From NCBI GenBank assembly GCA_041641305.1, contig JBEPYN010000002.1:466009-530008 (forward strand): a stretch of DNA of 64,000 nucleotides, read 5' to 3'. Below the pieces are notes generated by a model, which ran no database searches, had not been told where the DNA came from, and saw only the letters and a list, made by a program, of their open reading frames with translations. Made by a program: the position numbers and the translations under genes. Source of the DNA: Nitrososphaerota archaeon (GTDB taxonomy: Archaea; Thermoproteota; Nitrososphaeria_A; Caldarchaeales; Caldarchaeaceae). This document shows, one piece after another, positions 1 to 64,000 of the stretch; positions within the stretch are counted from its first letter, which is position 1; the number at the start of each line of letters is the position of its first letter.

Positions 1-25
1 TTAAACATCTTGCAGAATTAGCGCC

Positions 26-508
26 GTGACTGAAAAAATTTCAGTTATTGCCCGGCGCGAGCTTAAATTATTCCCCTGCAGAAACATAGTTGTGAAAGTA
101 GTTTATGACACGGTTGTGTTGAACACAAGGTCGCGGGTTGAGTTGCATGATGTTTCTCATGAGGTTGAGAGAGTTGTCGCGGCGTCTGGTGTGAAGCAGG
201 GGCTGGTGAACGTTTTTTCACAGCACACCACATTCGCCCTCTACCTCAACGAGAACGAGTCAAACCTCAAGCGCGATGTGCTCGAGTTTCTCGAAAAGCT
301 TGCACCCCAGAGAGAAGGATACCACCACGACACAATCGACCCAACCGCCAACACTTTCTCTCACCTCCGCTCCATCCTCCTCAGCCACGTCATAACACTG
401 CCGATAAAAGACGGCAAAGTAGTGAGAGGCACGTGGCAATCCATCATAGCAGCCGAGTTCGACGGCCCACGAACACGCAAACTCCTCGTACAGGTTTTGG
501 GCGAGTAG
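26..508 (+). CDS. YjbQ/UPF0047 family protein (secondary thiamine-phosphate synthase-like)
   Basis: 160 aa ORF. Hallmark UPF0047 motifs: HTTFALYLNENE, C-terminal GTWQSIIAAEFDGPRTRKLLVQV, and SHL..ILLSHVITLPI.DGK. Typical size for the family. Confidence 0.8.
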   Translation: MTEKISVIARRELKLFPCRNIVVKVVYDTVVLNTRSRVELHDVSHEVERVVAASGVKQGLVNVFSQHTTFALYLNENESNLKRDVLEFLEKLAPQREGYHHDTIDPTANTFSHLRSILLSHVITLPIKDGKVVRGTWQSIIAAEFDGPRTRKLLVQVLGE

Positions 509-511
509 AGG

Positions 512-1054
512 CTACACCTTCAACAATCCGCGGAACCCTCTGCTCCCGTAGAAAGATTGTGCACTATTCGCTCCTATGAAGACAGTGTCGTATCTTCTCT
601 GTCCATATATTGCTCCGCCGAGTTTCCTGATTTTCTCCGGTGTTTTAAGCCAGCTGGATGTGCGGAGGTCAAATTCGCTGAAAGACTGCAGCCACCTGTA
701 CTGCTCCTCTGTCAAAACCTCTACACCCATGGATTTGGCCATGTCGAAGACGTTTCCACGTGGCTTGACACCTTTTCTCAGCTTCTCTGCCTCACGGTCG
801 TAGCAGAGATTCCTCCGCCCCTTCGGGCTCTCGGCTGAACAATCCATGAAAACATACTCGTCATCAACGTATGCGACCAGACAAGGCTCACCACCAGTCT
901 CCTCCATCCTGCGAAGAACCGTAAGCTTATCTCGCTCCTCCTGCAGAGCATCCACAACACGCTCCCACACAACACCATCCAACGGAAACCTCTCACGAGC
1001 CCACTCAAACCTCTGCCTCAAAATATTCAGCAACCTCTCCTCAACACCCACCAA
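512..1054 (-). CDS. hypothetical protein (possibly DUF4256-like)
   Basis: 180 aa ORF with no internal stops and non-repetitive composition. Packed between yjbQ and the tRNA. The family assignment is only a recollection. Confidence 0.5.
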   Translation of the reverse strand: MVGVEERLLNILRQRFEWARERFPLDGVVWERVVDALQEERDKLTVLRRMEETGGEPCLVAYVDDEYVFMDCSAESPKGRRNLCYDREAEKLRKGVKPRGNVFDMAKSMGVEVLTEEQYRWLQSFSEFDLRTSSWLKTPEKIRKLGGAIYGQRRYDTVFIGANSAQSFYGSRGFRGLLKV

Positions 1055-1104
1055 GCTCTATCTCACGCCGCATAAGCAACAATGGCTGAATTTATGCAAT
1101 CGTG

Positions 1105-1112
1105 TTTAAATA
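1105..1112 (+). promoter_or_regulatory. TATA box (TTTAAATA) about 27 bp upstream of the tRNA-Arg 5' end
   Basis: AT-rich octamer TTTAAATA centred about 28 nt upstream of tRNA position 1. This is the canonical archaeal TATA-to-start spacing. Confidence 0.45.
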
Positions 1113-1135
1113 TCCTCAAACAAGAATCAAAACAT

Positions 1136-1240
1136 GGGCCCGTAGCTTAGCATGGATAGAGCGCTGGCCTCCGGAGCCAGAGGTCGTGAGCGGCGGTACG
1201 GAAGTGCCGCGCCGGCAGGGTTCAAATCCCACCGGGCCCG
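1136..1240 (+). tRNA. tRNA-Arg (anticodon CCG) with a 30-nt non-canonical intron in the T-arm
   Basis: 7-bp acceptor stem GGGCCCG/CGGGCCC with discriminator G. Anticodon stem CTGGC/GCCAG with loop CTCCGGA (U33, CCG, G37). After removing nt 1188-1217 the T-arm reads GTGGG-TTCAAAT-CCCAC with five Watson-Crick pairs. No CCA is encoded. A T-tract follows at about 1262. Confidence 0.85.
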
Positions 1241-1294
1241 TAAAATATGTCACTGGAGGGGTTGTGGATTTTTAACAAGCCGTGAATATAGCTT

Positions 1295-2179
1295 TTGGGT
1301 GTTATGGTGCAGAGTCTCTCGGCTTACTGGGACTGGGTTGCGAGGACCTCTTTCCATCTCAGACATGATAAGCCAGCGGTCACCGATGTTTTCTACCGCC
1401 AAATTGTTTTGTCCCTGCTTGACCAGCTCGTGTCAGGGAACCCAAGGAGGATTCTCAAACTCGATGCCTACAACGAGGCAACCAACACCCAATACGGCTA
1501 CTATTTGATGAAGAACGACCGGGAACTAGTCCTCGTGGACATATCGTCGGGGATAGCTAAGAAAGCGTACGAAAGAGCCAAGGCGAAAAAGCTCTACGGC
1601 AGAACACATATAGTTGTGGGAGACTTTAGACGATTGCCGCTGCGCTCCGGATGCGTCGACATGTCATGCAGCTTCGGGAGCATCGAACATGTTCCCGAAT
1701 ATGATGTAGCCTTCTGCGAGCAGGTCCGTGTGGTGAAGGAGGGAGGCGAGGTCGTCGTCGGGGTTCCCAACATCGCCAACCTCTGGTTCAGGGTCGTCTC
1801 AACCAAGATACTCCATGTGCTGGGATTGATGAGGAAGATGACAAACCCTGAGAAACATTTTCTCAGGCCACAGCTCATAGCCCTGGCCAAAAGCCTCGGC
1901 CTCTCGGACATAGTTTTCTCCGGCTACCACTTGTTCCCGAAACAGCTCAGGTGGCTGGACCTGTGGCTGGACTCGAGAGGGCGAAACCCTCTCCGTAGAA
2001 GCGGCCTCTTTTTCTGGCTACTGAAGGGCTTCACACTGCTTGAGCTCAAGTATCCGTTTGTGAGAAACTTTGCTGAAATGATTTTGGTTAGAGGTGTCAG
2101 AGTAGTGGGACAGGATAGAGGGCGGCGAAGTATAGGAGATGAAGCAGCAGATAAAGGCCTGTTAAAGCAGTCCACTTGA
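1295..2179 (+). CDS. class I SAM-dependent methyltransferase
   Basis: Methyltransf_11-like core: VLVDISSGIAKKAY (motif I region) and IVVGDFRRLPL...VDMSCSFGSIEHVPE (motif II/post II). The 3' 83 nt overlap the convergent GT39-like gene, so the true C-terminus may be shorter. Confidence 0.75.
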   Translation: MGVMVQSLSAYWDWVARTSFHLRHDKPAVTDVFYRQIVLSLLDQLVSGNPRRILKLDAYNEATNTQYGYYLMKNDRELVLVDISSGIAKKAYERAKAKKLYGRTHIVVGDFRRLPLRSGCVDMSCSFGSIEHVPEYDVAFCEQVRVVKEGGEVVVGVPNIANLWFRVVSTKILHVLGLMRKMTNPEKHFLRPQLIALAKSLGLSDIVFSGYHLFPKQLRWLDLWLDSRGRNPLRRSGLFFWLLKGFTLLELKYPFVRNFAEMILVRGVRVVGQDRGRRSIGDEAADKGLLKQST

Positions 2180-3353
2180 CCGACTTGCCTGAGCTTTCCT
2201 CGTAAAGTCTTTTGCCGAGAAAATATGAGATGGCGATTATTACTGGTGGAAGAATTGTGAGGATATAGAAGAGGTATATCAGGCCTCTGAAGGCCATGTT
2301 GACTATGATCCAGCCCATCAGGCCGCCGAACCAGTAGAGAGATGTAAACCGGCCCAGCGCATCTTTTCTCGCAAGCCACAGCATGTAAAGCATGGCGGGC
2401 ACCATGAAGGCCAGAACTGTCCAGCTCACCTGTATGACATAGCTGTATCTAAGGCCCGGCGTAACCAGCGGCCCCGTAACAACCGTTGCGGGGTTAATCT
2501 GGTATCCGGGAACTATGGCAACGGCCCTTGTCACCGGGTAGTTGAAAAACCACTGCCATATTTCGCTGCGTCCCGCTGCCGTAGGGTTGCTGATGCTCAG
2601 CCTCGAGAGCATCAGCGAAATTCTTTCAACAAGGTTTGATGAACGGGGAACGAGGATGACCCACTCCAGCAAATACCACAGCACGGCGACTGAGACACCG
2701 GTGGCTATGAGAAGCGTCAGCACAGTTTTCCAGTCAAACCGCTGAAGCCAGCTCCTCTCTTTTTTACGAGTTTTTCCACCGGTTTTCCAACCTGTGTACA
2801 GTAGCAGGGGGACAATAACTACGAGCGCCGACTCTTTCGCGAGGAAAGACGCCGCGAATAAAGGCGCCGCCAATATCTTCCGTTTTAAGTTATCGTCCAG
2901 CAGAAAATAGATTCCGGCGAGCAGGAAGACTAGCATGAATATGTCTATGCGGGCTACGCGGGAGAAGTAGAAGGTGAGGGTTTCGAATGAGAAGAGGAAA
3001 GTAGCAATTGGTGTTGCATAGCTATACTCTTTTCGGCCCTGAAACAGTCTGCTAACCACGAGGTAGAAAATAGGTATAGCTATTGTTCCTGCCACAGCGG
3101 ACATTATACGCCATCCAAAGGGGTTGTCGCCGAACACCAGCATGCCTAACGCTATGAGCATCTTGCCCAGCGGAGGATGTCCATACCTAGGGTCTATGGG
3201 CAACCCCTGCTCATTCTGACCCAGGATACTTCTTGCATCTGGCACATAGTAAACCTCGTCACCTATCTGTCTGTCGGGAACATCCAGCTTATACAGCCTG
3301 ATAAAAAAAGAAGCAACAGTCAACAAGATGATGAAGACGATACGCTTATTCAT
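2097..3353 (-). CDS. PMT/GT39-family membrane glycosyltransferase (dolichyl-phosphate-mannose protein mannosyltransferase-like)
   Basis: 418 aa with multiple predicted TM helices. N-terminal loop motif DEVYYVPDARS and overall PMT_2/ArnT-like architecture. Starts with MNKRIVFIILL. Confidence 0.65.
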   Translation of the reverse strand: MNKRIVFIILLTVASFFIRLYKLDVPDRQIGDEVYYVPDARSILGQNEQGLPIDPRYGHPPLGKMLIALGMLVFGDNPFGWRIMSAVAGTIAIPIFYLVVSRLFQGRKEYSYATPIATFLFSFETLTFYFSRVARIDIFMLVFLLAGIYFLLDDNLKRKILAAPLFAASFLAKESALVVIVPLLLYTGWKTGGKTRKKERSWLQRFDWKTVLTLLIATGVSVAVLWYLLEWVILVPRSSNLVERISLMLSRLSISNPTAAGRSEIWQWFFNYPVTRAVAIVPGYQINPATVVTGPLVTPGLRYSYVIQVSWTVLAFMVPAMLYMLWLARKDALGRFTSLYWFGGLMGWIIVNMAFRGLIYLFYILTILPPVIIAISYFLGKRLYEESSGKSVKWTALTGLYLLLHLLYFAALYPVPLL

Positions 3354-3398
3354 TCGAGAACGGTGTCTCTGCTCTTATCTAAAAATTTTAATTTTGAC

Positions 3399-3779
3399 GG
3401 CCCGTTTAAACGAGTTAAGGGTTTGGTTAGAGACCTTGTCTACTGGCTGATGCTGCAGCGGTCCCAGTGGTATAGCAGGGAGAAATTAGCCCGTATTCAG
3501 GCCAAGAAGCTCGGCAAGCTCTTGAAACACGCTTATGAAAAGGTTCCGTTCTACAGAGGGGCTTACCGCGACATGTTTACTGAAGATCTTGGAGAAAATC
3601 CTCTAACGGTGCTGAAAAAGCTTTCCCTCGTATCTAGGAGGATGCTGGCTGAAACTCGGCTTGAGCTGCGGACAGCAACATCCATCAACCCCGCAAAATG
3701 TCTAAAACGGCATACAATGGGATATTCCGGAGAATGTTATACACCAAGGAACTACGCGTTCATGTATCGTGTCTATTAG
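3399..3779 (+). pseudogene. N-terminal fragment of a phenylacetate-CoA ligase (PaaK/F390-synthetase) family gene
   Basis: Residues SREKLARIQAKKLGKLLKHAYEKVPFYRGAYRDMF...LKKLSLVSRRMLAE align with the N-terminus of the intact PaaK at 60573-61883 (SRKDIEENRDKMLRWTVRHAYRNNPFYRKKLDEAK...LVKLPFTTKDELRS). The ORF stops about 125 aa in, just after a degenerate SGxxxxP P-loop. The upstream part of the ORF (3177-3398) is antisense to the GT39 gene. Confidence 0.4.
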
Positions 3780-3816
3780 TCTTCTTAGCGGCTTATGTTG
3801 TTCTGGGGGAGATTGG

Positions 3817-4995
3817 CTAGCTTGTGGCTGCCCATAGTTTCATGAATTTGGAAACCCGTGTTAGAACATTTTTCTCACCCACCGCTGCCCATGTTTTGAT
3901 GTAGTCAACCATGGCATGTGGACCCGTGAGATGTAGCCATTTTACCCGACGCCACGCCATGTTGTAGGCTTCCTCGAGGGCTGTTGTATTTTTTCTCTGG
4001 GCCAAAGCAACTACTTTTTCCATGTTGTAATGCGTAATCTTTGCTATTGTTTTCCTACTGTCCTCGAAGCTTCTGTCCAAGAGTGATAGGGCACTGGCTA
4101 TGACTCCTCCGGCTGTTGATATTATGTCGGGTATTATGTTGATGCCCTTGTGTTCGAGGATGCGGGCGGTTGTTGTGGATATGGAGTAGTTGGCTATAGG
4201 GGCAACTATTCTACAGGGTATCGGCTCCGTGATGGTTTTCGGTCTTGCACCGGGAACGAAAATGTCTGCCTCGATATTTGTGATATTTGTAGGCGGTAGG
4301 AGACGGGAGCCCGGGTTCTTCTCGGCATAGATGTTGAGACATTTTTCTCCATGCTCTGCCCTCATATCCAGCAGCTGGTCTATGTCCAGGCCTTTGTGGT
4401 TTAAGAGAGTATGGTATTTGTTGGAGACCGCTACTATTCTGTAACCACGGCTGCTCAGGAGATAAGCTGCCGCGGTTCCCATGTTTCCAAACCCCTGTAG
4501 TGCAACCGTCTCCACATCAATAAGTTGTTTGATGTGTTTGAGCGTTTCTATGGATGCGTGTAGACTCTCTGCGACGGCAAGCCCTGTGCGTGATGGGATT
4601 GTTTGTCCACTGTGTAGTGTGGGCCGTCGCACGCCACCCAAAAATGAGTAAAGATACTGTACGTCTTCTTCGCTGAACCCCATGTCTGAGCCGGGTATGT
4701 AGCTTCCCTCAACCAGCAACTCTCTGGTTTTTTCAACAAATTTCTGAATCAGGGTTTTCTTGTTCACTGTTTCCGGGTCGGCCGCTATTCCTGTCTTGGC
4801 GCCGCCTACAGGTATACCTGCCAAAGAAGACTTCAGCGTCATCAGACGGGCCAACATCTCTGTCTCAGCTCTTGTCACGTCGCTGGCTATTCTAACTCCG
4901 CCCCAGCTAATCCCCATTATGAAAAAGTCTATGACAAGCCATCCACGGGCTATTCCAAGGTCAAGCTCTACAACCTTTCCCGGACGCACAATCAA
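3817..4995 (-). CDS. Glu/Leu/Phe/Val dehydrogenase family protein
   Basis: GGAKTGI catalytic-Lys motif (GGxKxG) and Rossmann GFGNMG, in a 392-aa protein. Typical for the amino-acid dehydrogenase superfamily. Confidence 0.75.
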   Translation of the reverse strand: MIVRPGKVVELDLGIARGWLVIDFFIMGISWGGVRIASDVTRAETEMLARLMTLKSSLAGIPVGGAKTGIAADPETVNKKTLIQKFVEKTRELLVEGSYIPGSDMGFSEEDVQYLYSFLGGVRRPTLHSGQTIPSRTGLAVAESLHASIETLKHIKQLIDVETVALQGFGNMGTAAAYLLSSRGYRIVAVSNKYHTLLNHKGLDIDQLLDMRAEHGEKCLNIYAEKNPGSRLLPPTNITNIEADIFVPGARPKTITEPIPCRIVAPIANYSISTTTARILEHKGINIIPDIISTAGGVIASALSLLDRSFEDSRKTIAKITHYNMEKVVALAQRKNTTALEEAYNMAWRRVKWLHLTGPHAMVDYIKTWAAVGEKNVLTRVSKFMKLWAATS

Positions 4996-5118
4996 CTACC
5001 TTGAACCATGCGGTGTAGCCAACTTGTTAACCTTTGTTAAGCCCCAAACAGGCCACCCTAGTCCGCGTATTACAACATAGTGGTTAAGGTTTTTTGACTG
5101 GTTTGGATATTTTCTGCT

Positions 5119-6315
5119 GTGCTTTCTTCACTTGATGAGTTGATGGCTCGGCAGGATGTTGACGCCGTTGTTGTATATGGTGAGTCGACGGCTTCTTGTC
5201 CGGAGTTGGCTTATCTTGTGAGGGCGCCGGTTGCGCGGGGTGGGTTGTATCTGAAGAAGAGGGGTGAGGAGCCTTTGCTGGTTGTGAGCAACCTTGACGT
5301 GGAGAGTGCGCGAACTGGTCAGGTGTCTCTGGTCAGGACCTTTGACGACTATGGGTTGAGGTTGTTTGTGCGCAGGTTTGGGCGGGGCCGTGGCTGGGCA
5401 GAGTTTGTTTCAGAGGTTTTGCGGAGGGAGAGAGTAGGTGGATGGATTGTTTTGGCTGGCAGGTTTGAAGCGGGATGGGCGGTTTTTCTCGCGGAGGTTC
5501 TCCGTCGCCGCGGCTTCCGCGTCAAAGCCACTCCGGGGCCCTCGCTGCTCGACATTTGTAGACGAACAAAGGACAGCTGGGAGATTGAACGCATCAGAGA
5601 AGCCGGCCGAAAAACCGTCGCCGTTGCCCAGCGAGTTGAGAAAATTCTTGAGGAAAGCCGCGTGGCGGGTGATAAAGTGCTTTATGAGAAAAAGCCTCTG
5701 ACAGCCAACATCCTCCGACAGAGCGTTCGACAAGCATGCGCCGAACAGGGCCTAAACCTCGTTGAAGGATTTATCCTCGCCGTCGGAGAGGAGTCAGCAG
5801 ACCCACACTACAGCGGCGAAAAAGACACGCCAATAAAACCCGGTGAACCGGTTCTTCTCGACATCTTTCCCGCGGATAAGACGGGCTACCGCTACGATTT
5901 CACAAGAACCTACTGCGTCGGACGAGCCAAACCACTCCTACGCAAAATGTTCACAGACACCGTTGACGCCCAGAACGCGGCGCTGGACATGATCAGGGAT
6001 AATGTTGTCTGCGAAGCCCCGTTTATCCGTGTTTGCAGGCTTTTCATGGCCCGTGGATGGCCCACTCCGCTGAGCAAGCAGCCTGTTGAGAGGGGTTTTG
6101 TTCACGGCCTCGGCCACGGACTTGGTTTGACGATTGGTGAAGAACCCTACCTAACACGATTCAGCCGCGACAACCTTCTCACGGGCGACGTCGTCACTGT
6201 TGAGCCGGGCCTCTATGACAAGAGTTTTGGAGGTGTCCGCGTCGAGGATGTCGTACATGTCGAGGGTGGTGGTTGTGTTGTTTTGGCTGAACATAGGCGG
6301 GAGCTGGAGCTTTAG
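5119..6315 (+). CDS. M24-family metallopeptidase (Xaa-Pro aminopeptidase/prolidase-like)
   Basis: Creatinase-like N-domain followed by the pita-bread domain with metal ligands, including HGLGHGLGLTIGEEP and VEPGLY...GGVRVED. Confidence 0.85.
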   Translation: MLSSLDELMARQDVDAVVVYGESTASCPELAYLVRAPVARGGLYLKKRGEEPLLVVSNLDVESARTGQVSLVRTFDDYGLRLFVRRFGRGRGWAEFVSEVLRRERVGGWIVLAGRFEAGWAVFLAEVLRRRGFRVKATPGPSLLDICRRTKDSWEIERIREAGRKTVAVAQRVEKILEESRVAGDKVLYEKKPLTANILRQSVRQACAEQGLNLVEGFILAVGEESADPHYSGEKDTPIKPGEPVLLDIFPADKTGYRYDFTRTYCVGRAKPLLRKMFTDTVDAQNAALDMIRDNVVCEAPFIRVCRLFMARGWPTPLSKQPVERGFVHGLGHGLGLTIGEEPYLTRFSRDNLLTGDVVTVEPGLYDKSFGGVRVEDVVHVEGGGCVVLAEHRRELEL

Positions 6316-7121
6316 CCGAGGAAAACCCAGAGAGAGTAAGCTGAGAAGGCTCCGTAAAATGATGTCAAAAGATTGACCAGGTCGTTGTTGATAAGCCTGC
6401 TTCCACCGAGATAAAGTGTCTCTTTTCCGCAGTGTTTCTTGACCTCGACAGCTCGGCCACACACGGTGCACCTGTACCTTGACTGGACGAGTCCGCCGAC
6501 GACGCTGTCGAACAGGCTCCCCGTAAACCCTGAGAAAACGCTGACCAGGGCGACCTTGTTGAAGGGCAGCGTGGCTGCGGAGAAGCCTGTGTAGAAGAAA
6601 ATCGTCGCCGTGATGATGAAGCCTGTGACGAAGGCCGACATCAGGCCGAGAGGTGTAACGCCGCCAGGTGTCCCCGGCTCAGTTCTCTTCAAAGAGGTAA
6701 TCAATATGGGCGGTCTTTTAGAGAGGAGGCCCAGTTCTGTCGACATGGTGTCGGCAAAAACCGCTGAGACCGCTCCTACGTAGAGCGGAAGAGCAGTGGA
6801 GGGGTCGTTGAGAAAGTAGCCGGCCGTAGCTATGAGGGCCGCCGCAAGACCGTTGCTTATCACGTTGCTCCATGTCCTCACGCCTCTGCCGTATTCGCCG
6901 TATTTCTCGCGGTAGCGGTATCTTGTGGAGAAGCCAGATACGATGAAGAAGACGAGGAGAAGGAGGAAATGCATTCTGCCCCCGAAAATGTATATCATGT
7001 AGCCCAAGACCGCGGCTGCCCCGGCTCCACGTAGGTCCAAGAAACGACCTGCAAGTGCCGCGGCTCCAACAGCGGCTATGACCACCGTCGCCTCTAAAAA
7101 ATTCGTCAACAAACCCTTCAC
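6312..7121 (-). CDS. integral membrane protein (DUF92/TMEM19-like?)
   Basis: 269 aa and highly hydrophobic, with 6-7 predicted TM helices. 4-nt overlap with hisS upstream and with the convergent peptidase gene. Confidence 0.6.
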   Translation of the reverse strand: MKGLLTNFLEATVVIAAVGAAALAGRFLDLRGAGAAAVLGYMIYIFGGRMHFLLLLVFFIVSGFSTRYRYREKYGEYGRGVRTWSNVISNGLAAALIATAGYFLNDPSTALPLYVGAVSAVFADTMSTELGLLSKRPPILITSLKRTEPGTPGGVTPLGLMSAFVTGFIITATIFFYTGFSAATLPFNKVALVSVFSGFTGSLFDSVVGGLVQSRYRCTVCGRAVEVKKHCGKETLYLGGSRLINNDLVNLLTSFYGAFSAYSLWVFLG

Positions 7122-8386
7122 TTCGCCAACATGTTTAACATCTTTTCAAGCGAGTCGGTGACCTGTGTTCTGGTGGTGAGGTCGCGGAGAGTAACTGTGC
7201 CGTCTGCGGCCTCCCTGTCACCTATGATGACCAGGCTCCTTATTCCCCTGTTCACAGCCGTTTCGATGGCGTCGCCCAGCTTCTTCCGAGACACGTCAAC
7301 AGAAACACTGTATCCATTTTTTCTCAAGAGGTCTGCTACGCGTAGAGCGTAGGATGACGCTTTGTCGGATAATACGGTGAGCAGGATGCTGGGGGGAACG
7401 GTGTAGTCTGTGTTTTTTCTGCTGAGGAGATGCATCTGGATGCGGGTTATGCCGATGGAGCAGCCGACTGCTGGAGTAGGTTTTCCGCCGAAGAGCTCCA
7501 CTAACCCGTCGTAGCGGCCGCCGCCGTTAAACGACAGCTGTTCTCCTTCGAGTTTCTGCTCGAAAATCATACCTGTATAGTATTCGAGGCCTCGTGCAAA
7601 GCCGAGATCCACTTCGATTGAGATGCTTGGGTCAACGTTTCTGATGAGCGAAACAATTGCTTCGAGGTTTTCCAGCGACTGTGATGCCTTGGGCCATGGT
7701 GAAACGATGTCCCGGGCCTTCTCAATCACTTTTATGTCTCCACGGTGTTCGGCGAGGCGCCAAAGCGTTTCCACCGCCTCTTTTTCGAGATGCTGTTCCA
7801 TCAGCTCCCGTGCCTCTGTATACATTTTGCGGTCGAGGAGAGAAAGTACAGTGTCCTGCGTTTTCTGCTCAACATTCTCCATTATTCCACGCAATATCCC
7901 CACGTGCCCAATCTTGAAACGCTGTTCAACAAGCCCAAGCCGTTGGAAAACATCTCTGCTGGCCAAGATAATCTCCGCATCACTCATTGGGTCTCTGCTA
8001 CCGAAAAGCTCAAGACCCCCTTGCCAAAACCTCCTCCTCCTACCCCACTGCGGCTCATCATATCTGTAACAGTCGGCGATGTAGCCAAGACGGAGTGGCA
8101 GAGGCCTCCGCGAAAGCTTGGATGCCACAAGCCGTGCAACAGATGCTGTGACCTCGGGGCGAAGCACGAGTTTGCGGCCGTGAGGGTCGTCGAAAACAAA
8201 CATACGATGCCTAATCTCTTCACCAGACTTCGCCTCAAAGAGTTCGAGATATTCGAGGGTGGGTGTCTCAACCTCCTCGTAGCCATAGAGACGGTAAACC
8301 TCACGGATGACATCCACTATGCGCTGCTTCACCGCGAACTCTTCGGGAAGCAGGTCATCCATACCACGTGGAGGCTCGAATGACAC
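7118..8386 (-). CDS. hisS: histidine--tRNA ligase
   Basis: Class II aaRS motifs: LRPEVTASVARLVA (HisRS motif 2 region) and GGGRYDGLVELFGG (motif 3). C-terminal anticodon-binding domain present. Confidence 0.9.
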   Translation of the reverse strand: MSFEPPRGMDDLLPEEFAVKQRIVDVIREVYRLYGYEEVETPTLEYLELFEAKSGEEIRHRMFVFDDPHGRKLVLRPEVTASVARLVASKLSRRPLPLRLGYIADCYRYDEPQWGRRRRFWQGGLELFGSRDPMSDAEIILASRDVFQRLGLVEQRFKIGHVGILRGIMENVEQKTQDTVLSLLDRKMYTEARELMEQHLEKEAVETLWRLAEHRGDIKVIEKARDIVSPWPKASQSLENLEAIVSLIRNVDPSISIEVDLGFARGLEYYTGMIFEQKLEGEQLSFNGGGRYDGLVELFGGKPTPAVGCSIGITRIQMHLLSRKNTDYTVPPSILLTVLSDKASSYALRVADLLRKNGYSVSVDVSRKKLGDAIETAVNRGIRSLVIIGDREAADGTVTLRDLTTRTQVTDSLEKMLNMLAK

Positions 8387-8480
8387 ACTTCACACCTTCC
8401 CAAACACTTGCCACCTCTCTATAAATGGTTAACAAATTATGTAGCAATCATCCATCAGCGTTAATACATGCCTCGACAGC

Positions 8481-9638
8481 GTGATAGACATGGCCAACGG
8501 CTCCGCTAAACTGGTTGCCGCGGTTGTCGCCGTAGCGGTCGTTTTGGTGGGCCTCAACTTCTTCTTCTACATCACGGTGAGGGAGGATGTTTTACGTCTT
8601 CAGCAAGCGTTTTCTTCGCTGCAGAACCCAACTGTTGAAAAAACGGTCACCCTCGTCTCGCAAGTCACCTCTGTGGTGACCGTCGCGGGAAACCGTCCCA
8701 GCTACGCCGACATCTACGACATGGTGAAGGGCTCGGTGGTTTTGATCCGTGTCTTTTCTCAAGCTGGTGCGGCTGTGGGCACGGGGTTTGTGTATGACAC
8801 GGAGGGCCACATAGTGACAAATAATCACGTTGTCGCAGGTGCTTCAAGCATCAGAGTTGTGTTCTACACGGGGGAGATGTATGCCGCCTCCATAGTTGGC
8901 ACAGATGTTGACAGCGACTTAGCCGTGATAAAGCTGGAGAACCCGCCGAAGAACCTTAAGCCACTTAAGCTCGGCAACTCTACAGAGCTCAGAATAGGTG
9001 AGGAGGTTGTGGCCATCGGTAACCCGTTTGGGCTTGAGGGAACCCTGACCACGGGTGTGGTGAGCCAGAAGGGCAGACTTCTGCCGACGGGCAGAGGCTA
9101 CTCAATACCGGGCGTCATACAGACAGACGCGGCCATCAACCCGGGAAACTCCGGAGGCCCCCTACTCAACATGAGGGGGGAGGTTGTCGGCGTCAACACC
9201 GCGATTGAGCCGGGCGGGGTCGGAATCGGATACGCCGTGCCATCGTCGATAGTTGCCCGGGTTGTTCCAGCCCTGATAAAAGACGGGGTCTATAGACGGA
9301 GCTGGCTTGGGATAAGCGGCACAACCCTTGACATGGACATAGCCTCTGCAGGAGGATACAACGTCACCCGAGGAGTCCTGATAACACAGGTCGTGAACAA
9401 CAGTCCTGCACAGAGAGCTGGTCTAAGAGGAGGGGACAGAACGGTGGTTGTTAACGGTGTTCAGATTGTTGTTGGCGGAGACGTGATAGTAGCCGTCAAC
9501 GGTGTGCCGATACACAGCATCGACGATCTTCTCGTATACATGGAGGAGAAGACCAGCCCCGGCCAAACCATAACGCTAACCATAGTGAGAAACAACCAGT
9601 TTATTGACGTCTCCCTGTCCCTCGCCACGAGGCCGTAG
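8481..9638 (+). CDS. HtrA/DegP-family serine protease with PDZ domain
   Basis: N-terminal TM anchor. Catalytic triad context TNNHVV (His), DLAV (Asp) and GNSGGPL (Ser). C-terminal PDZ domain. Confidence 0.85.
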   Translation: MIDMANGSAKLVAAVVAVAVVLVGLNFFFYITVREDVLRLQQAFSSLQNPTVEKTVTLVSQVTSVVTVAGNRPSYADIYDMVKGSVVLIRVFSQAGAAVGTGFVYDTEGHIVTNNHVVAGASSIRVVFYTGEMYAASIVGTDVDSDLAVIKLENPPKNLKPLKLGNSTELRIGEEVVAIGNPFGLEGTLTTGVVSQKGRLLPTGRGYSIPGVIQTDAAINPGNSGGPLLNMRGEVVGVNTAIEPGGVGIGYAVPSSIVARVVPALIKDGVYRRSWLGISGTTLDMDIASAGGYNVTRGVLITQVVNNSPAQRAGLRGGDRTVVVNGVQIVVGGDVIVAVNGVPIHSIDDLLVYMEEKTSPGQTITLTIVRNNQFIDVSLSLATRP

Positions 9639-9639
9639 A

Positions 9640-10584
9640 CTATGTCTCCTTGACACACCTGTTCCTCAACAGCCCAACCTTCTCAATCTCTGCCTCCACG
9701 ACATCTCCGTCCTTTAGAAACTGTTTGCCAGCGGCCGCAACGCCGGCGGGCGTTCCCGTGGCTATGATATCGCCGGGCTCAAGGGTTAATCCGTCGGAGA
9801 TATACTCTATCAGTTCACCGATTTTGAAGAACATTTCATCTGTGGAACCGTTCTGACGCACTTCTCCGTTGACCTTCAACACCAGCTTGAGCGGATACGG
9901 GCTGCCTACTTCGTCTCTTGTGACGAGGTAGGGGCCGCATGGCGCTGCTGTGTCGAGGCTTTTGCCGAGTATCCAGTTTTGTCCGAAGGGGTTCAGCTTC
10001 TCCGGCCACCCTGGCGGGAGCTGTTTATCACGGAAGCTTACATCGTTGAAAACCATGTAGCCTGCTATGTATTCTTCCGCCTTATTCGCAGAAATGTACT
10101 TTCCTTTTTTACCGATTACGACAGCGAGCTCTATCTCGTGGTCCACCATGGTTGAGGTACGGGGGATGATTATGTTTTCCCCGTGCCCGATTAAGCTGTT
10201 GCCGAATTTTCCGAAGAAATACGGCTTCTCGGGGACGGTGACCTTCATTTCTTGTCCGTGTAGCACGTAGTTGGCTGCGACGCATAAAATCTTCTTTGCA
10301 TCAGGAACAGGGGCCTTGAAAACTATCTCAGATTCTTTGTAGTATACGGGTTTGCCATCTCCAAACTCCGCCGCCTTTTTTCTGAGCTTCTCCACAAGTC
10401 TCGCAGCTTCTTCACCTGCTGTTAATAGGCTTCTCATGGAGTAGAGCCAGCGCGGAGCATCCTCGCCATAAACCAGCCTGTAGGCGGTAGCAAGGTCTAG
10501 CACACCCTTGTCAGTTAACAGCCCAACCCTTCTCTCCTCACATTTTTCAAAAGACAGTAGCTTCATTGGCGACCTACTCGCCAC
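9640..10584 (-). CDS. fumarylacetoacetate hydrolase (FAH) family protein
   Basis: FAH-fold motifs: HEIELAVVIGKKGKYI, FNDVSFRD, GKSLDTAAPCGPYLVT and GDIIATGTPAGV. Confidence 0.85.
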   Translation of the reverse strand: MASRSPMKLLSFEKCEERRVGLLTDKGVLDLATAYRLVYGEDAPRWLYSMRSLLTAGEEAARLVEKLRKKAAEFGDGKPVYYKESEIVFKAPVPDAKKILCVAANYVLHGQEMKVTVPEKPYFFGKFGNSLIGHGENIIIPRTSTMVDHEIELAVVIGKKGKYISANKAEEYIAGYMVFNDVSFRDKQLPPGWPEKLNPFGQNWILGKSLDTAAPCGPYLVTRDEVGSPYPLKLVLKVNGEVRQNGSTDEMFFKIGELIEYISDGLTLEPGDIIATGTPAGVAAAGKQFLKDGDVVEAEIEKVGLLRNRCVKET

Positions 10585-10606
10585 AAGCTAGTATATCAGT
10601 TATTTC

Positions 10607-12136
10607 TTGAGAAAAAGAAATAAGCCCCTAAACCTTTTTGGTCATGGCGTTATGCAGGTTCAGGAGTTTTTGGGTCTTTCGTTTGGAAGGCTGCGTCACT
10701 TTGTTAACGGAGAGTGGATAGACTCGCGGACGGAGGTCTGGAGACCTGTGTATGATCCGGGTGCGGGACGGGTTATAGCCGAGGTTCCTTATGCAACTGA
10801 TGAGGAGGTCAACGCTGCTGTTGAGGCTGCTGCAGAAGCTTTTGAGAAATGGAGCCGTCAACCTTTCCTCGAACGCGTAAAATACCTTTTCCAGATGAAG
10901 CGTGTCCTAGAGAACCGTTTTGACGAGTTGGCGGCGATCAACACTCTCAACCATGGGAAGACTCTTGAGGAGAGCCGTGGAGACTTGCGGAGAGCGATTG
11001 AGAACGTGGATGCAGCTATTGCGACGGTCTACACGTTGGCGAAGGGTGAGATGATGCATGAGATTTCACCGCGGATTGATGAGTATTCTGTGAAGGAGCC
11101 TCTTGGAGTGTTCGCGGTCATATGTCCATTCAACTTCCCCATCATGATTCCTTTCTGGTTTTTCCCATACGCCATCGTTTTGGGCAATACTGTTGTGATA
11201 AAGCCCAGTGACATAACCCCTGTGCCGATGACACGTGTGATGGAGGTTCTTCAGGAGGAGGTTAAGCTTCCTCCCGGTGTCATAAACCTTGTCCACGGCG
11301 GAAAAGAAACTGCGGAAGCACTCGTCAAACATCCTGAGGTTAAAGGTGTTTGTTTTGTCGGCTCGACACCTGCTGCCAAGAATATCTACAGGTTAGCGGG
11401 TGAGCATGGGAAGCGCTGCATAGCTCAGGGTGGTGCGAAAAACTACATCGTCGTAATGCCTGACGCAGACATGGATGTGACGCTACCTGCCACGGTGTCC
11501 AGCTTCTTCGGCAACACGGGCCAGAGATGCCTCGCTGGAAGCAACCTTCTCGTCGTCGATAAAGGGTTTAAGAAAAATTTTCTGGACAAGTTTGCGCGGC
11601 GTAGCAAAGAGCTCGTGATAGGACATGGTCTTTTGCATGGTGTTGAGATGGGGCCTCTGGTGAGCAAGGCCGCTCAGACGCGTGTAAAGAGCTATGTTGA
11701 GAAAGGTGTTGAAGAGGGTGCGAGGCTTTTGTTGGACGGTACAGAGGTGAGGGTGCATGAGTTTCCCGACGGATTTTACCTTGGAGCAAACATTTTCGAC
11801 GAAGTAACGCCAGACATGACCATCGCCAGGGAGGAGATATTCGGGCCAGTTGCATCTGTGATAACAGCGTCCAGCATCGACGAAGCCATCGAAACAATCA
11901 ACGCGAAGACAGAATATGGAAACATGGCGTGCATCTTCACATCAAACGGCTCAAACGCATCAAAATTCATCAAATACGTCAACGCCGGAAACATCGGCGT
12001 AAACATCGGCGTAGCAGCTCCAGCGGCATACTTCCCCTTCGCAGGCAGAAAAAACAGCTTCTACGGAGTGTTACATGGCCAAATGGATTCCGTCGACTTC
12101 TTCACCGACAAAAAAGTCGTGGTGACACGTTGGTGA
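10607..12136 (+). CDS. mmsA: methylmalonate-semialdehyde dehydrogenase (CoA-acylating) family aldehyde dehydrogenase
   Basis: ALDH fold with the MmsA-specific CPFNFPIMIPFWFFPYAI motif. Catalytic Cys context GQRCLA. The true start is probably the internal MQVQEF, about 15 codons in. Confidence 0.8.
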   Translation: MRKRNKPLNLFGHGVMQVQEFLGLSFGRLRHFVNGEWIDSRTEVWRPVYDPGAGRVIAEVPYATDEEVNAAVEAAAEAFEKWSRQPFLERVKYLFQMKRVLENRFDELAAINTLNHGKTLEESRGDLRRAIENVDAAIATVYTLAKGEMMHEISPRIDEYSVKEPLGVFAVICPFNFPIMIPFWFFPYAIVLGNTVVIKPSDITPVPMTRVMEVLQEEVKLPPGVINLVHGGKETAEALVKHPEVKGVCFVGSTPAAKNIYRLAGEHGKRCIAQGGAKNYIVVMPDADMDVTLPATVSSFFGNTGQRCLAGSNLLVVDKGFKKNFLDKFARRSKELVIGHGLLHGVEMGPLVSKAAQTRVKSYVEKGVEEGARLLLDGTEVRVHEFPDGFYLGANIFDEVTPDMTIAREEIFGPVASVITASSIDEAIETINAKTEYGNMACIFTSNGSNASKFIKYVNAGNIGVNIGVAAPAAYFPFAGRKNSFYGVLHGQMDSVDFFTDKKVVVTRW

Positions 12137-12231
12137 ACAGTTGTCCCCCGCCACTAACTCACCGCTTCATAGACGGGCGTTGCACCGTGTCTCGAGCGGA
12201 GCTTAAGGTGTGGCGGGGGCGTATAATATCT

Positions 12232-13905
12232 CTACTCGGCCCGATATAGTTGTTGCATCGTGTATAGTTTATCTAATTCTATTTCGAAGATGGCTACTGG
12301 CATCTCTATGCCGAAGTTTTCCAGAACCGTGGGAGAAACCTCGCCGACGACACCCACTTGTGTACCGTCGAATGTGAGAGCTGCGCATCTCCCCTCTATG
12401 AATGTTCCCATGGCTTCTGGAACGTATTCGGGTTTTAGCTGGAGAAGTTTGAAGAGCTCGTCGAGGACGCTTTTGACCTCGCTGTGGCCTGCTTCTGCGT
12501 GTGCCGTTGCTGCGGCGAGCTTCTTCATCCTCACGGTTTTCTCGGCGGCTGATGGCTCGATGTATATGATGTCGCCGATCTCGAAGATTTTCTGGGGATA
12601 TAGGTTGTCTGTGTTGTTTGCGAGGGTTGTCAAAAGTGAGGGGATGAGGGATGTTCTGACCATGGTGTATTCGCGTGTGGCTGGGTTTGCGAGTATGACA
12701 TGCTGTGTATCACCTAGGCCAGACATTTGATAGTGTGTTTGCTCGTTTGTTAGCATGAGGTTGTGGACTTCGGTGTAGCCGAGGCCCAGCATGATTTCGG
12801 CTACTTTTTCGTAGAAAGTTGTTTGAGGCCTTAGAGAGCCATATGTGTTTGACTGAGGGCTGACGGGTGTCATGTTGTTGTATCCGTAGGCGACCGCGAT
12901 GTCTTCGACCAAGTCGACGGGGTGGAGAATGTCTGCACGATGCCGTGGATAAAATACTCGTAGCCTTTTCCCTTTTACACTTGCCTGCATACCCATCCTA
13001 CGCAAAAGCTTCGCCGCCTCCCTCGGCGAAAGCTGCAATCCTGTCAACTTCTGCACCAGCGTCATGTCCAGCATCATCTCGAGAGGTTTAGTCTCAGGTG
13101 TGTAGAAGGATTTCCGTCCATACACGACCCTTACGCGCTGAACTTTCCCGCCAGCGTCTGCAAATGCTTCGGCGAGAATGTTTAGGGCTTGGTTTACTTT
13201 TTCCATGTCTGTGCCAGTTACGTCGATGAAGATGTCTCTTTTGCCAGGTGTGAGCTCGGTTATGGAGGCGTTTACGATGGGCGGCATCGAGAAAACCTGT
13301 CCACGGCTGTCGACGATGACAGGTGCTTTGGCGGCGTCTTTCAGCAGCCAGGCATGTTTCCGGCCTATCTCGCTCTTGGACAACACCTCACCCGGTGTCA
13401 TAGCACGGTAATCCTTGAGTGGGACAAACCTAACCTCATCCATTCCGACAGCCTTGTATGTAAATGGTGGAGATATGGCTGAAAGGTCATGTAGCCCGAT
13501 AGCCATTTTCCTCCTGTTTCGGCCGATCACCCAGTGAAGATCCTCCTGCATCGCAATAAACTCGACAAGCTCTGCCTCTGAGAGCTCCACGTTTCTAACC
13601 ACTGCGCAGACGATGTAGGGCCTGATGTCTTCGACGCTTCTGTCCACGTAGACGCTTATCCCCGAGAGTGGATAGCTTCTTTTTCTCAGGCCGGCCTCTA
13701 TTCCGAGATAGCCTCGGAGAGCCGCTGCAACACCGTAGACGCTTGAGAAATCGGGCCTGTTGGGGTTGTATTCCACACGTAGGATGTCGCCTACTTCCTC
13801 GACGCTCATGCCTAGGGCTGCCAAGTAGTCGGATATTTCCTCGAGTGTAAGGTCTCTGCCCACGAGACGACGAAGCTTCGCAACGTCTATGTTTACGACC
13901 GGCAT
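12232..13905 (-). CDS. pheT: phenylalanine--tRNA ligase beta subunit (archaeal type)
   Basis: 557 aa. Archaeal PheT domain order: B3/4 domain, B5 domain and a class-II-like catalytic-like domain. Immediately downstream of pheS on the same strand. Confidence 0.9.
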   Translation of the reverse strand: MPVVNIDVAKLRRLVGRDLTLEEISDYLAALGMSVEEVGDILRVEYNPNRPDFSSVYGVAAALRGYLGIEAGLRKRSYPLSGISVYVDRSVEDIRPYIVCAVVRNVELSEAELVEFIAMQEDLHWVIGRNRRKMAIGLHDLSAISPPFTYKAVGMDEVRFVPLKDYRAMTPGEVLSKSEIGRKHAWLLKDAAKAPVIVDSRGQVFSMPPIVNASITELTPGKRDIFIDVTGTDMEKVNQALNILAEAFADAGGKVQRVRVVYGRKSFYTPETKPLEMMLDMTLVQKLTGLQLSPREAAKLLRRMGMQASVKGKRLRVFYPRHRADILHPVDLVEDIAVAYGYNNMTPVSPQSNTYGSLRPQTTFYEKVAEIMLGLGYTEVHNLMLTNEQTHYQMSGLGDTQHVILANPATREYTMVRTSLIPSLLTTLANNTDNLYPQKIFEIGDIIYIEPSAAEKTVRMKKLAAATAHAEAGHSEVKSVLDELFKLLQLKPEYVPEAMGTFIEGRCAALTFDGTQVGVVGEVSPTVLENFGIEMPVAIFEIELDKLYTMQQLYRAE

Positions 13906-13906
13906 A

Positions 13907-15466
13907 TCACATACCCCTCATCGCTCTAAACACTTGCAAGGGTGAGACTTCTCTGAGCCATCGGAGGTCGTTGAGGTGGAAGGTTCTGATGTCCTCGAGG
14001 CCGTAGATGACCATGGCGAGTCTCTCTAAACCGAGGCCCCACGCCAGAACAGGATGCCTTACGCCGAAGGGGTAGGTTGTCTCGGGCCTGAAGATCCCTG
14101 AGCCGCCGAGCTCCAGCCACCTGCCGCCAAGCCGCACCTCAACCTCCATCGAAGGCTCCGTGTAGGGGAAATAGCTCGGCTTGAAACGTATCTCCCTTAA
14201 CCCCAGGCGGCTGTAAAAATCCCGGAGAACACCCATCAGCATCCTGAGGCTGGCATCCCGTTCAACCACGATGCCCTCAATCTGGTGAAACTCCGCCAAA
14301 TGCTTCCAATCCACCTTCTCGTTGCGGAAAATTCTGTCAACGCAGAACACCTTCACCGGCGGCTGCTTAACCGTCGCAAGATGTCTAATGGTCGTCGCAG
14401 TGGTGTGTGTCCTTAGAAGAAGACGCCGCGCCTCTTCGAGAGACCATCTATATCTCCAGCCTTTCGAGCCGGTGTCCCCGCCGTTTTCATGCACTTTTTT
14501 GACAGCGTCGATGTGTTGTGGCGGAGGATCCCCCTGCTGAGGCTCCAGTAGGTAGAAGGTGTCCTGCATCTCTCTGGCCGGATGGTCCTGCGGCTGAAAC
14601 AGGGCGTCAAAATTCCAGAAAGCGAGCTCGACAATCGGGCCCATAATCTCCTCAAACCCCATCTCGACATAGGCTTGTCTCACCATGCGTATCAGCTCGG
14701 TGAGCGGATGCCTCTTGGCCGCGAAGACAGGAGGTGTTGGAGCCCTTACATCGTAGCGGCTCAGCTTCACCTCACGCCACCGACCAGCCCTTATCAGCTC
14801 AGGCGTCAAACGAGTCACTTCAGGCACCACCGCCTCCTCGAGCTGAGAGGCGGCTTCGCGGCCCCTCTCAGTCAAAACCACTTTTCTCACAGGCCGCTCG
14901 ACAAGCTTCACCACACGCTGCCTGCGCAGAAGCTCGTCAACCACTTCACGAAGCTCCCCCGCATCAGGCACCTCCATCTCTCCAAATTTTTTCAACTCAA
15001 TGAGGAAATTCTCGATTTTTGTCGGCGGCGGAACAGGGCCCTTTAGCACAACAACCGTGGAGCCATCCTTTTTCGCGAACTCAACCCAGCCACGGCGTCG
15101 CGCCCACATCAACCCTATATCCGCTCTCTCGAGAGCTCTCACCTCGTCGACAGATGCTTCGCCGCCACGCTGCTGCAGAAACTCGACAACCCTTCTCTCG
15201 GGCAAGCCCTTAACAACATACTCCTCCCCCTCTACGTCCAAGGTGACAAACTTTCTCGATGTTTTTTCCTCAACAGTCACATAGCCTTTGTCACGAAGCC
15301 ATCCACAGGCTTTAGCGACAGAAGAAACCGTAGCCACGTCGTCCCTACTCCATCCGGAAACCGTTTCCGCAACCTTAGCCGCCAACTCACCATAAGACGC
15401 GGCTCCGCCCAGCTGATGCAACGAGCGGAGAACAGCTTTCTCAAGCCAGTGAAAAGCCTCGGTCAT
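13907..15466 (-). CDS. pheS: phenylalanine--tRNA ligase alpha subunit
   Basis: Class II motifs: FHQIEGIVVE, RFKPSYFPYTEPS and GSGIFRPE. Long archaeal N-terminal wHTH extension. Confidence 0.9.
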   Translation of the reverse strand: MTEAFHWLEKAVLRSLHQLGGAASYGELAAKVAETVSGWSRDDVATVSSVAKACGWLRDKGYVTVEEKTSRKFVTLDVEGEEYVVKGLPERRVVEFLQQRGGEASVDEVRALERADIGLMWARRRGWVEFAKKDGSTVVVLKGPVPPPTKIENFLIELKKFGEMEVPDAGELREVVDELLRRQRVVKLVERPVRKVVLTERGREAASQLEEAVVPEVTRLTPELIRAGRWREVKLSRYDVRAPTPPVFAAKRHPLTELIRMVRQAYVEMGFEEIMGPIVELAFWNFDALFQPQDHPAREMQDTFYLLEPQQGDPPPQHIDAVKKVHENGGDTGSKGWRYRWSLEEARRLLLRTHTTATTIRHLATVKQPPVKVFCVDRIFRNEKVDWKHLAEFHQIEGIVVERDASLRMLMGVLRDFYSRLGLREIRFKPSYFPYTEPSMEVEVRLGGRWLELGGSGIFRPETTYPFGVRHPVLAWGLGLERLAMVIYGLEDIRTFHLNDLRWLREVSPLQVFRAMRGM

Positions 15467-15503
15467 CCCCCGTATCGGCTTAACAGCCCGATAAAAAACC
15501 CAT

Positions 15504-16142
15504 TTAGGGAATGTTAGCAGTGAAGAACGCTATTGCGGAAAAGATGTTTGCAAGAAGCGCGAGTACGATGACAGGCAACAGCAGGAGAAGAGAGTTGCCT
15601 CCGAGAAGCGCCGCCCCCGTCACCACAGCCGGGGCAGATACCGCTAGAACCAGAACAACAGCCACAAAAACCAACACAAGAATTAGCATAATTATTCTCA
15701 ACACGGCCGCTCGTCTAAACCAGACCGAGTTTAGGACCTTTGCCGCACGGAAATGTGACAACAGCTCCAGAACAACGGTGGCGAGGCCCAGAGCAGCCAA
15801 GGCCACCGCTGCCGCGAGAAAAACAGCCAAATAACCCATTATCTGTGGAAATAAAGCCGCCGCAACCGCGGAGGAGATGTCTTCGCCGCCTAATGCAAAG
15901 GGTGCTGACATGATGACGCCGATGATGCTGCCCAAGAAGAAAACCAGAAAACCAACAGAAGTCACGAATGTAAGAACCATCAAAATCCCCGTTGCGCGGA
16001 GAAGATTCTGCCCCGTCCTAGACCCCATCTGATACCATGCAATCCCGATCAACAGCGGTGCAACAATGTTAGCCAACGGGATAATGTTCAAAATATAGCC
16101 AACACCACCTAGAACACTCATTTCTACCCACTTGAACAACAT
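15504..16142 (-). CDS. hypothetical polytopic membrane protein
   Basis: 212 aa and almost entirely hydrophobic, with about 6 predicted TM helices. Confidence 0.55.
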   Translation of the reverse strand: MLFKWVEMSVLGGVGYILNIIPLANIVAPLLIGIAWYQMGSRTGQNLLRATGILMVLTFVTSVGFLVFFLGSIIGVIMSAPFALGGEDISSAVAAALFPQIMGYLAVFLAAAVALAALGLATVVLELLSHFRAAKVLNSVWFRRAAVLRIIMLILVLVFVAVVLVLAVSAPAVVTGAALLGGNSLLLLLPVIVLALLANIFSAIAFFTANIP

Positions 16143-16192
16143 GACCCCCTATAAGGCTTTAAATCATTCTCGGCAGAGATAATTTTTGGATA

Positions 16193-17377
16193 ATGGCTGA
16201 GGACGGCGACAGGCTTCTAATCATAGTTGTTGACAGGGATGATGACCTTGGGGTGAAGACTGGGATAAGTGGCCCCGTTGTTGGGAGAGAAGCTAATCTG
16301 GATGCTGCTGTGCGGCTTGCCTTGGCTGACCCAGAGGACCCAGACGCCAACGCTCTCTTCTACGCCGTCAAGCTCTATGATCAGCTGACCCGGAGCAGAA
16401 CAGGTGTGGCGATTGAGGTCGCCACGCTCACAGGTTCCCCGAAGGAGGGGCTCGAGGCTGACATGAACATTTTCAACCAGCTCCGCGAGGTGCTGGAAAA
16501 ATTTCCCGCTCAGAGCTGCATATTCGTAAGCGACGGCGAGACAGATGCGATAGTTACACCCATAATCTCTTCACAGGTGGCGATATCCTCGGTTCAGCGG
16601 GTCACCGTCAAGCAGAGTCAGACGGTTGAGCAGTCGTGGCTCATTCTTGGTAAGTATCTGCGGCTTGGTATAACCGACCCGCGGTACGCCAAGTTCATCA
16701 TAGGCATACCAGGCGGCTTCATCGCGCTCTCCGCGCTCCTAAGCATCTTCGGACTGGCCCAGCCCTCCATCCTACTTCTCTTCCTCGGCCTACTTCTGTT
16801 CCTCTGGGGCTTCAGGATAGACATTCATCTCTCGCGTTTCTTCACAGGCTTCTACAGAATATCTCAGATGCCGGCAATCGGTCAGATAAGGGCATTCGCC
16901 TACCTTGGCGCGGGAGCGTCTCTGCTCATCGGGCTGTACCTCGGATTATCATCCTCCTACACAACCTACGTCTCCCTCAACCTGTCGACTGGACAGATAA
17001 ATGACCCGGCGATACTTCTGCCCACAATACTCCGGCTCTCAGGGGTTTTCATTAGCCAGAGCATCGACTTCATAGCGATCAGCGCGATACTCGTGGTTCT
17101 CTCCAACATGATATACTACTACATCATAAGATACTATGGGTTCTGGAGAACCATTCACGCAGGTGTTCTCTCGATATGGCTGTGGGCCCTACTCAAACGG
17201 GCGGGAGTTCTTCTTCAGCAGCCGCAGCCAGCGACGATAACCGAGAGCTCAACATTCCTATTCATTCTCACGGCGGTGATGGGTGTGGTGACGCTGGGAG
17301 TGACTTTTGCGATGACACGGGTGCTTCGCTCAATCTATGGAAAACAGTTCAGAAAAGGAACAGCCAAGAAACAGTGA
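16193..17377 (+). CDS. membrane protein with N-terminal soluble domain (DUF373-like?)
   Basis: An N-terminal cytoplasmic domain of about 170 aa (LLIIVVDRDDDLG...) is followed by about 7 TM helices. This architecture is reminiscent of archaeal DUF373 proteins. A TATA-like CTTTAAAT lies about 22 bp upstream. Confidence 0.55.
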   Translation: MAEDGDRLLIIVVDRDDDLGVKTGISGPVVGREANLDAAVRLALADPEDPDANALFYAVKLYDQLTRSRTGVAIEVATLTGSPKEGLEADMNIFNQLREVLEKFPAQSCIFVSDGETDAIVTPIISSQVAISSVQRVTVKQSQTVEQSWLILGKYLRLGITDPRYAKFIIGIPGGFIALSALLSIFGLAQPSILLLFLGLLLFLWGFRIDIHLSRFFTGFYRISQMPAIGQIRAFAYLGAGASLLIGLYLGLSSSYTTYVSLNLSTGQINDPAILLPTILRLSGVFISQSIDFIAISAILVVLSNMIYYYIIRYYGFWRTIHAGVLSIWLWALLKRAGVLLQQPQPATITESSTFLFILTAVMGVVTLGVTFAMTRVLRSIYGKQFRKGTAKKQ

Positions 17378-18167
17378 CCCGGCTTTGTTGAAAAAACTTC
17401 TCCAGCTAACAGGTGTTTACTGGGTATATGAGAAATGGCTTTTGAGAAACGTTTCCTCGGGGCAGATGCCTAGCCATGTTGGGCTTATTCTCGACGGTAA
17501 CAGGAGGTGGGCGAGGAGCCGCGGGTGGCCGCCTTGGAAAGGCCACGCAGCAGGAGCGGATAAGGTCGAGGAGATTCTTGACTGGCTGCTGGATCTGGGC
17601 ATAAAAACCGTGACACTCTATATTCTCTCCACAGAGAACCTGAACCGTCCCATGCACGAGGTTGAGGAGATATTCAGGCTGATTGAGGAGAAGGCCTACT
17701 CTCTTCTTAGAGACCCGAAGATATACAAGCACCGCGTTAAGGTCAAGGTCATCGGCAGAAAGGACATGCTTCCCACAAATGTTGTGAAGGCGCTTGAGAA
17801 GCTTGAGCACGCGACTGAGATGCATGACAACAGGTTCCTCAACCTCGCAATAGCGTATGGAGGCCGGCTGGAGATACTTGAGGCTGTTAGACAGATTGCG
17901 GAGCAGGTGAAGATGGGCCAGCTATCTCCCGAGCAAATCGATGAAAAAACTATCGAGAAACATCTTTACACGAACGGTGTACCCAACCCTGAGCCTGACC
18001 TCATCATAAGAACGTCTGGCGAGACACGTATAAGCAACTTTCTGCTCTGGCAATCTGCTTACAGCGAGTTTGTCTTCCAAGACGTGAACCTACCAGACTT
18101 CAGATATATCGACCTTCTCCGAGCAATACGCATATATCAAAACAGGGAACGTAGGTTCGGGCTCTAA
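17337..18167 (+). CDS. uppS: tritrans,polycis-undecaprenyl-diphosphate synthase (cis-prenyltransferase)
   Basis: Cis-IPPS motifs: HVGLILDGNRRWA, TLYILSTENLNRP, and RTSGETRISNFLLWQ at the C-terminus. The start is ambiguous because of overlap with the upstream gene. Confidence 0.85.
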   Translation: MENSSEKEQPRNSDPALLKKLLQLTGVYWVYEKWLLRNVSSGQMPSHVGLILDGNRRWARSRGWPPWKGHAAGADKVEEILDWLLDLGIKTVTLYILSTENLNRPMHEVEEIFRLIEEKAYSLLRDPKIYKHRVKVKVIGRKDMLPTNVVKALEKLEHATEMHDNRFLNLAIAYGGRLEILEAVRQIAEQVKMGQLSPEQIDEKTIEKHLYTNGVPNPEPDLIIRTSGETRISNFLLWQSAYSEFVFQDVNLPDFRYIDLLRAIRIYQNRERRFGL

Positions 18168-19309
18168 CCAACCTCCATCTCAGTATCCGCATCAGTCAAC
18201 TTCTCCACACCTCTCGAGGTTACAAGATATATGTCGGAGACGGATAAACCGTATCTGCCTGGGAGAAGCAGGTCTGGGCCTACACATACTACGGCCCCCT
18301 CGCGTATAATGTCGGTGCTCGCCGAGTCGATGAAGGGATGCTCCTCAGCTTCGAGACCCACACCCCGTCCGAATAATGTTAGAGATGTGGGGTCGAGGCC
18401 AATCTCCATCGCGAAAGCTCTTGCTCTATCATATATGGAGACGGCTGAGGACCATACAGAGAGAAGTGAGCTGATGTGCTCTTTTAGACGGATTAGCTGT
18501 TGATAAGTTTTCTTGATTTTTTCCTGTGATTTTTTGTAGAAGTAGGTGCGTGAAATTTGTGATATGTATCCTTCGACTGATGCTGATAAAGTTATCTTAA
18601 CGAGTTCGCCTTCTCTTATTCCCCGGTTTGCTGGGCTGTCTATGTTGAGGAAGGTGTCTTCGCCGATGGATATGTGGGGGCTGTATGGGAGGTCGGCTTC
18701 GAGGCGGTAGATGTTGTCGGCCAAGGCTCGCCTAATATCCGAAGCCGTGGTTCCTCCGGCGATAACTTCTCTGACGATATCCATGGCGAAGGAGGCGATT
18801 GATGAGGCTTTGCGGATAAGCTCTATCTCGCGCTCGGATTTGCTCTGCCGCTGTTCATAGACAAGGTCTTTGACACAGGTGAGCGAGAGGGATGGATAGT
18901 TCTTGATGATTGATTGATAGGTTTCGGCAGGCATGCTGTCGTAGCCAACCGCCATCCTCCTGTCACCTATGTACTCAAACACCGTTGGATAGATTTCTCT
19001 GCGGCCGAGTCTCTCAACGATGTGTATTCGGCTGGCCAGAGGAGTGTTAACGGGGGTGTTTGAGAAGATGCTGACTGTGCCGTCCACGGTTATCAGCAGC
19101 ATCCCGTTCTGTGAACCTGTAAAGTATTGTACGTTGGATTGCTTGGAGAGAATAACCGCTTCCACAGGTGAGCTTCTAAGCCGGGAAAGAAACCTCTCCA
19201 ACCTGTCTTCATAAGGGTGCTCGCTCAACGGTGGAAAACCAGTAGAATCCATATTTATGCATCGTCGTGTTTTACCCCCGTAATTGGGGCATATCACCCA
19301 TCTCCTCAT
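18164..19309 (-). CDS. M24-family metallopeptidase (second paralog)
   Basis: Creatinase N-domain plus pita-bread C-domain, with GVGLEAEEHPFI and YLVTSRGVE. The start is probably the internal MDSTGF (about 19252). Confidence 0.75.
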   Translation of the reverse strand: MRRWVICPNYGGKTRRCINMDSTGFPPLSEHPYEDRLERFLSRLRSSPVEAVILSKQSNVQYFTGSQNGMLLITVDGTVSIFSNTPVNTPLASRIHIVERLGRREIYPTVFEYIGDRRMAVGYDSMPAETYQSIIKNYPSLSLTCVKDLVYEQRQSKSEREIELIRKASSIASFAMDIVREVIAGGTTASDIRRALADNIYRLEADLPYSPHISIGEDTFLNIDSPANRGIREGELVKITLSASVEGYISQISRTYFYKKSQEKIKKTYQQLIRLKEHISSLLSVWSSAVSIYDRARAFAMEIGLDPTSLTLFGRGVGLEAEEHPFIDSASTDIIREGAVVCVGPDLLLPGRYGLSVSDIYLVTSRGVEKLTDADTEMEVG

Positions 19310-19353
19310 CCTGAGGCATGTTGATAAACATCCCTTTACGCTGAATTAGGCGG

Positions 19354-22300
19354 ATGGTTAGAATAAAGTCGGTGGCTATCACGGGTTTTAAATCGTTTGG
19401 AAACAAGAGAACCGTGATAAAGCTGCCGCCTGGCCTTGTGGTCATAACGGGGCCCAACGGCGGGGGCAAGTCCACAGTCCTCGACGCCGTAAAGTTTGCG
19501 CTAGGGGAGCTGAGCGCACACAATCTCAGGGTTGACAGGTTTTCTAAGCTGTTGCATGAATCAAGCAAGGGCACTGATGCTCAGGCCCTTGTGACCCTTA
19601 CGCTCGACAACTCCGACCACAGCATCCCCGTTGACTCGGAGGAGGTGGTCATAAGCAGACGGCTCTACTCGACAGGTGAAAGCGAATACATGCTCAACAA
19701 CCGCATCGTTTCAAGAAACGAGCTTCTCACGATTCTCTCAGCGGCTAACATCAAGCCGGATGGGTTGAACCTTGTGACGCAGGGCTCGGTTGTGGGCATC
19801 GCAGAGATGACGAGCAGGGAGCTTAGGGAGGTTTTAGAGGATGCGGCCGGCATATCCGGCTACAAGAAAAGACGCGACGAAGCTCATAAAGAGCTTGAAG
19901 TTGCACAGAAAAACATAGACATCGCGAAAGCAGCCACTTCGGAGGTAAGGTCACGCGTCAAACAACTTGAGCTGGAACGCAACCAGCTTCTTCGAAAAAC
20001 CCTAGCCGAAAAAATCCTCAACAGCTTGAAATCACTCTCTCTTGTCAACGAGTACAAGTCACATGCACAGGCTTTGAAAGAGCTTGACACACGTGCAGCT
20101 GATCTGTTAAACAGGCTTGCAGAGAAACAGGCAGAGGCCGAAGAGGTTAGAGCTAGGTTGGAGGCTCTCAGGACCGAGGCCGAGGAACTTGGGGACAGGC
20201 AGCGAGAACTGGCCGCCGAGGTCAGCAAAATAGACCGCACAGTTCTCAGCCTCGAGACAGAGAAATCCCGTAAAATAGCTGAGAAAAACTCTGCGGAAAA
20301 CGCGTTAAAACAGCTGGACCTACAGCGGAGGTCTCTGGAGACACGTGTCGCAAACTGGCGGGAGAGACAAAAACAGCTCAAGGAGGAACATGAAAAGAAA
20401 ACCTTGCAAGTTGAAGACGCACGCGAAAAATGGACTCTTAGGGAGGCAGAGTATAACGATTTCAAGAAACGTGTTGAAGAGCTTCAGAAAGAGGTCGACG
20501 AAGCCGAGAACAGTTACGCGGCAAAAGTGGAGGAGCTGCGTTTCCTCAAGCTCAGCGACGACGGCAAATCCCTTCTCCTCGACAACATCCAGAAACAGCT
20601 GACACGCAAACAGCAGGAGAAAAAAGAGGCTGAGGAAAGGCTTGCAGAGATCAGAAACAGCCTCAGCGAAAAAACCGAGCAACTAACCCATCTCGTAAAA
20701 TCTATGGAACAGCTATCCCAGCTGCTAGACAATCAGATAAACACGGCCAATACCATCCAGAGAGAACTCGAATCAAGACGTGAAAAAACCGCGTCAATCG
20801 ACAAACTCTTAGAAAAAACTCGTCTACTAAAGGCCGCTGGCCAACAGTTGCTTGAAACACTTCGGTCGGCCGTGAAAGAGGATAGGCGACAGAGTGGTCT
20901 CAAGACTGTTCGCGAAGTTTTTGGTGAGAAGCTCACGGGTGCACATGGGGCTGTTCTCGGTGACTGGCTTAACGCGGTTTTTGTCGCAGATGTTGAAGCG
21001 GCTTTGTCGCTGGCGAGGGAGGCGGCTGAGAAGAAGATTCCGCTTAAGATTGTTGCCGAGTCTCTAGACCTTGATTCGCTGGTGAAGGCCCTCACCCGCG
21101 GTGCAGGGTTTAGGACTGTGGAGTCTGTGAAGCAGCTTCAGCTCGGTGACAGAGACGTGGCCACGATGGACGGCGTGTATGTAGGAGATTCGGGAATAAT
21201 CAGCGTCGCCGGCGAAATGGGCGAGGCTGTAGCAGCCGAGAGGGTAAACAGAAGCATCGAAAGGCTCGAAGCGATTGAGGCCAAGCTTCTAAAGGCGAGG
21301 GAAACCTTTGACACGGAGGCCAAGCTCGCGGAAAAACGTCTCAGAGAAATACATGCCGAAATAGAGGAGACGAGGCGGCAGCTAAACTCAAAGACTCTTG
21401 AAAAAACCCGTCTCGAGACAGAGATAAACAACTTCTCCAAATCCATAGAAAACAGCGTCCAACGTCTCAAGCAACTCGAAGACGAGGTCTCGCGCCTCAT
21501 TCAGGAAAAGGAGAAGCTAACGCAGCTGTTAACCGATAAGACTGATGAGATTACTGCTCTCACACGTCTGAGACAGGAGGTGGCCGAGAAGAAGCAGATG
21601 CTGAGGAAAGCCGAGGAAGAGATGCGGAGGAAATCGCAGGAATCATCCACATTTTACCGCGCCTATATCAACCTCGAAAGGGAAAGGGATAGGCTTCTGA
21701 TTGAGCTTAGGAACATAGAGGAGTCTATTGCTGGTGCAGAGAAAGAGTTTGAGCAGATTGCTCAACGTGAACATGAGCTTGCCGAAGAGCTTGAGCGACT
21801 CCGCGGCATGGTAGAGGAGCTTGACCGGAAAATAGCTGAGGCCAGGGAGGTGAAGGAGAAGGTGGAGACGGAGTTGAGCCAGTTCTCCGGGACGCTGGCT
21901 GAGAAGAGTAAAGAGGTTAAACAGCTTGAACAGCATCTCGCCACCTTGTTGAACAAGGTTTCTGCACTTGAGAGGGAGAATAACAATTTGGCTATTGAAA
22001 GAGTTCGCATAGAGACCACCCTTAAGTCCATCGGCGAAAGGCTGCAGAGCATCGGCTCACCCGAAGAAGCGGAGACAACTCTCCCCCTTGAATTGATCCC
22101 ACATCTCGAAACAGAGGTGGCCGAGATACCTGTGGTCAACCAGCTTGCGGCTATGCAGTATGATAGCATAATCGAAAACTATCGCCTCCGCTCCACGAGG
22201 ATAAACGAGCTCGAGATGGAGAGAAAACGCATACTCGACCTGATCGAGTCTATTAACAGGGAGGAGGTGGACGCTTTCCGCAGAGCCTTGGACAGGGTTT

Positions 22301-22731
22301 CGGATAGTTTCAGCTTCTACTTTAACCAGTTAACAGGTGGAGAGGGTTTTCTCAAGCTCGAGAACCCCGATGACCCACTCAACTCCGGTGTAGAGATGCT
22401 TGTCAAGTTTGTTGGAAAACAGACCCGGAGCACTGTCTCGATAAGCGGTGGAGAGAAATCGGTGTCAGCGGTTGCGTTGATACTCGCATTACAGGACCTG
22501 ACACCGGCACAGTTCTACATGTTTGACGAAATCGACGCGCACCTCGACGTTGTATACGTCAAAAACCTCGTCAACCTTCTCAAGAAAATGTCGACCAAGA
22601 AACAGATAATAATCATCACTTTGAAGGACATTATCGCGGAGCAGGCGGATGCGTTGTATGGTGTCTACATGGCTAACGAGTCTTCGCATGTTGTTAGGAC
22701 GCGGTTGAGCGAGGTGGTTGAGGCTGGATAA
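19354..22731 (+). CDS. smc: chromosome segregation protein SMC
   Basis: 1125 aa. Walker A GPNGGGKST at the N-terminus, long coiled coils, a hinge, and C-terminal signature LSGGEKS with Walker B YMFDEIDAHLD. Confidence 0.9.
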   Translation: MVRIKSVAITGFKSFGNKRTVIKLPPGLVVITGPNGGGKSTVLDAVKFALGELSAHNLRVDRFSKLLHESSKGTDAQALVTLTLDNSDHSIPVDSEEVVISRRLYSTGESEYMLNNRIVSRNELLTILSAANIKPDGLNLVTQGSVVGIAEMTSRELREVLEDAAGISGYKKRRDEAHKELEVAQKNIDIAKAATSEVRSRVKQLELERNQLLRKTLAEKILNSLKSLSLVNEYKSHAQALKELDTRAADLLNRLAEKQAEAEEVRARLEALRTEAEELGDRQRELAAEVSKIDRTVLSLETEKSRKIAEKNSAENALKQLDLQRRSLETRVANWRERQKQLKEEHEKKTLQVEDAREKWTLREAEYNDFKKRVEELQKEVDEAENSYAAKVEELRFLKLSDDGKSLLLDNIQKQLTRKQQEKKEAEERLAEIRNSLSEKTEQLTHLVKSMEQLSQLLDNQINTANTIQRELESRREKTASIDKLLEKTRLLKAAGQQLLETLRSAVKEDRRQSGLKTVREVFGEKLTGAHGAVLGDWLNAVFVADVEAALSLAREAAEKKIPLKIVAESLDLDSLVKALTRGAGFRTVESVKQLQLGDRDVATMDGVYVGDSGIISVAGEMGEAVAAERVNRSIERLEAIEAKLLKARETFDTEAKLAEKRLREIHAEIEETRRQLNSKTLEKTRLETEINNFSKSIENSVQRLKQLEDEVSRLIQEKEKLTQLLTDKTDEITALTRLRQEVAEKKQMLRKAEEEMRRKSQESSTFYRAYINLERERDRLLIELRNIEESIAGAEKEFEQIAQREHELAEELERLRGMVEELDRKIAEAREVKEKVETELSQFSGTLAEKSKEVKQLEQHLATLLNKVSALERENNNLAIERVRIETTLKSIGERLQSIGSPEEAETTLPLELIPHLETEVAEIPVVNQLAAMQYDSIIENYRLRSTRINELEMERKRILDLIESINREEVDAFRRALDRVSDSFSFYFNQLTGGEGFLKLENPDDPLNSGVEMLVKFVGKQTRSTVSISGGEKSVSAVALILALQDLTPAQFYMFDEIDAHLDVVYVKNLVNLLKKMSTKKQIIIITLKDIIAEQADALYGVYMANESSHVVRTRLSEVVEAG

Positions 22732-23407
22732 CGGGTTTGCTGAGCAGCTGATGTCGGCTCCTTGGCGGATACTCTTTGACGTGACACGGCTGGATAGGGT
22801 GAAGGTTTGGGAGGTGAAGCTCTCGGAGGTTTTGACGGAGTTTGCCCAAGTTCTCCGATCACAGGGCTACATAGACTTCAACATCTGCGGAATAGCCGTT
22901 TACTCCGCCGCCGTCATACATCGGATAAAGAGTGAAAAACTTCTACAAGCCGATCAGCCGCCTAAACCCAAGCCCAAGCCCGAGATAAACATCATGCCAC
23001 CCATCGAGCTCCCCTTCAAACCCGAGCTAATTACAGCAACGCTACAGGAAATCGTGACAGCGCTTCAAAAAGCTCTTTCACAATCAGGCCGCAGCAAAAC
23101 CGAGACCGCCACACCCCAGATAATGGAGAACAGGCTGATACTCAACGAGTTCATAGTCAAGATTGAGGAGGAGCTTGACAAGTTTCTCGAAAAGCTGAGA
23201 GAAATATTCAGCGTGAAAACATCTATCACCTTCTCCGAGCTTGTGGAGGGAATGCCCCGTCTCGAGGCCGCCAAAACCTTCATACTTCTCCTCTTCGCCG
23301 CCGCCCGCCGCTATGTTCTGCTTCTCCAACCCGACGAGTTCAGCGACCTCGTCGTCCTTGGGGGTGAGCTTTCTGGAGCCTCAGGCGGACAGCAAGCTGG
23401 TGGCTGA
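22718..23407 (+). CDS. scpA: segregation and condensation protein A (kleisin ScpA)
   Basis: Directly follows smc, overlapping it by 14 nt. N-terminal LFDV..LDRVKVWEVKLSEV and C-terminal winged-helix FSEL..GMPRLEAAKTFILLL are typical of ScpA. Confidence 0.75.
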   Translation: MRLDNGFAEQLMSAPWRILFDVTRLDRVKVWEVKLSEVLTEFAQVLRSQGYIDFNICGIAVYSAAVIHRIKSEKLLQADQPPKPKPKPEINIMPPIELPFKPELITATLQEIVTALQKALSQSGRSKTETATPQIMENRLILNEFIVKIEEELDKFLEKLREIFSVKTSITFSELVEGMPRLEAAKTFILLLFAAARRYVLLLQPDEFSDLVVLGGELSGASGGQQAGG

Positions 23408-23975
23408 GGCCCTCCTATTCGCGTCAGACAAACCCGTGGACATCAAGACGCTGCAGCGCGCTCTCCGAACAAGGTCACCTGAAAAGGTTCGGAAAATTCT
23501 GGAGATGTTGAAGAACGAGTACAGCGGGAGAGCTGTGGAGATAGTTGAGCTGGACGGCGGGCGATACTACATGCGGCTGAGACCCGACCTCGCAGCCCAT
23601 GTCAAAAAATATACACGCCGCAAGATGCTTCCACACGGTGTCCTCAAAACCTTGGCGACAATCGCATACTACCAGCCCATACCGCTTTCAACACTCGCGG
23701 CAATACGTGGAAAAGACAGCTACAGGCAAATCAAGATACTTCAGGAAAGAGGGTTGGTCGAGTCTGAGAAAAAAGGCCGCACATCCGTTCTAAGGACTTC
23801 TCGACTTTTCGCGGACTTTTTCGGCGTGGAGAACACCCCGGCCTCCATCAAGTCGCTCATAGAAAAGATGCTTGCCTCGGGAGGTGAAACAAGTATAAAA
23901 CATGCTTCAACTCCGAAGAAGCAGAATGGTTCAGTGGCACAGCGACCTTCACAAACGCAAAAAGACGGGGGCTAA
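23400..23975 (+). CDS. scpB: segregation and condensation protein B
   Basis: Tandem winged-helix protein: AEALLFASDKPVDIKTL...LDGGRYYMRLRPDLAAHV and GVLKTLATIAYYQPIPLSTLAAIRG. The ORF is open from 23241, but the likely start is GTG at 23400, overlapping the scpA stop. Confidence 0.7.
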   Translation: MAEALLFASDKPVDIKTLQRALRTRSPEKVRKILEMLKNEYSGRAVEIVELDGGRYYMRLRPDLAAHVKKYTRRKMLPHGVLKTLATIAYYQPIPLSTLAAIRGKDSYRQIKILQERGLVESEKKGRTSVLRTSRLFADFFGVENTPASIKSLIEKMLASGGETSIKHASTPKKQNGSVAQRPSQTQKDGG

Positions 23976-24315
23976 GGCTCATCCAGCCAGGAGTAGGAGA
24001 AAGAGGGAACGCGGCGGCGAGATAAACCTTGTCTCGCTTGGGGAGCAAAAAGTGGTTACACGTAGAGCATCAGGCGGAAACCTTAAGGCAGCTGTTCTAT
24101 CGACGAAAACAGCCAACGTCGCAGTCGGCTCCGTTGTCAAGCGTCTCGAGATACTCCGCGTAGTATCCAACCCCAGCAACAGAGACTATGACAGAAGAAA
24201 AGTCATCACCAAAGGCACATTAATAGAGACGCCTGAGGGTCTCGCAAGGGTCACGTCAAGCCCCGGACAAGACGGCACAGTCAACGCCGTTCTCGTGAAG
24301 CAGGGAGGGGCTTGA
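23926..24315 (+). CDS. rps8e: 30S ribosomal protein S8e
   Basis: N-terminal MVQWHSDLHKRKKTG with an RKRERGG basic tract. C-terminal ITKGTLIETPEGLARVTSSPGQDGTVNAVLV matches the S8e signature. Overlaps the scpB 3' end by about 50 nt. Confidence 0.85.
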   Translation: MVQWHSDLHKRKKTGAKAHPARSRRKRERGGEINLVSLGEQKVVTRRASGGNLKAAVLSTKTANVAVGSVVKRLEILRVVSNPSNRDYDRRKVITKGTLIETPEGLARVTSSPGQDGTVNAVLVKQGGA

Positions 24316-24599
24316 TTAGACGTGATGGCTTGATTTTGTGGCCTGTTTACTTCGACTCTAAGAGCAGCCGTAAACAGGGGCGTCGTGTTTCACGCGGTCT
24401 CGCGGTTCAGAGGCCGTCGGCGGATGATTTGGCGGCGGCGTGTAGGAGGCTTGGCTACGAGGTTGAGAAGGCTGAGGCTGCTTACCCTCGGCGATGGAGC
24501 AGGAGAACTGGCTATGTTGTCGTGAAGCCGCGGCCGAAGATGTCGAAGAACATGTTTCTCAAGATGGTTGCGGAAGAGATGCGGAAACATGGTAAGTAG
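24312..24599 (+). CDS. srp19: signal recognition particle protein SRP19
   Basis: LILWPVYFDSKSSRKQGRRVSR...YPRRW is the conserved SRP19 core. Confidence 0.8.
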   Translation: MIRRDGLILWPVYFDSKSSRKQGRRVSRGLAVQRPSADDLAAACRRLGYEVEKAEAAYPRRWSRRTGYVVVKPRPKMSKNMFLKMVAEEMRKHGK

Positions 24600-24837
24600 A
24601 CAGACGCTGCGAAGGCTAAAGCTTCTCGGAGAAGTCCTCCACATCCGCAGGGACTACCTCGTCATCAGGGCCTACACCGTGCCACGGCTCGGCGACAAAG
24701 TCTACAACGGCAAGGGCAGAGAAGTTGGTTATGTCTCAAACATATTTGGGCCTGTGTCGTCTCCGTACGTGGCTGTTAAGCCCGCTGCGGAGGCTGAGGT
24801 TGTGGAGGGTGAGGCGCTATACGTGGAGAAGAGCTGA
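24589..24837 (+). CDS. gar1: H/ACA ribonucleoprotein complex subunit Gar1
   Basis: LGEVLHIRRDYLVIRAY...LGDKVYNGKGREVGYVSNIFGPVSSPYVAVKP is the Gar1 beta-barrel signature. The gar1-tfb gene order is conserved in archaea. Confidence 0.8.
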   Translation: MVSRQTLRRLKLLGEVLHIRRDYLVIRAYTVPRLGDKVYNGKGREVGYVSNIFGPVSSPYVAVKPAAEAEVVEGEALYVEKS

Positions 24838-24839
24838 GA

Positions 24840-25628
24840 ATTTGTCCACAGTGTGGAGAGCCTTCACTCGTTAACGACCCTGCTTCGGGCGAGCTTTTCT
24901 GCAGCGTCTGCGGCTCGGTTGTAGAGGAGAGAGCAGCATCAACAACTCCCACTAAGAAAATGTTGCTCGACCCCAGGGGCGGGGTAGGGCCTAGGGTTAC
25001 AAGCCTTCTACACGACGGGGGAATAGGGACAATCAGCAAGGGCCGCTTGTTCTCCGCTGACGAGAGGTTGTTGAGTCGGTTGCTGAGCGAAGTTTTCTGG
25101 ATAGCCGACAAGGCCGGTCTACCTCGTCAAACAGCCGAGGGAGCGGGGGAGCTCGCGAAAAAAGCTGTCGCATCGAAGCTGGTCAAGCGCTCGAGAAGAC
25201 CCGCCGCAGCGGCTCTGGTTTACCTGTCATCAAACAGCAACGGCCTCTGCAAATCCCTGGAAGAGATTGCCTCGGCGGCCGATGTCCCCCTCAACCAGCT
25301 CAACCGAGAGGTATCCAAGCTCGTTTTCGGCCTCAACCTGAAGCTCAAACCATTCAACATCGCAGCCCTAATAGACAAGCTGACACGGACCCTGGAGCTG
25401 CCGCCAACCCTGGCCAACACAGCCTGCAGAATCTACCAATCTGCAGCCAATTCAGGCAAACTTTCAGGCAGAAAGCCAGCCACCATATCCGCGGCCGCGG
25501 TCTATCTAGCCTGCCGCCGAGAAGGAGTAAAGAAGCCCCTCAGCACCGTCTCCGAAGCAGCGGGGGTCAGCGTCCTAACCCTCCGCAAAGCCATAGCCCT
25601 TCTCGAATCAACCGCCGAAACATATTAG
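24840..25628 (+). CDS. tfb: transcription initiation factor IIB (TFB)
   Basis: The in-frame N-terminal zinc ribbon ICPQCGEPSLVNDPASGELFCSVCGSVVEE (24840-24930) is followed by the linker and two cyclin repeats, ending in the C-terminal HTH. The first ATG is at 24960, downstream of the zinc ribbon. No ATG/GTG/TTG lies between the upstream stop (24810-24812) and the first Cys codon. Confidence 0.85.
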   Translation: MCPQCGEPSLVNDPASGELFCSVCGSVVEERAASTTPTKKMLLDPRGGVGPRVTSLLHDGGIGTISKGRLFSADERLLSRLLSEVFWIADKAGLPRQTAEGAGELAKKAVASKLVKRSRRPAAAALVYLSSNSNGLCKSLEEIASAADVPLNQLNREVSKLVFGLNLKLKPFNIAALIDKLTRTLELPPTLANTACRIYQSAANSGKLSGRKPATISAAAVYLACRREGVKKPLSTVSEAAGVSVLTLRKAIALLESTAETY

Positions 25629-25678
25629 ATGAGACATCTTTATCAATAAGCAGTGCGTTTATATCATTTTGGGTAAAC

Positions 25679-26026
25679 TTGCCTGCGAAGCTTTCTAAGC
25701 TGGAGGAGAAGGCGTTAGCGCTGTTGATGCAGAATGAAGTGGGGATGCTTCAGTCGGAGCTGTGGCATAAGCTGGGGGTGACGAGCCGTGAGGGCTCGAG
25801 GATAGGTATTAAGCTGGAGCGTAAAGGCTACATTAAACGGGTTAAGGCTTTCAGCAACGATAGGTGGACGCGGAGGCTTGTCCCCCTCATTAAGCAGATA
25901 AACATAGAGCCGCTTGTCGGCGTGCCCTGTCCCTCATGTGTGTATGACAACGTCTGTGGACCGAGAGGCGAACCCCACTACAAAACATGCATATTGCTAG
26001 AGGAGTGGCTGAGCGGCCAGAAGTAA
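25679..26026 (+). CDS. winged-helix protein with C-terminal 4-Cys motif (candidate TFE-beta-like transcription factor)
   Basis: 115 aa. N-terminal WH-like LSKLEEKALALL...KLGVTSREGSRIGIKLERKGYIKR. C-terminal CPSCVYDNVCGPRGEPHYKTC, a four-cysteine cluster. Located immediately downstream of tfb. Confidence 0.5.
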   Translation: MPAKLSKLEEKALALLMQNEVGMLQSELWHKLGVTSREGSRIGIKLERKGYIKRVKAFSNDRWTRRLVPLIKQINIEPLVGVPCPSCVYDNVCGPRGEPHYKTCILLEEWLSGQK

Positions 26027-26706
26027 AGTTGACGAAGGAGCAGTGGCTTCAGCGGAGAAGGGAAGACCCTTATTGGCGGAAAGCCAAGGAAATGGGCTAT
26101 CCCTCACGCGCCGCCTTCAAGCTTCTCGAGATACAGAAAAGATGGAAGATTATCCGCGAGGGTCATAGGGTGCTTGACCTGGGGGCCGCGCCCGGGGGAA
26201 TGGCGGCGGTCGCGTCAGACATCGTCGGCGAGAAAGGATTGGTGGTGGCGGTGGACAGGGAGCCTCTTCAGCTTGAATGGCCGAACATAGTCTCGATAAC
26301 GGCCGACATCTACGAAGCACGGTTGACCAGAGAGGTTCAAGAAGCTTTGGGCCAAGGTTTTTGCGACATCGTGGTCTCCGACCTCTCCCCCCACCACTCG
26401 GGAGACTATGACTTGTTGGTGGAGCAGCAGATAGACCTCCTCGAGGCAAGCCTCAACCTTTGCCACAGGTTTCTCCGAAAGGGTGGAAACGCGGTGTTCA
26501 AGGCCTTTGAACATCCTCGTCTAAGGGTTTTCGAGAGGAAGATGATGACGTGTTTCTGGAGGGTTGAGCGTTATGTGCCCCGGTCAACCAAGAAGGGGAG
26601 CAGCGAAATCTTTCTCCTCGGCCTCGGCTACCGGGGCCCGGCTAGGCGTCGGATGCTCGACCAGCGGCGGCCCTCAACACATCCTCAAGAGGAGCATCAG
26701 TCTTGA
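25987..26706 (+). CDS. rlmE: 23S rRNA (uridine-2'-O)-methyltransferase RlmE/FtsJ
   Basis: YRSRAAFKLLEI...VLDLGAAPGGM (SAM-binding site) and DIVVSDLSPHHSG. Characteristic FtsJ fold length. Confidence 0.8.
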   Translation: MHIARGVAERPEVKLTKEQWLQRRREDPYWRKAKEMGYPSRAAFKLLEIQKRWKIIREGHRVLDLGAAPGGMAAVASDIVGEKGLVVAVDREPLQLEWPNIVSITADIYEARLTREVQEALGQGFCDIVVSDLSPHHSGDYDLLVEQQIDLLEASLNLCHRFLRKGGNAVFKAFEHPRLRVFERKMMTCFWRVERYVPRSTKKGSSEIFLLGLGYRGPARRRMLDQRRPSTHPQEEHQS

Positions 26707-27832
26707 CAGCCGTCGGGTCCACGTGAGTTAGCGAGGCCCTGTAACCCATCGACCTCAAAGAAGCAACAAGCACTATCGGCGACCGAGGCGTCGAACCAGT
26801 TACATGAGCTATCCTATCCACAGGATAATAGCCGACAACGTCCACCTCCCCGCTTATCCTCTCTAAAACTTTCTGAGCCTTCGGCAAATCCATGGACTGT
26901 GCGAGCATCTTCTCAACATGTTCTTCGCTGTGTAGAGGCCCCAGCCAAGCAGGCCCTACAACCGAAGCCTTGCCCCCGCATCTCGGGCAAACCCTACTTG
27001 GGAAATCATGCAGTTGAGAGATTTCGCTGTATAGGCAGTTGCAGGCTTTTATCCATCCCATTTTCTCGAGCAACTTGATTACACGAGACCTGCCGCGGAG
27101 AACGTGGAAAAATACGCGGACAAAGTGTCTGTGCTGGACGCTGAGAACAGGTGTTGCCGCTATGTTCAACGCGGCTCCACGTATTATGACGAATGATGCG
27201 AGGAGGCGGAGAGCCGCTTCCTTGGCGAAAAAAGTTTTCCCAGAGTATAGCCCGTATTTTCTGAAGCATGTCTCGGGATGGTTTCCGACGAGAGGCGCCA
27301 AGTCCGTGGCGGAGACACCTATGTATCCGCCGTTCGCAACAGCGCGCAGACTGTTTTCCACAAACTTTACGGGGGCGCCTACCGGGTCCACATCAACATA
27401 GTGAACCCGCTCCCGCCATCCGCTAAGCCGCGTCAAAAACACAGCAGCATCACCCTCGAAAATCTCGCATCTACCTGCTACACCGTTCCACTCCGCGTTG
27501 AGGCGCATGACTTTCACCGCGTTTGGGTTGATGTCGTTCATCAAAACCCGTGTAACCGTGTTTGTCTCAACAAGCAGACGAATGGCTCTTACACCGGAGC
27601 CGGCGAGAGGCTCCGCTGCAACAGCCCCTTCGCCAAATGTTCTGGCCAAAATAACTGTCAAGTCTCTTGACAGTGCTGAGAAGGGGTTGTAGAAGACTGG
27701 GGAGCGTGTCGGAGCGGCTGGTTCACCGACGTTCGTCGTCGGAAACACGGGAGCCACAAACTCTACACGCCCCTCGCGGTACCATTTCGCCGGAAAACCC
27801 AGCGACTCCAACAAGCTCAGCTTCTCAGCCAC
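26642..27832 (-). CDS. trm1: tRNA (guanine26-N2)-dimethyltransferase Trm1
   Basis: N-terminal FYNP...SRDL, a Rossmann core, and the C-terminal zinc cluster CNCL...CPRCGG typical of archaeal Trm1. Confidence 0.85.
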   Translation of the reverse strand: MAEKLSLLESLGFPAKWYREGRVEFVAPVFPTTNVGEPAAPTRSPVFYNPFSALSRDLTVILARTFGEGAVAAEPLAGSGVRAIRLLVETNTVTRVLMNDINPNAVKVMRLNAEWNGVAGRCEIFEGDAAVFLTRLSGWRERVHYVDVDPVGAPVKFVENSLRAVANGGYIGVSATDLAPLVGNHPETCFRKYGLYSGKTFFAKEAALRLLASFVIIRGAALNIAATPVLSVQHRHFVRVFFHVLRGRSRVIKLLEKMGWIKACNCLYSEISQLHDFPSRVCPRCGGKASVVGPAWLGPLHSEEHVEKMLAQSMDLPKAQKVLERISGEVDVVGYYPVDRIAHVTGSTPRSPIVLVASLRSMGYRASLTHVDPTAVKTDAPLEDVLRAAAGRASDA

Positions 27833-28437
27833 CTCTTCACCACCTCGTAAACAACCCTCGGAACCCTATCCCTATTCACCGTGTCGAGAACATAGAGGTT
27901 TTCCCCAGCCATTTTCCTTATCGTCTGTGCCACGGGATGTGTGGCGGATACGTGGACGGTGAAGACCGAGGGTTTACCGCCGTGCAGAATTTTTTCCACG
28001 GTTTCCACGAATTTGTTGCTGAGAAGCTCCATAGGCCCCACCTCATCCACCGCCAAGACATCACATGTTGCCAAGCTTCTTTCAAGAGAGGCTACGCCAA
28101 GCCTCTCCAAATTGTCCAACATGACGACGTATTTGCCTATGCGGGGGCCTGCTCCAGCCGAAACCGATGCAAGCAACGCCTTTTCACCGCTCGTGATGTC
28201 CACGAGCTCAAACCCTTTCCTCACACCAGCCTCCCGAAGCTCACGGGTGTAGAAACCTCCCACCCTGAAGCCATCTCCCCTAAGCATCTCAACAACACGC
28301 ATCATCGCTGTTGTCTTTCCTACGCCTGGGCGGCCTGTAAACGCCGCTATCCTAGAACTCGTCAAGCCTTGTTTGTTTGAGGTTTTCAAGGGTGGCCCAT
28401 CCCATGCGAATGTATGGTCTGATAGCAGGTTGTTCAA
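27817..28437 (-). CDS. nucleoside-triphosphatase THEP1/MJ1559 family
   Basis: Walker A GRPGVGKTT, Walker B LAVDEVGPMEL and about 180 aa. The start is probably internal (TTG/ATG near FTGRPG), because the 5' part overlaps rnhB. Confidence 0.75.
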   Translation of the reverse strand: MNNLLSDHTFAWDGPPLKTSNKQGLTSSRIAAFTGRPGVGKTTAMMRVVEMLRGDGFRVGGFYTRELREAGVRKGFELVDITSGEKALLASVSAGAGPRIGKYVVMLDNLERLGVASLERSLATCDVLAVDEVGPMELLSNKFVETVEKILHGGKPSVFTVHVSATHPVAQTIRKMAGENLYVLDTVNRDRVPRVVYEVVKRWLRS

Positions 28438-29017
28438 GGTTTTCGAGGAGCCATTTCCGTGTCCTCGGGTCTGATGGGTATCCTGAGCCGAAGTCTCCCA
28501 GCCGCCGCCTCAGCATCTCCACTCTCCTGTCACGCACCACTTTCGCAACAATAGAGGCCGCCGCGACCAAAACATGCCTCCTATCACCCTCCACCATACA
28601 CTTAACCTCCATATCCGCGTCAATCTTCTCCAAAAGCCGTCGGCGAGCACGTCGTACATCCCTGTCAGGCGAGTCAACAAACACCACACGAGGCCCAATT
28701 CTCCGCACAAGCTCCGCCATCACATCATATTCCAGATTGTTCAACCCCTCGCCGCCGTTAACCCTTAGACACGACGATATACGCCTCGGCGTAACCACCA
28801 TATACCCGAGCCGAAAATTCTCCCGCAGCTTCTCAAAAATCTCCTCCCTTCTTTGCGGGGAAAGCGTCTTCGAGTCAGCCACCCCCAAACCTTTGAAGAT
28901 AGGTAGTTCATCGTGCTCGGCGGCGACAGCGGCTATAACCAGAGGCCCAACCACACAGCCTCTCCCAGCCTCGTCAACACCGCAGAGCAAGCCCTTAGCC
29001 AAGGTAAATCGCCGCAA
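28352..29017 (-). CDS. rnhB: ribonuclease HII
   Basis: GVDEAGRGCVVGPLVIA active-site motif and DSK catalytic region. 221 aa. Confidence 0.9.
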   Translation of the reverse strand: MRRFTLAKGLLCGVDEAGRGCVVGPLVIAAVAAEHDELPIFKGLGVADSKTLSPQRREEIFEKLRENFRLGYMVVTPRRISSCLRVNGGEGLNNLEYDVMAELVRRIGPRVVFVDSPDRDVRRARRRLLEKIDADMEVKCMVEGDRRHVLVAAASIVAKVVRDRRVEMLRRRLGDFGSGYPSDPRTRKWLLENLEQPAIRPYIRMGWATLENLKQTRLDEF

Positions 29018-29690
29018 CCATCACATGATCTTTCTCAAAAGGCTCGAGGCCGAGTGTCTCCTTTATCTCGAACCCGCTTGAGGCAAGCGTGCGCACCTCA
29101 CGGTCGACCACTTTTCCCGGATCCTCGACGCTGTCGATGCTCCGCGCCTTCACAGCAAGCAGAAGACCCCCACCTCTTCGCAGCATAAGCCTCGCATTAG
29201 CGGCAACGAGGTCAGCTTGAGCGGGCCAAGCGACGTCGGCGTAGATAACATCCACGACACCGACGAGATGTGCATAGGTCTCGGGCTTCGACGCATCAGC
29301 CAAAATAGGGACAACATTTCTCCTCCGCTCAGCGACTTTCTGGATAAACTGCTGCATAACCTTTGGAGCAAAATCAACGCCATACACAATTCCACGCAGC
29401 CCCACGATGTCTGAGACATGCGACGCAGTTGTCCCAGAAGCCGAGCCGAGATAAAGAACCCTAGACCCGGGACGGATGAAAATCTCCCTCACATCCTTTA
29501 TGATGGCCGCGGCGAGCTTGCTTCGGAAAGGGTTCCAGACACGGTACTCCACATCATCCACTCTAACCAGCTCTTCTCCATAGACTTGGAACCCGGGGTC
29601 AAGGCTCCTGGTCGCGGGCCTCAGCCCCTCAACACCCTCGACAACATAAACACCCTCAAAGCGTGGATGAGGCTTAACCGACACCTTCAA
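28995..29690 (-). CDS. flpA: fibrillarin-like rRNA/tRNA 2'-O-methyltransferase
   Basis: YRVWNPFRSKLAAAI, VLYLGSASGTTASHVSDI (SAM site) and VDVIYADVA. Co-oriented directly downstream of nop5. Confidence 0.9.
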   Translation of the reverse strand: MKVSVKPHPRFEGVYVVEGVEGLRPATRSLDPGFQVYGEELVRVDDVEYRVWNPFRSKLAAAIIKDVREIFIRPGSRVLYLGSASGTTASHVSDIVGLRGIVYGVDFAPKVMQQFIQKVAERRRNVVPILADASKPETYAHLVGVVDVIYADVAWPAQADLVAANARLMLRRGGGLLLAVKARSIDSVEDPGKVVDREVRTLASSGFEIKETLGLEPFEKDHVMVAAIYLG

Positions 29691-30853
29691 CGTCTCCTAC
29701 GCCTCCGCTCAACAGTTTTCTTCACAGGCGGCGAAGCATATTTGCGGCGTATCTCCTCAACCCTCTTCTCCAACGCCTCACGCAGCTGCGCACCCCGATC
29801 CTCCTTAGAGAAATAGTCTATGCGCGCAGCTATGCTTATCTTGGTTGCGAGGGCCCTTGCTATCTTTCCTCTCTGCCACTTGGGTGCGGTGTGTATGAGG
29901 GGGTGCTGGAAAATCACGCCGTGTTTGGGGGAGCCGCGTCCCGTTTTCAGAAACCTGAACAACGCCTTTTCCGCACCGAGAACCTGAATAGTGCTTGCGG
30001 GAAGCCGTGCAAGACGCTCAAGCCCTCCCGCCAAAGAAATCAGCCTACTGCCCAGCACGGGGCCGGCCACGGCGGAGAGGTTCGGCGCCTCCGAAGCCAT
30101 AAGCTCCCTGATGTATTCGGCGGTTTTCTCGGCCAACCTGCTGACCTCAAGCCCGAGAGAAGCTGTCGACGAAAGCATCGCCGCATCCCTCGGCCCCAGC
30201 GACCCGCCAACCGACTTCCCCGCAGCCTCTACAACACGCGCGGCCAACGCAGGGCCCAAAATCTTCGAGACCACCTTCTCATCAAAACTATGCCTCAGGA
30301 CAGGCACAGCAGCCAGCTCGAGAAAATCATCCACCTCAGTCACAATCGAAGCCAGCTCCGGAAAGTGAACACCATACCACTCTCTCACACGCACATATAG
30401 CTGGTTTCGCGTTTTCTCAAGGTCGTCAAGCACCCTCACGGCGTGGACGATGTGGAGATCCCTCCTACCAGCTTCAGCCATGATACGTTGCCGTGTCAGC
30501 GCCAACGTCACCTCCCGCACAAGGGTACGCAGTTTCTCCGCCTCTGCCGGCTCCAACGCGGCCTCAACATCGACAAGCGTCCTCTCTACCCCCTCGAGAC
30601 CCAGGCCAAAAGCTGTCACAAACTTTTTCAAAACTTCGCCAACCCTGTCATCCCAATAACCCAACACAGAATATCCACGATCCCGCAATTCCCTGAGAAA
30701 TCCCTCAACAAACACACTGGGCACGTCGCCCGACGAAACAATACGAACAAGCTCATCCAAATCCTCGGAAAAAGACCTCAGCAAAACAACCCTTCCACCA
30801 TCATCCACAGCAGCCCAGCCGACACCCGTCGGCACCACAACAGCCCGCGACAT
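29687..30853 (-). CDS. nop5: C/D box sRNP protein Nop5 (Nop56/58 homolog)
   Basis: Nop domain: GSPKHGVIFQHPLIHTAPKWQRGKIARALATKISIAARIDYF. A coiled-coil domain. C-terminal KKxxxRRRRRR tail. Confidence 0.9.
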   Translation of the reverse strand: MSRAVVVPTGVGWAAVDDGGRVVLLRSFSEDLDELVRIVSSGDVPSVFVEGFLRELRDRGYSVLGYWDDRVGEVLKKFVTAFGLGLEGVERTLVDVEAALEPAEAEKLRTLVREVTLALTRQRIMAEAGRRDLHIVHAVRVLDDLEKTRNQLYVRVREWYGVHFPELASIVTEVDDFLELAAVPVLRHSFDEKVVSKILGPALAARVVEAAGKSVGGSLGPRDAAMLSSTASLGLEVSRLAEKTAEYIRELMASEAPNLSAVAGPVLGSRLISLAGGLERLARLPASTIQVLGAEKALFRFLKTGRGSPKHGVIFQHPLIHTAPKWQRGKIARALATKISIAARIDYFSKEDRGAQLREALEKRVEEIRRKYASPPVKKTVERRRRRR

Positions 30854-30882
30854 CCGCGGAAAACACCACAGTCCCTACATTT

Positions 30883-30890
30883 AAAAGTGG
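30883..30890 (-). promoter_or_regulatory. TATA box (TTTTAAAT on minus strand) for nop5-flpA operon
   Basis: The AT-rich octamer lies 30-37 bp upstream of the nop5 start codon. This is consistent with a leaderless archaeal promoter. Confidence 0.4.
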
Positions 30891-31074
30891 AAGACTGGCC
30901 CACCCCTCCACGCGAAAAACATAGAACCACATGATAGCTAGTTAGAAGCCTAATGCAACAACAGACGCGATAGTTCAGACACGACCCACTAAGCAAGCTT
31001 CTCCATGCGGATGGACAGCTTCAAACCTCGAAAAAGGGCAGCAGAAATGTTCTATCCTCACGAACATGGAAATG

Positions 31075-31082
31075 TTTTAAAT
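31075..31082 (+). promoter_or_regulatory. TATA box (TTTTAAAT) for the secreted FN3 protein gene
   Basis: About 27 bp upstream of the TTG/ATG start at 31105/31108. Confidence 0.4.
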
Positions 31083-31104
31083 CAAACACGTCAACGGACG
31101 GAGT

Positions 31105-33687
31105 TTGATGAAGAAAGCGGTACTGGGTTTTTTGCTGGTTTTGCTGGGATTGTCCAGCTTTATGGCAGGCCAGTTAACGACCACATTTACCGCAACCATC
31201 TACTCAACAGTTACTGAAACAACCACTTATCTCTCACAACTCAGCACCACAGTGAAAGAGTATGTTTCATCGATTGTAACTGTAACACGGCATGTAACTA
31301 AGACAACTGTACAGCAGACAACAATAACCACCAGTAGCCCCCCAGCCCCACCATCTAACCTGAGAGTGCAAAACGCTGATTTCGGAAGCATTGTTCTTAC
31401 TTGGCAGGACAACTCGGTTGATGAAGAGGGTTTTCGCATCGAGAGGAGCGAAGACAACGAGATTTTTACAACAATTGGTGAGACACCTCCCAACACAATG
31501 AACTTTGTGGACACTTCTGTAGAAAGCGAAAAAACGTATTTTTACAGGGTCAGAGCCTACCGTGGAGAGTATGTAACCTCTCCTTCTAACACAGTTGCGG
31601 AGACAGCAACACCATACGGAATACCTCTTAGCAACTATTTCGGCGGCTTGGGCGAGCTTGAAACAGTCGTCTCCAACGTGCGTGAACGAGAAGGTTTTGC
31701 AGACATCTTCAACCCCTACTGGAACTGGATGAAATGGCCCCAAGGCTCCAAAGGAGCCAAAGCAGAGGCATCCATAGACTTTAACGACTTCGTCTCTGGC
31801 GCAGGAAGCCAAAAAATCTCAATCCAAAGAACTAACGAATCAGGCGAGGATACAAGGCTTATTCTGACATCATGGAAAATACAGCCTAAAAACCCTACAT
31901 ATAAGGCATTCTATCCTCTTCCAGGTGAGAAAATTGTATTCACTTTCAGCTACAAGACCAGTGAAAAAGTAATCAACATCGAATATGCTGTCATGTTGTA
32001 TTTCATCGTCCGCGACAACACGGGCAACGAGCGCTATCTCCCGCCACTATATGTTTTACGAACACAGGAAGCGTCACCATTTTGGAGAAAAGTTTCATTC
32101 ACAGCAGAAGTTCCAGCCAATTTCACAGCCGTAAGAATCTTTGTCACCTATATATGCAGAAAATCATGTGCAGGAACATTCTGGCTCGACAGCTTTGTTC
32201 TGCATACGGAGCCTGAAAAACGTCTTCCACTGCTAGGCAAGGACAAAATCAATTTCAAGCTGGCCGCCATCCATGGAGAAGTATTCGGAAAGGATCCGCT
32301 GGAACTTGCTCAGAAATATGACCTGCTTCTAGGCGGCCTAGCCACCAACACCTACGTGAAAGGATTAAACACACAGGTTCTCAGCCTCCTATACTTTAAC
32401 GACCCCTCCCTCGCATCCAGCAGGAGAAACAGCTCAAACACTCCTCCCTGCATGATGAGATGGAACGGCACAACACCTGTCTACGAGTTCCTACACTACT
32501 GGCCCAGCGTTTACGGAGGGGTTTCGGAGGAATGGCTTTTAAGCGCCTCCTCCTCAGCCAAATACCCACGCATAAACAGTTCAGGATACTTCATAGTCCG
32601 GGAAAAGTATTGCGAGTTTCTCGTGGACATAGGTCGTGAGGATGTAATCGAAACAGCGCTGAAAAACATCGAAATGCTATATGTGTACGCAGGGTACAGA
32701 AATCCCACACTGTCCCCGATCCTCTTCCACGACAACCTCCCCAACTTTGTCTATCTCTGGAACATGGACGGAGCTCCTCCATCAAAATATCCAGACCGCG
32801 AAACACGTAAAATAATCTTAGACCATATGCTCAACCGTTTAAAGAAAAGCATCTTGGACCCCTATCCCGACCGTAAAATCATAGCAAACATAGGAACATA
32901 CAGCAACGAAGAGTTCCAGTATGTCGTTAGGTTTGATTACGACGGCGTTTTAATCGAGTATTTCACACGAATCTTTAACAAAACGTTGTCTCCCTCACTA
33001 TTGTATCAACAGTTTCATGCTCTCAAAAATTACCCCGACAACAAGGTCGTAGTGTTAGTAGATACAGTTCCAGGACAATACGTTAAACTGTGGAATGAAA
33101 ATCCTATGCTTGTCCCCGATAATGTGAGAAGACATTTTGGCTTCGTTTTGGCTGCACTATACCTGCTTAACAGACCTAACACGTATATCACTCTCCGCGG
33201 AGATGAAGGAGGATACTCGTCATCATATATTCTGAAAGATTTCTACCTCCCATTAGGCAGGCCTCTGCAAGACTTGGAAACCGTTGAAGGAGATGAGAAA
33301 AATGGCGCTCTCTTTCTGAGAAGGTACAGCAACGGCCTAGTCCTTCTCAACACGGCGTCAAGCAGAAGCTTCACATACTTTGTTGCGGAGAAACATCGTG
33401 ACAGGGCCGGCAACGTGTTTACCGGCTTGATAACCATCCCACCCCAGACAGGACTCGTATTATATAGAAACGAAACGCAGAGCAACAGTGAATACGGCAC
33501 CTCCACCACGGCATTAACCACCACCACGGCGCCTCCGCAATATGCCAAGAGCACAGAAACCAAAAATCTTAGAGGAAATGCACCCATATGGCTTAACGAA
33601 TCAAACAAGATAGCATTAAATACCGGAAAACAGACGACAATATGGTATGCCCTCCCACGGAAGCATAACCAAGGCTGGGAAAGTTAG
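31105..33687 (+). CDS. secreted Thr-rich glycoprotein candidate with fibronectin type III domain and large extracellular domain of unknown function
   Basis: Signal peptide MMKKAVLGFLLVLLGLSSFMAGQ. Thr-rich linkers (TTTFTATIYSTVTETTTY, STTALTTTTAPP). FN3 signature LRVQNADFGSIVLTWQDNSVDEEGFRIERSEDNEIFTTIGE...TYFYRVRAY. Many N-x-S/T sequons. No C-terminal TM anchor. Confidence 0.8.
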   Translation: MMKKAVLGFLLVLLGLSSFMAGQLTTTFTATIYSTVTETTTYLSQLSTTVKEYVSSIVTVTRHVTKTTVQQTTITTSSPPAPPSNLRVQNADFGSIVLTWQDNSVDEEGFRIERSEDNEIFTTIGETPPNTMNFVDTSVESEKTYFYRVRAYRGEYVTSPSNTVAETATPYGIPLSNYFGGLGELETVVSNVREREGFADIFNPYWNWMKWPQGSKGAKAEASIDFNDFVSGAGSQKISIQRTNESGEDTRLILTSWKIQPKNPTYKAFYPLPGEKIVFTFSYKTSEKVINIEYAVMLYFIVRDNTGNERYLPPLYVLRTQEASPFWRKVSFTAEVPANFTAVRIFVTYICRKSCAGTFWLDSFVLHTEPEKRLPLLGKDKINFKLAAIHGEVFGKDPLELAQKYDLLLGGLATNTYVKGLNTQVLSLLYFNDPSLASSRRNSSNTPPCMMRWNGTTPVYEFLHYWPSVYGGVSEEWLLSASSSAKYPRINSSGYFIVREKYCEFLVDIGREDVIETALKNIEMLYVYAGYRNPTLSPILFHDNLPNFVYLWNMDGAPPSKYPDRETRKIILDHMLNRLKKSILDPYPDRKIIANIGTYSNEEFQYVVRFDYDGVLIEYFTRIFNKTLSPSLLYQQFHALKNYPDNKVVVLVDTVPGQYVKLWNENPMLVPDNVRRHFGFVLAALYLLNRPNTYITLRGDEGGYSSSYILKDFYLPLGRPLQDLETVEGDEKNGALFLRRYSNGLVLLNTASSRSFTYFVAEKHRDRAGNVFTGLITIPPQTGLVLYRNETQSNSEYGTSTTALTTTTAPPQYAKSTETKNLRGNAPIWLNESNKIALNTGKQTTIWYALPRKHNQGWES

Positions 33688-34112
33688 AAGCCAGACACCC
33701 AAACTCGAGGCCAAGCCACGCAAATCACCCTTCCCACGCCAGAGAAACAGAAACAACTATCTCAAAAGAGTCCTCGCACCAGCAGCCTCGCAGACAGAAT
33801 AGCTCAAACAATAACCTTCCTAAACCCTCAACACAAAACAGACTGAACCCATAGGATAAGAACAAGCGTTCTTGAACTCGGGGCAACATGATTTTAAGAA
33901 ACGCTATTCCACTCCGTGAATTTGTTAAATTATCATTTTTCCGCCACAGATGTACAGGGTATGTCTGCTTTTCTAATCTGCTTGTAAAACTGTTTCCAGT
34001 AGCAGCGTCCAAAGCTGTTACCTGAAAAGCAGTTAGATTCCTCTAGTGGATGTAGTGTTCAAGAATCTGGTTAAGAAGGTGGGGAATAGTTGGTTTCAGC
34101 GTTTTTGTTGAT

Positions 34113-35072
34113 TTATGGACTGGGTTGTGTTGTTTTCCAGTATCTTATGTATTTTGCCACCATATCCTCTATGTCTGTTCTCGGTCTCCAGCCCAGTTGT
34201 TCTCTGGCTTTTGTGTTGTCGGAGTAGCTTTCTAGCGCTTCGTGGGGTTTCAGCTCTTTTTCGACTATTCTCGAGCTGCTGCCCAACTGTTTTATGATGA
34301 GCTCGGCCACTTTTCTGACGCTGACTGGTCTCCCGAATCCTATGTTGTAAACCTCCCCCCGTCCACCTCTTTCGGCCGCCAGAATAGTGCCTTGGACGGC
34401 GTCCTTAACGTATGTGAAGTCTCTGGAAGCTGGTTTGAAGACACCGTCTACATATCTTCCGTAAACCTCAAGGTCGAGGTTCTTGGAGGCACGTTCAGCG
34501 AAAACACGGAAAACTATGTTCCCGCGGCATCTTTCTCCCACAACGTTAAAGTACCTGACAATTACCACGTCAAGCCCATAGTCTTTGACATACTGGCTGC
34601 ATAGCTCTTCACATATCCATTTGCTGAGGGCGTAGGGCCCCATGGGGTCTGGCTTCATGTCCTCTCTGAGAGGTGGGGTGTTTTTCCCGTAGATGCTGCT
34701 GCTTGATGAAAAAAGTATTCTGGGACTGGGTTCGCTAAGCCGTGCCGCCTCCAAAATGTTAAGCGTCGAAAGTATGTTGTTTTCGAGATATTTGTATGGT
34801 TCGTTCATGCTCAGTCTATGGGATGCCAGCGCCGCTAAATGATACACTGCATCTGGCTTGATGATTCTAAAAATTTCTTTTACTTTTTCAAGGTCTTTCA
34901 GGTCGTTGTACTCTACTTTGAGGTTTGACGCTGATTTGTGGCTGGTTAACGAGTTCAAGTTATTCTCCGGGGGTGATGGGTTGCTGATTCCGGTGATTTT
35001 CTCACCTCTGTCTAGGAGTGTTTCGACGAGGTGGCTGCCTATGAAGCCTAAAGCGCCTGTGACAACTATCAT
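34113..35072 (-). CDS. NAD-dependent nucleotide-sugar epimerase/dehydratase (SDR)
   Basis: VTGALGFIGSHL Rossmann motif. YxxxK catalytic context (GPYALSK). Extended SDR length of 319 aa. Confidence 0.85.
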   Translation of the reverse strand: MIVVTGALGFIGSHLVETLLDRGEKITGISNPSPPENNLNSLTSHKSASNLKVEYNDLKDLEKVKEIFRIIKPDAVYHLAALASHRLSMNEPYKYLENNILSTLNILEAARLSEPSPRILFSSSSSIYGKNTPPLREDMKPDPMGPYALSKWICEELCSQYVKDYGLDVVIVRYFNVVGERCRGNIVFRVFAERASKNLDLEVYGRYVDGVFKPASRDFTYVKDAVQGTILAAERGGRGEVYNIGFGRPVSVRKVAELIIKQLGSSSRIVEKELKPHEALESYSDNTKAREQLGWRPRTDIEDMVAKYIRYWKTTQPSP

Positions 35073-35097
35073 AGTTCGGAGACGGCTGGGGCATTTT

Positions 35098-36204
35098 TTA
35101 AGCTAAACATTTTCTGTAAACTTCCTTGTATTGCTCAGCTATTTCCTCGGGTTTGAACAGTGCCGACTTTGTAGCCGCGTTTTGGGACATCCTTGTCCAT
35201 AGCTCTTTATCCGTCAACAGTTTTGTTATGTGCTGCGCTAGCTCGTGATGGCTTCTTGGTGTGAAGAGGAGGCCGTTTACGCCGTGGTCGACTATTTCTC
35301 TGAGGCCGCCGACGTTTGACGCTATGACTGGCCTGCCGGCGGCCATCGCTTCGGCCGCGGCCATGCCGAACGGCTCGTAGATGGATGGAAGTATGAAGAT
35401 ATGAGCTTTGGCCAGCAGTTTTTCGACATCAGACCTGTGGCCTAGAAACTGGATGTTGTTTTCGAGTCCCAGCTTTTTAACTAGTTGGGTGTAGCTTTGT
35501 CTTAGCGGGCCGTCGCCTGCCACGAGAAGGTTTGGCCGGCTCTGCTTGTCTATGTTTGCTATTGCTTTTATGAGTGTTTCTATGTCTTTTACTCTGTCGA
35601 GTCTCGCTGTGGTGAGAATGGTCGGCTCCCGAGGGGGTTTCTGCTCTGTTTTTGAGAATCTTTCGTGGTCTATTGGGTTCCATATTGGTGTGGCTTTTAC
35701 CCCATGTGTTTCTCTGAGGTGTGCGGCCATCCACTGGCTGCATCCCACAACTTCATCAGCCAGCTGGAGACCGAGTCTGAATAACACCGTGTTAACCAGT
35801 CTGGAGAGGAGGCTGTTTTTGTTGAGATGCGTCTCCAATACCGGGTCACCCTCCACCGTGTAGACATGTTTTATGCCGAGAATCTTTGCGACAACCCCTG
35901 TTACCGCTGCTTCCTTGGGCCCGTGGCTGTGAATGATGTGGATACCTTGCTTCCTGGCCGTTTTTAATGTTTTGAAGAAGAGCCACATCCAGTGGAGGGC
36001 TCCCCTTACCCTAGGGTTTTCGCCGATAACCTCTACTTTTTTTGCCTTTAGTTTGTTGAGTAGGTTTTTGTCGATGGCCGATGGGTTAGGTGTTATGAGG
36101 ATAGGTTTTACACCAGTATGTGGAAGGCCGAGCATGAGGTGAAGCATAGCCAGAGTCGCTCCGCCAACTCTCCCACTCGCGGTGAACAGTATCTTCATGT
36201 TCAT
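35098..36204 (-). CDS. glycosyltransferase family 4
   Basis: GT-B fold. C-terminal EPFGMAAAEAMAAGRPVIASNVGGLREIV (E-x7-E region). Confidence 0.85.
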   Translation of the reverse strand: MNMKILFTASGRVGGATLAMLHLMLGLPHTGVKPILITPNPSAIDKNLLNKLKAKKVEVIGENPRVRGALHWMWLFFKTLKTARKQGIHIIHSHGPKEAAVTGVVAKILGIKHVYTVEGDPVLETHLNKNSLLSRLVNTVLFRLGLQLADEVVGCSQWMAAHLRETHGVKATPIWNPIDHERFSKTEQKPPREPTILTTARLDRVKDIETLIKAIANIDKQSRPNLLVAGDGPLRQSYTQLVKKLGLENNIQFLGHRSDVEKLLAKAHIFILPSIYEPFGMAAAEAMAAGRPVIASNVGGLREIVDHGVNGLLFTPRSHHELAQHITKLLTDKELWTRMSQNAATKSALFKPEEIAEQYKEVYRKCLA

Positions 36205-36290
36205 CCGCCTTTTCTCAGGTTGGATGTCCTGTTTGGATGTTGTTTGGCATGGGTTTTCTGTATTCGTTGTTGCGTCAGTGTTCTTAAGGA

Positions 36291-37739
36291 TTAGTCTGAT
36301 GAGGTTAGGATAAGTCTTCGGGCTTCTTCTACGGCTTGTTTAGCTAGTTGTCTAGCATCTTTGTCTATGAGCAGTAGGAATGCGAAGTAGGTTGCTGCAC
36401 CTATGGCGATTGATGCTAGGGTTTGTATGGTTCCTACAGGGTTGATGATCAACAGGGTTATGGCCATTGCTATTGAGGCTGGAACAGTTTTCTCCAGGCC
36501 GTTGAAGATTGTTTTTGGTGGGGCTTTTTTCGCGTATATTAGAACCATGGGTATGATGCCTGTGATTGAGGAGGCTAGTCTGGCGGCTGCGGCGCCATGT
36601 ATTCCAAGTGGGCCTGCTGTAGCGGCGGTTACTGTGATGAGGGTTGCTAGGGATAGGTAGCTTGGTAGCTGGGTGGTGAATAATGTGCTTTTTAGCAATT
36701 GTTTGCTGCTGTTTTGTGTGTCGCTTTTTTCTAGTGCGGTGATGACTGTTTTCATTGTTAGGGTTGTGATGCCTATGGCGTTGGCTGTGAGTAGCATGGG
36801 TAGTAGAGGGGCGGCTTGTATGTATCTTGTTCCAAAGATTTCGGTGAGTTGTTTGGATAGTGTGATGCCTCCTATTATCATGGGTGTGGTGAAGATGTGT
36901 AGGAATTTGAAGAGTGCTTTTAGTTCTGTTGGCTGCGCTGTTTTTGTTTTTAGGAGTTTCGGGTAGATTGTTCCGGTTAGTCCTTTTGCTGTGCCTATGA
37001 TGCTTGCTATGGCTAGGGCGATGCCGTAGTGTGATAGGTCTGTTGCTGTGAGGAGGACGCCTATGATGAAGGAGTCGGTGGCTGTTGAAATATAGCCTAG
37101 CAGGTTCTCGTGTAGTGGTATCCATATTTTTTTTAGCGAGTTTCTCAGCCATGTTTTGTTGAAGCTGTGTTTGAGATGTTGTTGGTTTGTTTTGAGTAGG
37201 TATAGTGTGTAGGCTATGTTGCCTGTCGTGACTGCTGCTACGATTCCTTCAAGTCCGTATGGTAGTAGGATGAAGGCGAGGGGGATTTTTACGCTGTCTA
37301 TGATGATTGTTCTTAGTCCGAGTTTGTGGGGTGCGGTGCTGTAGGTAATTGTTGTTAGTGCGGCTGAGATGTAGTAAACCGGTATGAGTGTTGATGCGAG
37401 GATGAAGGTTCTTGGCTCAGATTCTATGATTGATGATAGGGTGTTTGATAGGAGTATGAATACAAGTGTTATGGGTATGGATATTGCGGTGTTGAATAGT
37501 AGGGTTGTTTTTCCCACTTCTTCTCCTCGTGGGATGTCGCGACCCGCCCAGTAGGGTATGGCTTTCTCCAAGACTTGGAAGTAGGGGAGGACGCTGCCGA
37601 TAAAGAACCATGTTCCAAGAACGGGTTGAGGGAGGTTTCGCGCTATCAACACGTTGAATATGAAGCCTGTTAACAAGGTGACGAGGTTGCCGGTGAACAG
37701 CAAAGCTCCGCTGAATCGGACACGGATACTTCCCGACAA
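36291..37739 (-). CDS. oligosaccharide/polysaccharide flippase (Wzx-like, MOP superfamily)
   Basis: 482 aa with about 12-14 TM helices. Typical polysaccharide-biosynthesis-protein topology. Located inside the GT cluster. Confidence 0.8.
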   Translation of the reverse strand: MSGSIRVRFSGALLFTGNLVTLLTGFIFNVLIARNLPQPVLGTWFFIGSVLPYFQVLEKAIPYWAGRDIPRGEEVGKTTLLFNTAISIPITLVFILLSNTLSSIIESEPRTFILASTLIPVYYISAALTTITYSTAPHKLGLRTIIIDSVKIPLAFILLPYGLEGIVAAVTTGNIAYTLYLLKTNQQHLKHSFNKTWLRNSLKKIWIPLHENLLGYISTATDSFIIGVLLTATDLSHYGIALAIASIIGTAKGLTGTIYPKLLKTKTAQPTELKALFKFLHIFTTPMIIGGITLSKQLTEIFGTRYIQAAPLLPMLLTANAIGITTLTMKTVITALEKSDTQNSSKQLLKSTLFTTQLPSYLSLATLITVTAATAGPLGIHGAAAARLASSITGIIPMVLIYAKKAPPKTIFNGLEKTVPASIAMAITLLIINPVGTIQTLASIAIGAATYFAFLLLIDKDARQLAKQAVEEARRLILTSSD

Positions 37740-37905
37740 GCCTCAACAACTACACTCCAACCTACTAAAAGCTGTATGCTGATGTTTCCATGACTGAGAA
37801 AAGATGGGGCCTGCGGTGTAGCAGTGATCTGGCGTATGTTTTTCTCATGCCTGTGTCATAGTTGATGATTACACAGCTCGGGCTGAGTCTTGCTTTTGGC
37901 GATGA

Positions 37906-38574
37906 TTGTGTTTATTGGAAAAACTTCTTAAATGTTTGGAGCGAGGATATTTTATGGGTCTTCTTGAGGGGCTTGTTGCTTTTAGGTTGGCGTTATTTTG
38001 CAGGGAGTTGAGGGATGGTCTGAGGGTTGCGGTGGATGTTGGATGTAGATTGGGCTGGGCTGGGCATATGTTGGCTGCTGTTGCAGGCAAGCCTGTTAAA
38101 GTTGTTGGGCTGGATGTTTACGAGCCCTATCTCAGAACCTTGGCAGAAATAAGCAAGATATATGAGCCGTTGAGGGTTGACTTGGAGACAGAGCCGATAC
38201 CTCTACCCGATGGCTTCTCGGACCTGACGCTGTGCATCGAGGTTATCGAGCATCTCAGCAAGCCTGCGGGGTATCGTCTCCTAGATGAAATGGAGAGGAT
38301 AACTAGGAAAGGTGGCTATATCTACTTAACCACGCCCAACGGCTGGCATGGAGCGAAAACAGAGAGATGCGTTCCTTTACAGCACAAATCTGCATGGGTC
38401 GTTCAAGATTTTGTGCAACGCGGTTACGTTGTTAAAGGATATGGGTTTAGAGGTTTAAGGGGTAGAGGAAAAATCGGTAAATTCTATCTTCTGGCTGACT
38501 ATGCTTGGACTCCGGTTGCCCGCATAGTTCCGCAGACAGGGTTTGGGCTCGAGGTGTTTAAGAAGATAACGTGA
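37906..38574 (+). CDS. class I SAM-dependent methyltransferase
   Basis: VDVGCRLGWAGHML (motif I), LTLCIEVIEHL and GGYIYLTTPN (Methyltransf_11/23-like). Confidence 0.7.
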   Translation: MCLLEKLLKCLERGYFMGLLEGLVAFRLALFCRELRDGLRVAVDVGCRLGWAGHMLAAVAGKPVKVVGLDVYEPYLRTLAEISKIYEPLRVDLETEPIPLPDGFSDLTLCIEVIEHLSKPAGYRLLDEMERITRKGGYIYLTTPNGWHGAKTERCVPLQHKSAWVVQDFVQRGYVVKGYGFRGLRGRGKIGKFYLLADYAWTPVARIVPQTGFGLEVFKKIT

Positions 38575-38677
38575 AGCGTTGACATGAGGTTTTTTCAAAT
38601 GAATGGATGAGCTGCGTGTTGCTGGCGATGTTGTTCAGTAATTTAACTTTTATTTGTGGTAGTTTCTGGGTTGAGGC

Positions 38678-39748
38678 GTGAAGATTGGTACTTTTGTGTC
38701 TGCCTATCCGTTTTACAACTTTAGGTACTTGAAGTTATTGGGCGAGTTTTCTAAGAGGTTTGGTGTCTATGTTTTCGCGGGATCTACCTTGGGAAAGCAT
38801 TACCGTGTTGACGGTTTTAGGCTTTTGCGTGTTCTTCCTTTCAGACTTCCGCGCAGAATTGGTTACTTGGTTGGTAGTTTGTCTGGGCAGGTTTTCATGG
38901 GTTTGGCGGATGTCGATCTATACTGGTTTTTTGACACAGCTTCTCCATTGATTCTATCTGTTCTTACTAAGCCGGTTGTTCTAGATGTTGATGACCCTAA
39001 GATTACTCTACCCTACTCGGAGAAGAAGAATGTTCCACGCTTTACTTTGGCTAGGGAGCTTCAACTTTTGAAGAATAAGCGGGTTGCAAAAATAGTTGTT
39101 CCAACGGAGATGATTCGGGATAAATTCGTCATGAATGGGGTTGATTATGAGAAGATTGAAGTGATTCCATATGGTGTAGATACCGATTTGTTCACACCTT
39201 CTCCTCTGCCCGATGACCCGGTCGTGTTATACTATGGAACCTTTCAACACCACCGTTCCAGACTATTAGTGGACCTCGTGGAGGCTTTGGCGAGGAAGAG
39301 AGGTGATGTCAGGTTCATACTCGTTGGCGATATGCCGCCATCAGTAAGGAGAAGGCTGGAAAGATTTGTTGGTGGCAGGGCTGAGATGCCTGGGTTTGTC
39401 ACCCATGACGAGCTTCCTAGCTATATTCAGAGAGCCAGAGTGTGTATTCTGCCGCAGGGCAGGTCGTTGGGTGGCAGGCTCTCATTTAAGCTTCTTGAGT
39501 ACATGGCTTGCGGAAGGCCTGTGGTTTCAACGGATGTTGATGAGTCTTTCCCAGTCAAGAAATCGGGCGCAGGAATAGTAACACCTGTGGACGCCGAAGC
39601 TATGGCCGACGCCATAATCGACCTACTCGACGACGACACGTCAGCAAAGCAGATGGCTGAAAAAGGCATAAACTACGCTAAACAATTTGACTGGCACAAC
39701 ATGGTAGACAAATACGTCAATCTCTTTAAACAAGTGGCTGAAAAATAG
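38678..39748 (+). CDS. glycosyltransferase family 4
   Basis: GTG start. GT-B C-domain: LEYMACGRPVVSTDV...SGAGIV. Confidence 0.8.
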   Translation: MKIGTFVSAYPFYNFRYLKLLGEFSKRFGVYVFAGSTLGKHYRVDGFRLLRVLPFRLPRRIGYLVGSLSGQVFMGLADVDLYWFFDTASPLILSVLTKPVVLDVDDPKITLPYSEKKNVPRFTLARELQLLKNKRVAKIVVPTEMIRDKFVMNGVDYEKIEVIPYGVDTDLFTPSPLPDDPVVLYYGTFQHHRSRLLVDLVEALARKRGDVRFILVGDMPPSVRRRLERFVGGRAEMPGFVTHDELPSYIQRARVCILPQGRSLGGRLSFKLLEYMACGRPVVSTDVDESFPVKKSGAGIVTPVDAEAMADAIIDLLDDDTSAKQMAEKGINYAKQFDWHNMVDKYVNLFKQVAEK

Positions 39749-39752
39749 TTAC

Positions 39753-40652
39753 CTAAAATTCCCAAAAAACAGTTAAGATCATCCGTTTTTCTCCTGAACG
39801 GGTTTGAGTTAATCTTTTGGACAAGATTTTTCCGTCGCCAAGATGGTTACGCAACTCGCTGACAGATGCAACAGCTTCATGATTTGGTATATCATGAAAA
39901 TCTACCACCAGTCTTTTCACTCCCAAGGCAGGAAGTAGGAGCAACTCTTTCATGACAAAGTGTTCGCACCCCTCACAGTTGAGCTTAACAACTTGGGGCT
40001 TATATATACTAACTAACTCGGTTAAACTTTTCACAGGCACCTCAAGTTTGGATAAATTGCCATCTGGAAATTCTAACCCATATCCAATCGATCCATAATT
40101 TGACGGAATGTCCGGGACAGCGTTGCCCACAGCTATGTTCAATGTTTCAACGGGAAGTCCGCGACAATTCATCTCAATGAACCTAACATGGTAAGGTACA
40201 GGCTCAACTGCAACAACCCTGCCCGCCTTCTTGTACATCCACATCAGCGGCGTATCTCCCAAATAAGCCCCTACGTCGAGCACAACAAGTCCCTCAACAT
40301 CCATCGGATACTTGCGGAGAAGAATGGTAGGAGGCGCCACCCCCTCGGCCTTAAGAGGTATAGTGAAATCCCTCCCGAAATAATCTCCAATAATTAAGAC
40401 ATCGGGTCCAAAATTGACTACAGAAAGCATGTCACCATAGTGACGCCAGCTTTTCTCAAGCCTAACAAGCTGCCTCAAAAGCAAACGTGCACTACAAACA
40501 ATCACCCCACCACGTCTTGAAACAAACCCCCCCTCCAACCTAAACAAAGACCTCAGCAAAAGCTGAAACCAGTTAACCACATGCCTCCTAGCAACAGACA
40601 AAGCAAAAAAATAACTTCTGACGCGACTGACAATTGAAGCGTAACCAGACAT
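39753..40652 (-). CDS. FkbM-family methyltransferase
   Basis: VLDVGAYLGDT SAM-binding motif and an overall Methyltransf_21-like layout. Located in the glycan cluster. Confidence 0.6.
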   Translation of the reverse strand: MSGYASIVSRVRSYFFALSVARRHVVNWFQLLLRSLFRLEGGFVSRRGGVIVCSARLLLRQLVRLEKSWRHYGDMLSVVNFGPDVLIIGDYFGRDFTIPLKAEGVAPPTILLRKYPMDVEGLVVLDVGAYLGDTPLMWMYKKAGRVVAVEPVPYHVRFIEMNCRGLPVETLNIAVGNAVPDIPSNYGSIGYGLEFPDGNLSKLEVPVKSLTELVSIYKPQVVKLNCEGCEHFVMKELLLLPALGVKRLVVDFHDIPNHEAVASVSELRNHLGDGKILSKRLTQTRSGEKRMILTVFWEF

Positions 40653-40702
40653 CTCATGATTTGCTGGCAGAAACTCATCTAAATACTTTTATGAATTAGT
40701 AA

Positions 40703-41692
40703 TTAAGCTGAAACGTTGGAAAGCATTAGTGCTGTTAGCTCCTTTATCGAAAGCCGCGGGTCCTTCAACTCCCTGACACCGAGAATTTCCTTGATGCGGT
40801 CGATTTTGCAGATAAACCTGTTTTTGTCGTCGGGTGTAAAGAGTGGTGGAAACCCTTTATCCACAACCTCAACCACTGGGCTGACCCTGCCGTTCGTCAA
40901 CTGCTCCACAGCCTTCTTAACAATCTCAGCAAGCTCGATGACTGTGATCGGCTCGGGGTACACGAGGTTAAAGATGTTTCCAACCCCCCGTAAGCCGCCG
41001 TCAAAAATCCTCCTAATGACCAGCTCATAGACCTTGACAACGTCCTCAACATCCACATACAGGATTGGCCTATACATGCTGTTTCTGTACGGGGTAAGGG
41101 GCAGCCCCTTGACAGCGTTCTTTATGAAGATTTTCGCAGCGGTCTGCTCAGGCATTCCAGGCCCCAGAACCGTCCCAGTCCGTACCACCACATACGCCTT
41201 ATCCCTAAACATGTAACTAAATAACCTCACCACAGACTCCTGACACACCTTAGACAAGGCGTAAATTCTAGCCCTCTCCTCAACCTTGTCAGGCCTATAC
41301 CCAAAATCCTCGTCAACAACCCCCATCAACCCCGTCTCCCCGATAGTATGCCAAGTACCCGCCTGAACCATACCCAAGCATGAAACACTCCTCGCCACAG
41401 CCTCACAAACATTCTGGGCACCTACCACGTTAACCTCATAACCGAGACGAGGCTCATCATTAATCCTTGGAATCTGAACAATAGCCGTGTTGACCGCAAC
41501 CCGGGCATCATCCAAAGCGTCGGAAACGGACTTCAAATCACGAACATCACACTCGAAGAACTCAGCATCAATCTGCTCTCTAGGCCTGACCACATCCGCA
41601 ATCCTGACCCTAAAACCAATACTTGACAAATGCTTGGCAACGGACGAGCCGATAAATCCCGCCCCGCCGAAAACCACTACATCAACAGTCAT
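40703..41692 (-). CDS. NAD-dependent epimerase/dehydratase family protein
   Basis: The likely start is MTVDVVVFGGAGFIGSSV (Rossmann motif). The longer ORF up to 41779 overlaps the upstream GT4 gene. YALSK catalytic motif. Confidence 0.8.
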   Translation of the reverse strand: MTVDVVVFGGAGFIGSSVAKHLSSIGFRVRIADVVRPREQIDAEFFECDVRDLKSVSDALDDARVAVNTAIVQIPRINDEPRLGYEVNVVGAQNVCEAVARSVSCLGMVQAGTWHTIGETGLMGVVDEDFGYRPDKVEERARIYALSKVCQESVVRLFSYMFRDKAYVVVRTGTVLGPGMPEQTAAKIFIKNAVKGLPLTPYRNSMYRPILYVDVEDVVKVYELVIRRIFDGGLRGVGNIFNLVYPEPITVIELAEIVKKAVEQLTNGRVSPVVEVVDKGFPPLFTPDDKNRFICKIDRIKEILGVRELKDPRLSIKELTALMLSNVSA

Positions 41693-41726
41693 AGAAGCCA
41701 CGCTATAAAACCATGATTTAAATTGT

Positions 41727-42902
41727 TTACGCCCTGCGTTTACCCACCTCGTCCAAAACCCGGGCAATTTTTGGAACAATCACAGCATAGCTAAACTCTT
41801 TCTCAACATGTTGTCTCGCGTTTACCCCCATTTCTTTGCGTAAAGAATCGTCGGTAAGTAGCTTGTGTAAACGATCGGCCAACGCCGCTATGTCCCGGGG
41901 CTCCACAACGAAACCTGTAAAACCATCGACCACGGCCTCAGGTATTCCCGCAACCCTTGTCGCCACAGCAGGTCGGCCGCACGCCATCCCCTCCAGCAAA
42001 GCCCTCGGAATACCCTCACCCTCCCTCGTCGCATAAGCCACAACATCAGCTGACCTGAAGAGCATAGGCATCTCCCTGTTGGGAACCGGGCCCAAGAAAA
42101 AGACAGAATCAGCAAGACCCGGTTTCTCAACCATCTTAGCCAGTCGGCTCATATAGCCAGCTTCACCAGAACCAGCAATGGCCAAAACACAGTCACTATA
42201 CTTGGCACTAACTATTTCGAAGGCTTGAACGAGGTCGCCCACACCTTTTTTCTCATTAACTCGTCCAACATAAAGTACGCATCTCCGTCCTCTCTTCAAC
42301 GTCTCAAGCCGCTGACTTCTATCACCCCATGGATTAAACCTGTCAACATTCACAGCGTTATGTATGTAGATAACCTTAGAGACGTCAAGCTTCCGATGGT
42401 AGAGCAAAACCTCGGGAAGCATAAGCCTCGAATATAAAACAACTTTCTCACAAGCATCCAGAGCCCTTCTAAGAAACCATCTATAGAACCTCTCCTTTCC
42501 CTTAGCCTGCATCGGGTCGCCGAACAGCCAAGTTCCTGGGAGAACAAGAACGGACGGTATGCCAGCCAACTGTTTACCCATCCATATGGCTGAGAGCTCA
42601 GGTGGGCTAAAGGTCCTAACATAAACAACATCAACATCCCCTCCCTTCAGAACAGGTGTTAAACTATAGAAAACAATTTTAGTGGCTCCGTACAACTTGG
42701 GAACCCTGAGAGCTGGAACCTTAACAATCTCCATGTTAGGGGGCAGGTCAAATCTACGTGATGCAACAGTATCGGATACAACAAAAAGATGATCAACATA
42801 TCTGCTGAGCATCAAATATTCTTCGAAATACTGTGCATGGAGGGATGGGGCATCCAGCCCTTCAACCCGGCCGATGAAAGTCAATACATTAACCATAGAC
42901 AT
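41727..42902 (-). CDS. glycosyltransferase family 4
   Basis: GT-B fold: GRVNEKKGVGDLV...EGEGIPRALLEGMACGRPAVATRVAGIPE. Confidence 0.85.
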   Translation of the reverse strand: MSMVNVLTFIGRVEGLDAPSLHAQYFEEYLMLSRYVDHLFVVSDTVASRRFDLPPNMEIVKVPALRVPKLYGATKIVFYSLTPVLKGGDVDVVYVRTFSPPELSAIWMGKQLAGIPSVLVLPGTWLFGDPMQAKGKERFYRWFLRRALDACEKVVLYSRLMLPEVLLYHRKLDVSKVIYIHNAVNVDRFNPWGDRSQRLETLKRGRRCVLYVGRVNEKKGVGDLVQAFEIVSAKYSDCVLAIAGSGEAGYMSRLAKMVEKPGLADSVFFLGPVPNREMPMLFRSADVVAYATREGEGIPRALLEGMACGRPAVATRVAGIPEAVVDGFTGFVVEPRDIAALADRLHKLLTDDSLRKEMGVNARQHVEKEFSYAVIVPKIARVLDEVGKRRA

Positions 42903-42959
42903 CGAGCGTGGAAATAACCACTAAATAAACCCTATAACAACAAGAAAAACCTTGATAAC

Positions 42960-43934
42960 CTATTGGGTCTTCAATATATTCGCGGCAAAACGCATATAGC
43001 TCAAAGCATACCTCTCTATCGATTCACTCCATTCAAATTTTGTTGCAACGATTTCGCGCGCTTTTTCAGCAATCTGTGTGCGTTTTTCTACATCGTTCAG
43101 TAGCTGTGCTATTTTTTCGGCGAGAAGCTGGGGGTCTCTCCGCTTCACCAGTAGAACGCTTTCCCCGTCACGGAGCACCTCGGGAACTATTCCAACGGGT
43201 GTTGAGACACTGGGCGTCAGACATGCCGCGGCCTCGAAAACAGTTCTCGGCCCGCCTTCAAAATGGGAGGTGCACACAAAGACAGCGGCCTCGTTATAGT
43301 GTCTAACAACCTCATCCTCGGTAACCCATCCCAGAAACCTCACCACATCAGATACACCAAGCTGTTCAGCCAAGCGGCTCAACCGCGCTCTCTCGGGCCC
43401 ATCACCGAGAACCTTAACCTCCAAATCATGAAAATCACGGCGGAGAATAGGAACCGACTCCAGCAAGAGCTCAAGACCCTTTTCAGGAACAAGCCGGGCC
43501 GCTGTCAAAACCATATGCCCCCTCCCAGAGGGTTTACTGAGAGGCTTGAAAAGGTCGAGCCTAATGTAGACCGAGGGGATCACGGAAACCTTCGAAACGC
43601 CGTTTGCTCTGAGATGAGAAGCGATGTTGTTGTTGACCGCGCGAACCATGTTGGACGACCTTAGGACAAACCAGGCAGCCAGCCTGTCTTTGCGGGGAAG
43701 AAAACCCTGCTCCAAGTAGGAACCATGCACCTCCGTGATGAGTGGAGCTCCTGACAGTTTTGCTTGCAGAAGGGCTGGGACCCCGACCCGGAGAGTAGGC
43801 TCCTGCGCAACCACCAGGTCATACCGTCTCAGCCTAGGCTTGAAGAAACCCGTCACAACCTCGACCTCGCCCCAGTATCTTCTCAAGTCCTCCAAAGCTA
43901 TCGAAGGCTTTCTCCCAACCATCAATACTCTCAT
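42960..43934 (-). CDS. glycosyltransferase family 4
   Basis: HFEGGPRTVFEAAACLTPSVSTPVGIVPEV C-terminal GT4 motif. Confidence 0.8.
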   Translation of the reverse strand: MRVLMVGRKPSIALEDLRRYWGEVEVVTGFFKPRLRRYDLVVAQEPTLRVGVPALLQAKLSGAPLITEVHGSYLEQGFLPRKDRLAAWFVLRSSNMVRAVNNNIASHLRANGVSKVSVIPSVYIRLDLFKPLSKPSGRGHMVLTAARLVPEKGLELLLESVPILRRDFHDLEVKVLGDGPERARLSRLAEQLGVSDVVRFLGWVTEDEVVRHYNEAAVFVCTSHFEGGPRTVFEAAACLTPSVSTPVGIVPEVLRDGESVLLVKRRDPQLLAEKIAQLLNDVEKRTQIAEKAREIVATKFEWSESIERYALSYMRFAANILKTQ

Positions 43935-45250
43935 GAGCCGAGTCCTACCGCCGCAAACCTCACCCTCTCCGAAAACTCTGACGGGCTGTAAACCCTTCTC
44001 CCATCAACCAGAACAGGCCGCCTCATCAGCTTTTCAAAGGTTCGAGGCCTTAATCTCCTGAACTCATCCCACTCCGTCGCCAATATACAGACGTCAGCCC
44101 CTCTTAAACAGTCTTCCGCAGAACCTGCGTAAACCACTTTTTCACCAAGTATTTTTCTCACGTTATCCATGGCCACCGGGTCATACACCTTCACCACACA
44201 CTTTCTCTCCAGCAGTGCTTTGATTATTTTGAGCGCAACGGCTTCTCTCACATCGTCTGTGTTGGGTTTGAACGAGAGTCCGAGAACAGCCGCGGTCTTT
44301 CCCTCAAGGTTTCCAACCATTTTTTCAGCCAGTTCAATGGCTTTTAGGGGCTGGGACTCGTTAACCTTGTCGACGGCGTCCAGTATAAGTGGGTGCTCAC
44401 CCATTTCCTCCGCAAACTTCTTCAAGGCTTTGACATCTTTGGGGAAGCAGCTTCCGCCGTATCCAAGTCCCGCGTTCAGGAAATAGGGGCCTATACGTTT
44501 ATCCAATCCAACCGCTTTCGCAACAACGGTGATGTCTGCTCCCGGGATGTGTTGGCAGATGTTTGCAACCTCGTTGATGAGGCTTATGCGTGCGGCGAGG
44601 AACGCGTTACTCGCATATTTTATCATCTCAGCGTTGACCGTGTTTGTCAAGATTGTTGGCGGCATCATACGCCGGTAAAATCCTTGATAAAGCTTGAGCA
44701 GTCTTCTCCCACCTTTCCCCCAGTCATCACCTATCACAATCCTGTCAGGATTAAATGTGTCTTGCACAGCGTTGCCTTCGCGGAGAAACTCAGGGTTGAC
44801 GCAGAGAAAGAGCCCATCACCAACCGTCTTACCCGACGCGTTTTCCAGCTCTTTTTTCACAAGCCCCCGCGTCGTCCCGGGAACAACGGTGCTCCTCACA
44901 ACAACTGTGCAGGATCTTCTGCGGCTGGCCAGGGCCTCCCCGAGACTATGTGAAGCTTCGGCGACATACGACAGGTTAATACCTCCATCGGGTTTCGAAG
45001 GTGTTCCGACAGAGATGAAAACAAAGTCCGCGTCACTTGCTTCGGCGTAATCGCTGCTGCAGCCAAAGTTATGCCTGCTTTTTTTCAGAAGTTTTTCGAG
45101 GCCAGGTTCCTTGAAGGGTGCTTTCCCGGCCTTGATTGTCTCGACTTTGTTTTGGTCAACGTCTATGCCCATAACCTTGAAGCCTCGGGAGGCAAGGCAG
45201 GCCGCTGTGGTGAGTCCAACATATCCGAGCCCGATGACGGCTATTTTCAT
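43931..45250 (-). CDS. UDP-glucose/GDP-mannose dehydrogenase family (nucleotide-sugar 6-dehydrogenase)
   Basis: N-terminal MKIAVIGLGYVGL. Catalytic Cys region GGSCFPKD. 439 aa. Confidence 0.9.
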   Translation of the reverse strand: MKIAVIGLGYVGLTTAACLASRGFKVMGIDVDQNKVETIKAGKAPFKEPGLEKLLKKSRHNFGCSSDYAEASDADFVFISVGTPSKPDGGINLSYVAEASHSLGEALASRRRSCTVVVRSTVVPGTTRGLVKKELENASGKTVGDGLFLCVNPEFLREGNAVQDTFNPDRIVIGDDWGKGGRRLLKLYQGFYRRMMPPTILTNTVNAEMIKYASNAFLAARISLINEVANICQHIPGADITVVAKAVGLDKRIGPYFLNAGLGYGGSCFPKDVKALKKFAEEMGEHPLILDAVDKVNESQPLKAIELAEKMVGNLEGKTAAVLGLSFKPNTDDVREAVALKIIKALLERKCVVKVYDPVAMDNVRKILGEKVVYAGSAEDCLRGADVCILATEWDEFRRLRPRTFEKLMRRPVLVDGRRVYSPSEFSERVRFAAVGLGS

Positions 45251-46113
45251 GTTTCGCCGCCTCTGGTGTAACGATATGAAAGTGACAGTGCTTCCATGTA
45301 TGTTTCGGGTGTTCCTATGTCTAGGCGGAGCTCTTTTTCATCGAGTTCGACCGCGAGTATGTTGCCGCCTGTGTCTATGAGTTTCTGGATTGCGTCGGTT
45401 AGCTGCAGCTCTCCTCCGGCGTCTTCGGGTGTGGCGTCAAGTGCTTTCATGATGTATGGTGTGAAGATGTAGAAGGGCATGATGGCGAGGTTGGAGGGCG
45501 GTGTCCTGGGTTTCTCAAAAACCTTGGATACGCGGTGAAGTCCTCCGCCGACCGGCTGTGAAACAACCACTCCATACTGCTGTGGGTTCTCTACTTTCTG
45601 GACAAGGAGTGTTGCGTCGTACTCGTTCTTGGGCCCGGCTGCTATGAGGTTCTTGAGAAATTTGCCGTCCTTGCTGTAGATGTAGGTGTCTCCTGCGCAG
45701 AGAAGGAAGTTGTCGTCTCCGACGAAGTGGCGGGCTGTTTTCACGGCGTCTCCGAACCCGCGTGGAGCGGGCTGGCTCACCCAAACTATGACTGATTCCT
45801 CCAGCATCTTGTAGAATGTGATGAGCTCTGAGACGGTTGAGTATTTGCCCATCTTATCCATTTTATCGATAAAGTCCCAGTCGGGTGTGAAGTGGTCCTC
45901 GATGGCTCTTTTGCCTCTGCCCACGACGAAGCAGAACTGTCTGAACCCGAAGGTGTAGAGCTGTTCAAACAGGGCCTGTAGGAGGGGCTTGAGAGTGACC
46001 GCGCCGTTTCCAGCCCTTACGTAGATGGGAAGCATCTCCTTCGGCATCTCCTTGGTTGTAGGAAGCAGCCGGGTTCCAAGACCCGCCGCAGTTATCACAA
46101 CCTTCCTGACCAT
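45247..46113 (-). CDS. UTP--glucose-1-phosphate uridylyltransferase-like sugar nucleotidyltransferase
   Basis: ITAAGLGTRLLPTTKEMPKEMLPI signature (GalU/RmlA fold). Confidence 0.85.
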   Translation of the reverse strand: MVRKVVITAAGLGTRLLPTTKEMPKEMLPIYVRAGNGAVTLKPLLQALFEQLYTFGFRQFCFVVGRGKRAIEDHFTPDWDFIDKMDKMGKYSTVSELITFYKMLEESVIVWVSQPAPRGFGDAVKTARHFVGDDNFLLCAGDTYIYSKDGKFLKNLIAAGPKNEYDATLLVQKVENPQQYGVVVSQPVGGGLHRVSKVFEKPRTPPSNLAIMPFYIFTPYIMKALDATPEDAGGELQLTDAIQKLIDTGGNILAVELDEKELRLDIGTPETYMEALSLSYRYTRGGET

Positions 46114-46290
46114 CTTTGGTTCCCAATGGTAAAGTCTACTACATAACCATTAATGGTCAAGGGCGCCTCTAGTGATAAGATTCCCGTCAACTTATGATTG
46201 TTCGTTGGAAGCATTGAAAACAAAGTCGGAGCAAGACTCAGGGGATGGGAGAGAAAGACGATAAGCCAAAAGCTTATTTTTAAAAGCTAG

Positions 46291-46531
46291 TCATAGATGG
46301 TTCTCCTCATACCCACGTCTATGAATACTACGGATTGATTTTTTCGCTTCTATCATGTAGTCTCCACCCCTCCATCTGTAGTAGCCTGTTAGTTCTCCCC
46401 CTGAACCTTGTTCCGCTGTATGGTTTTTCCACAATCTCTAGTATCGCTTTCTCAATACGTTCCCTAGCCTCTTGAGGAAGTTTCCTATACTCTCTAAGAA
46501 ATGATTTCGTAAAAGGAGCCTTGTAGGTCAA
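46291..46531 (-). pseudogene. RelE/ParE-family toxin disrupted by a frameshift in a G5 homopolymer
   Basis: In-frame ORF 46328-46531 (TTG start) encodes TYKAPFTKSFLREYRKLPQEARERIEKAILEIVEKPYSGTRFRG, a typical RelE N-terminus. Removing one G from the GGGGG run (complement of 46397-46401) continues it as ELTGYYRWRGGDYMIEAKKSIRSIHRRGYEENHL*. This matches the RelE C-terminal YRxRxGDYR...HR core. Confidence 0.6.
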
Positions 46532-46538
46532 GGCAGTG

Positions 46539-46748
46539 CTACGCTTTCCTCAATAACTCTCGTATATCTTCTGGATTTTCAGCTGATATTGTCTCCCCAC
46601 GGTGGTACTCCTCTGTAGCCTTCTTTATGCGCTCCAACCCTTCGCTATCGGCCATCTCCTCCAGAGTAGCAAGTATTTCCTCAACTCTATCAATATGCTC
46701 CCGCAGCTCCTTCAGCAAATCACGAGGTAAAGCTACAGAACCGCCCAT
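46539..46748 (-). CDS. putative antitoxin (RelB/RHH-like) of the RelE pair
   Basis: 69 aa, acidic. Ends in EEYHRGETISAENPEDIRELL, a motif common in archaeal antitoxins. Separated from the toxin start by 7 nt on the same strand. Confidence 0.5.
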   Translation of the reverse strand: MGGSVALPRDLLKELREHIDRVEEILATLEEMADSEGLERIKKATEEYHRGETISAENPEDIRELLRKA

Positions 46749-47156
46749 GACCAGTCAAAAGACCAAGAACCTAATAAGGGTTATAACAGTGTCCGGGTGC
46801 AGAGACATGTTTACAAGCCGAGGCGCAATTATTGGCTGCATGGTTGTTGTGGCGTTGTTTTATGACTGTTTTGGAGTAATAAAAAGAAGTTGTTGGGTTC
46901 ATCTATCCTATGGGCGCTAGTCAAGCCTTGTCCACGTATCCTTGTTAAACATTGTGTATGATGAGACAGAATCCATTAGAAACATTACTGCAACACTTAC
47001 ACCGTCTTTCTTTCCACCTCATCAACATACACAAGCCATTTTACCCATCGCCTCCTCTATAAATGCAGGATTCGGCCGCCAGTATCTATCAACTTGGCTG
47101 AGCTACTCCAGCTGAGCACGCTGTTGCATGTTTTTAGATCTGGCCATGTGCTGGAC

Positions 47157-47801
47157 TCAGTTTTCTGTTCTGGTTATTATGGGGTATGGTGTTGCTTTTT
47201 TGTCTTTGAAGAGGTGGTTGATTAGGGATGCTGCGGCGAGGAAGTCGAGGGCTATCATTGAGAGTATCATGGCTGCGCCTGCTTCGTGGTGGAGCTGGGG
47301 GCTGAATATGACTGGTGGTGCGACGTAGAGGGGTTCGGTGACAAGTGTGAGGTAGAAGCCGTACCATCCCATGACTTTGCCGAATGCGATGGCTAATGCT
47401 TCTCTCCATGGTTTTGACAGGCCTTGTGCGGAGAAGTAGAGGATGATGCCTGTGATGAAGTAGGATATTCGTTTGAGCTGGTAGAGTATGGGGTTGTTGA
47501 GGTCGGCTGGACATATTCCGTATCCGAAGAATGAGTTGGCGGGTAGGTGCCAGTAGAATATGAGGGCCGCTGCTGTGCTGAAGCCGATGTAGCGGCTCCA
47601 ATGCTTGCCGAGGTTGATGCTGAGACGTGAGGATAAGAGATAGGCTGTGGAGTAGCCGACTGCTGCGATGAAGGTTGGCCAGACATCCATGTAGAAGAGT
47701 AGGTTGGTTAGCTCGAGGCCCCTCACCAGAGGGTAGTGGAAGACGGTGATGTAGGCGAAGGCTGCGATCACGGTGGCTGCGGCTGCTCCGCGGATGTCCA
47801 A
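47157..47801 (-). CDS. hypothetical polytopic membrane protein
   Basis: 214 aa with 6 predicted TM helices. Same strand and downstream of atpD. Confidence 0.6.
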   Translation of the reverse strand: MDIRGAAAATVIAAFAYITVFHYPLVRGLELTNLLFYMDVWPTFIAAVGYSTAYLLSSRLSINLGKHWSRYIGFSTAAALIFYWHLPANSFFGYGICPADLNNPILYQLKRISYFITGIILYFSAQGLSKPWREALAIAFGKVMGWYGFYLTLVTEPLYVAPPVIFSPQLHHEAGAAMILSMIALDFLAAASLINHLFKDKKATPYPIITRTEN

Positions 47802-47950
47802 CTCATTAGACCGCCTGTCTGGGGGTTATTTAACCCCGTGTCTTCAACCCAGAATATTATGGAGAGGCTTCTTCTGCTTTTTTCCGCAGAGCCTCAGCCA
47901 TCTCCTGCTTCTTTTTCCTAATCTCCTGTCTCAGCTGCTCGAACTCTTTT

Positions 47951-56431: not shown

Positions 56432-57260
56432 CAAGCTTGAGCAGCTTCTCCGGATAAAGGCCGGACAAATCCTCCCTGTAAAAAACCACAATCTTTTCAT
56501 CATATCTCCTGTCCAGCTCCACCCCGGGGCCCAGCTCAACCCACACTCCTTCCTCGACAAATTTTCGGAATTTCTCCACCGCGTCCCCGCTCCTGAGAAT
56601 ATCTATGGGACAGTTTATGTACATGGGCCTCTTGTCGACGATGTGGCGGGTGGATTTGGGTGGCAGCCTGTAGGCATGTTTGGCGATTGAGACGACCTCC
56701 TCTTTCCTCAGAGGCCTCAGCAAGTATCCGAAGACGTGTCTGCCCCGTTTAACAACCTCTTCAACGTCACTGTCTCTGACATAGGTTATGCCAAGCGTTT
56801 TTAGTCTCTGCTCGAGCATGGAAAGTTTCCCGTAAACCTGCTCGGTGGCCAGAGTTTCTTGATGTTTGATTTTCAGGCTCTGTCCATTGCTCCAGATGAA
56901 CCAAGCGTCGTAGATGTCTCTTGACTCTGTGAAGCCCAGTTCGCTGCAATAATCCTTTAACTCATCGCTGGATATGTTCTTTGACGCAGCTCGCCCCCAT
57001 CCGGCGAGGACAACACGGGGAGACATGTAGTCGACTGTGTAGACGGGTATTTTTTCGAGGCCTAGAACCATAGCCGCCTCAACCCTGTGCGTGCCATCTA
57101 TAACCAGCCCGGTCTCAGCGTCGACTATCACGGGGTCTATGAAGCGGCCTTTTTTGGCGATGTCCTCGGCTATGCGGGAGACTGCTTGTGGAATGGATTG
57201 CTCATGTGGGTGAAGGTTTCCGGTGTCGGCGAGTGTGACCGTCCAAGGTTTTAGCCTCAA
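56400..57260 (-). CDS. ParB/Srx-fold protein (candidate ADP-dependent serine kinase SerK-like)
   Basis: N-terminal FIDPVIVDAETGLVIDGTHRVEAAMVLGLEKIPVYTV matches the ParB/sulfiredoxin nuclease-like fold (DGxHR). T. kodakarensis SerK belongs to this fold. A SerA-like dehydrogenase is adjacent. Confidence 0.55.
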   Translation of the reverse strand: MRLKPWTVTLADTGNLHPHEQSIPQAVSRIAEDIAKKGRFIDPVIVDAETGLVIDGTHRVEAAMVLGLEKIPVYTVDYMSPRVVLAGWGRAASKNISSDELKDYCSELGFTESRDIYDAWFIWSNGQSLKIKHQETLATEQVYGKLSMLEQRLKTLGITYVRDSDVEEVVKRGRHVFGYLLRPLRKEEVVSIAKHAYRLPPKSTRHIVDKRPMYINCPIDILRSGDAVEKFRKFVEEGVWVELGPGVELDRRYDEKIVVFYREDLSGLYPEKLLKLVKNSLKQTLR

Positions 57261-58333
57261 CCCAGTTCAGCCATCTCTTCAAACAGATGCCACGGCATGG
57301 TGGCGTAAACGTCTTCGAAGATGACGCGTGGGCTGGGCGGCGGTGTCTTCTCCGCTTCCTCGGTGGCGCGGCGCAGCTCGTCCTTGAAGCCGTCCACAAT
57401 TTTCTGCTCCTCCTCGGGGGACCACAACCTGTTGCGGGTAAGGTAGACCCGAAGCCGCTTCAACGGGTCAAATGCCCGCATTTGTTCAACCTCTTCTTCG
57501 GAGCGGTATTTTGAGGGGTCGTCAGCGGTTGTATGCGGCCCCATCCTGTATGTGACGGCCTCTATCAGAACAGCGCCCTCACCAGCTCGGGCCCTCTCCA
57601 CAAACTTTCTGCAGACAGTGTAGACAGCGAGGACATCGTTGCCGTCGACCCTTATTCCCGGAATTCCGTAGGCTTTTGCCTTTACCGCTATGTTGGGTGC
57701 GGCTGTCTGCATCTTGAAGGGAACGGAGATGGCCCACTGGTTGTTCTGAACAAAGAAGACCACGGGGGGCTTGAAGACACCGGCCCAGTTCACTGCCTCG
57801 TGGAAATCTCCTTTGGAGGTGGCGCCGTCGCCCAAGTAGACCAGAAACACCTCTTTCTCGCCGCGTTTCTTCGCCGCCATCGCCATGCCAACAGCCACGG
57901 GACACATGAGAGAAACCGCTCCCGCACCCACTACAATCCTATAGCGTCTGTCGCCATACAGCGTGATTTCATGCCCCTTCATGTGGTCGAGGTTTGTGGC
58001 AAACATTCTATGCATCAACGTTGTGAGCGGCGCTCCTCTGAGAAGACCCACAGTCAGCTCACGGTAGGTTGGAAACATCCAGTCTAAGTCGCTCAAGCTG
58101 TGAACGCTTCCCACGACAGAGGCCTCCTGTCCCTCGACCGGCGCGTAGCGTGATGCTTTCCCGAGCGGATGTATCTTGAGCATCCACTGGTCAAACGTTC
58201 TCAGGACAACCATGTCACGCATCATCTTACGCATCATCTCGTTGGAGAGGCCGGGGTCAGGCTCCCCGACCAGCTCCCCCTCAGGGCTCAAAACCCTGTA
58301 AAGCCCTAACTCCGCCTGACCGTCTCCAGACAT
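57257..58333 (-). CDS. TPP-dependent 2-oxoacid dehydrogenase E1 component alpha subunit
   Basis: TPP-binding motif GDGATSKGDFHEAVNWA...NNQWAIS. C-terminal YRMGPHTTADDPSKYR signature. No E1-beta gene is adjacent. Confidence 0.85.
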   Translation of the reverse strand: MSGDGQAELGLYRVLSPEGELVGEPDPGLSNEMMRKMMRDMVVLRTFDQWMLKIHPLGKASRYAPVEGQEASVVGSVHSLSDLDWMFPTYRELTVGLLRGAPLTTLMHRMFATNLDHMKGHEITLYGDRRYRIVVGAGAVSLMCPVAVGMAMAAKKRGEKEVFLVYLGDGATSKGDFHEAVNWAGVFKPPVVFFVQNNQWAISVPFKMQTAAPNIAVKAKAYGIPGIRVDGNDVLAVYTVCRKFVERARAGEGAVLIEAVTYRMGPHTTADDPSKYRSEEEVEQMRAFDPLKRLRVYLTRNRLWSPEEEQKIVDGFKDELRRATEEAEKTPPPSPRVIFEDVYATMPWHLFEEMAELG

Positions 58334-59511
58334 TCCAAAAACTCCTCGTCAGACAAAGCCCTCTTCTTAGCGATAGACATCTCCTTCACTTTTTGGAGCA
58401 GGGCTTGAACCTCCTCCGGCGACGCTTTTACACCGAGTTTCTCGAGCTTCCACTCGATAGAGTGTTTTCCACTCTTTTTGCCGACGAGGACATCATGTCT
58501 GTTTCCGACAAGCTCCGGTAGAAAGGCCTCGGAGCCGAGGTGGTACTTTACCCAGCCAGCCACCGATATGCCCGATTCTCTTGTGAACACTCTCTCGCCG
58601 ACGACGGGTTTGTTGGCGGCGAGCCGGAAACTTGTCAACTTCTCCACAAGCCGAGAAACCTCCACAAGCTTATCGAGGCGGAGGCCGAGGCGTCTACCGT
58701 AGAGCAGCTCAAGGCTTAGAACAACCTCCTCAAGGGCCGCGTTACCAGCTCTTTCGCCAATCCCGTTGACAGAGACATGCACCACGCTTGCTCCCGCCGA
58801 CAAGCCGGCTATGCTCACCGCCGTCCCCATACCAAAGTCGTTGTGACAGTGAACCTCGACAGGCACATTCACCGTCCGCACAATCTCACCGACAAGATAC
58901 CTGAACCCCTCCGGAGAAGCACAGCCAAAAGTGTCAACAACCGCGACGGCGTCGGGCTTAGCCTCCTCAACAACCTTAGAGTAGATGTGTTTGAGGAAGT
59001 TGATATCAGCTCTTGTGCCGTCCACGCCGAAGAAAACAGTGTACAGCCCATGGTCCTTCGCATACTGCACATGCGTAACCGCTTTCTCTACAACGTCCTC
59101 GGCTCGCCATCCAAACTGCATCAGCTTCGGCACACCCACCGGCCCCTCGGTAACTATTCCAGAGACATCTGCCTTGAGAGCTGCATCGATGTCCTCTTTC
59201 ACGAGGCGCGCGAACCCGAAAACCCTAGCTCTAAGGCCCTCGTTGGCAATCATCTTCACGGCGTTGAAGTCCTCCTCGGAGACAACGGGCATCCCAGCCT
59301 CGAGCCTGTGCACACCCAGCTCATCTAACGCCTTCGCAATCTCCAGCTTCTCGGAAGCCTTCAGCACGACGCCGGGTGTCTGCTCACCATCCCTCAAAGT
59401 AACATCATAAATCTCAATCTTCTCAGGAAAATTGAACTGGTTAACAACCTGTGGAGAAAAGTTGTAGGGGCTGACCCAGTGTTTTTCTCCTCGCCAAGGC
59501 TCTGATGACAT
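58306..59511 (-). CDS. LeuA-family DRE-TIM metallolyase (2-isopropylmalate/homocitrate/citramalate synthase-like, short form)
   Basis: YDVTLRDGEQTPGV and HCHNDFGMGTAVSIAGLSAGASVVHVSVNGIGERAGNAALEEVV. Lacks the long LeuA regulatory domain. Confidence 0.8.
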   Translation of the reverse strand: MSSEPWRGEKHWVSPYNFSPQVVNQFNFPEKIEIYDVTLRDGEQTPGVVLKASEKLEIAKALDELGVHRLEAGMPVVSEEDFNAVKMIANEGLRARVFGFARLVKEDIDAALKADVSGIVTEGPVGVPKLMQFGWRAEDVVEKAVTHVQYAKDHGLYTVFFGVDGTRADINFLKHIYSKVVEEAKPDAVAVVDTFGCASPEGFRYLVGEIVRTVNVPVEVHCHNDFGMGTAVSIAGLSAGASVVHVSVNGIGERAGNAALEEVVLSLELLYGRRLGLRLDKLVEVSRLVEKLTSFRLAANKPVVGERVFTRESGISVAGWVKYHLGSEAFLPELVGNRHDVLVGKKSGKHSIEWKLEKLGVKASPEEVQALLQKVKEMSIAKKRALSDEEFLECLETVRRS

Positions 59512-59512
59512 T

Positions 59513-60478
59513 TTACTCAGCCACTACTGGGTTGCGCATAACGCCGAGGCTCTCTATCTCAGACTCGACCACGTCACCGGGCTTGAGATAATACTTTTCA
59601 GGGTTTTCTCTGAAAGCGGCCACTCCGGAGATGGTTCCAGTGGTTATGATGTCGCCTGGCTCAAGCATCACCCATGAATAGTGCTCTATAATCTCCTGCA
59701 ACGTGACCGAGAGCCTGCTGGTGTTTCCCGACTGCCTCACTTCGCCGTTAACCCGCAGCTCCATCTTCAGGTTGTGGGGGTTACTTATCTCATCCTTGGT
59801 CACAAGGTAGGGGCCCATGGGAGCGAATGTGTCAAGGTTTTTCCCAAAGTTCAGCAATCCGTTCTTCATCTCCTGCCGCTGAATGTCACGCGCGGTTATG
59901 TCGTTAAACACCATGAATCCGGCGACATAATCGAAAGCCCTCTCCTTCGCAATGTATTTTCCACGCTTCCCAATAACGATAGCCATCTCAAGCTCGTAGT
60001 CAAGCTCCTTGGTGTACTTTGGGTAGACGATGTTGTCGTAGGGCCCTATGACCGCTGTGGGGCTCTTCAGGAAAGATATCCACTGGGGAATTGGAAACTC
60101 CCATTTTGCTTTCTCAGCTTCTTTCGCATGTTCGCGGAAGTTTCCCGCGGTGTGAATTATTTTACCCGGCCGCGGAATGGGCGCATGAAGACGTACCTTG
60201 CCAAGCTCATACACGAAGCCTTCTCCGTAGGACATGTTGATGAAGGACCTAGCCTTGAACAAAACTCTCTCAGCAGCCTCAAAAGCTCTGCGGCCTCTAC
60301 GCAGGAAAGAAACCATGCTAGATGGTAGTAGAGCATCCGCCAAAACCTGCGGATCCTCCTCGCCATCCTCATTCAACAACGCTGCGTAGGCCATGTTTCC
60401 ATCAATTAGGTATTCGCCGTAAACTATGCCGAGACGCGGTTCTCGACGATGGGGATGTTGGAAAGTGACTAGCTTCAT
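59513..60478 (-). CDS. fumarylacetoacetate hydrolase (FAH) family protein (second paralog)
   Basis: YELEMAIVIGKRGKYI, FNDITARD, GKNLDTFAPMGPYLVT and GDIITTGT. Paralog of the FAH gene at 9640-10584. Confidence 0.85.
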   Translation of the reverse strand: MKLVTFQHPHRREPRLGIVYGEYLIDGNMAYAALLNEDGEEDPQVLADALLPSSMVSFLRRGRRAFEAAERVLFKARSFINMSYGEGFVYELGKVRLHAPIPRPGKIIHTAGNFREHAKEAEKAKWEFPIPQWISFLKSPTAVIGPYDNIVYPKYTKELDYELEMAIVIGKRGKYIAKERAFDYVAGFMVFNDITARDIQRQEMKNGLLNFGKNLDTFAPMGPYLVTKDEISNPHNLKMELRVNGEVRQSGNTSRLSVTLQEIIEHYSWVMLEPGDIITTGTISGVAAFRENPEKYYLKPGDVVESEIESLGVMRNPVVAE

Positions 60479-60572
60479 ATCGCATATCTTGTTTGCTGCG
60501 TCGTATTATACTTTGGCCTGATGTTTTTCTTGGTGTAAATGTTTTTTAGAACGGTGGCGACTTTTTCCGAAT

Positions 60573-61883
60573 GTGAATTCAGCGCGTTTCTTCAACAAAC
60601 CCGCTGAAACTATGAGTAGGAAAGATATTGAGGAAAACCGTGATAAGATGCTGCGTTGGACTGTTCGGCATGCTTACAGAAACAACCCATTCTATCGTAA
60701 GAAACTTGATGAAGCGAAGGTCAGCCCAGACGATGTTAAGACGGTGGATGATTTGGTGAAGCTGCCTTTCACAACCAAGGATGAGCTGCGTTCACTGTAT
60801 CCATACGGCACTCTCGCCGTGCAGCGTAGCGAGGTTCTTGAGGTTCACGCCACCTCTGGGACAACAGGTGTGCCGACCCTCGGGTTCTACACAAAAAACG
60901 ACATAGAGGTCTGGGCCGAGGTCTCCGCCCGTAGCCTAGCCATGTCCGGGCTGACTAAGGAAGATGTTTTTCAGATTACCCCGAGTTTCGGAATGTTTAC
61001 GGGAGGGTTCGGGTTCTACTATGGGGCACGCAAGATAGGCGCCATGATTATACCAACCGGCGCAGGGTTCAGCCGCCGCCAAATACAGTACATGCTCGAC
61101 TTCGGAACCACTATGGTGTGCGCGGTTGTTTCATACATTCTCAGGTTGACTGAGACGGCTTTGGAGATGGGTGTCGACCCGGCTAAGGATACACTGGTTA
61201 GGAAGGGTGTTTTCGGCTCGGAGATGTGGACCTCTGAGATGAAGAAATGGGTCTCCGACAAGTGGAACATGGATGTCTACGACATCTACGGGTTTACGGA
61301 GCTTTGTGGACCCGGTGTCGCGAACGACTGCTTTGTTCACGATGGGCTGCATCTATGGGAGGACCATTTTCTCGTGGAGGTCATCGACCCCAAGACCGGT
61401 GAACCCGTCGGCCCCGAGGAAAAAGGCGAGCTTGTCTTCACCACATTGACTAAAGAGGCGGCGCCGCTCCTCCGATACCGTTGCAGAGACATCTCATACA
61501 TCTACGACGCCCGCTCATGCGACTGTGGAAGAACCCATCTCCGGCTCGGATACATTTCTGGCAGGGTTGATGACATGATAAAGGTCTCAGGCGTCGCTGT
61601 CTGGCCCAGCGCAGTCGAATCAGTATTGCTCAGACATCGTGAACTTGGCCCCGAGTATCAGATAGTTGTCTGGAGGGAGAAGGGCCTTGATAGGATGAAG
61701 GTCGTCGCCGAGCTGGCCCATGAACTGAGAAGCGATGAGGCCGAGGCTCTGCGAAGCAAGTTGGAGAGAGAACTACATGAGACACTGCTTACAAGTGTGC
61801 AGGTGGAGCTTGCGGAACCCATGTCCCTGCCACGTCAAGAAGTGGGCAAAGCCAAACGCGTCATAGACAAGCGGGTTGAATAA
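60573..61883 (+). CDS. paaK: phenylacetate--CoA ligase family adenylate-forming enzyme
   Basis: HAYRNNPFYRKKLDEAKV...LPFTTKDELR N-domain. AMP-binding P-loop ATSGTTGVPT. YGFTE motif. 436 aa. Confidence 0.85.
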   Translation: MNSARFFNKPAETMSRKDIEENRDKMLRWTVRHAYRNNPFYRKKLDEAKVSPDDVKTVDDLVKLPFTTKDELRSLYPYGTLAVQRSEVLEVHATSGTTGVPTLGFYTKNDIEVWAEVSARSLAMSGLTKEDVFQITPSFGMFTGGFGFYYGARKIGAMIIPTGAGFSRRQIQYMLDFGTTMVCAVVSYILRLTETALEMGVDPAKDTLVRKGVFGSEMWTSEMKKWVSDKWNMDVYDIYGFTELCGPGVANDCFVHDGLHLWEDHFLVEVIDPKTGEPVGPEEKGELVFTTLTKEAAPLLRYRCRDISYIYDARSCDCGRTHLRLGYISGRVDDMIKVSGVAVWPSAVESVLLRHRELGPEYQIVVWREKGLDRMKVVAELAHELRSDEAEALRSKLERELHETLLTSVQVELAEPMSLPRQEVGKAKRVIDKRVE

Positions 61884-62862
61884 AATGGTCCGAATAATTT
61901 CTCGAAGCGAGCTCGAGAACTGGCTTGATATGAAGACCTCCGTCGAGATTGTTGAGGATTTTTTCAGAGATTATGGTGACGAGAAGTATGTTGCTCCGCC
62001 GAGGATGGTTACAGCGATTGAAGAGCGTGACGCCGTCTACCTCAACATGCCGGCCGCCAGCCTCCACGCCGGAGGTTACACGGTGAAGCTGATAAACGAA
62101 TACAGGAAAAACCCCGTGCTACACGGCGTCGAGGCAGCCCATGGTGTGGTGCTTTTCTTCGACATAGAAACTGGGATGCTTAAGGGAATTGTGGACGCGG
62201 TGGCACTCACGTCTCTCAGAACAGGTGCAATAGGTGGAGTGGGTGCAAAATATCTCGCACCCGCTGACAGCAGGTCAGCAGCATTAATAGGGAGTGGTAG
62301 AACAGCGTGGACACAGTTGACAGCTCTACACACAGTACGAGGCATTGAGCGGGTCAAAATCTACAGCCCCACAAAGGCCAACAGAGAAAAGCTCGCTGAA
62401 AAAGCCGCGAAGACCTTGGGAATAGATGCGGAAGCGGTCGAGAACCCGCGTGAAGCGGTTGAGAACGCTGAAGTGGTGCTGGCGGCCACGAACTCAGCGG
62501 AACCTGTTTTGACGGGTGAGTGGCTTGCAGAAAATGTTCATGTCACGAGTATTGGGGCTTTGCCTACTCGTAGAGAGCTTGACCTTGAGACTTTCCGCCG
62601 CGCGGAGCTGATAGCCGCCGACCTCAAGAAATCCGTGCTCAAGGAGGCTGGGGACATAATGGCCGCGGTTGAGAAGGGAATCGTGGACCCGGCCAAGGTT
62701 CTTGAGCTCCATGAAGTTGTTAAACAGAACCTGACAAGGCCCCGGAACGTTCACGTCACATTGCTCAAATCCGTTGGGTTTGCGGCTCTCGACCTTTACT
62801 TTACTTCACGTGTCCTGAGAATGGCTGAGAAGATGGGCGTCGGCCGGGTTATCGAGCTTTAG
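61876..62862 (+). CDS. ornithine cyclodeaminase/mu-crystallin family protein
   Basis: Rossmann GSGRTAWTQL. OCD-family length and layout. 8-nt overlap with paaK, suggesting co-transcription. Confidence 0.8.
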   Translation: MNKMVRIISRSELENWLDMKTSVEIVEDFFRDYGDEKYVAPPRMVTAIEERDAVYLNMPAASLHAGGYTVKLINEYRKNPVLHGVEAAHGVVLFFDIETGMLKGIVDAVALTSLRTGAIGGVGAKYLAPADSRSAALIGSGRTAWTQLTALHTVRGIERVKIYSPTKANREKLAEKAAKTLGIDAEAVENPREAVENAEVVLAATNSAEPVLTGEWLAENVHVTSIGALPTRRELDLETFRRAELIAADLKKSVLKEAGDIMAAVEKGIVDPAKVLELHEVVKQNLTRPRNVHVTLLKSVGFAALDLYFTSRVLRMAEKMGVGRVIEL

Positions 62863-63986
62863 TATGACCTCGGTAGGCCGAGGCCTTTTTCCGCTATGAA
62901 TGCAAGGGCCAGCTCCTGTGTTATCGGCCCCGACTTAAGCAAGTAGATGTCTCTCATCACCCGCTCCAGCCCAGACTCCTTAAGGTAGCCGTGTCCGCCG
63001 AGAACCTGAATAGCTTGCCCAACCGCCTTGAACACAACCTCGGAGGCGAAATACTTGGCCACGCACGCGGCCACACTCGCATCCTCGTCCCTGTCAAACT
63101 TTCCAGCGGCGTCGAATGTCAGAAGCTTCGCCGCCTCGGCTTCGGCGTAGAGTACTGCGAGTGGGAACTGTATGCCCTGATATGTGCCTATGGGTTTTCC
63201 GAAGACTTTCCGCTCCTTGGCATATGAGGTGGCTGTTTTGATTGCGAAAAGCGCTGAGCCGACGGCGAGTGCTGCGTAAACTATGCGATCCGGGTTAAGT
63301 GCATGTGTGAGAGCCTTCCAACCGTTGTCCACCTCCCCCACAACACTCTCCTCATCAACCTCGACATTCTCAAGCCTCATCAAACCCGTGCGGAAATAAT
63401 TGGTACCCATCTTCGGAAGCTCCGAGAAGCTGAGACCCGCCGCCTTCATGTCGAGAACAAACAACGTAATCCCCGCACTCTTCTTCGCAGCACGTTCAAG
63501 CGGCGTTGTCCTCGCTGCAAGAAGCATATGGGTGGCTCTGTCAAAGTTGTTGACATACATCTTCTCCCCGTTTATCACATATTTCCTACCTTGTTTGACC
63601 GCGGTTGTCTTTATCGAGAGAACATCGGATCCAGATTCTCTCTCTGTTATCGAGAGGCCCATGATGTATTCTCCTGTAGCGAGTCGCGGAAGAATGCTTT
63701 GACGCTGGCTCTCTGACCCTGATTTGTTTATCACGAGAGAGGCCATGTTGTTGCTGAGAAGCGGGTAAATGGCTGTCCCGCAGCCATGCATAGTGAGATA
63801 AATCACGGCTTCGACGAGTTTAGAGACGGTTTTGCCCAGTCCGCCGTAGGTTTCTGGAATCAGGAACCCGGGCATCCGACGCCTCCCACACTCTCGCCAA
63901 AACTCCTCGGGGAACTCACCCTCATCGCTTGCCTTCTCCCAGTAGCTCAGCGGGAAAAGTGCTGGCAGGTCCACAACCTCTTTCAC
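62859..63986 (-). CDS. acyl-CoA dehydrogenase family protein
   Basis: ACAD N-terminal, middle and C-terminal domains: GLSITERESGSD and YAKERKVFGKPIGTYQGIQF. Catalytic-base region near the C-terminus. Confidence 0.85.
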   Translation of the reverse strand: MKEVVDLPALFPLSYWEKASDEGEFPEEFWRECGRRRMPGFLIPETYGGLGKTVSKLVEAVIYLTMHGCGTAIYPLLSNNMASLVINKSGSESQRQSILPRLATGEYIMGLSITERESGSDVLSIKTTAVKQGRKYVINGEKMYVNNFDRATHMLLAARTTPLERAAKKSAGITLFVLDMKAAGLSFSELPKMGTNYFRTGLMRLENVEVDEESVVGEVDNGWKALTHALNPDRIVYAALAVGSALFAIKTATSYAKERKVFGKPIGTYQGIQFPLAVLYAEAEAAKLLTFDAAGKFDRDEDASVAACVAKYFASEVVFKAVGQAIQVLGGHGYLKESGLERVMRDIYLLKSGPITQELALAFIAEKGLGLPRSY

Positions 63987-64000
63987 GTATCAGATGATGC

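Follow-up and report, generated by a model that had tools for sequence, protein, structure and literature searches.

A TFB gene of Caldarchaeum lineages encodes a conserved zinc ribbon without a canonical start codon, most likely read from an ATA inside gar1

In the stretch of archaeal DNA analyzed here (64,000 nucleotides, referred to as the window), the gene for the general transcription factor TFB encodes its zinc ribbon in an open frame that holds no ATG, GTG or TTG ahead of the ribbon. Comparison of related genomes shows that this start-less state is real and conserved among relatives, and the substitution pattern shows that the ribbon is translated. As the most likely start we regard ATA at 24819, a reading in which we place about even confidence, and from which a complete ribbon-bearing TFB would be made by initiation at a near-cognate codon inside the 3' end of gar1.

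The gar1 coding sequence (24589-24837, + strand) runs from an ATG start to a TGA stop at 24835-24837, encodes 82 aa and matches the Gar1 families of both Pfam and NCBIfam. The TFB frame lies one base behind it (gar1 frame minus 1). Re-reading of the sequence placed the opening of this frame at 24813, right after an in-frame TGA (24810-24812), from where it reads GGC GCT ATA (24819) CGT GGA GAA GAG CTG (24834) AGA ATT (24840) TGT (24843), the last being the codon of the first ribbon cysteine (Cys1). Translation of the open frame gives ICPQCGEPSLVNDPASGELFCSVCGSVVEE, followed by the TFB core. The first in-frame ATG, GTG or TTG is the ATG at 24960-24962 (+), and there is none within 24813-24959; the first-pass annotation had reported this lack of a canonical start ahead of the ribbon, and every coordinate was reproduced. 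The ribbon occupies 24840-24953 (+; CPQC...CSVC, with Cys1 at 24843; Pfam PF08271, E=6e-12) and the proposed full coding sequence 24819-25628 (+), ending with TAG at 25626-25628, which would yield 269 aa from ATA (24819-24821) or 264 aa from CTG (24834-24836). Ten codons without a start between a stop and Cys1 are by themselves statistically ordinary, and at least 15 start-less upstream codons were found in 7 of the 50 window ORFs of at least 120 aa. Chance does not explain why a conserved domain under selection should lack a start. Only the TFB extension looks coding, and start-less genes as a general habit were not seen among these 50 ORFs, where TFB stands alone.

The locus was collected from 12 Caldarchaeum lineages, the window included, and related by a neighbour-joining tree. 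The gene order S8e-SRP19-Gar1-TFB is the same in all 12, with SMC, ScpA and ScpB upstream of the operon wherever the collected flank extends far enough. TFB identity between clades is 46-57%, and the Gar1 orthologues are of 82-84 aa with an ATG or TTG start in every lineage. Relative to gar1 the TFB frame is shifted by minus 1 throughout, and Cys1 follows the first base of the gar1 stop by 8 nt (5 nt in L010). In seven of the twelve lineages (the window, L001, L004, L030, L032, L002 and L042) no ATG, GTG or TTG precedes Cys1. The codon at position -8 from Cys1 is ATA in the window, L001, L004, L030 and L032, where the codon overlapping the gar1 stop reads CTG-A; it is likewise ATA in L017, L019 and L036 (TTG-A), L010 (ATG-A), L002 (GTA-G) and L042 (GTA-A), and TTA in L037 (TTG-A).

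The junction of the window is base-for-base identical in three other assemblies (the NCBI MAG GCA_038888475.1, the JGI 3300038392 metagenome contig and Logan SRR27730027), and since these are independent it is not a sequencing error. The option of such an error, raised in the first-pass annotation, is thereby refuted, as the start-less state also recurs in 7/12 lineages. The same recurrence and the shared junction speak against a recent pseudogene, as does the intact TFB ORF, and our search for points in favour of either an error or a pseudogene found none; we consider the probability that sequencing or assembly error or recent pseudogenization explains the junction to be practically negligible.

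By its domains the protein is recognizable as a TFB. In the TFB frame Pfam reports Zn_Ribbon_TF at 45.4 bits (cutoff 29) and TFIIB repeats at 89.6 bits, the latter with PF00382 (the cyclin-like core repeats) matching in two stretches. Among PDB entries TFB matches the TFIIB-named chains 1ais and 1d3u at 2e-15 and human TFIIB at 1.2e-18, while the ribbon matches 1pft (TFIIB N-terminal zinc-ribbon chain) with E=1.8e-5, and the four-cysteine pattern of TFB/TFIIB zinc ribbons, CxxC...CxxC, is invariant in the 12 lineages. A zinc ribbon and two cyclin-like repeats are hence common to archaeal TFB, eukaryotic TFIIB and the window TFB. Compared with these proteins, however, the window TFB is very divergent and short. 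It scores 120.2 bits against NCBIfam NF001658, below the subfamily cutoff of 384, and in a 5.8-billion-protein database the nearest TFBs outside its own branch are only ~26% identical. Homologue searches lead no further than a tight, Caldarchaeum-specific TFB branch, and from these searches the divergent branch appears to be restricted to Caldarchaeum-like genomes. A second TFB was looked for within the window and none was found.

Selection on the ribbon was estimated from two pairs of lineages. Between the window and L001 (88% identical) the ribbon has 17 synonymous and 6 non-synonymous changes (dN/dS 0.06; core 0.09), and between L030 and L032 there are 6 synonymous and 1 non-synonymous (dN/dS 0.05; core dN/dS 0.23). 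The four cysteines and the flanking glycine of the ribbon are invariant in the 12 lineages, down to 46% identity. It is this strong purifying selection (dN/dS 0.05-0.06) that, at the level of sequence comparison, shows the ribbon to be translated. In the public annotation the ribbon is left untranslated and the protein starts at ATG 24960 (222 aa, ribbon absent), which is the first canonical start and was chosen by gene callers and NCBI for the window sequence. We find this start very improbable, as the dN/dS of the ribbon is as low as in the core, its cysteines and flanking glycine do not vary, and its frame and spacing relative to gar1 are conserved. The possibility that this TFB is made without its ribbon, which had been put forward from the sequence of the window, is likewise refuted for the main product by a dN/dS of 0.06 and by the retention of all four cysteines in every lineage.

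The public records illustrate how the missing start has been handled. The 222-aa product of the window is MEM4495175.1 (Candidatus Caldarchaeum sp.), and across the records (P0001, P0005-P0018) at least seven N-termini have been given to one protein (185, 221/222, 234/235, 247, 263, 268 and 269 aa). Some annotated starts lie midway through the zinc ribbon, and in BAJ50148.1 (Caldiarchaeum subterraneum, 235 aa, same cluster) the first cysteine pair of the ribbon is missing. On identical or related DNA the NCBI pipeline used CTG (P0006, 263 aa) as well as ATA (P0007, 268 aa; P0035). Readers of the truncated records would wrongly infer that these archaea have a ribbon-less TFB.

TFB belongs to a tightly packed operon. 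Pfam identifies Gar1 and SRP19 upstream of it, and all junctions of S8e, SRP19 and gar1 (23902-24837, +) overlap. The S8e-SRP19 junction is TTGA in 10/11 lineages and ATGA in the remaining one, even though GCT and CCT are not preferred codons, and gar1 starts 11-14 nt inside SRP19; the S8e-SRP19 and SRP19-gar1 junctions are textbook examples of coupled pairs, and the operon thus supplies its own positive controls for translational coupling. At the next junction gar1 and TFB are co-directional with overlapping stop and start (CTG -4, ATA -19), and this geometry is conserved in the 12 lineages; a canonical restart codon is absent here between 24813 and 24959, and in 7/12 lineages likewise. From this analysis, translation of TFB is probably coupled to that of gar1, much like the adjoining gene pairs of the operon. 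The first-pass annotation had listed, among its options, a rare start codon whose use depends on gar1 translation, and our results support this option. A separate upstream exon-like ORF encoding the ribbon, which would have spoken against it, was not seen.

In overlapping gene pairs of Haloferax volcanii and E. coli, coupling occurs by termination-reinitiation and is often helped by a Shine-Dalgarno (SD) motif in the upstream gene (Huber et al. 2019, PMC6728339). The -4 overlap is the commonest coupling geometry, and rare ATT starts are discussed in the same later study (2023, PMC10666635). The gar1-TFB pair resembles the coupled archaeal and bacterial pairs of these two reports in that the genes are co-directional in a tightly packed operon, the downstream start lies in or on the upstream stop and a candidate SD motif, which is also Gar1 coding sequence, lies inside the upstream gene. 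It differs in that the restart codon is not ATG, GTG or TTG, in that the favoured overlap is 19 nt and not -4, -1 or -8, and in that the coupling is here a prediction from sequence.

Several observations point to the ATA at 24819. The codon is kept in 11/12 lineages, so that the same non-NUG codon is conserved across orthologues, and this against the codon bias of gar1. ATA spans the gar1 codons CTA-TAC, its first base being the third base of the codon that precedes a conserved Tyr. In 11/12 lineages this gar1 codon is CTA, GTA, TTA or ATA. Among the 44 gar1 alignment columns that hold only Leu, Ile or Val the A-ending fraction is 0.21 overall and the next-best column is A-ending in 6/12, which makes the ATA column a clear outlier. 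CTA, TTA and GTA are moreover seldom used in the window, where they account for 10%, 5% and 11% of their codon families. Six nt upstream of the ATA ends the SD-like motif GGAGGGTGA (24804-24812, +), which encodes E-G-E of Gar1 and includes the in-frame TGA (24810-24812) after which the TFB frame is open. Its duplex energy is -10.2 kcal/mol in the window and -8.1 to -12.4 in all 12 lineages at N6 spacing, as calculated with an assumed archaeal anti-SD that may not match that of this genome. The score is at or beyond the 5th percentile of the own locus in 11/12 lineages, with L030 just short of it. Within the motif, Gly is encoded by GGT in 8/12 lineages and in none by GGC, the commonest Gly codon, and the spacing GGTGA-N6-start recurs at the ORF at 50480-51448. 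Before the stop-overlapping codon the SD-like score is weaker than before ATA (-1.1 to -5.9 kcal/mol in 11 lineages), and so are the scores before the SRP19 start and, in most lineages, the gar1 start. In L002 (GTA-G) and L042 (GTA-A) ATA is the sole near-cognate codon and the ribbons are intact; L037, the sole lineage without ATA (TTA), has a TTG with its own upstream GGAGG (-8.4 kcal/mol). The alignment shows that ATA and the SD-like motif are under constraint at the nucleotide level, and we infer that the constraint on ATA reflects a function as start codon. An ATG cannot be reached at 24819 without altering Gar1, because its last two bases would be the first two of the conserved Gar1 Tyr codon (TAY), and under this overlap no better start than ATA is available.

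Three bases before ATA, the G at 24816 (the last base of the gar1 codon GCG, 24814-24816) is kept in 11/12 lineages and is an outlier among 76 four-fold columns; this conserved G may be start-codon context. A conserved RNA structure behind the constrained G and A was not found, as RNAalifold predicted 0 pairs at the junction. We also considered an internal TATA-box promoter as the reason for the conserved TATA(C/T) and found it unlikely. The conserved G misfits a TATA box, and the one clear promoter-like element noted in the window, TTTATATC (25658-25665), is far more A/T-rich. A transcript initiated ~25 nt downstream of such an internal box would have its 5' end within the Cys1 codon, too late to encode the selected ribbon.

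Taking ATA as the start, we propose that the SD-like motif in gar1 would hold ribosomes that are translating or finishing gar1, and that the held ribosomes would initiate 6 nt downstream on the AUG-like AUA with initiator tRNA, giving a product with the N-terminus M-R-G-E-E-L-R-I-C-P-Q-C-G. CTG 24834 may contribute additional initiation. Such a weak start would be expected to hold TFB synthesis below that of S8e, SRP19 and Gar1, with which it is co-transcribed.

Several points count against ATA. The SD-like motif doubles as coding sequence for the conserved Gar1 E-G-E, and SD motifs are not enriched at the gene starts of the window (~4/50 ORFs versus a 5% background), so that only local evidence carries the SD argument. 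Among coupled pairs, an overlap of 19 nt is seen less often than one of -4 (PMC10666635). Outgroup TFBs begin only 2-4 residues before Cys1, and a short N-terminus is therefore probably ancestral. To our knowledge AUA has initiated poorly in every case in which it was measured, and the conserved A could serve otherwise, as a slow rare codon or as a DNA or RNA signal. The gar1 stop, finally, is TGA in 10/12 lineages compared with 32% of the stops in the window, which hints at constraint on an overlapping NTG.

The points on geometry and stop usage bring in the second candidate, CTG 24834 (CTGA with the gar1 stop), on which ribosomes that have terminated at the overlapping gar1 TGA would start anew, the CUG acting as a first-position variant like GUG and UUG. 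Among coupled pairs the -4 overlap of this codon is the dominant geometry (PMC10666635), and the excess of TGA among the gar1 stops (10/12 versus 32%) also counts in its favour. The same position is TTG in L017, L019, L036 and L037 and ATG in L010, in each case sharing bases with the gar1 stop, and the nearest outgroup proteins begin M-x-C-P-E-C in the same place. CTG was also taken by NCBI as the start for P0006, and since L004 (CTG) and L019 (TTG) are 96% identical, CTG and TTG appear to interchange easily. The first base of the codon nevertheless behaves as a free synonymous site (C5/T4/A1/G2 over the 12 lineages), which needs at least six changes on the neighbour-joining tree by a manual parsimony count, one of them separating L004 from L019, and in two lineages that keep the ribbon the codon is GTA. 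There is no enrichment of canonical bases, unlike at the NTGA restart of SRP19 (T or A, 11/11), and a single C-to-T change that is silent in gar1 would give TTG, yet it has not been fixed. With -5.2 kcal/mol the local SD-like score is weak, and the conserved ATA and G are left unexplained. We therefore hold CTG as the start to be possible but doubtful; CTG 24834 and ATA 24819 may also both be used. A further idea is that reinitiation at the junction is largely blind to the identity of the restart codon, so that any codon overlapping the gar1 stop (TTG, ATG, CTG or GTA) would serve. We judge this improbable. If true, it would explain the free drift of the codon beside a selected ribbon, and prokaryotes would then have a parallel to the tolerance for restart codons seen in viral termination-reinitiation.

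ATT at 24840-24842 (+), 3 nt past the gar1 stop, is near-cognate, close to that stop and directly before Cys1, and ATT starts are documented in bacteria (infC). It is however found in the sequence type of the window only; L001 has ACG and the others ACA, ACC, CGC, CCA, GGC or CGG. Between the gar1 stop and Cys1, 4/6 bases differ between the window and L001, and the site is therefore unconstrained. As ATT is not conserved even in the 88%-identical L001 it was rejected, and a start there is scarcely credible. Of the rare starts listed in the first-pass annotation ATA and CTG accordingly remain, while ATT is the worst of the three, for all the proximity to the gar1 stop to which that annotation had drawn attention. 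A programmed -1 frameshift near the end of gar1, giving a Gar1-TFB fusion, would fit a TFB frame that is always gar1 minus 1 and free of stops over 8 or more codons ahead of the gar1 stop. Reading the junctions by eye, we saw a slippery heptamer of the form X XXY YYZ in none of the lineages, RNAalifold gave no conserved structure (0 pairs), and the frame relation follows simply from the overlap of stop and start, which leaves the frameshift an extremely remote explanation. An upstream in-frame start combined with read-through of a stop was also rejected, as several stops lie just upstream in the TFB frame.

Bacterial infC carries a conserved near-cognate AUU start. Read from ATA, the TFB gene would likewise combine a conserved non-NUG start with a product central to gene expression, and the start would plausibly keep expression low. 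It differs in being archaeal and in using AUA (or CUG), and its persistence likely comes from the constraint of the overlap, where the Gar1 Tyr bars ATG, rather than from a demonstrated autoregulatory loop.

Near-cognate initiation itself is already known, and TFB adds a well-controlled instance of it. In H. volcanii ribosome profiling ~30% of the novel initiation sites were near-cognate codons (PMC7261190), and in our literature search on AUA and CUG starts in archaea these near-cognate sites were the only ones found. In the literature searched we found no paper on the start of the Caldiarchaeum TFB, nor one on an archaeal gene whose non-NUG start codon is conserved. Here a general transcription factor comes with a built-in evolutionary series, in which ATA is fixed and the stop-overlapping codon varies between TTG, ATG, CTG and GTA, and together with the positive controls in its own operon this makes a test bed for archaeal start-codon selection and translational coupling. 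The main use of the locus is as such a test case and for the correction of annotations.

Some further features of the window were observed. An Rfam tRNA match of 42.5 bits at 1136-1240 (+) was missed by ARAGORN. Its anticodon loop, CUCCGGA, indicates tRNA-Arg(CCG), and ~30 nt are inserted between its anticodon and T arms, which suggests a non-canonically placed intron. At 58243-58327 (-) ARAGORN reports a tRNA-Gln for which Rfam has no match even at E<=1; it lies inside long ORFs and is probably a false positive. Downstream of TFB an ORF of 115 aa (25679-26026, +) occurs at the same position in most related loci (~113-118 aa), and the TTTATATC at 25658-25665 is a strong TATA-like element just upstream of it. 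The ORF matches no Pfam family and shows weak winged-helix (MarR-like) matches and a C-terminal cluster of four cysteines (CPSC...C...C). As far as can be read from its sequence, the product could be a small transcription-related protein with a winged helix and a cysteine cluster.

Follow-up and report, generated by a model that had tools for sequence, protein, structure and literature searches.

What does the DNA between positions 31105 and 46113 of a Nitrososphaerota genome build, and which of its products, if any, receives the glycan? The host is Candidatus Caldarchaeum, a hot-spring archaeon, and to our knowledge no experiment has yet addressed the cell envelope of the Caldarchaeales (Aigarchaeota). 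The stretch lies in a window of 64,000 nucleotides, the whole of the DNA analyzed here, and was originally predicted to be a contiguous island for surface-glycan synthesis, headed by a secreted 860-aa glycoprotein candidate. All 12 of the open reading frames (ORFs) named in that prediction are present at or near the positions proposed, and Pfam and NCBIfam annotation bears out their families. We consider it likely that the locus is a cell-surface glycan cassette of Candidatus Caldarchaeum, that the content of its slot is exchangeable, that its glycan is probably destined for the oligosaccharyltransferase AglB, and that the 860-aa protein is a separate hydrolase candidate.

Gene content of the glycan cluster

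The glycan cluster proper extends from 34113 to 46113 and does not include the 860-aa gene. Within these 12 kb, it combines a GalU-like nucleotidyltransferase and a UDP-glucose dehydrogenase (AglF/AglM-like), four divergent GT4 glycosyltransferases, two SDR enzymes, two methyltransferases and a PST/Wzx flippase, i.e., glycosyltransferases co-located with genes for the synthesis and modification of nucleotide sugars, as in a Wzx (PST/MOP)-dependent cluster for a lipid-linked glycan. The idea of a coherent glycan-assembly cluster with a flippase, nucleotide-sugar enzymes and methyltransferases is thereby supported. The genes are packed as in an operon: starts and stops overlap by 4 nt at 45247-45250 and at 43931-43934.

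The GalU/AglF-like sugar-1-phosphate nucleotidyltransferase (45247..46113, minus strand; NTP_transferase, 94 bits) is encoded by the first gene of a long minus-strand unit. Its best NCBIfam match is GalU (186 bits, cut-off 327), and AglF reaches 118 bits (cut-off 400). The adjoining UDP-glucose 6-dehydrogenase (UGDH; 43931..45250, minus), AglM/TuaD-like and built of three UDPG_MGDP_dh Pfam domains, matches AglM best (455.7 bits, cut-off 670) and passes the model of the NDP-sugar dehydrogenase subfamily (455 bits, cut-off 190). The families fit a UDP-glucuronate supply of the AglF/AglM type at scores under the equivalog cut-offs of AglM, GalU and AglF; indeed, all scores that bear on enzyme specificities in the cluster lie under the NCBIfam equivalog cut-offs. 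Going by family membership, the two enzymes would provide UDP-glucose and UDP-glucuronic acid, and SDR1 and SDR2 might interconvert the nucleotide sugars. SDR1 (34113..35072, minus) resembles nucleotide-sugar 4-epimerases (Pfam Epimerase 187.6 bits, GDP_Man_Dehyd 205 bits; GalE model 171 bits, under the cut-off of 262), and its nearest PDB entries are 4zrm (a UDP-Glc 4-epimerase), 6dnt and 6zl6; UDP-Glc, UDP-GlcNAc and UDP-GlcA are candidate substrates. SDR2 (40703..41692, ORF to 41779, minus) is a divergent member of the epimerase/dehydratase family (Pfam Epimerase, 79.8 bits) with only weak PDB matches (2p5u, E 7e-13; uronate dehydrogenase 3ay3, E 5e-11).

Sugar methylation could be carried out by two SAM-dependent enzymes, again judged by family: a class I methyltransferase (37954..38574, ORF from 37906, plus strand; Methyltransf_11, 41 bits) and an FkbM-family methyltransferase (39753..40538, ORF to 40652, minus), which passes TIGR01444 (52.2 bits, cut-off 37.7) and falls slightly under the cut-off of Pfam Methyltransf_21 (22.2 bits). 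The glycosyltransferases are GT4a (35098..36198, ORF to 36204, minus; Glycos_transf_1 165 bits, Glyco_transf_4 67 bits), GT4b (38678..39748, plus; Glyco_trans_1_4 85.8 bits), GT4c (41727..42884, ORF to 42902, minus; Glycos_transf_1 131.5 bits), which is 21-31% identical to the remaining three, and GT4d (42960..43934, minus; Glycos_transf_1 135 bits), which has a short N-terminal domain. The start of GT4d overlaps the stop of UGDH; no other gene has a start region that overlaps the GT4d stop. The starts of GT4a and of both methyltransferase genes were taken from the gene calls of L089, in which GT4a is 100% identical. Four GT4 genes, not five, are thus present, as the list given with the original prediction itself shows; the minimum of five sugars deduced there is unsupported because the genes had been miscounted.

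The only multi-span membrane protein of the island is the flippase candidate (36291..37739, minus), a member of the PST/Wzx family (MOP superfamily) that would flip the lipid-linked glycan outward. It passes Polysacc_synt_3 (29.5 bits, cut-off 23), fails MatE (15.7 bits, cut-off 24.9), which argues against a MATE drug exporter, and contains at least eight strongly hydrophobic segments. Orthologues in Caldarchaeales are 54-68% identical and carry the NCBI name "oligosaccharide flippase family protein"; in three other species they are accompanied by SDR and GT4 genes, and orthologues of GT4d (319-329 aa) adjoin flippase orthologues in other species. The candidate assignment draws on this modest Pfam score together with the annotation of the orthologues.

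A variable chromosomal slot

Comparison with related genomes shows a fixed slot between rpS30e/Nop5 on one side and UGDH, the GalU-like gene and AtpD on the other, the content of which is exchanged among species and among near-identical strains. The left border proper is the housekeeping gene for ribosomal protein S30e (rpS30e; 33647..33802, plus; Pfam Ribosomal_S30, 45.8 bits), which adjoins Nop5 on the opposite strand in nearly all related genomes compared and is also called in strain L005. UGDH and the GalU-like gene belong to the conserved right flank: UGDH orthologues occupy the same locus in the sister species L014 and L015 (62-63% identical), and in L015 the GalU-like orthologue (69% identical) adjoins UGDH, a gene for a 214-aa membrane protein (memb214) and AtpD. 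Between UGDH and S30e, both sister species carry two GT2 genes. In C. subterraneum (L009), SDR1, GT4a, the FkbM gene and GT4b are present in rearranged order, with an SDR1 orthologue at the same locus that is 80% identical and a GT4b orthologue that is 64% identical.

Strain L005 is 99.4% identical across 15.1 kb, as far as the start of GT4a. The breakpoint, at about 36199, coincides with the 5' end of GT4a, i.e., the GT4a/flippase junction; past it there is no similarity, and L005 encodes a flippase on the other strand that is only 25% identical. This strain-level switch is seen in a single MAG contig, which continues for just 1.35 kb past the breakpoint and may be an assembly chimera. Taken together, the comparison supports a cassette that varies at the species and the strain level, in line with the proposal of a variable island. 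The AT-richness adduced for the same proposal is real yet mild: GC content is 0.48 in the island vs. 0.52 elsewhere in the window, and GC3 is 0.44-0.49 in the flippase, Methyltransf_11, GT4b, FkbM and GT4c genes vs. 0.58-0.68 in the flanks.

Fate of the glycan and the secreted neighbor

Among an N-glycan, another glycoconjugate and a polymer, an N-glycan is the favored end-point. We infer it only, since the window offers neither AglB nor a priming enzyme of the GPT/AglH or AglJ type. As originally predicted, STT3/AglB (WWDYG motif) is absent among the ORFs of at least 480 aa in the 64-kb window, which encode Aldedh, the alpha and beta subunits of PheRS, SMC, the 860-aa protein, the flippase and a fusion of a methyltransferase with ATP-grasp. 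Likewise, the family scan, which covered ORFs of at least 150 aa and thereby nearly all of those in the window, revealed no priming transferase (GPT/AglH, WbaP type or AglJ-like GT2), the gene for which may lie in another part of the genome. Priming and final transfer would then both be performed by enzymes from other loci, the final one most likely by AglB, yielding an N-glycan. In ammonia-oxidizing Nitrososphaerota, agl homologues are reported to be dispersed in the genome and not clustered, which has been termed a typical pattern of Thermoproteota (PMC12153357). For the wider lineage, an N-glycan pathway encoded in one cluster would be atypical, which counts against an N-glycan cluster.

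Alternatively, the cluster might make the repeat units of an exopolysaccharide or capsule, with the neighboring 860-aa protein, described below as GH168-like, as a glycanase for processing or dispersal. Glycanases of this kind are PelA, PslG and Ega3 for Pel, Psl and galactosaminogalactan, respectively. The GT4s score best, yet under cut-offs, against the EPS-associated EpsE and PEP-CTERM stp2/stp3, and the hydrolase gene adjoins the cluster in the present lineage. However, neither the island nor the 64-kb window revealed a polymerase of the Wzy type, a regulator of chain length or a component for export (memb214, which matches no family, belongs to the conserved flank). In four other species, the hydrolase has orthologues that lie away from glycan genes, and in the present window a ribosomal protein gene stands between the hydrolase gene and the cluster, which lie on opposite strands. 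We regard a polymer locus as unlikely and retain the N-glycan as the favored product.

The 860-aa gene (31108..33687, ORF from 31105, plus) neither heads the cluster nor runs contiguously with it: rpS30e, which shares 41 nt with the 3' end of the upstream ORF, separates the two, and the first cluster genes are on the opposite strand. In the present lineage, the 860-aa gene has been inserted into the divergent Nop5/rpS30e pair. Its product was proposed to be a Thr-rich, S-layer-associated glycoprotein with many sequons that accepts the glycan. A signal-peptide-like N-terminus (aa 1-22) and a Thr/Val-rich linker (aa 23-76; 21 of the 59 residues at aa 22-80 are Thr) are indeed present, and as an extracellular protein with eight sequons it may well be glycosylated, like any exported archaeal protein having sequons. 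"Many", by contrast, does not hold: eight N-x-S/T sequons in 859 aa compare with 8.6±2.6 in composition-preserving shuffles, 66% of which contain at least eight. The sole hydrophobic segment is at aa 5-23, and a search for a C-terminal hydrophobic anchor found none.

Moreover, some 600 residues appear to form an enzyme rather than an acceptor. In Pfam, the protein matches FN3 alone (28.1 bits, cut-off 25; aa 77-165), but the AF2 model (pLDDT 92.6) predicts a CBM-like beta-sandwich (~200-368), a GH168/GHL15-like (beta/alpha)8 barrel (~380-715) and a C-terminal beta-sandwich (~720-788); the tail (790-859) is non-conserved and reads through the old S30e promoter. In the modeled barrel, a putative Asp nucleophile (D542) follows beta4 and a putative Glu acid/base (E617) follows beta6, and D, N and E are near-invariant across 47 relatives. 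Full-length homologues occur in Caldarchaeum and related MAGs only. The protein itself does not match the Pfam GHL15 model (PF14885), and a PDB sequence search with the Caldarchaeum-only profile gave no match; distant relatives do carry GHL15, hhalign gives a probability of 100% (E 4e-59), and the Caldarchaeum profile matches two proteins above the GHL15 cut-off, P0111 (E 3e-44) and P0161 (E 4e-5), so that homology is transitive.

Given these features and the linkage to glycan genes in the present lineage only, with orthologues in four other Caldarchaeum genomes located away from such genes, a dedicated acceptor or S-layer component at the head of the island is not supported, and we hold this role to be very improbable. 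The protein is better described as a candidate secreted glycoside hydrolase that distantly resembles GH168/GHL15 and carries FN3 and CBM-like modules, and the annotation "FN3 domain-containing protein" in Caldarchaeum should probably be corrected to a secreted glycanase related to the GH168 fucanases, which were characterized only recently. More speculatively, and with rather low odds, the FN3-CBM-barrel proteins, which are specific to Caldarchaeales, could be an archaeal offshoot of GH168/GHL15 with a new substrate (e.g., archaeal or biofilm exopolysaccharides of hot springs). Their position next to the glycan cassette in the present lineage would in that case be due not to chance but to a functional pairing of glycan synthesis with remodeling outside the cell.

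It is scarcely credible that the GT4s serve cytoplasmic products (glycogen, trehalose, compatible solutes or BshA/MshA-like thiols) and no surface glycan, as their NCBIfam matches to BshA (155 bits), glgA_Coryne (103) and MshA (102) are far under the cut-offs of 274, 302 and 462 (TreT, 42 vs. 775), their neighbors include UGDH, epimerases, methyltransferases of the sugar type and a flippase of the PST family, and flippase, SDR and GT4 genes recur together in other species.

Relation to known glycan systems

Both variable glycan cassettes and clusters of the Agl type are already well known, and neither the locus nor the reannotation changes current concepts. A surface-glycan cassette of this kind does provide a concrete, strain-variable candidate locus for surface-glycan diversity in Caldarchaeales, which could be tracked through metagenomes from hot springs to mark diversification driven by viruses or predators, and the glycanase reannotation bears on a possible degradation of extracellular polysaccharides by Caldarchaeum archaea.

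The 860-aa protein compares best with the GH168 (formerly GHL15) endo-alpha-1,3-L-fucanases MeGH168 (9nhf) and Fun168A (8ya7), the Asp nucleophile and Glu acid/base of which align with D542 and E617 (Asp167 and Glu237 in MeGH168; PMC12210190). It is joined to them by sequence via the intermediate proteins above the GHL15 cut-off, is only 15-18% identical, and differs from them in its additional FN3 and CBM-like modules and its Thr-rich stalk. In a thermophilic archaeal host, the substrate is unlikely to be sulfated fucan.

The cluster shares with bacterial Wzx-dependent O-antigen and capsule loci a PST/Wzx flippase, several glycosyltransferases and nucleotide-sugar genes, a lower GC content of the genes in the center, a fixed slot bounded on one side by conserved sugar-nucleotide genes (here UGDH and the GalU-like gene), and a cassette that, flippase allele included, is replaced between near-identical strains. 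Unlike these loci, the window is without Wzy, chain-length regulator, ligase and priming phosphoglycosyltransferase, and the envelope is archaeal, with a presumed dolichol-type carrier.

Among archaea, the agl cluster of Haloferax volcanii (aglJ...aglM, HVO_1517-1531) comprises AglF (glucose-1-phosphate uridylyltransferase), AglM (UDP-glucose dehydrogenase), the SAM methyltransferase AglP, the Wzx-like, flippase-associated AglR and several glycosyltransferases (PMC3871713). The present cluster differs in that AglB is neither in nor near it, its transferases are GT4, its genes score under the equivalog cut-offs of AglM, AglF and Agl16, and its host belongs to a distant lineage (Caldarchaeales/Nitrososphaerota). 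Nevertheless, the functional gene set is the same and clustered in both, AglM is the top model for UGDH, and the H. volcanii locus sets a precedent for an archaeal N-glycosylation cluster (PMC3871713). Glycan loci of Haloferax, too, differ between species, which their authors liken to serotypes (PMC5867893).

Gene content of the glycan-assembly island

The region at 34113-46113 is a genuine flippase-containing glycan-assembly island, which varies between strains. The original prediction is partly confirmed as an observation and partly supported as an interpretation: all twelve proposed ORFs are present where it placed them, or nearly so, and Pfam and NCBIfam return the same family assignments. 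However, its five GT4 genes are in fact four, and the supposedly contiguous block is interrupted by the rpS30e gene (33647-33802, +), which shares 41 nt with the end of the 860-aa secreted protein's ORF (31108-33687, +) and separates it from the first glycan gene. The AT-richness ascribed to the island is real, but only modest (GC 0.48 vs. 0.52 elsewhere); the flippase, MT11, GT4b, FkbM, and GT4c genes have a GC3 of 0.44-0.49, compared to 0.58-0.68 in the flanks. The genes form three apparent transcription units: GalU-like, UGDH, GT4d, GT4c, SDR2, and FkbM (-), with 4-nt overlaps at two junctions; MT11 and GT4b (+); and flippase, GT4a, and SDR1 (-), directed away from MT11 over a 166-214-bp spacer. 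Flanking repeats or integration scars were represented by short, chance-level matches only, and an Rfam search of the island returned no match.

For the flippase candidate, the Polysacc_synt_3 score (29.5 bits) is above the Pfam cut-off of 23 and the MatE score (15.7) below that of 24.9, so the flippase reading holds against the alternative of a MATE drug exporter; a PDB sequence search with this protein gave no match. The GT4 proteins fall far short of the curated thresholds of the glycogen synthase, trehalose synthase, BshA, and MshA models, and their pairwise identity is only 21-31%. They are four distinct transferases rather than recent paralogues. The possibility that Pfam “GT4-conflict” matches to GT4a and GT4d indicate a defence system was rejected, as much stronger generic GT4 matches overlie them. 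For UGDH, the best model is the UDP-glucose 6-dehydrogenase AglM, with the cut-off of the NDP-sugar dehydrogenase subfamily passed and that of the AglM equivalog not. GalU is the closest model for the nucleotidyltransferase, SDR1 is nearest to UDP-hexose, UDP-HexNAc, and UDP-GlcA 4-epimerases, and SDR2 is too divergent for a specific name.

The window belongs to the genome of a Candidatus Caldarchaeum archaeon (Aigarchaeota/Caldarchaeales): both the 860-aa protein and the flippase have their best homologues among proteins of Caldarchaeum or Nitrososphaerota MAGs. Positions 26291-47739 are 100% identical to a Logan contig, SRR27869038. Both flanks consist of housekeeping genes: Trm1, an NTPase, RNase HII, fibrillarin, and Nop5 on the left, and a 214-aa membrane protein, A-ATPase subunit D, and ProRS on the right. 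A small toxin-antitoxin remnant (46291-46748, -) separates the island from the conserved membrane-protein gene and is composed of an RHH-like antitoxin (46539-46748, -) and a truncated ParE/RelE-like toxin (46328-46531, -; Pfam ParE-like_toxin 21 bits, below cut-off). The C-terminal part of the toxin seems to be carried on in another frame (46291-46434), which suggests a frameshifted pseudogene. Elsewhere in the window, Rfam detects a 105-nt, probably intron-containing tRNA at 1136-1240 (+) that ARAGORN missed. The sole ARAGORN call, tRNA-Gln at 58243-58327 (-), is probably false, since it has no Rfam support and overlies the ends of two protein-coding ORFs.

The 860-aa secreted protein and its gene

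The 860-aa protein had been proposed as a plausible glycan acceptor with many N-x-S/T sequons. Eight sequons are present, compared to 8.6±2.6 in composition-preserving shuffles, i.e., there is no enrichment. Full-length matches are restricted to six proteins, which come without exception from Caldarchaeum or related MAGs, and all other matches cover the FN3 domain alone; the part C-terminal to FN3 is very strongly conserved among the orthologues. PDB sequence searches gave FN3 matches only with the protein itself and no match with a Caldarchaeum-only profile. A profile of the post-FN3 part, compared with 1.84 billion representative proteins, retrieved 84 relatives of roughly 600-700 aa, several of which exceed the Pfam cut-off for GHL15 (“hypothetical glycosyl hydrolase family 15”, now GH168). 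When the Caldarchaeum set and these relatives were compared profile to profile, the probability was 100% (E 4e-59, 545 columns).

AlphaFold2 with only six close sequences left the catalytic region unusable (pLDDT 51.9), and the prediction was run again with a 47-sequence alignment. The resulting model of aa 166-792 (pLDDT 92.6, pTM 0.91) consists of an N-terminal β-sandwich, a (β/α)8 barrel, and a C-terminal β-sandwich. In the structural comparison, with MeGH168 (9nhf) as comparator, GH191 (TM1410), the PelA hydrolase domain, Ega3 (GH114), and Cwp19 (GHL10) ranked next; the N-terminal sandwich has Foldseek matches to CBM16, CBM22, CBM4, and CBM61 modules. HMMER alignment of the family profile to 9nhf places the conserved Asp/Glu on chain residues 170/240, which, with a numbering offset of 3, correspond to Asp167, the nucleophile, and Glu237, the acid/base, of MeGH168 (PMC12210190). 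Their equivalents in the 860-aa protein are D542 (LFHDN) and E617 (LIEYF); together with N594, both are nearly invariant among the 47 relatives. The domain order is a signal-peptide-like N-terminus, a Thr/Val-rich stalk, FN3, a CBM-like module, the GH168-like barrel, a β-sandwich, and a non-conserved tail, and no C-terminal hydrophobic anchor was found. The predicted model thus shows a GH168-like fold with the Asp/Glu dyad; hydrolase activity is what we infer, as is the substrate, which, given 15-18% identity and a hot-spring archaeon as host, need not be sulfated fucan. Barrel and dyad argue against a passive acceptor. The protein is probably a secreted GH168/GHL15-like glycanase that is only a neighbour of the glycan cluster, and re-annotation of this supposed “head” protein is advised as a useful correction.

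Orthologues (53-69% identity) in four other Caldarchaeum genomes occur in contexts unrelated to glycan genes, next to HAD hydrolase, MetRS, and glutamate synthase; RIO1 and SCO1; AsnC and COX3; or HAD hydrolase, MetRS, and molybdopterin oxidoreductase. That the gene heads the cluster is therefore a positional coincidence unless shown otherwise, and its arrangement in the window is common only to a 99% relative. In nearly all related genomes compared, rpS30e adjoins Nop5 on the opposite strand; the spacing is ~75 nt at the four Caldarchaeum loci for which both genes could be placed. In the window, they are held apart by the 2.6-kb 860-aa gene. An element upstream of S30e, AAACnAGATAGCnnTAAATAC, is conserved in the four related Caldarchaeum loci aligned and is probably the S30e promoter. 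It is kept in the window (33596-33640, +), now inside the last codons of the 860-aa ORF. The unrelated contexts elsewhere, the parting of Nop5 and rpS30e, and the retained element together mark the gene as a lineage-specific insertion. Transcription of S30e may start within the inserted gene or run through both genes, and the position of the element explains the non-conserved C-terminal tail as read-through into the former intergenic region.

Proposed pathway and end-point of the glycan

The most economical mechanism would begin with a supply of UDP-Glc and UDP-GlcA and epimerisation of nucleotide sugars by the SDRs. The four GT4s would then lengthen a polyprenyl-phosphate-linked oligosaccharide stepwise, the methyltransferases would methylate it, and the PST-type flippase would finally carry it across the membrane. 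A matching set of functions is found in the agl cluster of H. volcanii, which includes AglF, AglM, AglP, AglR, and glycosyltransferases (PMC3871713). This kind of cluster is already well known and implies no new mechanism.

As no priming transferase, AglB, or polymerase was found among the cluster genes, we infer the end-point: an N-glycan or similar short lipid-linked glycan is preferred to a Wzy-type polymer, given that genes for polymerisation or export are absent. A caution for the N-glycan reading is that agl homologues have been reported as dispersed, not clustered, in ammonia-oxidising Nitrososphaerota (PMC12153357). Nothing specific was found in the literature on AglB or N-glycosylation in Aigarchaeota/Caldiarchaeum. 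Family scans of the window ORFs bear out the predicted lack of AglB. A second low-GC block (52000-55500, +; GC 0.44-0.45), which encodes a 282-aa ORF that matches no family and a 639-aa protein in which a class I methyltransferase is fused to an ATP-grasp domain (D-Ala-D-Ala ligase C-terminal), was rejected as its site in view of that fusion.

The first 26 kb of the window yielded no STT3, and contain a PMT_2-family GT-C glycosyltransferase and a cis-prenyltransferase. The former (2097-3353, -; 418 aa, multi-span), 28 kb from the island, matches PMT_2 with 54 bits and, weakly, protein O-mannosyltransferase and Agl23 models; this candidate dolichyl-phosphate-sugar-dependent transferase could act on Thr-rich exported proteins. 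The cis-prenyltransferase (17337-18167, +) belongs to the undecaprenyl/dehydrodolichyl diphosphate synthase family (262 bits), whose product is the lipid-carrier backbone needed by any lipid-linked glycan pathway. A DUF92 integral membrane protein is encoded at 6312-7121 (-).

Variation of the slot between species and strains

Window proteins were compared with Nop5-anchored genome loci by tblastn, and the ORFs in between were scanned with Pfam. The chromosomal slot is fixed, and the island that fills it varies, with different contents at loci L015, L014, L009 (C. subterraneum), and L005 (contig JAWAIM010000017 of GCA_038888475.1). L015 has the order AtpD, 214-aa membrane protein, GalU-like, UGDH, 4.4 kb with two GT2 genes, S30e, and Nop5, and L014 the order UGDH, 2.1 kb with two GT2 genes, S30e, and Nop5. 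In C. subterraneum, orthologues of SDR1 (80% identity), GT4a (67%), FkbM (62%), and GT4b (64%) occur in rearranged order, without an intervening flippase or MT11 gene. Its slot also holds a toxin-antitoxin-like pair of HEPN and minimal nucleotidyltransferase proteins (L009 8705-9689, -), which adjoins rpS30e, and a 360-aa coiled-coil protein, indicating that other accessory genes accumulate there too. In three further species, a flippase orthologue (60-66% identity) accompanies an SDR and GT4s at a different locus, adjoining zinc alcohol dehydrogenase, EF-1β, aS21, and a Bmp/ABC transporter. In another species (L094), the flippase orthologue is adjoined by a 407-aa protein without Pfam family (8671-9894, -), which could be a polymerase- or ligase-like membrane protein absent from the window's cluster.

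The sharpest case comes from one MAG contig, L005, which is 99.4% identical to positions 21108-36199. The similarity ends wholly and exactly at the start of GT4a, and the next L005 gene (15097-16447) encodes, on the opposite strand, a PST-family protein with only 25% identity to the window flippase. A caveat is that this single contig ends inside the alternative flippase, 1.35 kb past the breakpoint, as is typical of assemblies that break at strain-variable regions. For this uncultured lineage of thermophilic archaea, the cluster offers a tractable marker for the diversification of surface glycans. Judged from the aligned contigs, the difference between L005 and the window has the pattern of cassette replacement, like that of O-antigen and capsule loci and of the glycosylation loci of Haloferax (PMC5867893).

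What the first reader, a model, noticed from the sequence alone, without database searches (positions are those of the whole stretch)
46291..46748. RelE-type toxin-antitoxin pair with the toxin interrupted by a frameshift in a G5 tract
The toxin ORF starts 7 nt after the antitoxin stop. It encodes a textbook RelE N-terminus and then goes out of frame at a run of five G (complement of 46397-46401). The -1 frame restores the conserved RelE C-terminal core, YRWRGGDY...SIRSIHRRGY. The frameshift could be an inactivating mutation that leaves an orphan antitoxin. It could also be a homopolymer sequencing error, or a slippery site.
Basis: seen in the sequence. Interest (0 to 1): 0.5.

Follow-up and report, generated by a model that had tools for sequence, protein, structure and literature searches.

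The report
Decayed RelE toxin beside intact antitoxin
This is an ordinary toxin-antitoxin gene pair in a hot-spring archaeon (Candidatus Caldarchaeum) in which three separate mutations have destroyed the RelE-type toxin gene while the small antitoxin gene next to it remains whole.

Summary
The pair is real and lies on the minus strand. The antitoxin is 46748..46539 (69 aa). A 7-nt spacer follows, then a RelE-type toxin starting at TTG 46531. There are three lesions relative to an intact 84-aa homologue (Calditenuaceae archaeon HR02, 80% nt identity):
- +1 G in the G run.
- A 12-nt in-frame deletion of codons R-I-I-Y, which includes the equivalent of E. coli RelE catalytic R61.
- +1 A in the A6 run (46344..46339).

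The true RelE C-terminus (VVFIDVGMRRTIYD*, stop 46289..46287) is in a third frame.

Sequencing error is unlikely. Four contigs (three read here) from NCBI, JGI and Logan assemblies are identical. 232 other homopolymer runs in the window's long ORFs are in frame. A 12-nt deletion is not a homopolymer artefact.

Programmed frameshifting is unlikely because intact homologues read in one frame and the shift sites are not conserved.

The antitoxin keeps every invariant family residue and a conserved upstream TATA-like block.

Four related lineages carry independent toxin-killing mutations beside an intact antitoxin.

Verdict: a genuine toxin pseudogene with an orphaned antitoxin. This is a known kind of event and of low interest.

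The parts
46766..46785 (-). Conserved upstream block TATAACCCTTATTAGGTTCT, a TATA-like promoter element and possible operator. Its TTATTA core is centred about 27 nt upstream of the antitoxin ATG, which suggests a leaderless or near-leaderless mRNA (inferred).
   Evidence: 19 of 20 bases match HR02 and L007, whereas the sequence further upstream is unrelated. blastn homology to the HR02 cassette begins at 46785. Promoter function is inferred, not shown.
46539..46748 (-). Intact antitoxin gene (69 aa, ATG start, TAG stop). It belongs to an unnamed all-helical archaeal family of about 69 aa.
   Evidence: ORF seen. 80% identical to the HR02 antitoxin. At least 400 homologues, none with a Pfam domain. 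It keeps all invariant family residues, including the EEILATLEE motif. AF2 model has pLDDT 87 and three helices. No Pfam, NCBIfam, PADLOC or PDB match. NCBI annotates it as a hypothetical protein, QXE96_03820.
46532..46538 (-). 7-nt spacer between the antitoxin stop and the toxin TTG start.
   Evidence: Read directly from the sequence. The same TTG start and a short spacer are present in HR02, L006 and L007.
46397..46531 (-). Toxin pseudogene, segment 1 (frame -1): codons 1-45, MTYKAPFTKSFLREYRKLPQEARERIEKAILEIVEKPYSGTRFRG.
   Evidence: tblastn with HR02 toxin residues 1-45: 73% identity, frame -1. PF15781/PF05016 N-terminal match.
46328..46531 (-). The 67-aa ORF as it is now encoded and annotated: 45 RelE-like residues followed by 22 out-of-frame residues.
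   Evidence: NCBI MEM4494907.1 / QXE96_03815 is annotated 'hypothetical protein'. JGI calls it 'RelE of RelBE'.
46397..46401 (-). Lesion 1: a G5 run that carries one extra G. In HR02 the run is G4; the other aligned intact homologues also lack the extra base here.
   Evidence: DNA alignments A2 and A5. Removing one G restores ...TRFRGELTGYY....
46345..46396 (-). Toxin pseudogene, segment 2 (frame -2): ELTGYYRWRGGDY / MIEA.
   Evidence: tblastn with HR02 residues 45-60: 81% identity, frame -2. See also alignment A5.
46356..46357 (-). Lesion 2: junction of a 12-nt in-frame deletion. It removes codons Arg-Ile-Ile-Tyr of the GDYRIIY strand, which includes the equivalent of E. coli RelE R61.
   Evidence: Alignments. 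HMMER alignment of the HR02 toxin to E. coli RelE (4v7k, 4fxe) pairs YRIIY with Y60-R61-L62-V63-Y64. After repair of both frameshifts, PF05016 still drops from 40.3 bits (HR02) to 21.7 bits.
46339..46344 (-). Lesion 3: an A6 run that carries one extra A, causing the second frameshift.
   Evidence: Repair model. Deleting one A gives a gap-free alignment...MIEAKNQSVVFIDVGMRRTIYD. An alternative reading is a single 11-nt deletion, but it needs many more mismatches.
46287..46343 (-). Toxin pseudogene, segment 3 (frame -3): KNQSVVFIDVGMRRTIYD plus the ancestral TAG stop at 46289..46287.
   Evidence: tblastn with HR02 residues 67-84: 72% identity, frame -3. Three-frame translation. Homology to the HR02 cassette ends right after this stop.

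Best explanation
This is a small, mobile type II toxin-antitoxin cassette of about 500 bp, made of a promoter, a 69-aa antitoxin and an 84-aa RelE-type mRNA-interferase toxin. It sits between housekeeping genes of a Candidatus Caldarchaeum genome.

The toxin gene is a true pseudogene. It has two single-base insertions in short homopolymers (G4 to G5, and A5 to A6) and a 12-nt deletion that removes the core strand carrying the equivalent of RelE R61. What can still be translated is a 67-aa peptide: 45 RelE residues followed by 22 residues of nonsense. It has no beta-sheet and none of the catalytic residues that lie beyond residue 45, so it should not be toxic.

The antitoxin gene and its TATA-like upstream block are undamaged. 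The antitoxin is probably still made as an orphan.

Shown here: the lesions, the family assignment, the intact antitoxin, and the reproducibility of the sequence across assemblies.

Inferred: that the peptide is not toxic, that the antitoxin is expressed, and any present role for it. Possible roles are neutralising related RelE toxins that arrive on mobile elements (anti-addiction), or acting as a regulator.
For: Family:
- The intact HR02 homologue (71% aa identity) scores 40.3 bits on PF05016.
- It matches solved RelE toxins by sequence: 9g12, Rv2866 (3g5o), E. coli RelE (4v7k/4fxe), P. horikoshii 1wmi and M. jannaschii 3bpq.

Lesions:
- tblastn finds the toxin split over frames -1, -2 and -3, with residues 61-66 missing.
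- Nucleotide alignments to five single-frame homologues locate the extra G, the 12-nt gap and the extra A.
- The deleted RIIY aligns with E. coli RelE Y60-R61-L62-V63-Y64.

The sequence is real:
- It is 100% identical to JGI 3300038392 Ga0394092_07458, Logan SRR27869038_2744 and NCBI GCA_038888475.1 JAWAIM010000010.1. The index also lists the same ORF on a 702,665-nt NCBI contig, which was not read.
- Long ORFs cover 90% of the window, and they contain 232 in-frame homopolymer runs of 5 nt or more.

Antitoxin:
- It is full length, 80% identical to the HR02 partner, and keeps all invariant family residues.
- dN/dS against HR02 is 0.15, and it has no excess of lineage-specific replacements (6, against 5 and 9 in relatives).
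- The toxin remnant has 11 such replacements, against 6 and 5 in relatives, including L6P and V55G.
- The upstream block is conserved.
- The family is regularly followed within 5-8 nt by an 84-aa PF05016 gene.

Recurrence: independent toxin-killing mutations lie beside an intact antitoxin in four related lineages.
- L009 and L011 carry a 1-nt deletion, while L010 is intact.
- L024-L026 carry a TAC to TAG nonsense mutation.
- L028 carries a 1-nt deletion.
- L020, L022 and L023 have lost the 3' part of the toxin, while L021 is intact.

Orphan antitoxins and degrading TA pairs are common in bacteria (PMC7192599).
Against: - No reads were available, so allele frequencies at the three lesions are unknown.
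- The four identical contigs probably come from one sample or population. They exclude assembler artefacts, but they are not independent populations.
- Pairwise dN/dS of the toxin remnant is still low (0.22), so inactivation is recent. With only 210 nt, an unselected antitoxin would still be intact with probability about 0.08-0.19 under a crude Poisson estimate. Continued selection on this particular antitoxin is therefore not demonstrated.
- The related loci were found through called antitoxin proteins, so antitoxin intactness in those loci is partly ascertained.
- The antitoxin role rests on conserved gene pairing only. There is no match to any characterised antitoxin family or structure.
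Confidence: 0.9

Rival explanations
1. The whole cassette is a recently dead relic. The antitoxin has no remaining function and is intact only because too little time has passed for a 210-nt gene to be hit.
For: The toxin remnant still has low dN/dS against HR02 (0.22), which implies recent inactivation. A crude Poisson estimate gives a probability of 0.08-0.19 that a neutral 210-nt gene escapes disruption, given 2-3 lesions in 255 nt. Antitoxin intactness in the related loci is biased by the way they were found.
Against: The antitoxin shows no excess of lineage-specific replacements, whereas the toxin shows about twice as many as its nearest relatives. All invariant family residues and the upstream block are retained. 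In the P0077 lineage, the four variable sites in the antitoxin are all synonymous across loci whose toxins were lost. All of these numbers are small.
Confidence: 0.35
2. The toxin is intact in the organism, and the frameshifts are homopolymer sequencing or assembly errors.
For: Two of the three lesions lie in homopolymer runs (G5, A6), the classic sites of indel errors.
Against: The same sequence appears in three separately produced assemblies (JGI, Logan, NCBI MAG) at 100% identity over 3-11 kb. 232 other runs of 5 nt or more inside 56 long ORFs of the same window are all in frame. The 12-nt deletion is not a homopolymer event, and it removes a conserved strand on its own. The remnant also carries extra non-conservative replacements.
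Confidence: 0.04
3. Programmed recoding: ribosomal or transcriptional slippage at the G5 and A6 runs yields a low, regulated amount of full-length toxin.
For: Both shifts are in the same direction (+1) and both sit at short homopolymers.
Against: - HR02, L006, L007, L010, L021 and L014-L019 all encode the toxin in one frame.
- The shift sites are not conserved.
- Other broken relatives are broken at different places and by different means, including a nonsense codon.
- Two successive shifts would be needed, and the product would still lack the RIIY strand with the R61 equivalent.
- From general knowledge, runs of 5-6 nt are too short for efficient transcriptional slippage.
Confidence: 0.01

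Closest known systems
RelBE type II toxin-antitoxin systems: E. coli RelBE (PDB 4fxe, 4v7k) and M. tuberculosis Rv2865/Rv2866 (3g5o)
   Same: The toxin lineage matches these RelE proteins by sequence (E about 1e-6 for the intact HR02 homologue). It shares the fold-defining motifs and the equivalents of R61, R81 and Y87. The operon order is antitoxin first with the toxin a few nucleotides downstream.
   Different: The window copy is a pseudogene with three lesions. The antitoxin is not RelB-, Phd/YefM- or clearly RHH-like by sequence, giving only sub-threshold RHH hits (E 0.04-0.08). The host is an archaeon.
Archaeal RelBE: Pyrococcus horikoshii aRelE-aRelB (PDB 1wmi) and Methanocaldococcus jannaschii RelBE3 (3bpq)
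   Same: These are archaeal RelE toxins of similar size. The intact homologue matches them weakly by sequence (E about 4e-3). They also have a small helical antitoxin encoded upstream.
   Different: Sequence search and Foldseek with the AF2 model found no similarity between the window's antitoxin and any solved chain, aRelB and RelB3 included. The toxin here is decayed.
Orphan antitoxins and degrading TA loci described in bacterial populations (e.g. Klebsiella pneumoniae, PMC7192599)
   Same: An intact antitoxin sits beside a toxin that is missing or non-functional. Independent cases recur in related lineages, and the proposed roles are anti-addiction or regulation.
   Different: The case here is in thermophilic or uncultured archaea, with an antitoxin family that has no Pfam or NCBIfam model.

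Membership tests
RelE/ParE toxin superfamily (Pfam PF05016), RelE-type mRNA interferase | Full-length match to the family HMM above the curated cut-off | tested here: inconclusive
   The encoded 67-aa ORF has no PF05016 hit, and its PF15781 score of 21 bits is below the cut-off of 28. Three-frame reconstructions score 23.8 bits (81 aa) and 21.7 bits (80 aa), against a cut-off of 23. The intact HR02 homologue scores 40.3 bits. The remnant therefore descends from the family, but the present gene product does not qualify.
RelE/ParE toxin superfamily (Pfam PF05016), RelE-type mRNA interferase | Uninterrupted ORF of about 84-95 aa | tested here: not met
   Three reading frames are needed and 12 nt are missing.
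RelE/ParE toxin superfamily (Pfam PF05016), RelE-type mRNA interferase | Catalytic or basic residues equivalent to E. coli RelE K52/K54, R61, R81 and Y87 (residue roles taken from published RelE work and recalled from memory) | tested here: not met
   HR02 has R52, K54, R59 (equivalent to R61), R79 and Y83, aligned to E. coli RelE. In the window the R61 equivalent is deleted, and the remaining residues lie out of frame with the start codon.
RelE/ParE toxin superfamily (Pfam PF05016), RelE-type mRNA interferase | Ribosome-dependent mRNA cleavage, or toxicity on expression | not testable with these tools
   This needs expression assays.
Functional type II toxin-antitoxin module | Small antitoxin gene directly upstream of the toxin gene, on the same strand, separated by a few nucleotides or overlapping | tested here: met
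   The spacer is 7 nt. The same layout is seen in HR02, L007 and L014-L019.
Functional type II toxin-antitoxin module | Both partners intact | tested here: not met
   The antitoxin is intact, but the toxin has three lesions.
Characterised antitoxin families (RelB, RHH/CopG, Phd/YefM, DinJ, aRelB) | Significant sequence or fold match | tested here: not met
   The Pfam RHH_1 and RHH_5 hits have E 0.04-0.08 and fall below cut-off. NCBIfam gives none, PADLOC none and PDB sequence search none. The best Foldseek hit is DinJ at E = 4.9. The antitoxin role is inferred from conserved pairing with PF05016 toxins.
Programmed ribosomal frameshift gene | Shift site and two-frame architecture conserved among homologues | tested here: not met
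   The intact homologues read in a single frame. Broken ones are broken at different sites.

The most novel reading that the evidence does not exclude
In this unnamed 69-aa archaeal antitoxin family, the RelE toxin partner has been independently destroyed in at least five lineages sampled here. The means were frameshifts, a nonsense codon, a deletion and loss of the 3' end. In each case the antitoxin ORF remained intact. This could mean that the antitoxin has a selected role independent of its own toxin. Examples would be immunity against RelE toxins carried by invading plasmids or viruses (anti-addiction), or a regulatory role, making orphan antitoxins a widespread functional class in archaea.
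Probability: 0.3. Interest if true: 0.45.

Novelty: new member of a known kind. Interest (0 to 1): 0.2.

Why it matters
The main value is for annotation.
- Both genes are labelled 'hypothetical protein' in the NCBI MAG. The 67-aa ORF should be marked as a RelE-family pseudogene, and the 69-aa gene as a putative antitoxin.
- The antitoxin belongs to a large archaeal family (at least 400 homologues) that has no Pfam or NCBIfam model. It is consistently paired with PF05016 toxins, so it merits a family definition.
- The repeated, independent toxin inactivations in relatives add an archaeal example to the known pattern of TA decay and orphan antitoxins.
- Nothing here challenges current understanding.

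Tried and rejected
- Both metagenome-contig scans found nothing. In the toxin scan, the first pattern required an ATG start whereas the gene uses TTG, and the second spanned the frameshift, so neither could match the window's copy. The antitoxin scan also found nothing, so the sample is evidently not in that collection.
- The genome-contig scan returned only HR02. No close relative with an intact toxin at the same chromosomal site could be found.
- The antitoxin gave no significant hit in Pfam, NCBIfam, PADLOC, PDB sequence search, or Foldseek with the AF2 model.
- Rfam and tRNA scans found nothing in or near the locus.
- Sigma-70 promoter and terminator scans were at background level and do not apply to an archaeon.
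- Local repeat search found no flanking direct or inverted repeats that would mark an insertion.
- A single 11-nt deletion, as MAFFT drew it, was rejected in favour of a 12-nt deletion plus one extra A. The latter gives a near-perfect nucleotide and protein alignment.
- tblastn found no paralogue of the toxin or antitoxin elsewhere in the window.

Full report
**1. What is in the sequence**

All features are on the minus strand.

- An ATG-initiated ORF of 69 aa runs 46748..46539 and ends in TAG.
- Seven nucleotides later a TTG at 46531 opens an ORF whose first 45 codons read MTYKAPFTKSFLREYRKLPQEARERIEKAILEIVEKPYSGTRFRG.
- A run of five G lies at 46401..46397.

A three-frame translation and tblastn with an intact homologue show that the toxin is spread over three frames, not two:

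| Toxin residues | Frame | Window coordinates |
|---|---|---|
| 1-45 | -1 | 46531-46397 |
| 45-60 | -2 | 46398-46351 |
| 67-84 | -3 | 46343-46290, stop 46289..46287 |

Residues 61-66 have no counterpart. The combined E-value is 1.8e-23.

The real conserved C-terminus, NQSVVFIDVGMRRTIYD*, is in frame -3.

**2. Family**

- A database search with the three-frame reconstruction found an 84-aa protein annotated 'Toxin RelE' from Candidatus Calditenuaceae archaeon HR02 (71% identity). It also found two further intact 84-aa relatives and the window's own 67-aa truncated ORF from a JGI metagenome.
- The HR02 protein scores 40.3 bits on PF05016, against a cut-off of 23.
- By sequence it matches solved RelE-type mRNA interferases: 9g12, Rv2866 (3g5o), E. 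coli RelE (4v7k, 4fxe), P. horikoshii 1wmi and M. jannaschii 3bpq. It matches no ParE gyrase poison.
- The encoded 67-aa ORF does not reach any Pfam cut-off.
The three-frame products score 23.8 and 21.7 bits.

**3. The lesions**

The cassette is 80% identical at the nucleotide level to the HR02 cassette over 512 nt. Alignments to HR02 and to four other single-frame homologues show three changes:

- **One extra base in the G run.** HR02 has G4 and the window has G5.
- **A gap of 11-12 nt after GACTAC.**
- **One extra A.** This holds if the gap is read as 12 nt; the window's A6 run at 46344..46339 then carries the extra base.

The model '12-nt deletion plus one A' gives a gap-free protein alignment: GDY----MIEAKNQSVVFIDVGMRRTIYD against GDYRIIYMIDEKNRHVVFVDVGIRRAIYD. 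I prefer it to a single 11-nt deletion, which needs many more mismatches.

The four missing codons are Arg-Ile-Ile-Tyr. In the HMMER alignment to E. coli RelE they pair with Y60-R61-L62-V63-Y64. R61 is one of the residues implicated in RelE catalysis; that role is published knowledge recalled from memory.

So even if both frameshifts were bypassed, the protein would lack a core strand and a catalytic arginine. This is reflected in a loss of about 18 bits on PF05016.

**4. Real mutation or error?**

The window comes from a Candidatus Caldarchaeum sp. MAG, GCA_038888475.1. The truncated toxin is QXE96_03815 and the antitoxin is QXE96_03820. Both are annotated 'hypothetical'.

- The same DNA, 100% identical over 3.2-11.3 kb, is present in the NCBI MAG contig, a JGI metagenome contig (3300038392) and a 55-kb Logan assembly of SRR27869038.
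- The same ORF is also listed on a 702,665-nt NCBI contig, which was not read.
- These probably derive from one population. They rule out assembler artefacts but are not independent populations.
- ORFs of at least 90 aa cover 90% of the window, and there is no sign of broken genes.
- 232 homopolymer runs of 5 nt or more inside 56 long ORFs are all in frame.
- A 12-nt deletion is not a homopolymer error.

I put sequencing error at about 4%.

**5. Programmed frameshift?**

HR02, L006, L007, L010, L021 and six Bathyarchaeia loci encode the toxin in a single frame. The shift sites are not conserved. I put programmed recoding at about 1%.

**6. The antitoxin**

- It is full length and 80% identical to the HR02 partner.
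- It belongs to a family of at least 400 proteins, nearly all of 69 aa, from archaea (Bathyarchaeia, Hydrothermarchaeota and others). None has a Pfam domain or a name.
- The window's copy keeps every invariant residue, including the EEILATLEE motif.
- An AlphaFold2 model (pLDDT 87) has three helices after an extended N-terminus.
- Foldseek against the PDB finds nothing significant. The best hit is DinJ at E = 4.9.
- Pfam gives only sub-threshold RHH hits at residues 4-21.

Its antitoxin role therefore rests on conserved pairing. In HR02, L007 and six Bathyarchaeia loci it is followed within 5-8 nt by an 84-aa PF05016 gene.

Upstream, a 20-nt block TATAACCCTTATTAGGTTCT (46785..46766) is conserved with HR02 and L007, while everything further upstream is unrelated. 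Its TTATTA core is centred about 27 nt before the ATG, as expected for an archaeal TATA box driving a leaderless mRNA. This is an inference.

Homology to the HR02 cassette stops at 46785 and immediately after the toxin stop at 46287. The HR02 copy lies in a different neighbourhood, beside IS110 fragments. The unit is therefore a mobile cassette of about 500 bp. In the window it sits in a low-GC gap (0.44-0.46, against 0.52-0.54 in the flanks) between a membrane-protein gene and a sugar-nucleotide/glycosyltransferase cluster.

**7. Selection**

| Measure | Toxin remnant | Antitoxin |
|---|---|---|
| Nei-Gojobori dN/dS against HR02 | 0.22 | 0.15 |
| Amino-acid states unique to the window | 11 | 6 |
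| Unique states in HR02 / L007 | 6 / 5 | 5 / 9 |

- The toxin's unique replacements include L6P and V55G at otherwise conserved positions. This fits a recent relaxation of constraint on the toxin only.
- The numbers are small, however. A neutral 210-nt gene would escape disruption with a probability of about 0.08-0.19.
- Continued function of this antitoxin is plausible but not shown. I give the 'fully dead relic' rival about 0.35 for that sub-question.

**8. Relatives**

Sampling antitoxin homologues showed that toxin inactivation recurs:

| Lineage | Loci | State of the toxin |
|---|---|---|
| P0007 | L009, L011 (two samples, differing by SNPs) | 1-nt deletion |
| P0007 | L010 | intact |
| P0011 | L024-L026 (three samples) | TAC to TAG nonsense codon at the Tyr of GKYRIIY |
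| P0012 | L028 | 1-nt deletion in TTAACAGG |
| P0077 | L020, L022, L023 | toxin homology lost after about residue 37 |
| P0077 | L021 | intact |

In the P0077 lineage the antitoxin differs only at synonymous sites.

With the window, that makes five independent inactivations among the ten lineages examined. The loci were found through called antitoxin proteins, so the intactness of the antitoxins is partly ascertained. The high frequency of dead toxins is not subject to that bias.

This matches what is known from bacteria, where orphan antitoxins and degrading TA pairs are abundant and anti-addiction or regulatory roles have been proposed (PMC7192599).

**9. Verdict**

- The locus is a new member of a known kind: a decayed RelE-type type II TA cassette with an orphan antitoxin.
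- Its practical value is for annotation: a pseudogene call, and the definition of an unnamed archaeal antitoxin family.
- Interest is 0.2.

Noticed in passing
window 48709-49050 and 52021-53172: A 52-aa ORF at 48892-49050 (+), MRFYCDVHRKRDDTGYRVTYTTDGEDFRHVDSP..., is a truncated duplicate of the N-terminus of the 282-aa ORF at 52324-53172 (+). About 300 nt of upstream DNA is duplicated with it (48709-48815 against 52021-52127 at 83%, and 48879-49006 against 52311-52438 at 86%). The 282-aa protein has no Pfam match. It may be a partial duplication or the remnant of a mobile element beside the prolyl-tRNA synthetase gene.
   Followed up: partly
window 1136-1240 (+) and 58243-58327 (-): Rfam finds a 105-nt tRNA at 1136-1240, probably an intron-containing archaeal tRNA. 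ARAGORN misses it and instead calls a tRNA-Gln at 58243-58327, inside a long ORF (57257-58333), which is probably a false positive.
   Followed up: no
L020:1410-1560, L022:556-706, L023:556-706 (with L021:591-741 as the intact reference): In three loci that carry the identical antitoxin P0077, the toxin gene loses homology within about 5 nt of the same point (after GTGAATC, about codon 37). The downstream sequence differs in each locus. This could be a recombination or insertion hotspot inside the toxin gene, or metagenome assembly chimeras. L020 is on a 165-kb contig and is followed by a PemK-type toxin pair.
   Followed up: partly
L024:~845-900, L025, L026, L028:~1480-1512: The TA cassettes of the P0011 and P0012 lineages end a few nucleotides before what looks like the 3' end of a tRNA gene on the opposite strand (GGGGGCGCCCGGATTTGAACCGGGGG), and they lie next to a ZnuA gene. 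This placement is consistent with insertion at a tRNA-associated site.
   Followed up: no
window 46000-47250: A GC dip to 0.44-0.46, against 0.52-0.54 in the flanks, spans the TA cassette and about 400 nt of non-coding DNA upstream of it (46786-47156). That upstream DNA has no similarity to the HR02 context. No flanking repeats were found.
   Followed up: partly
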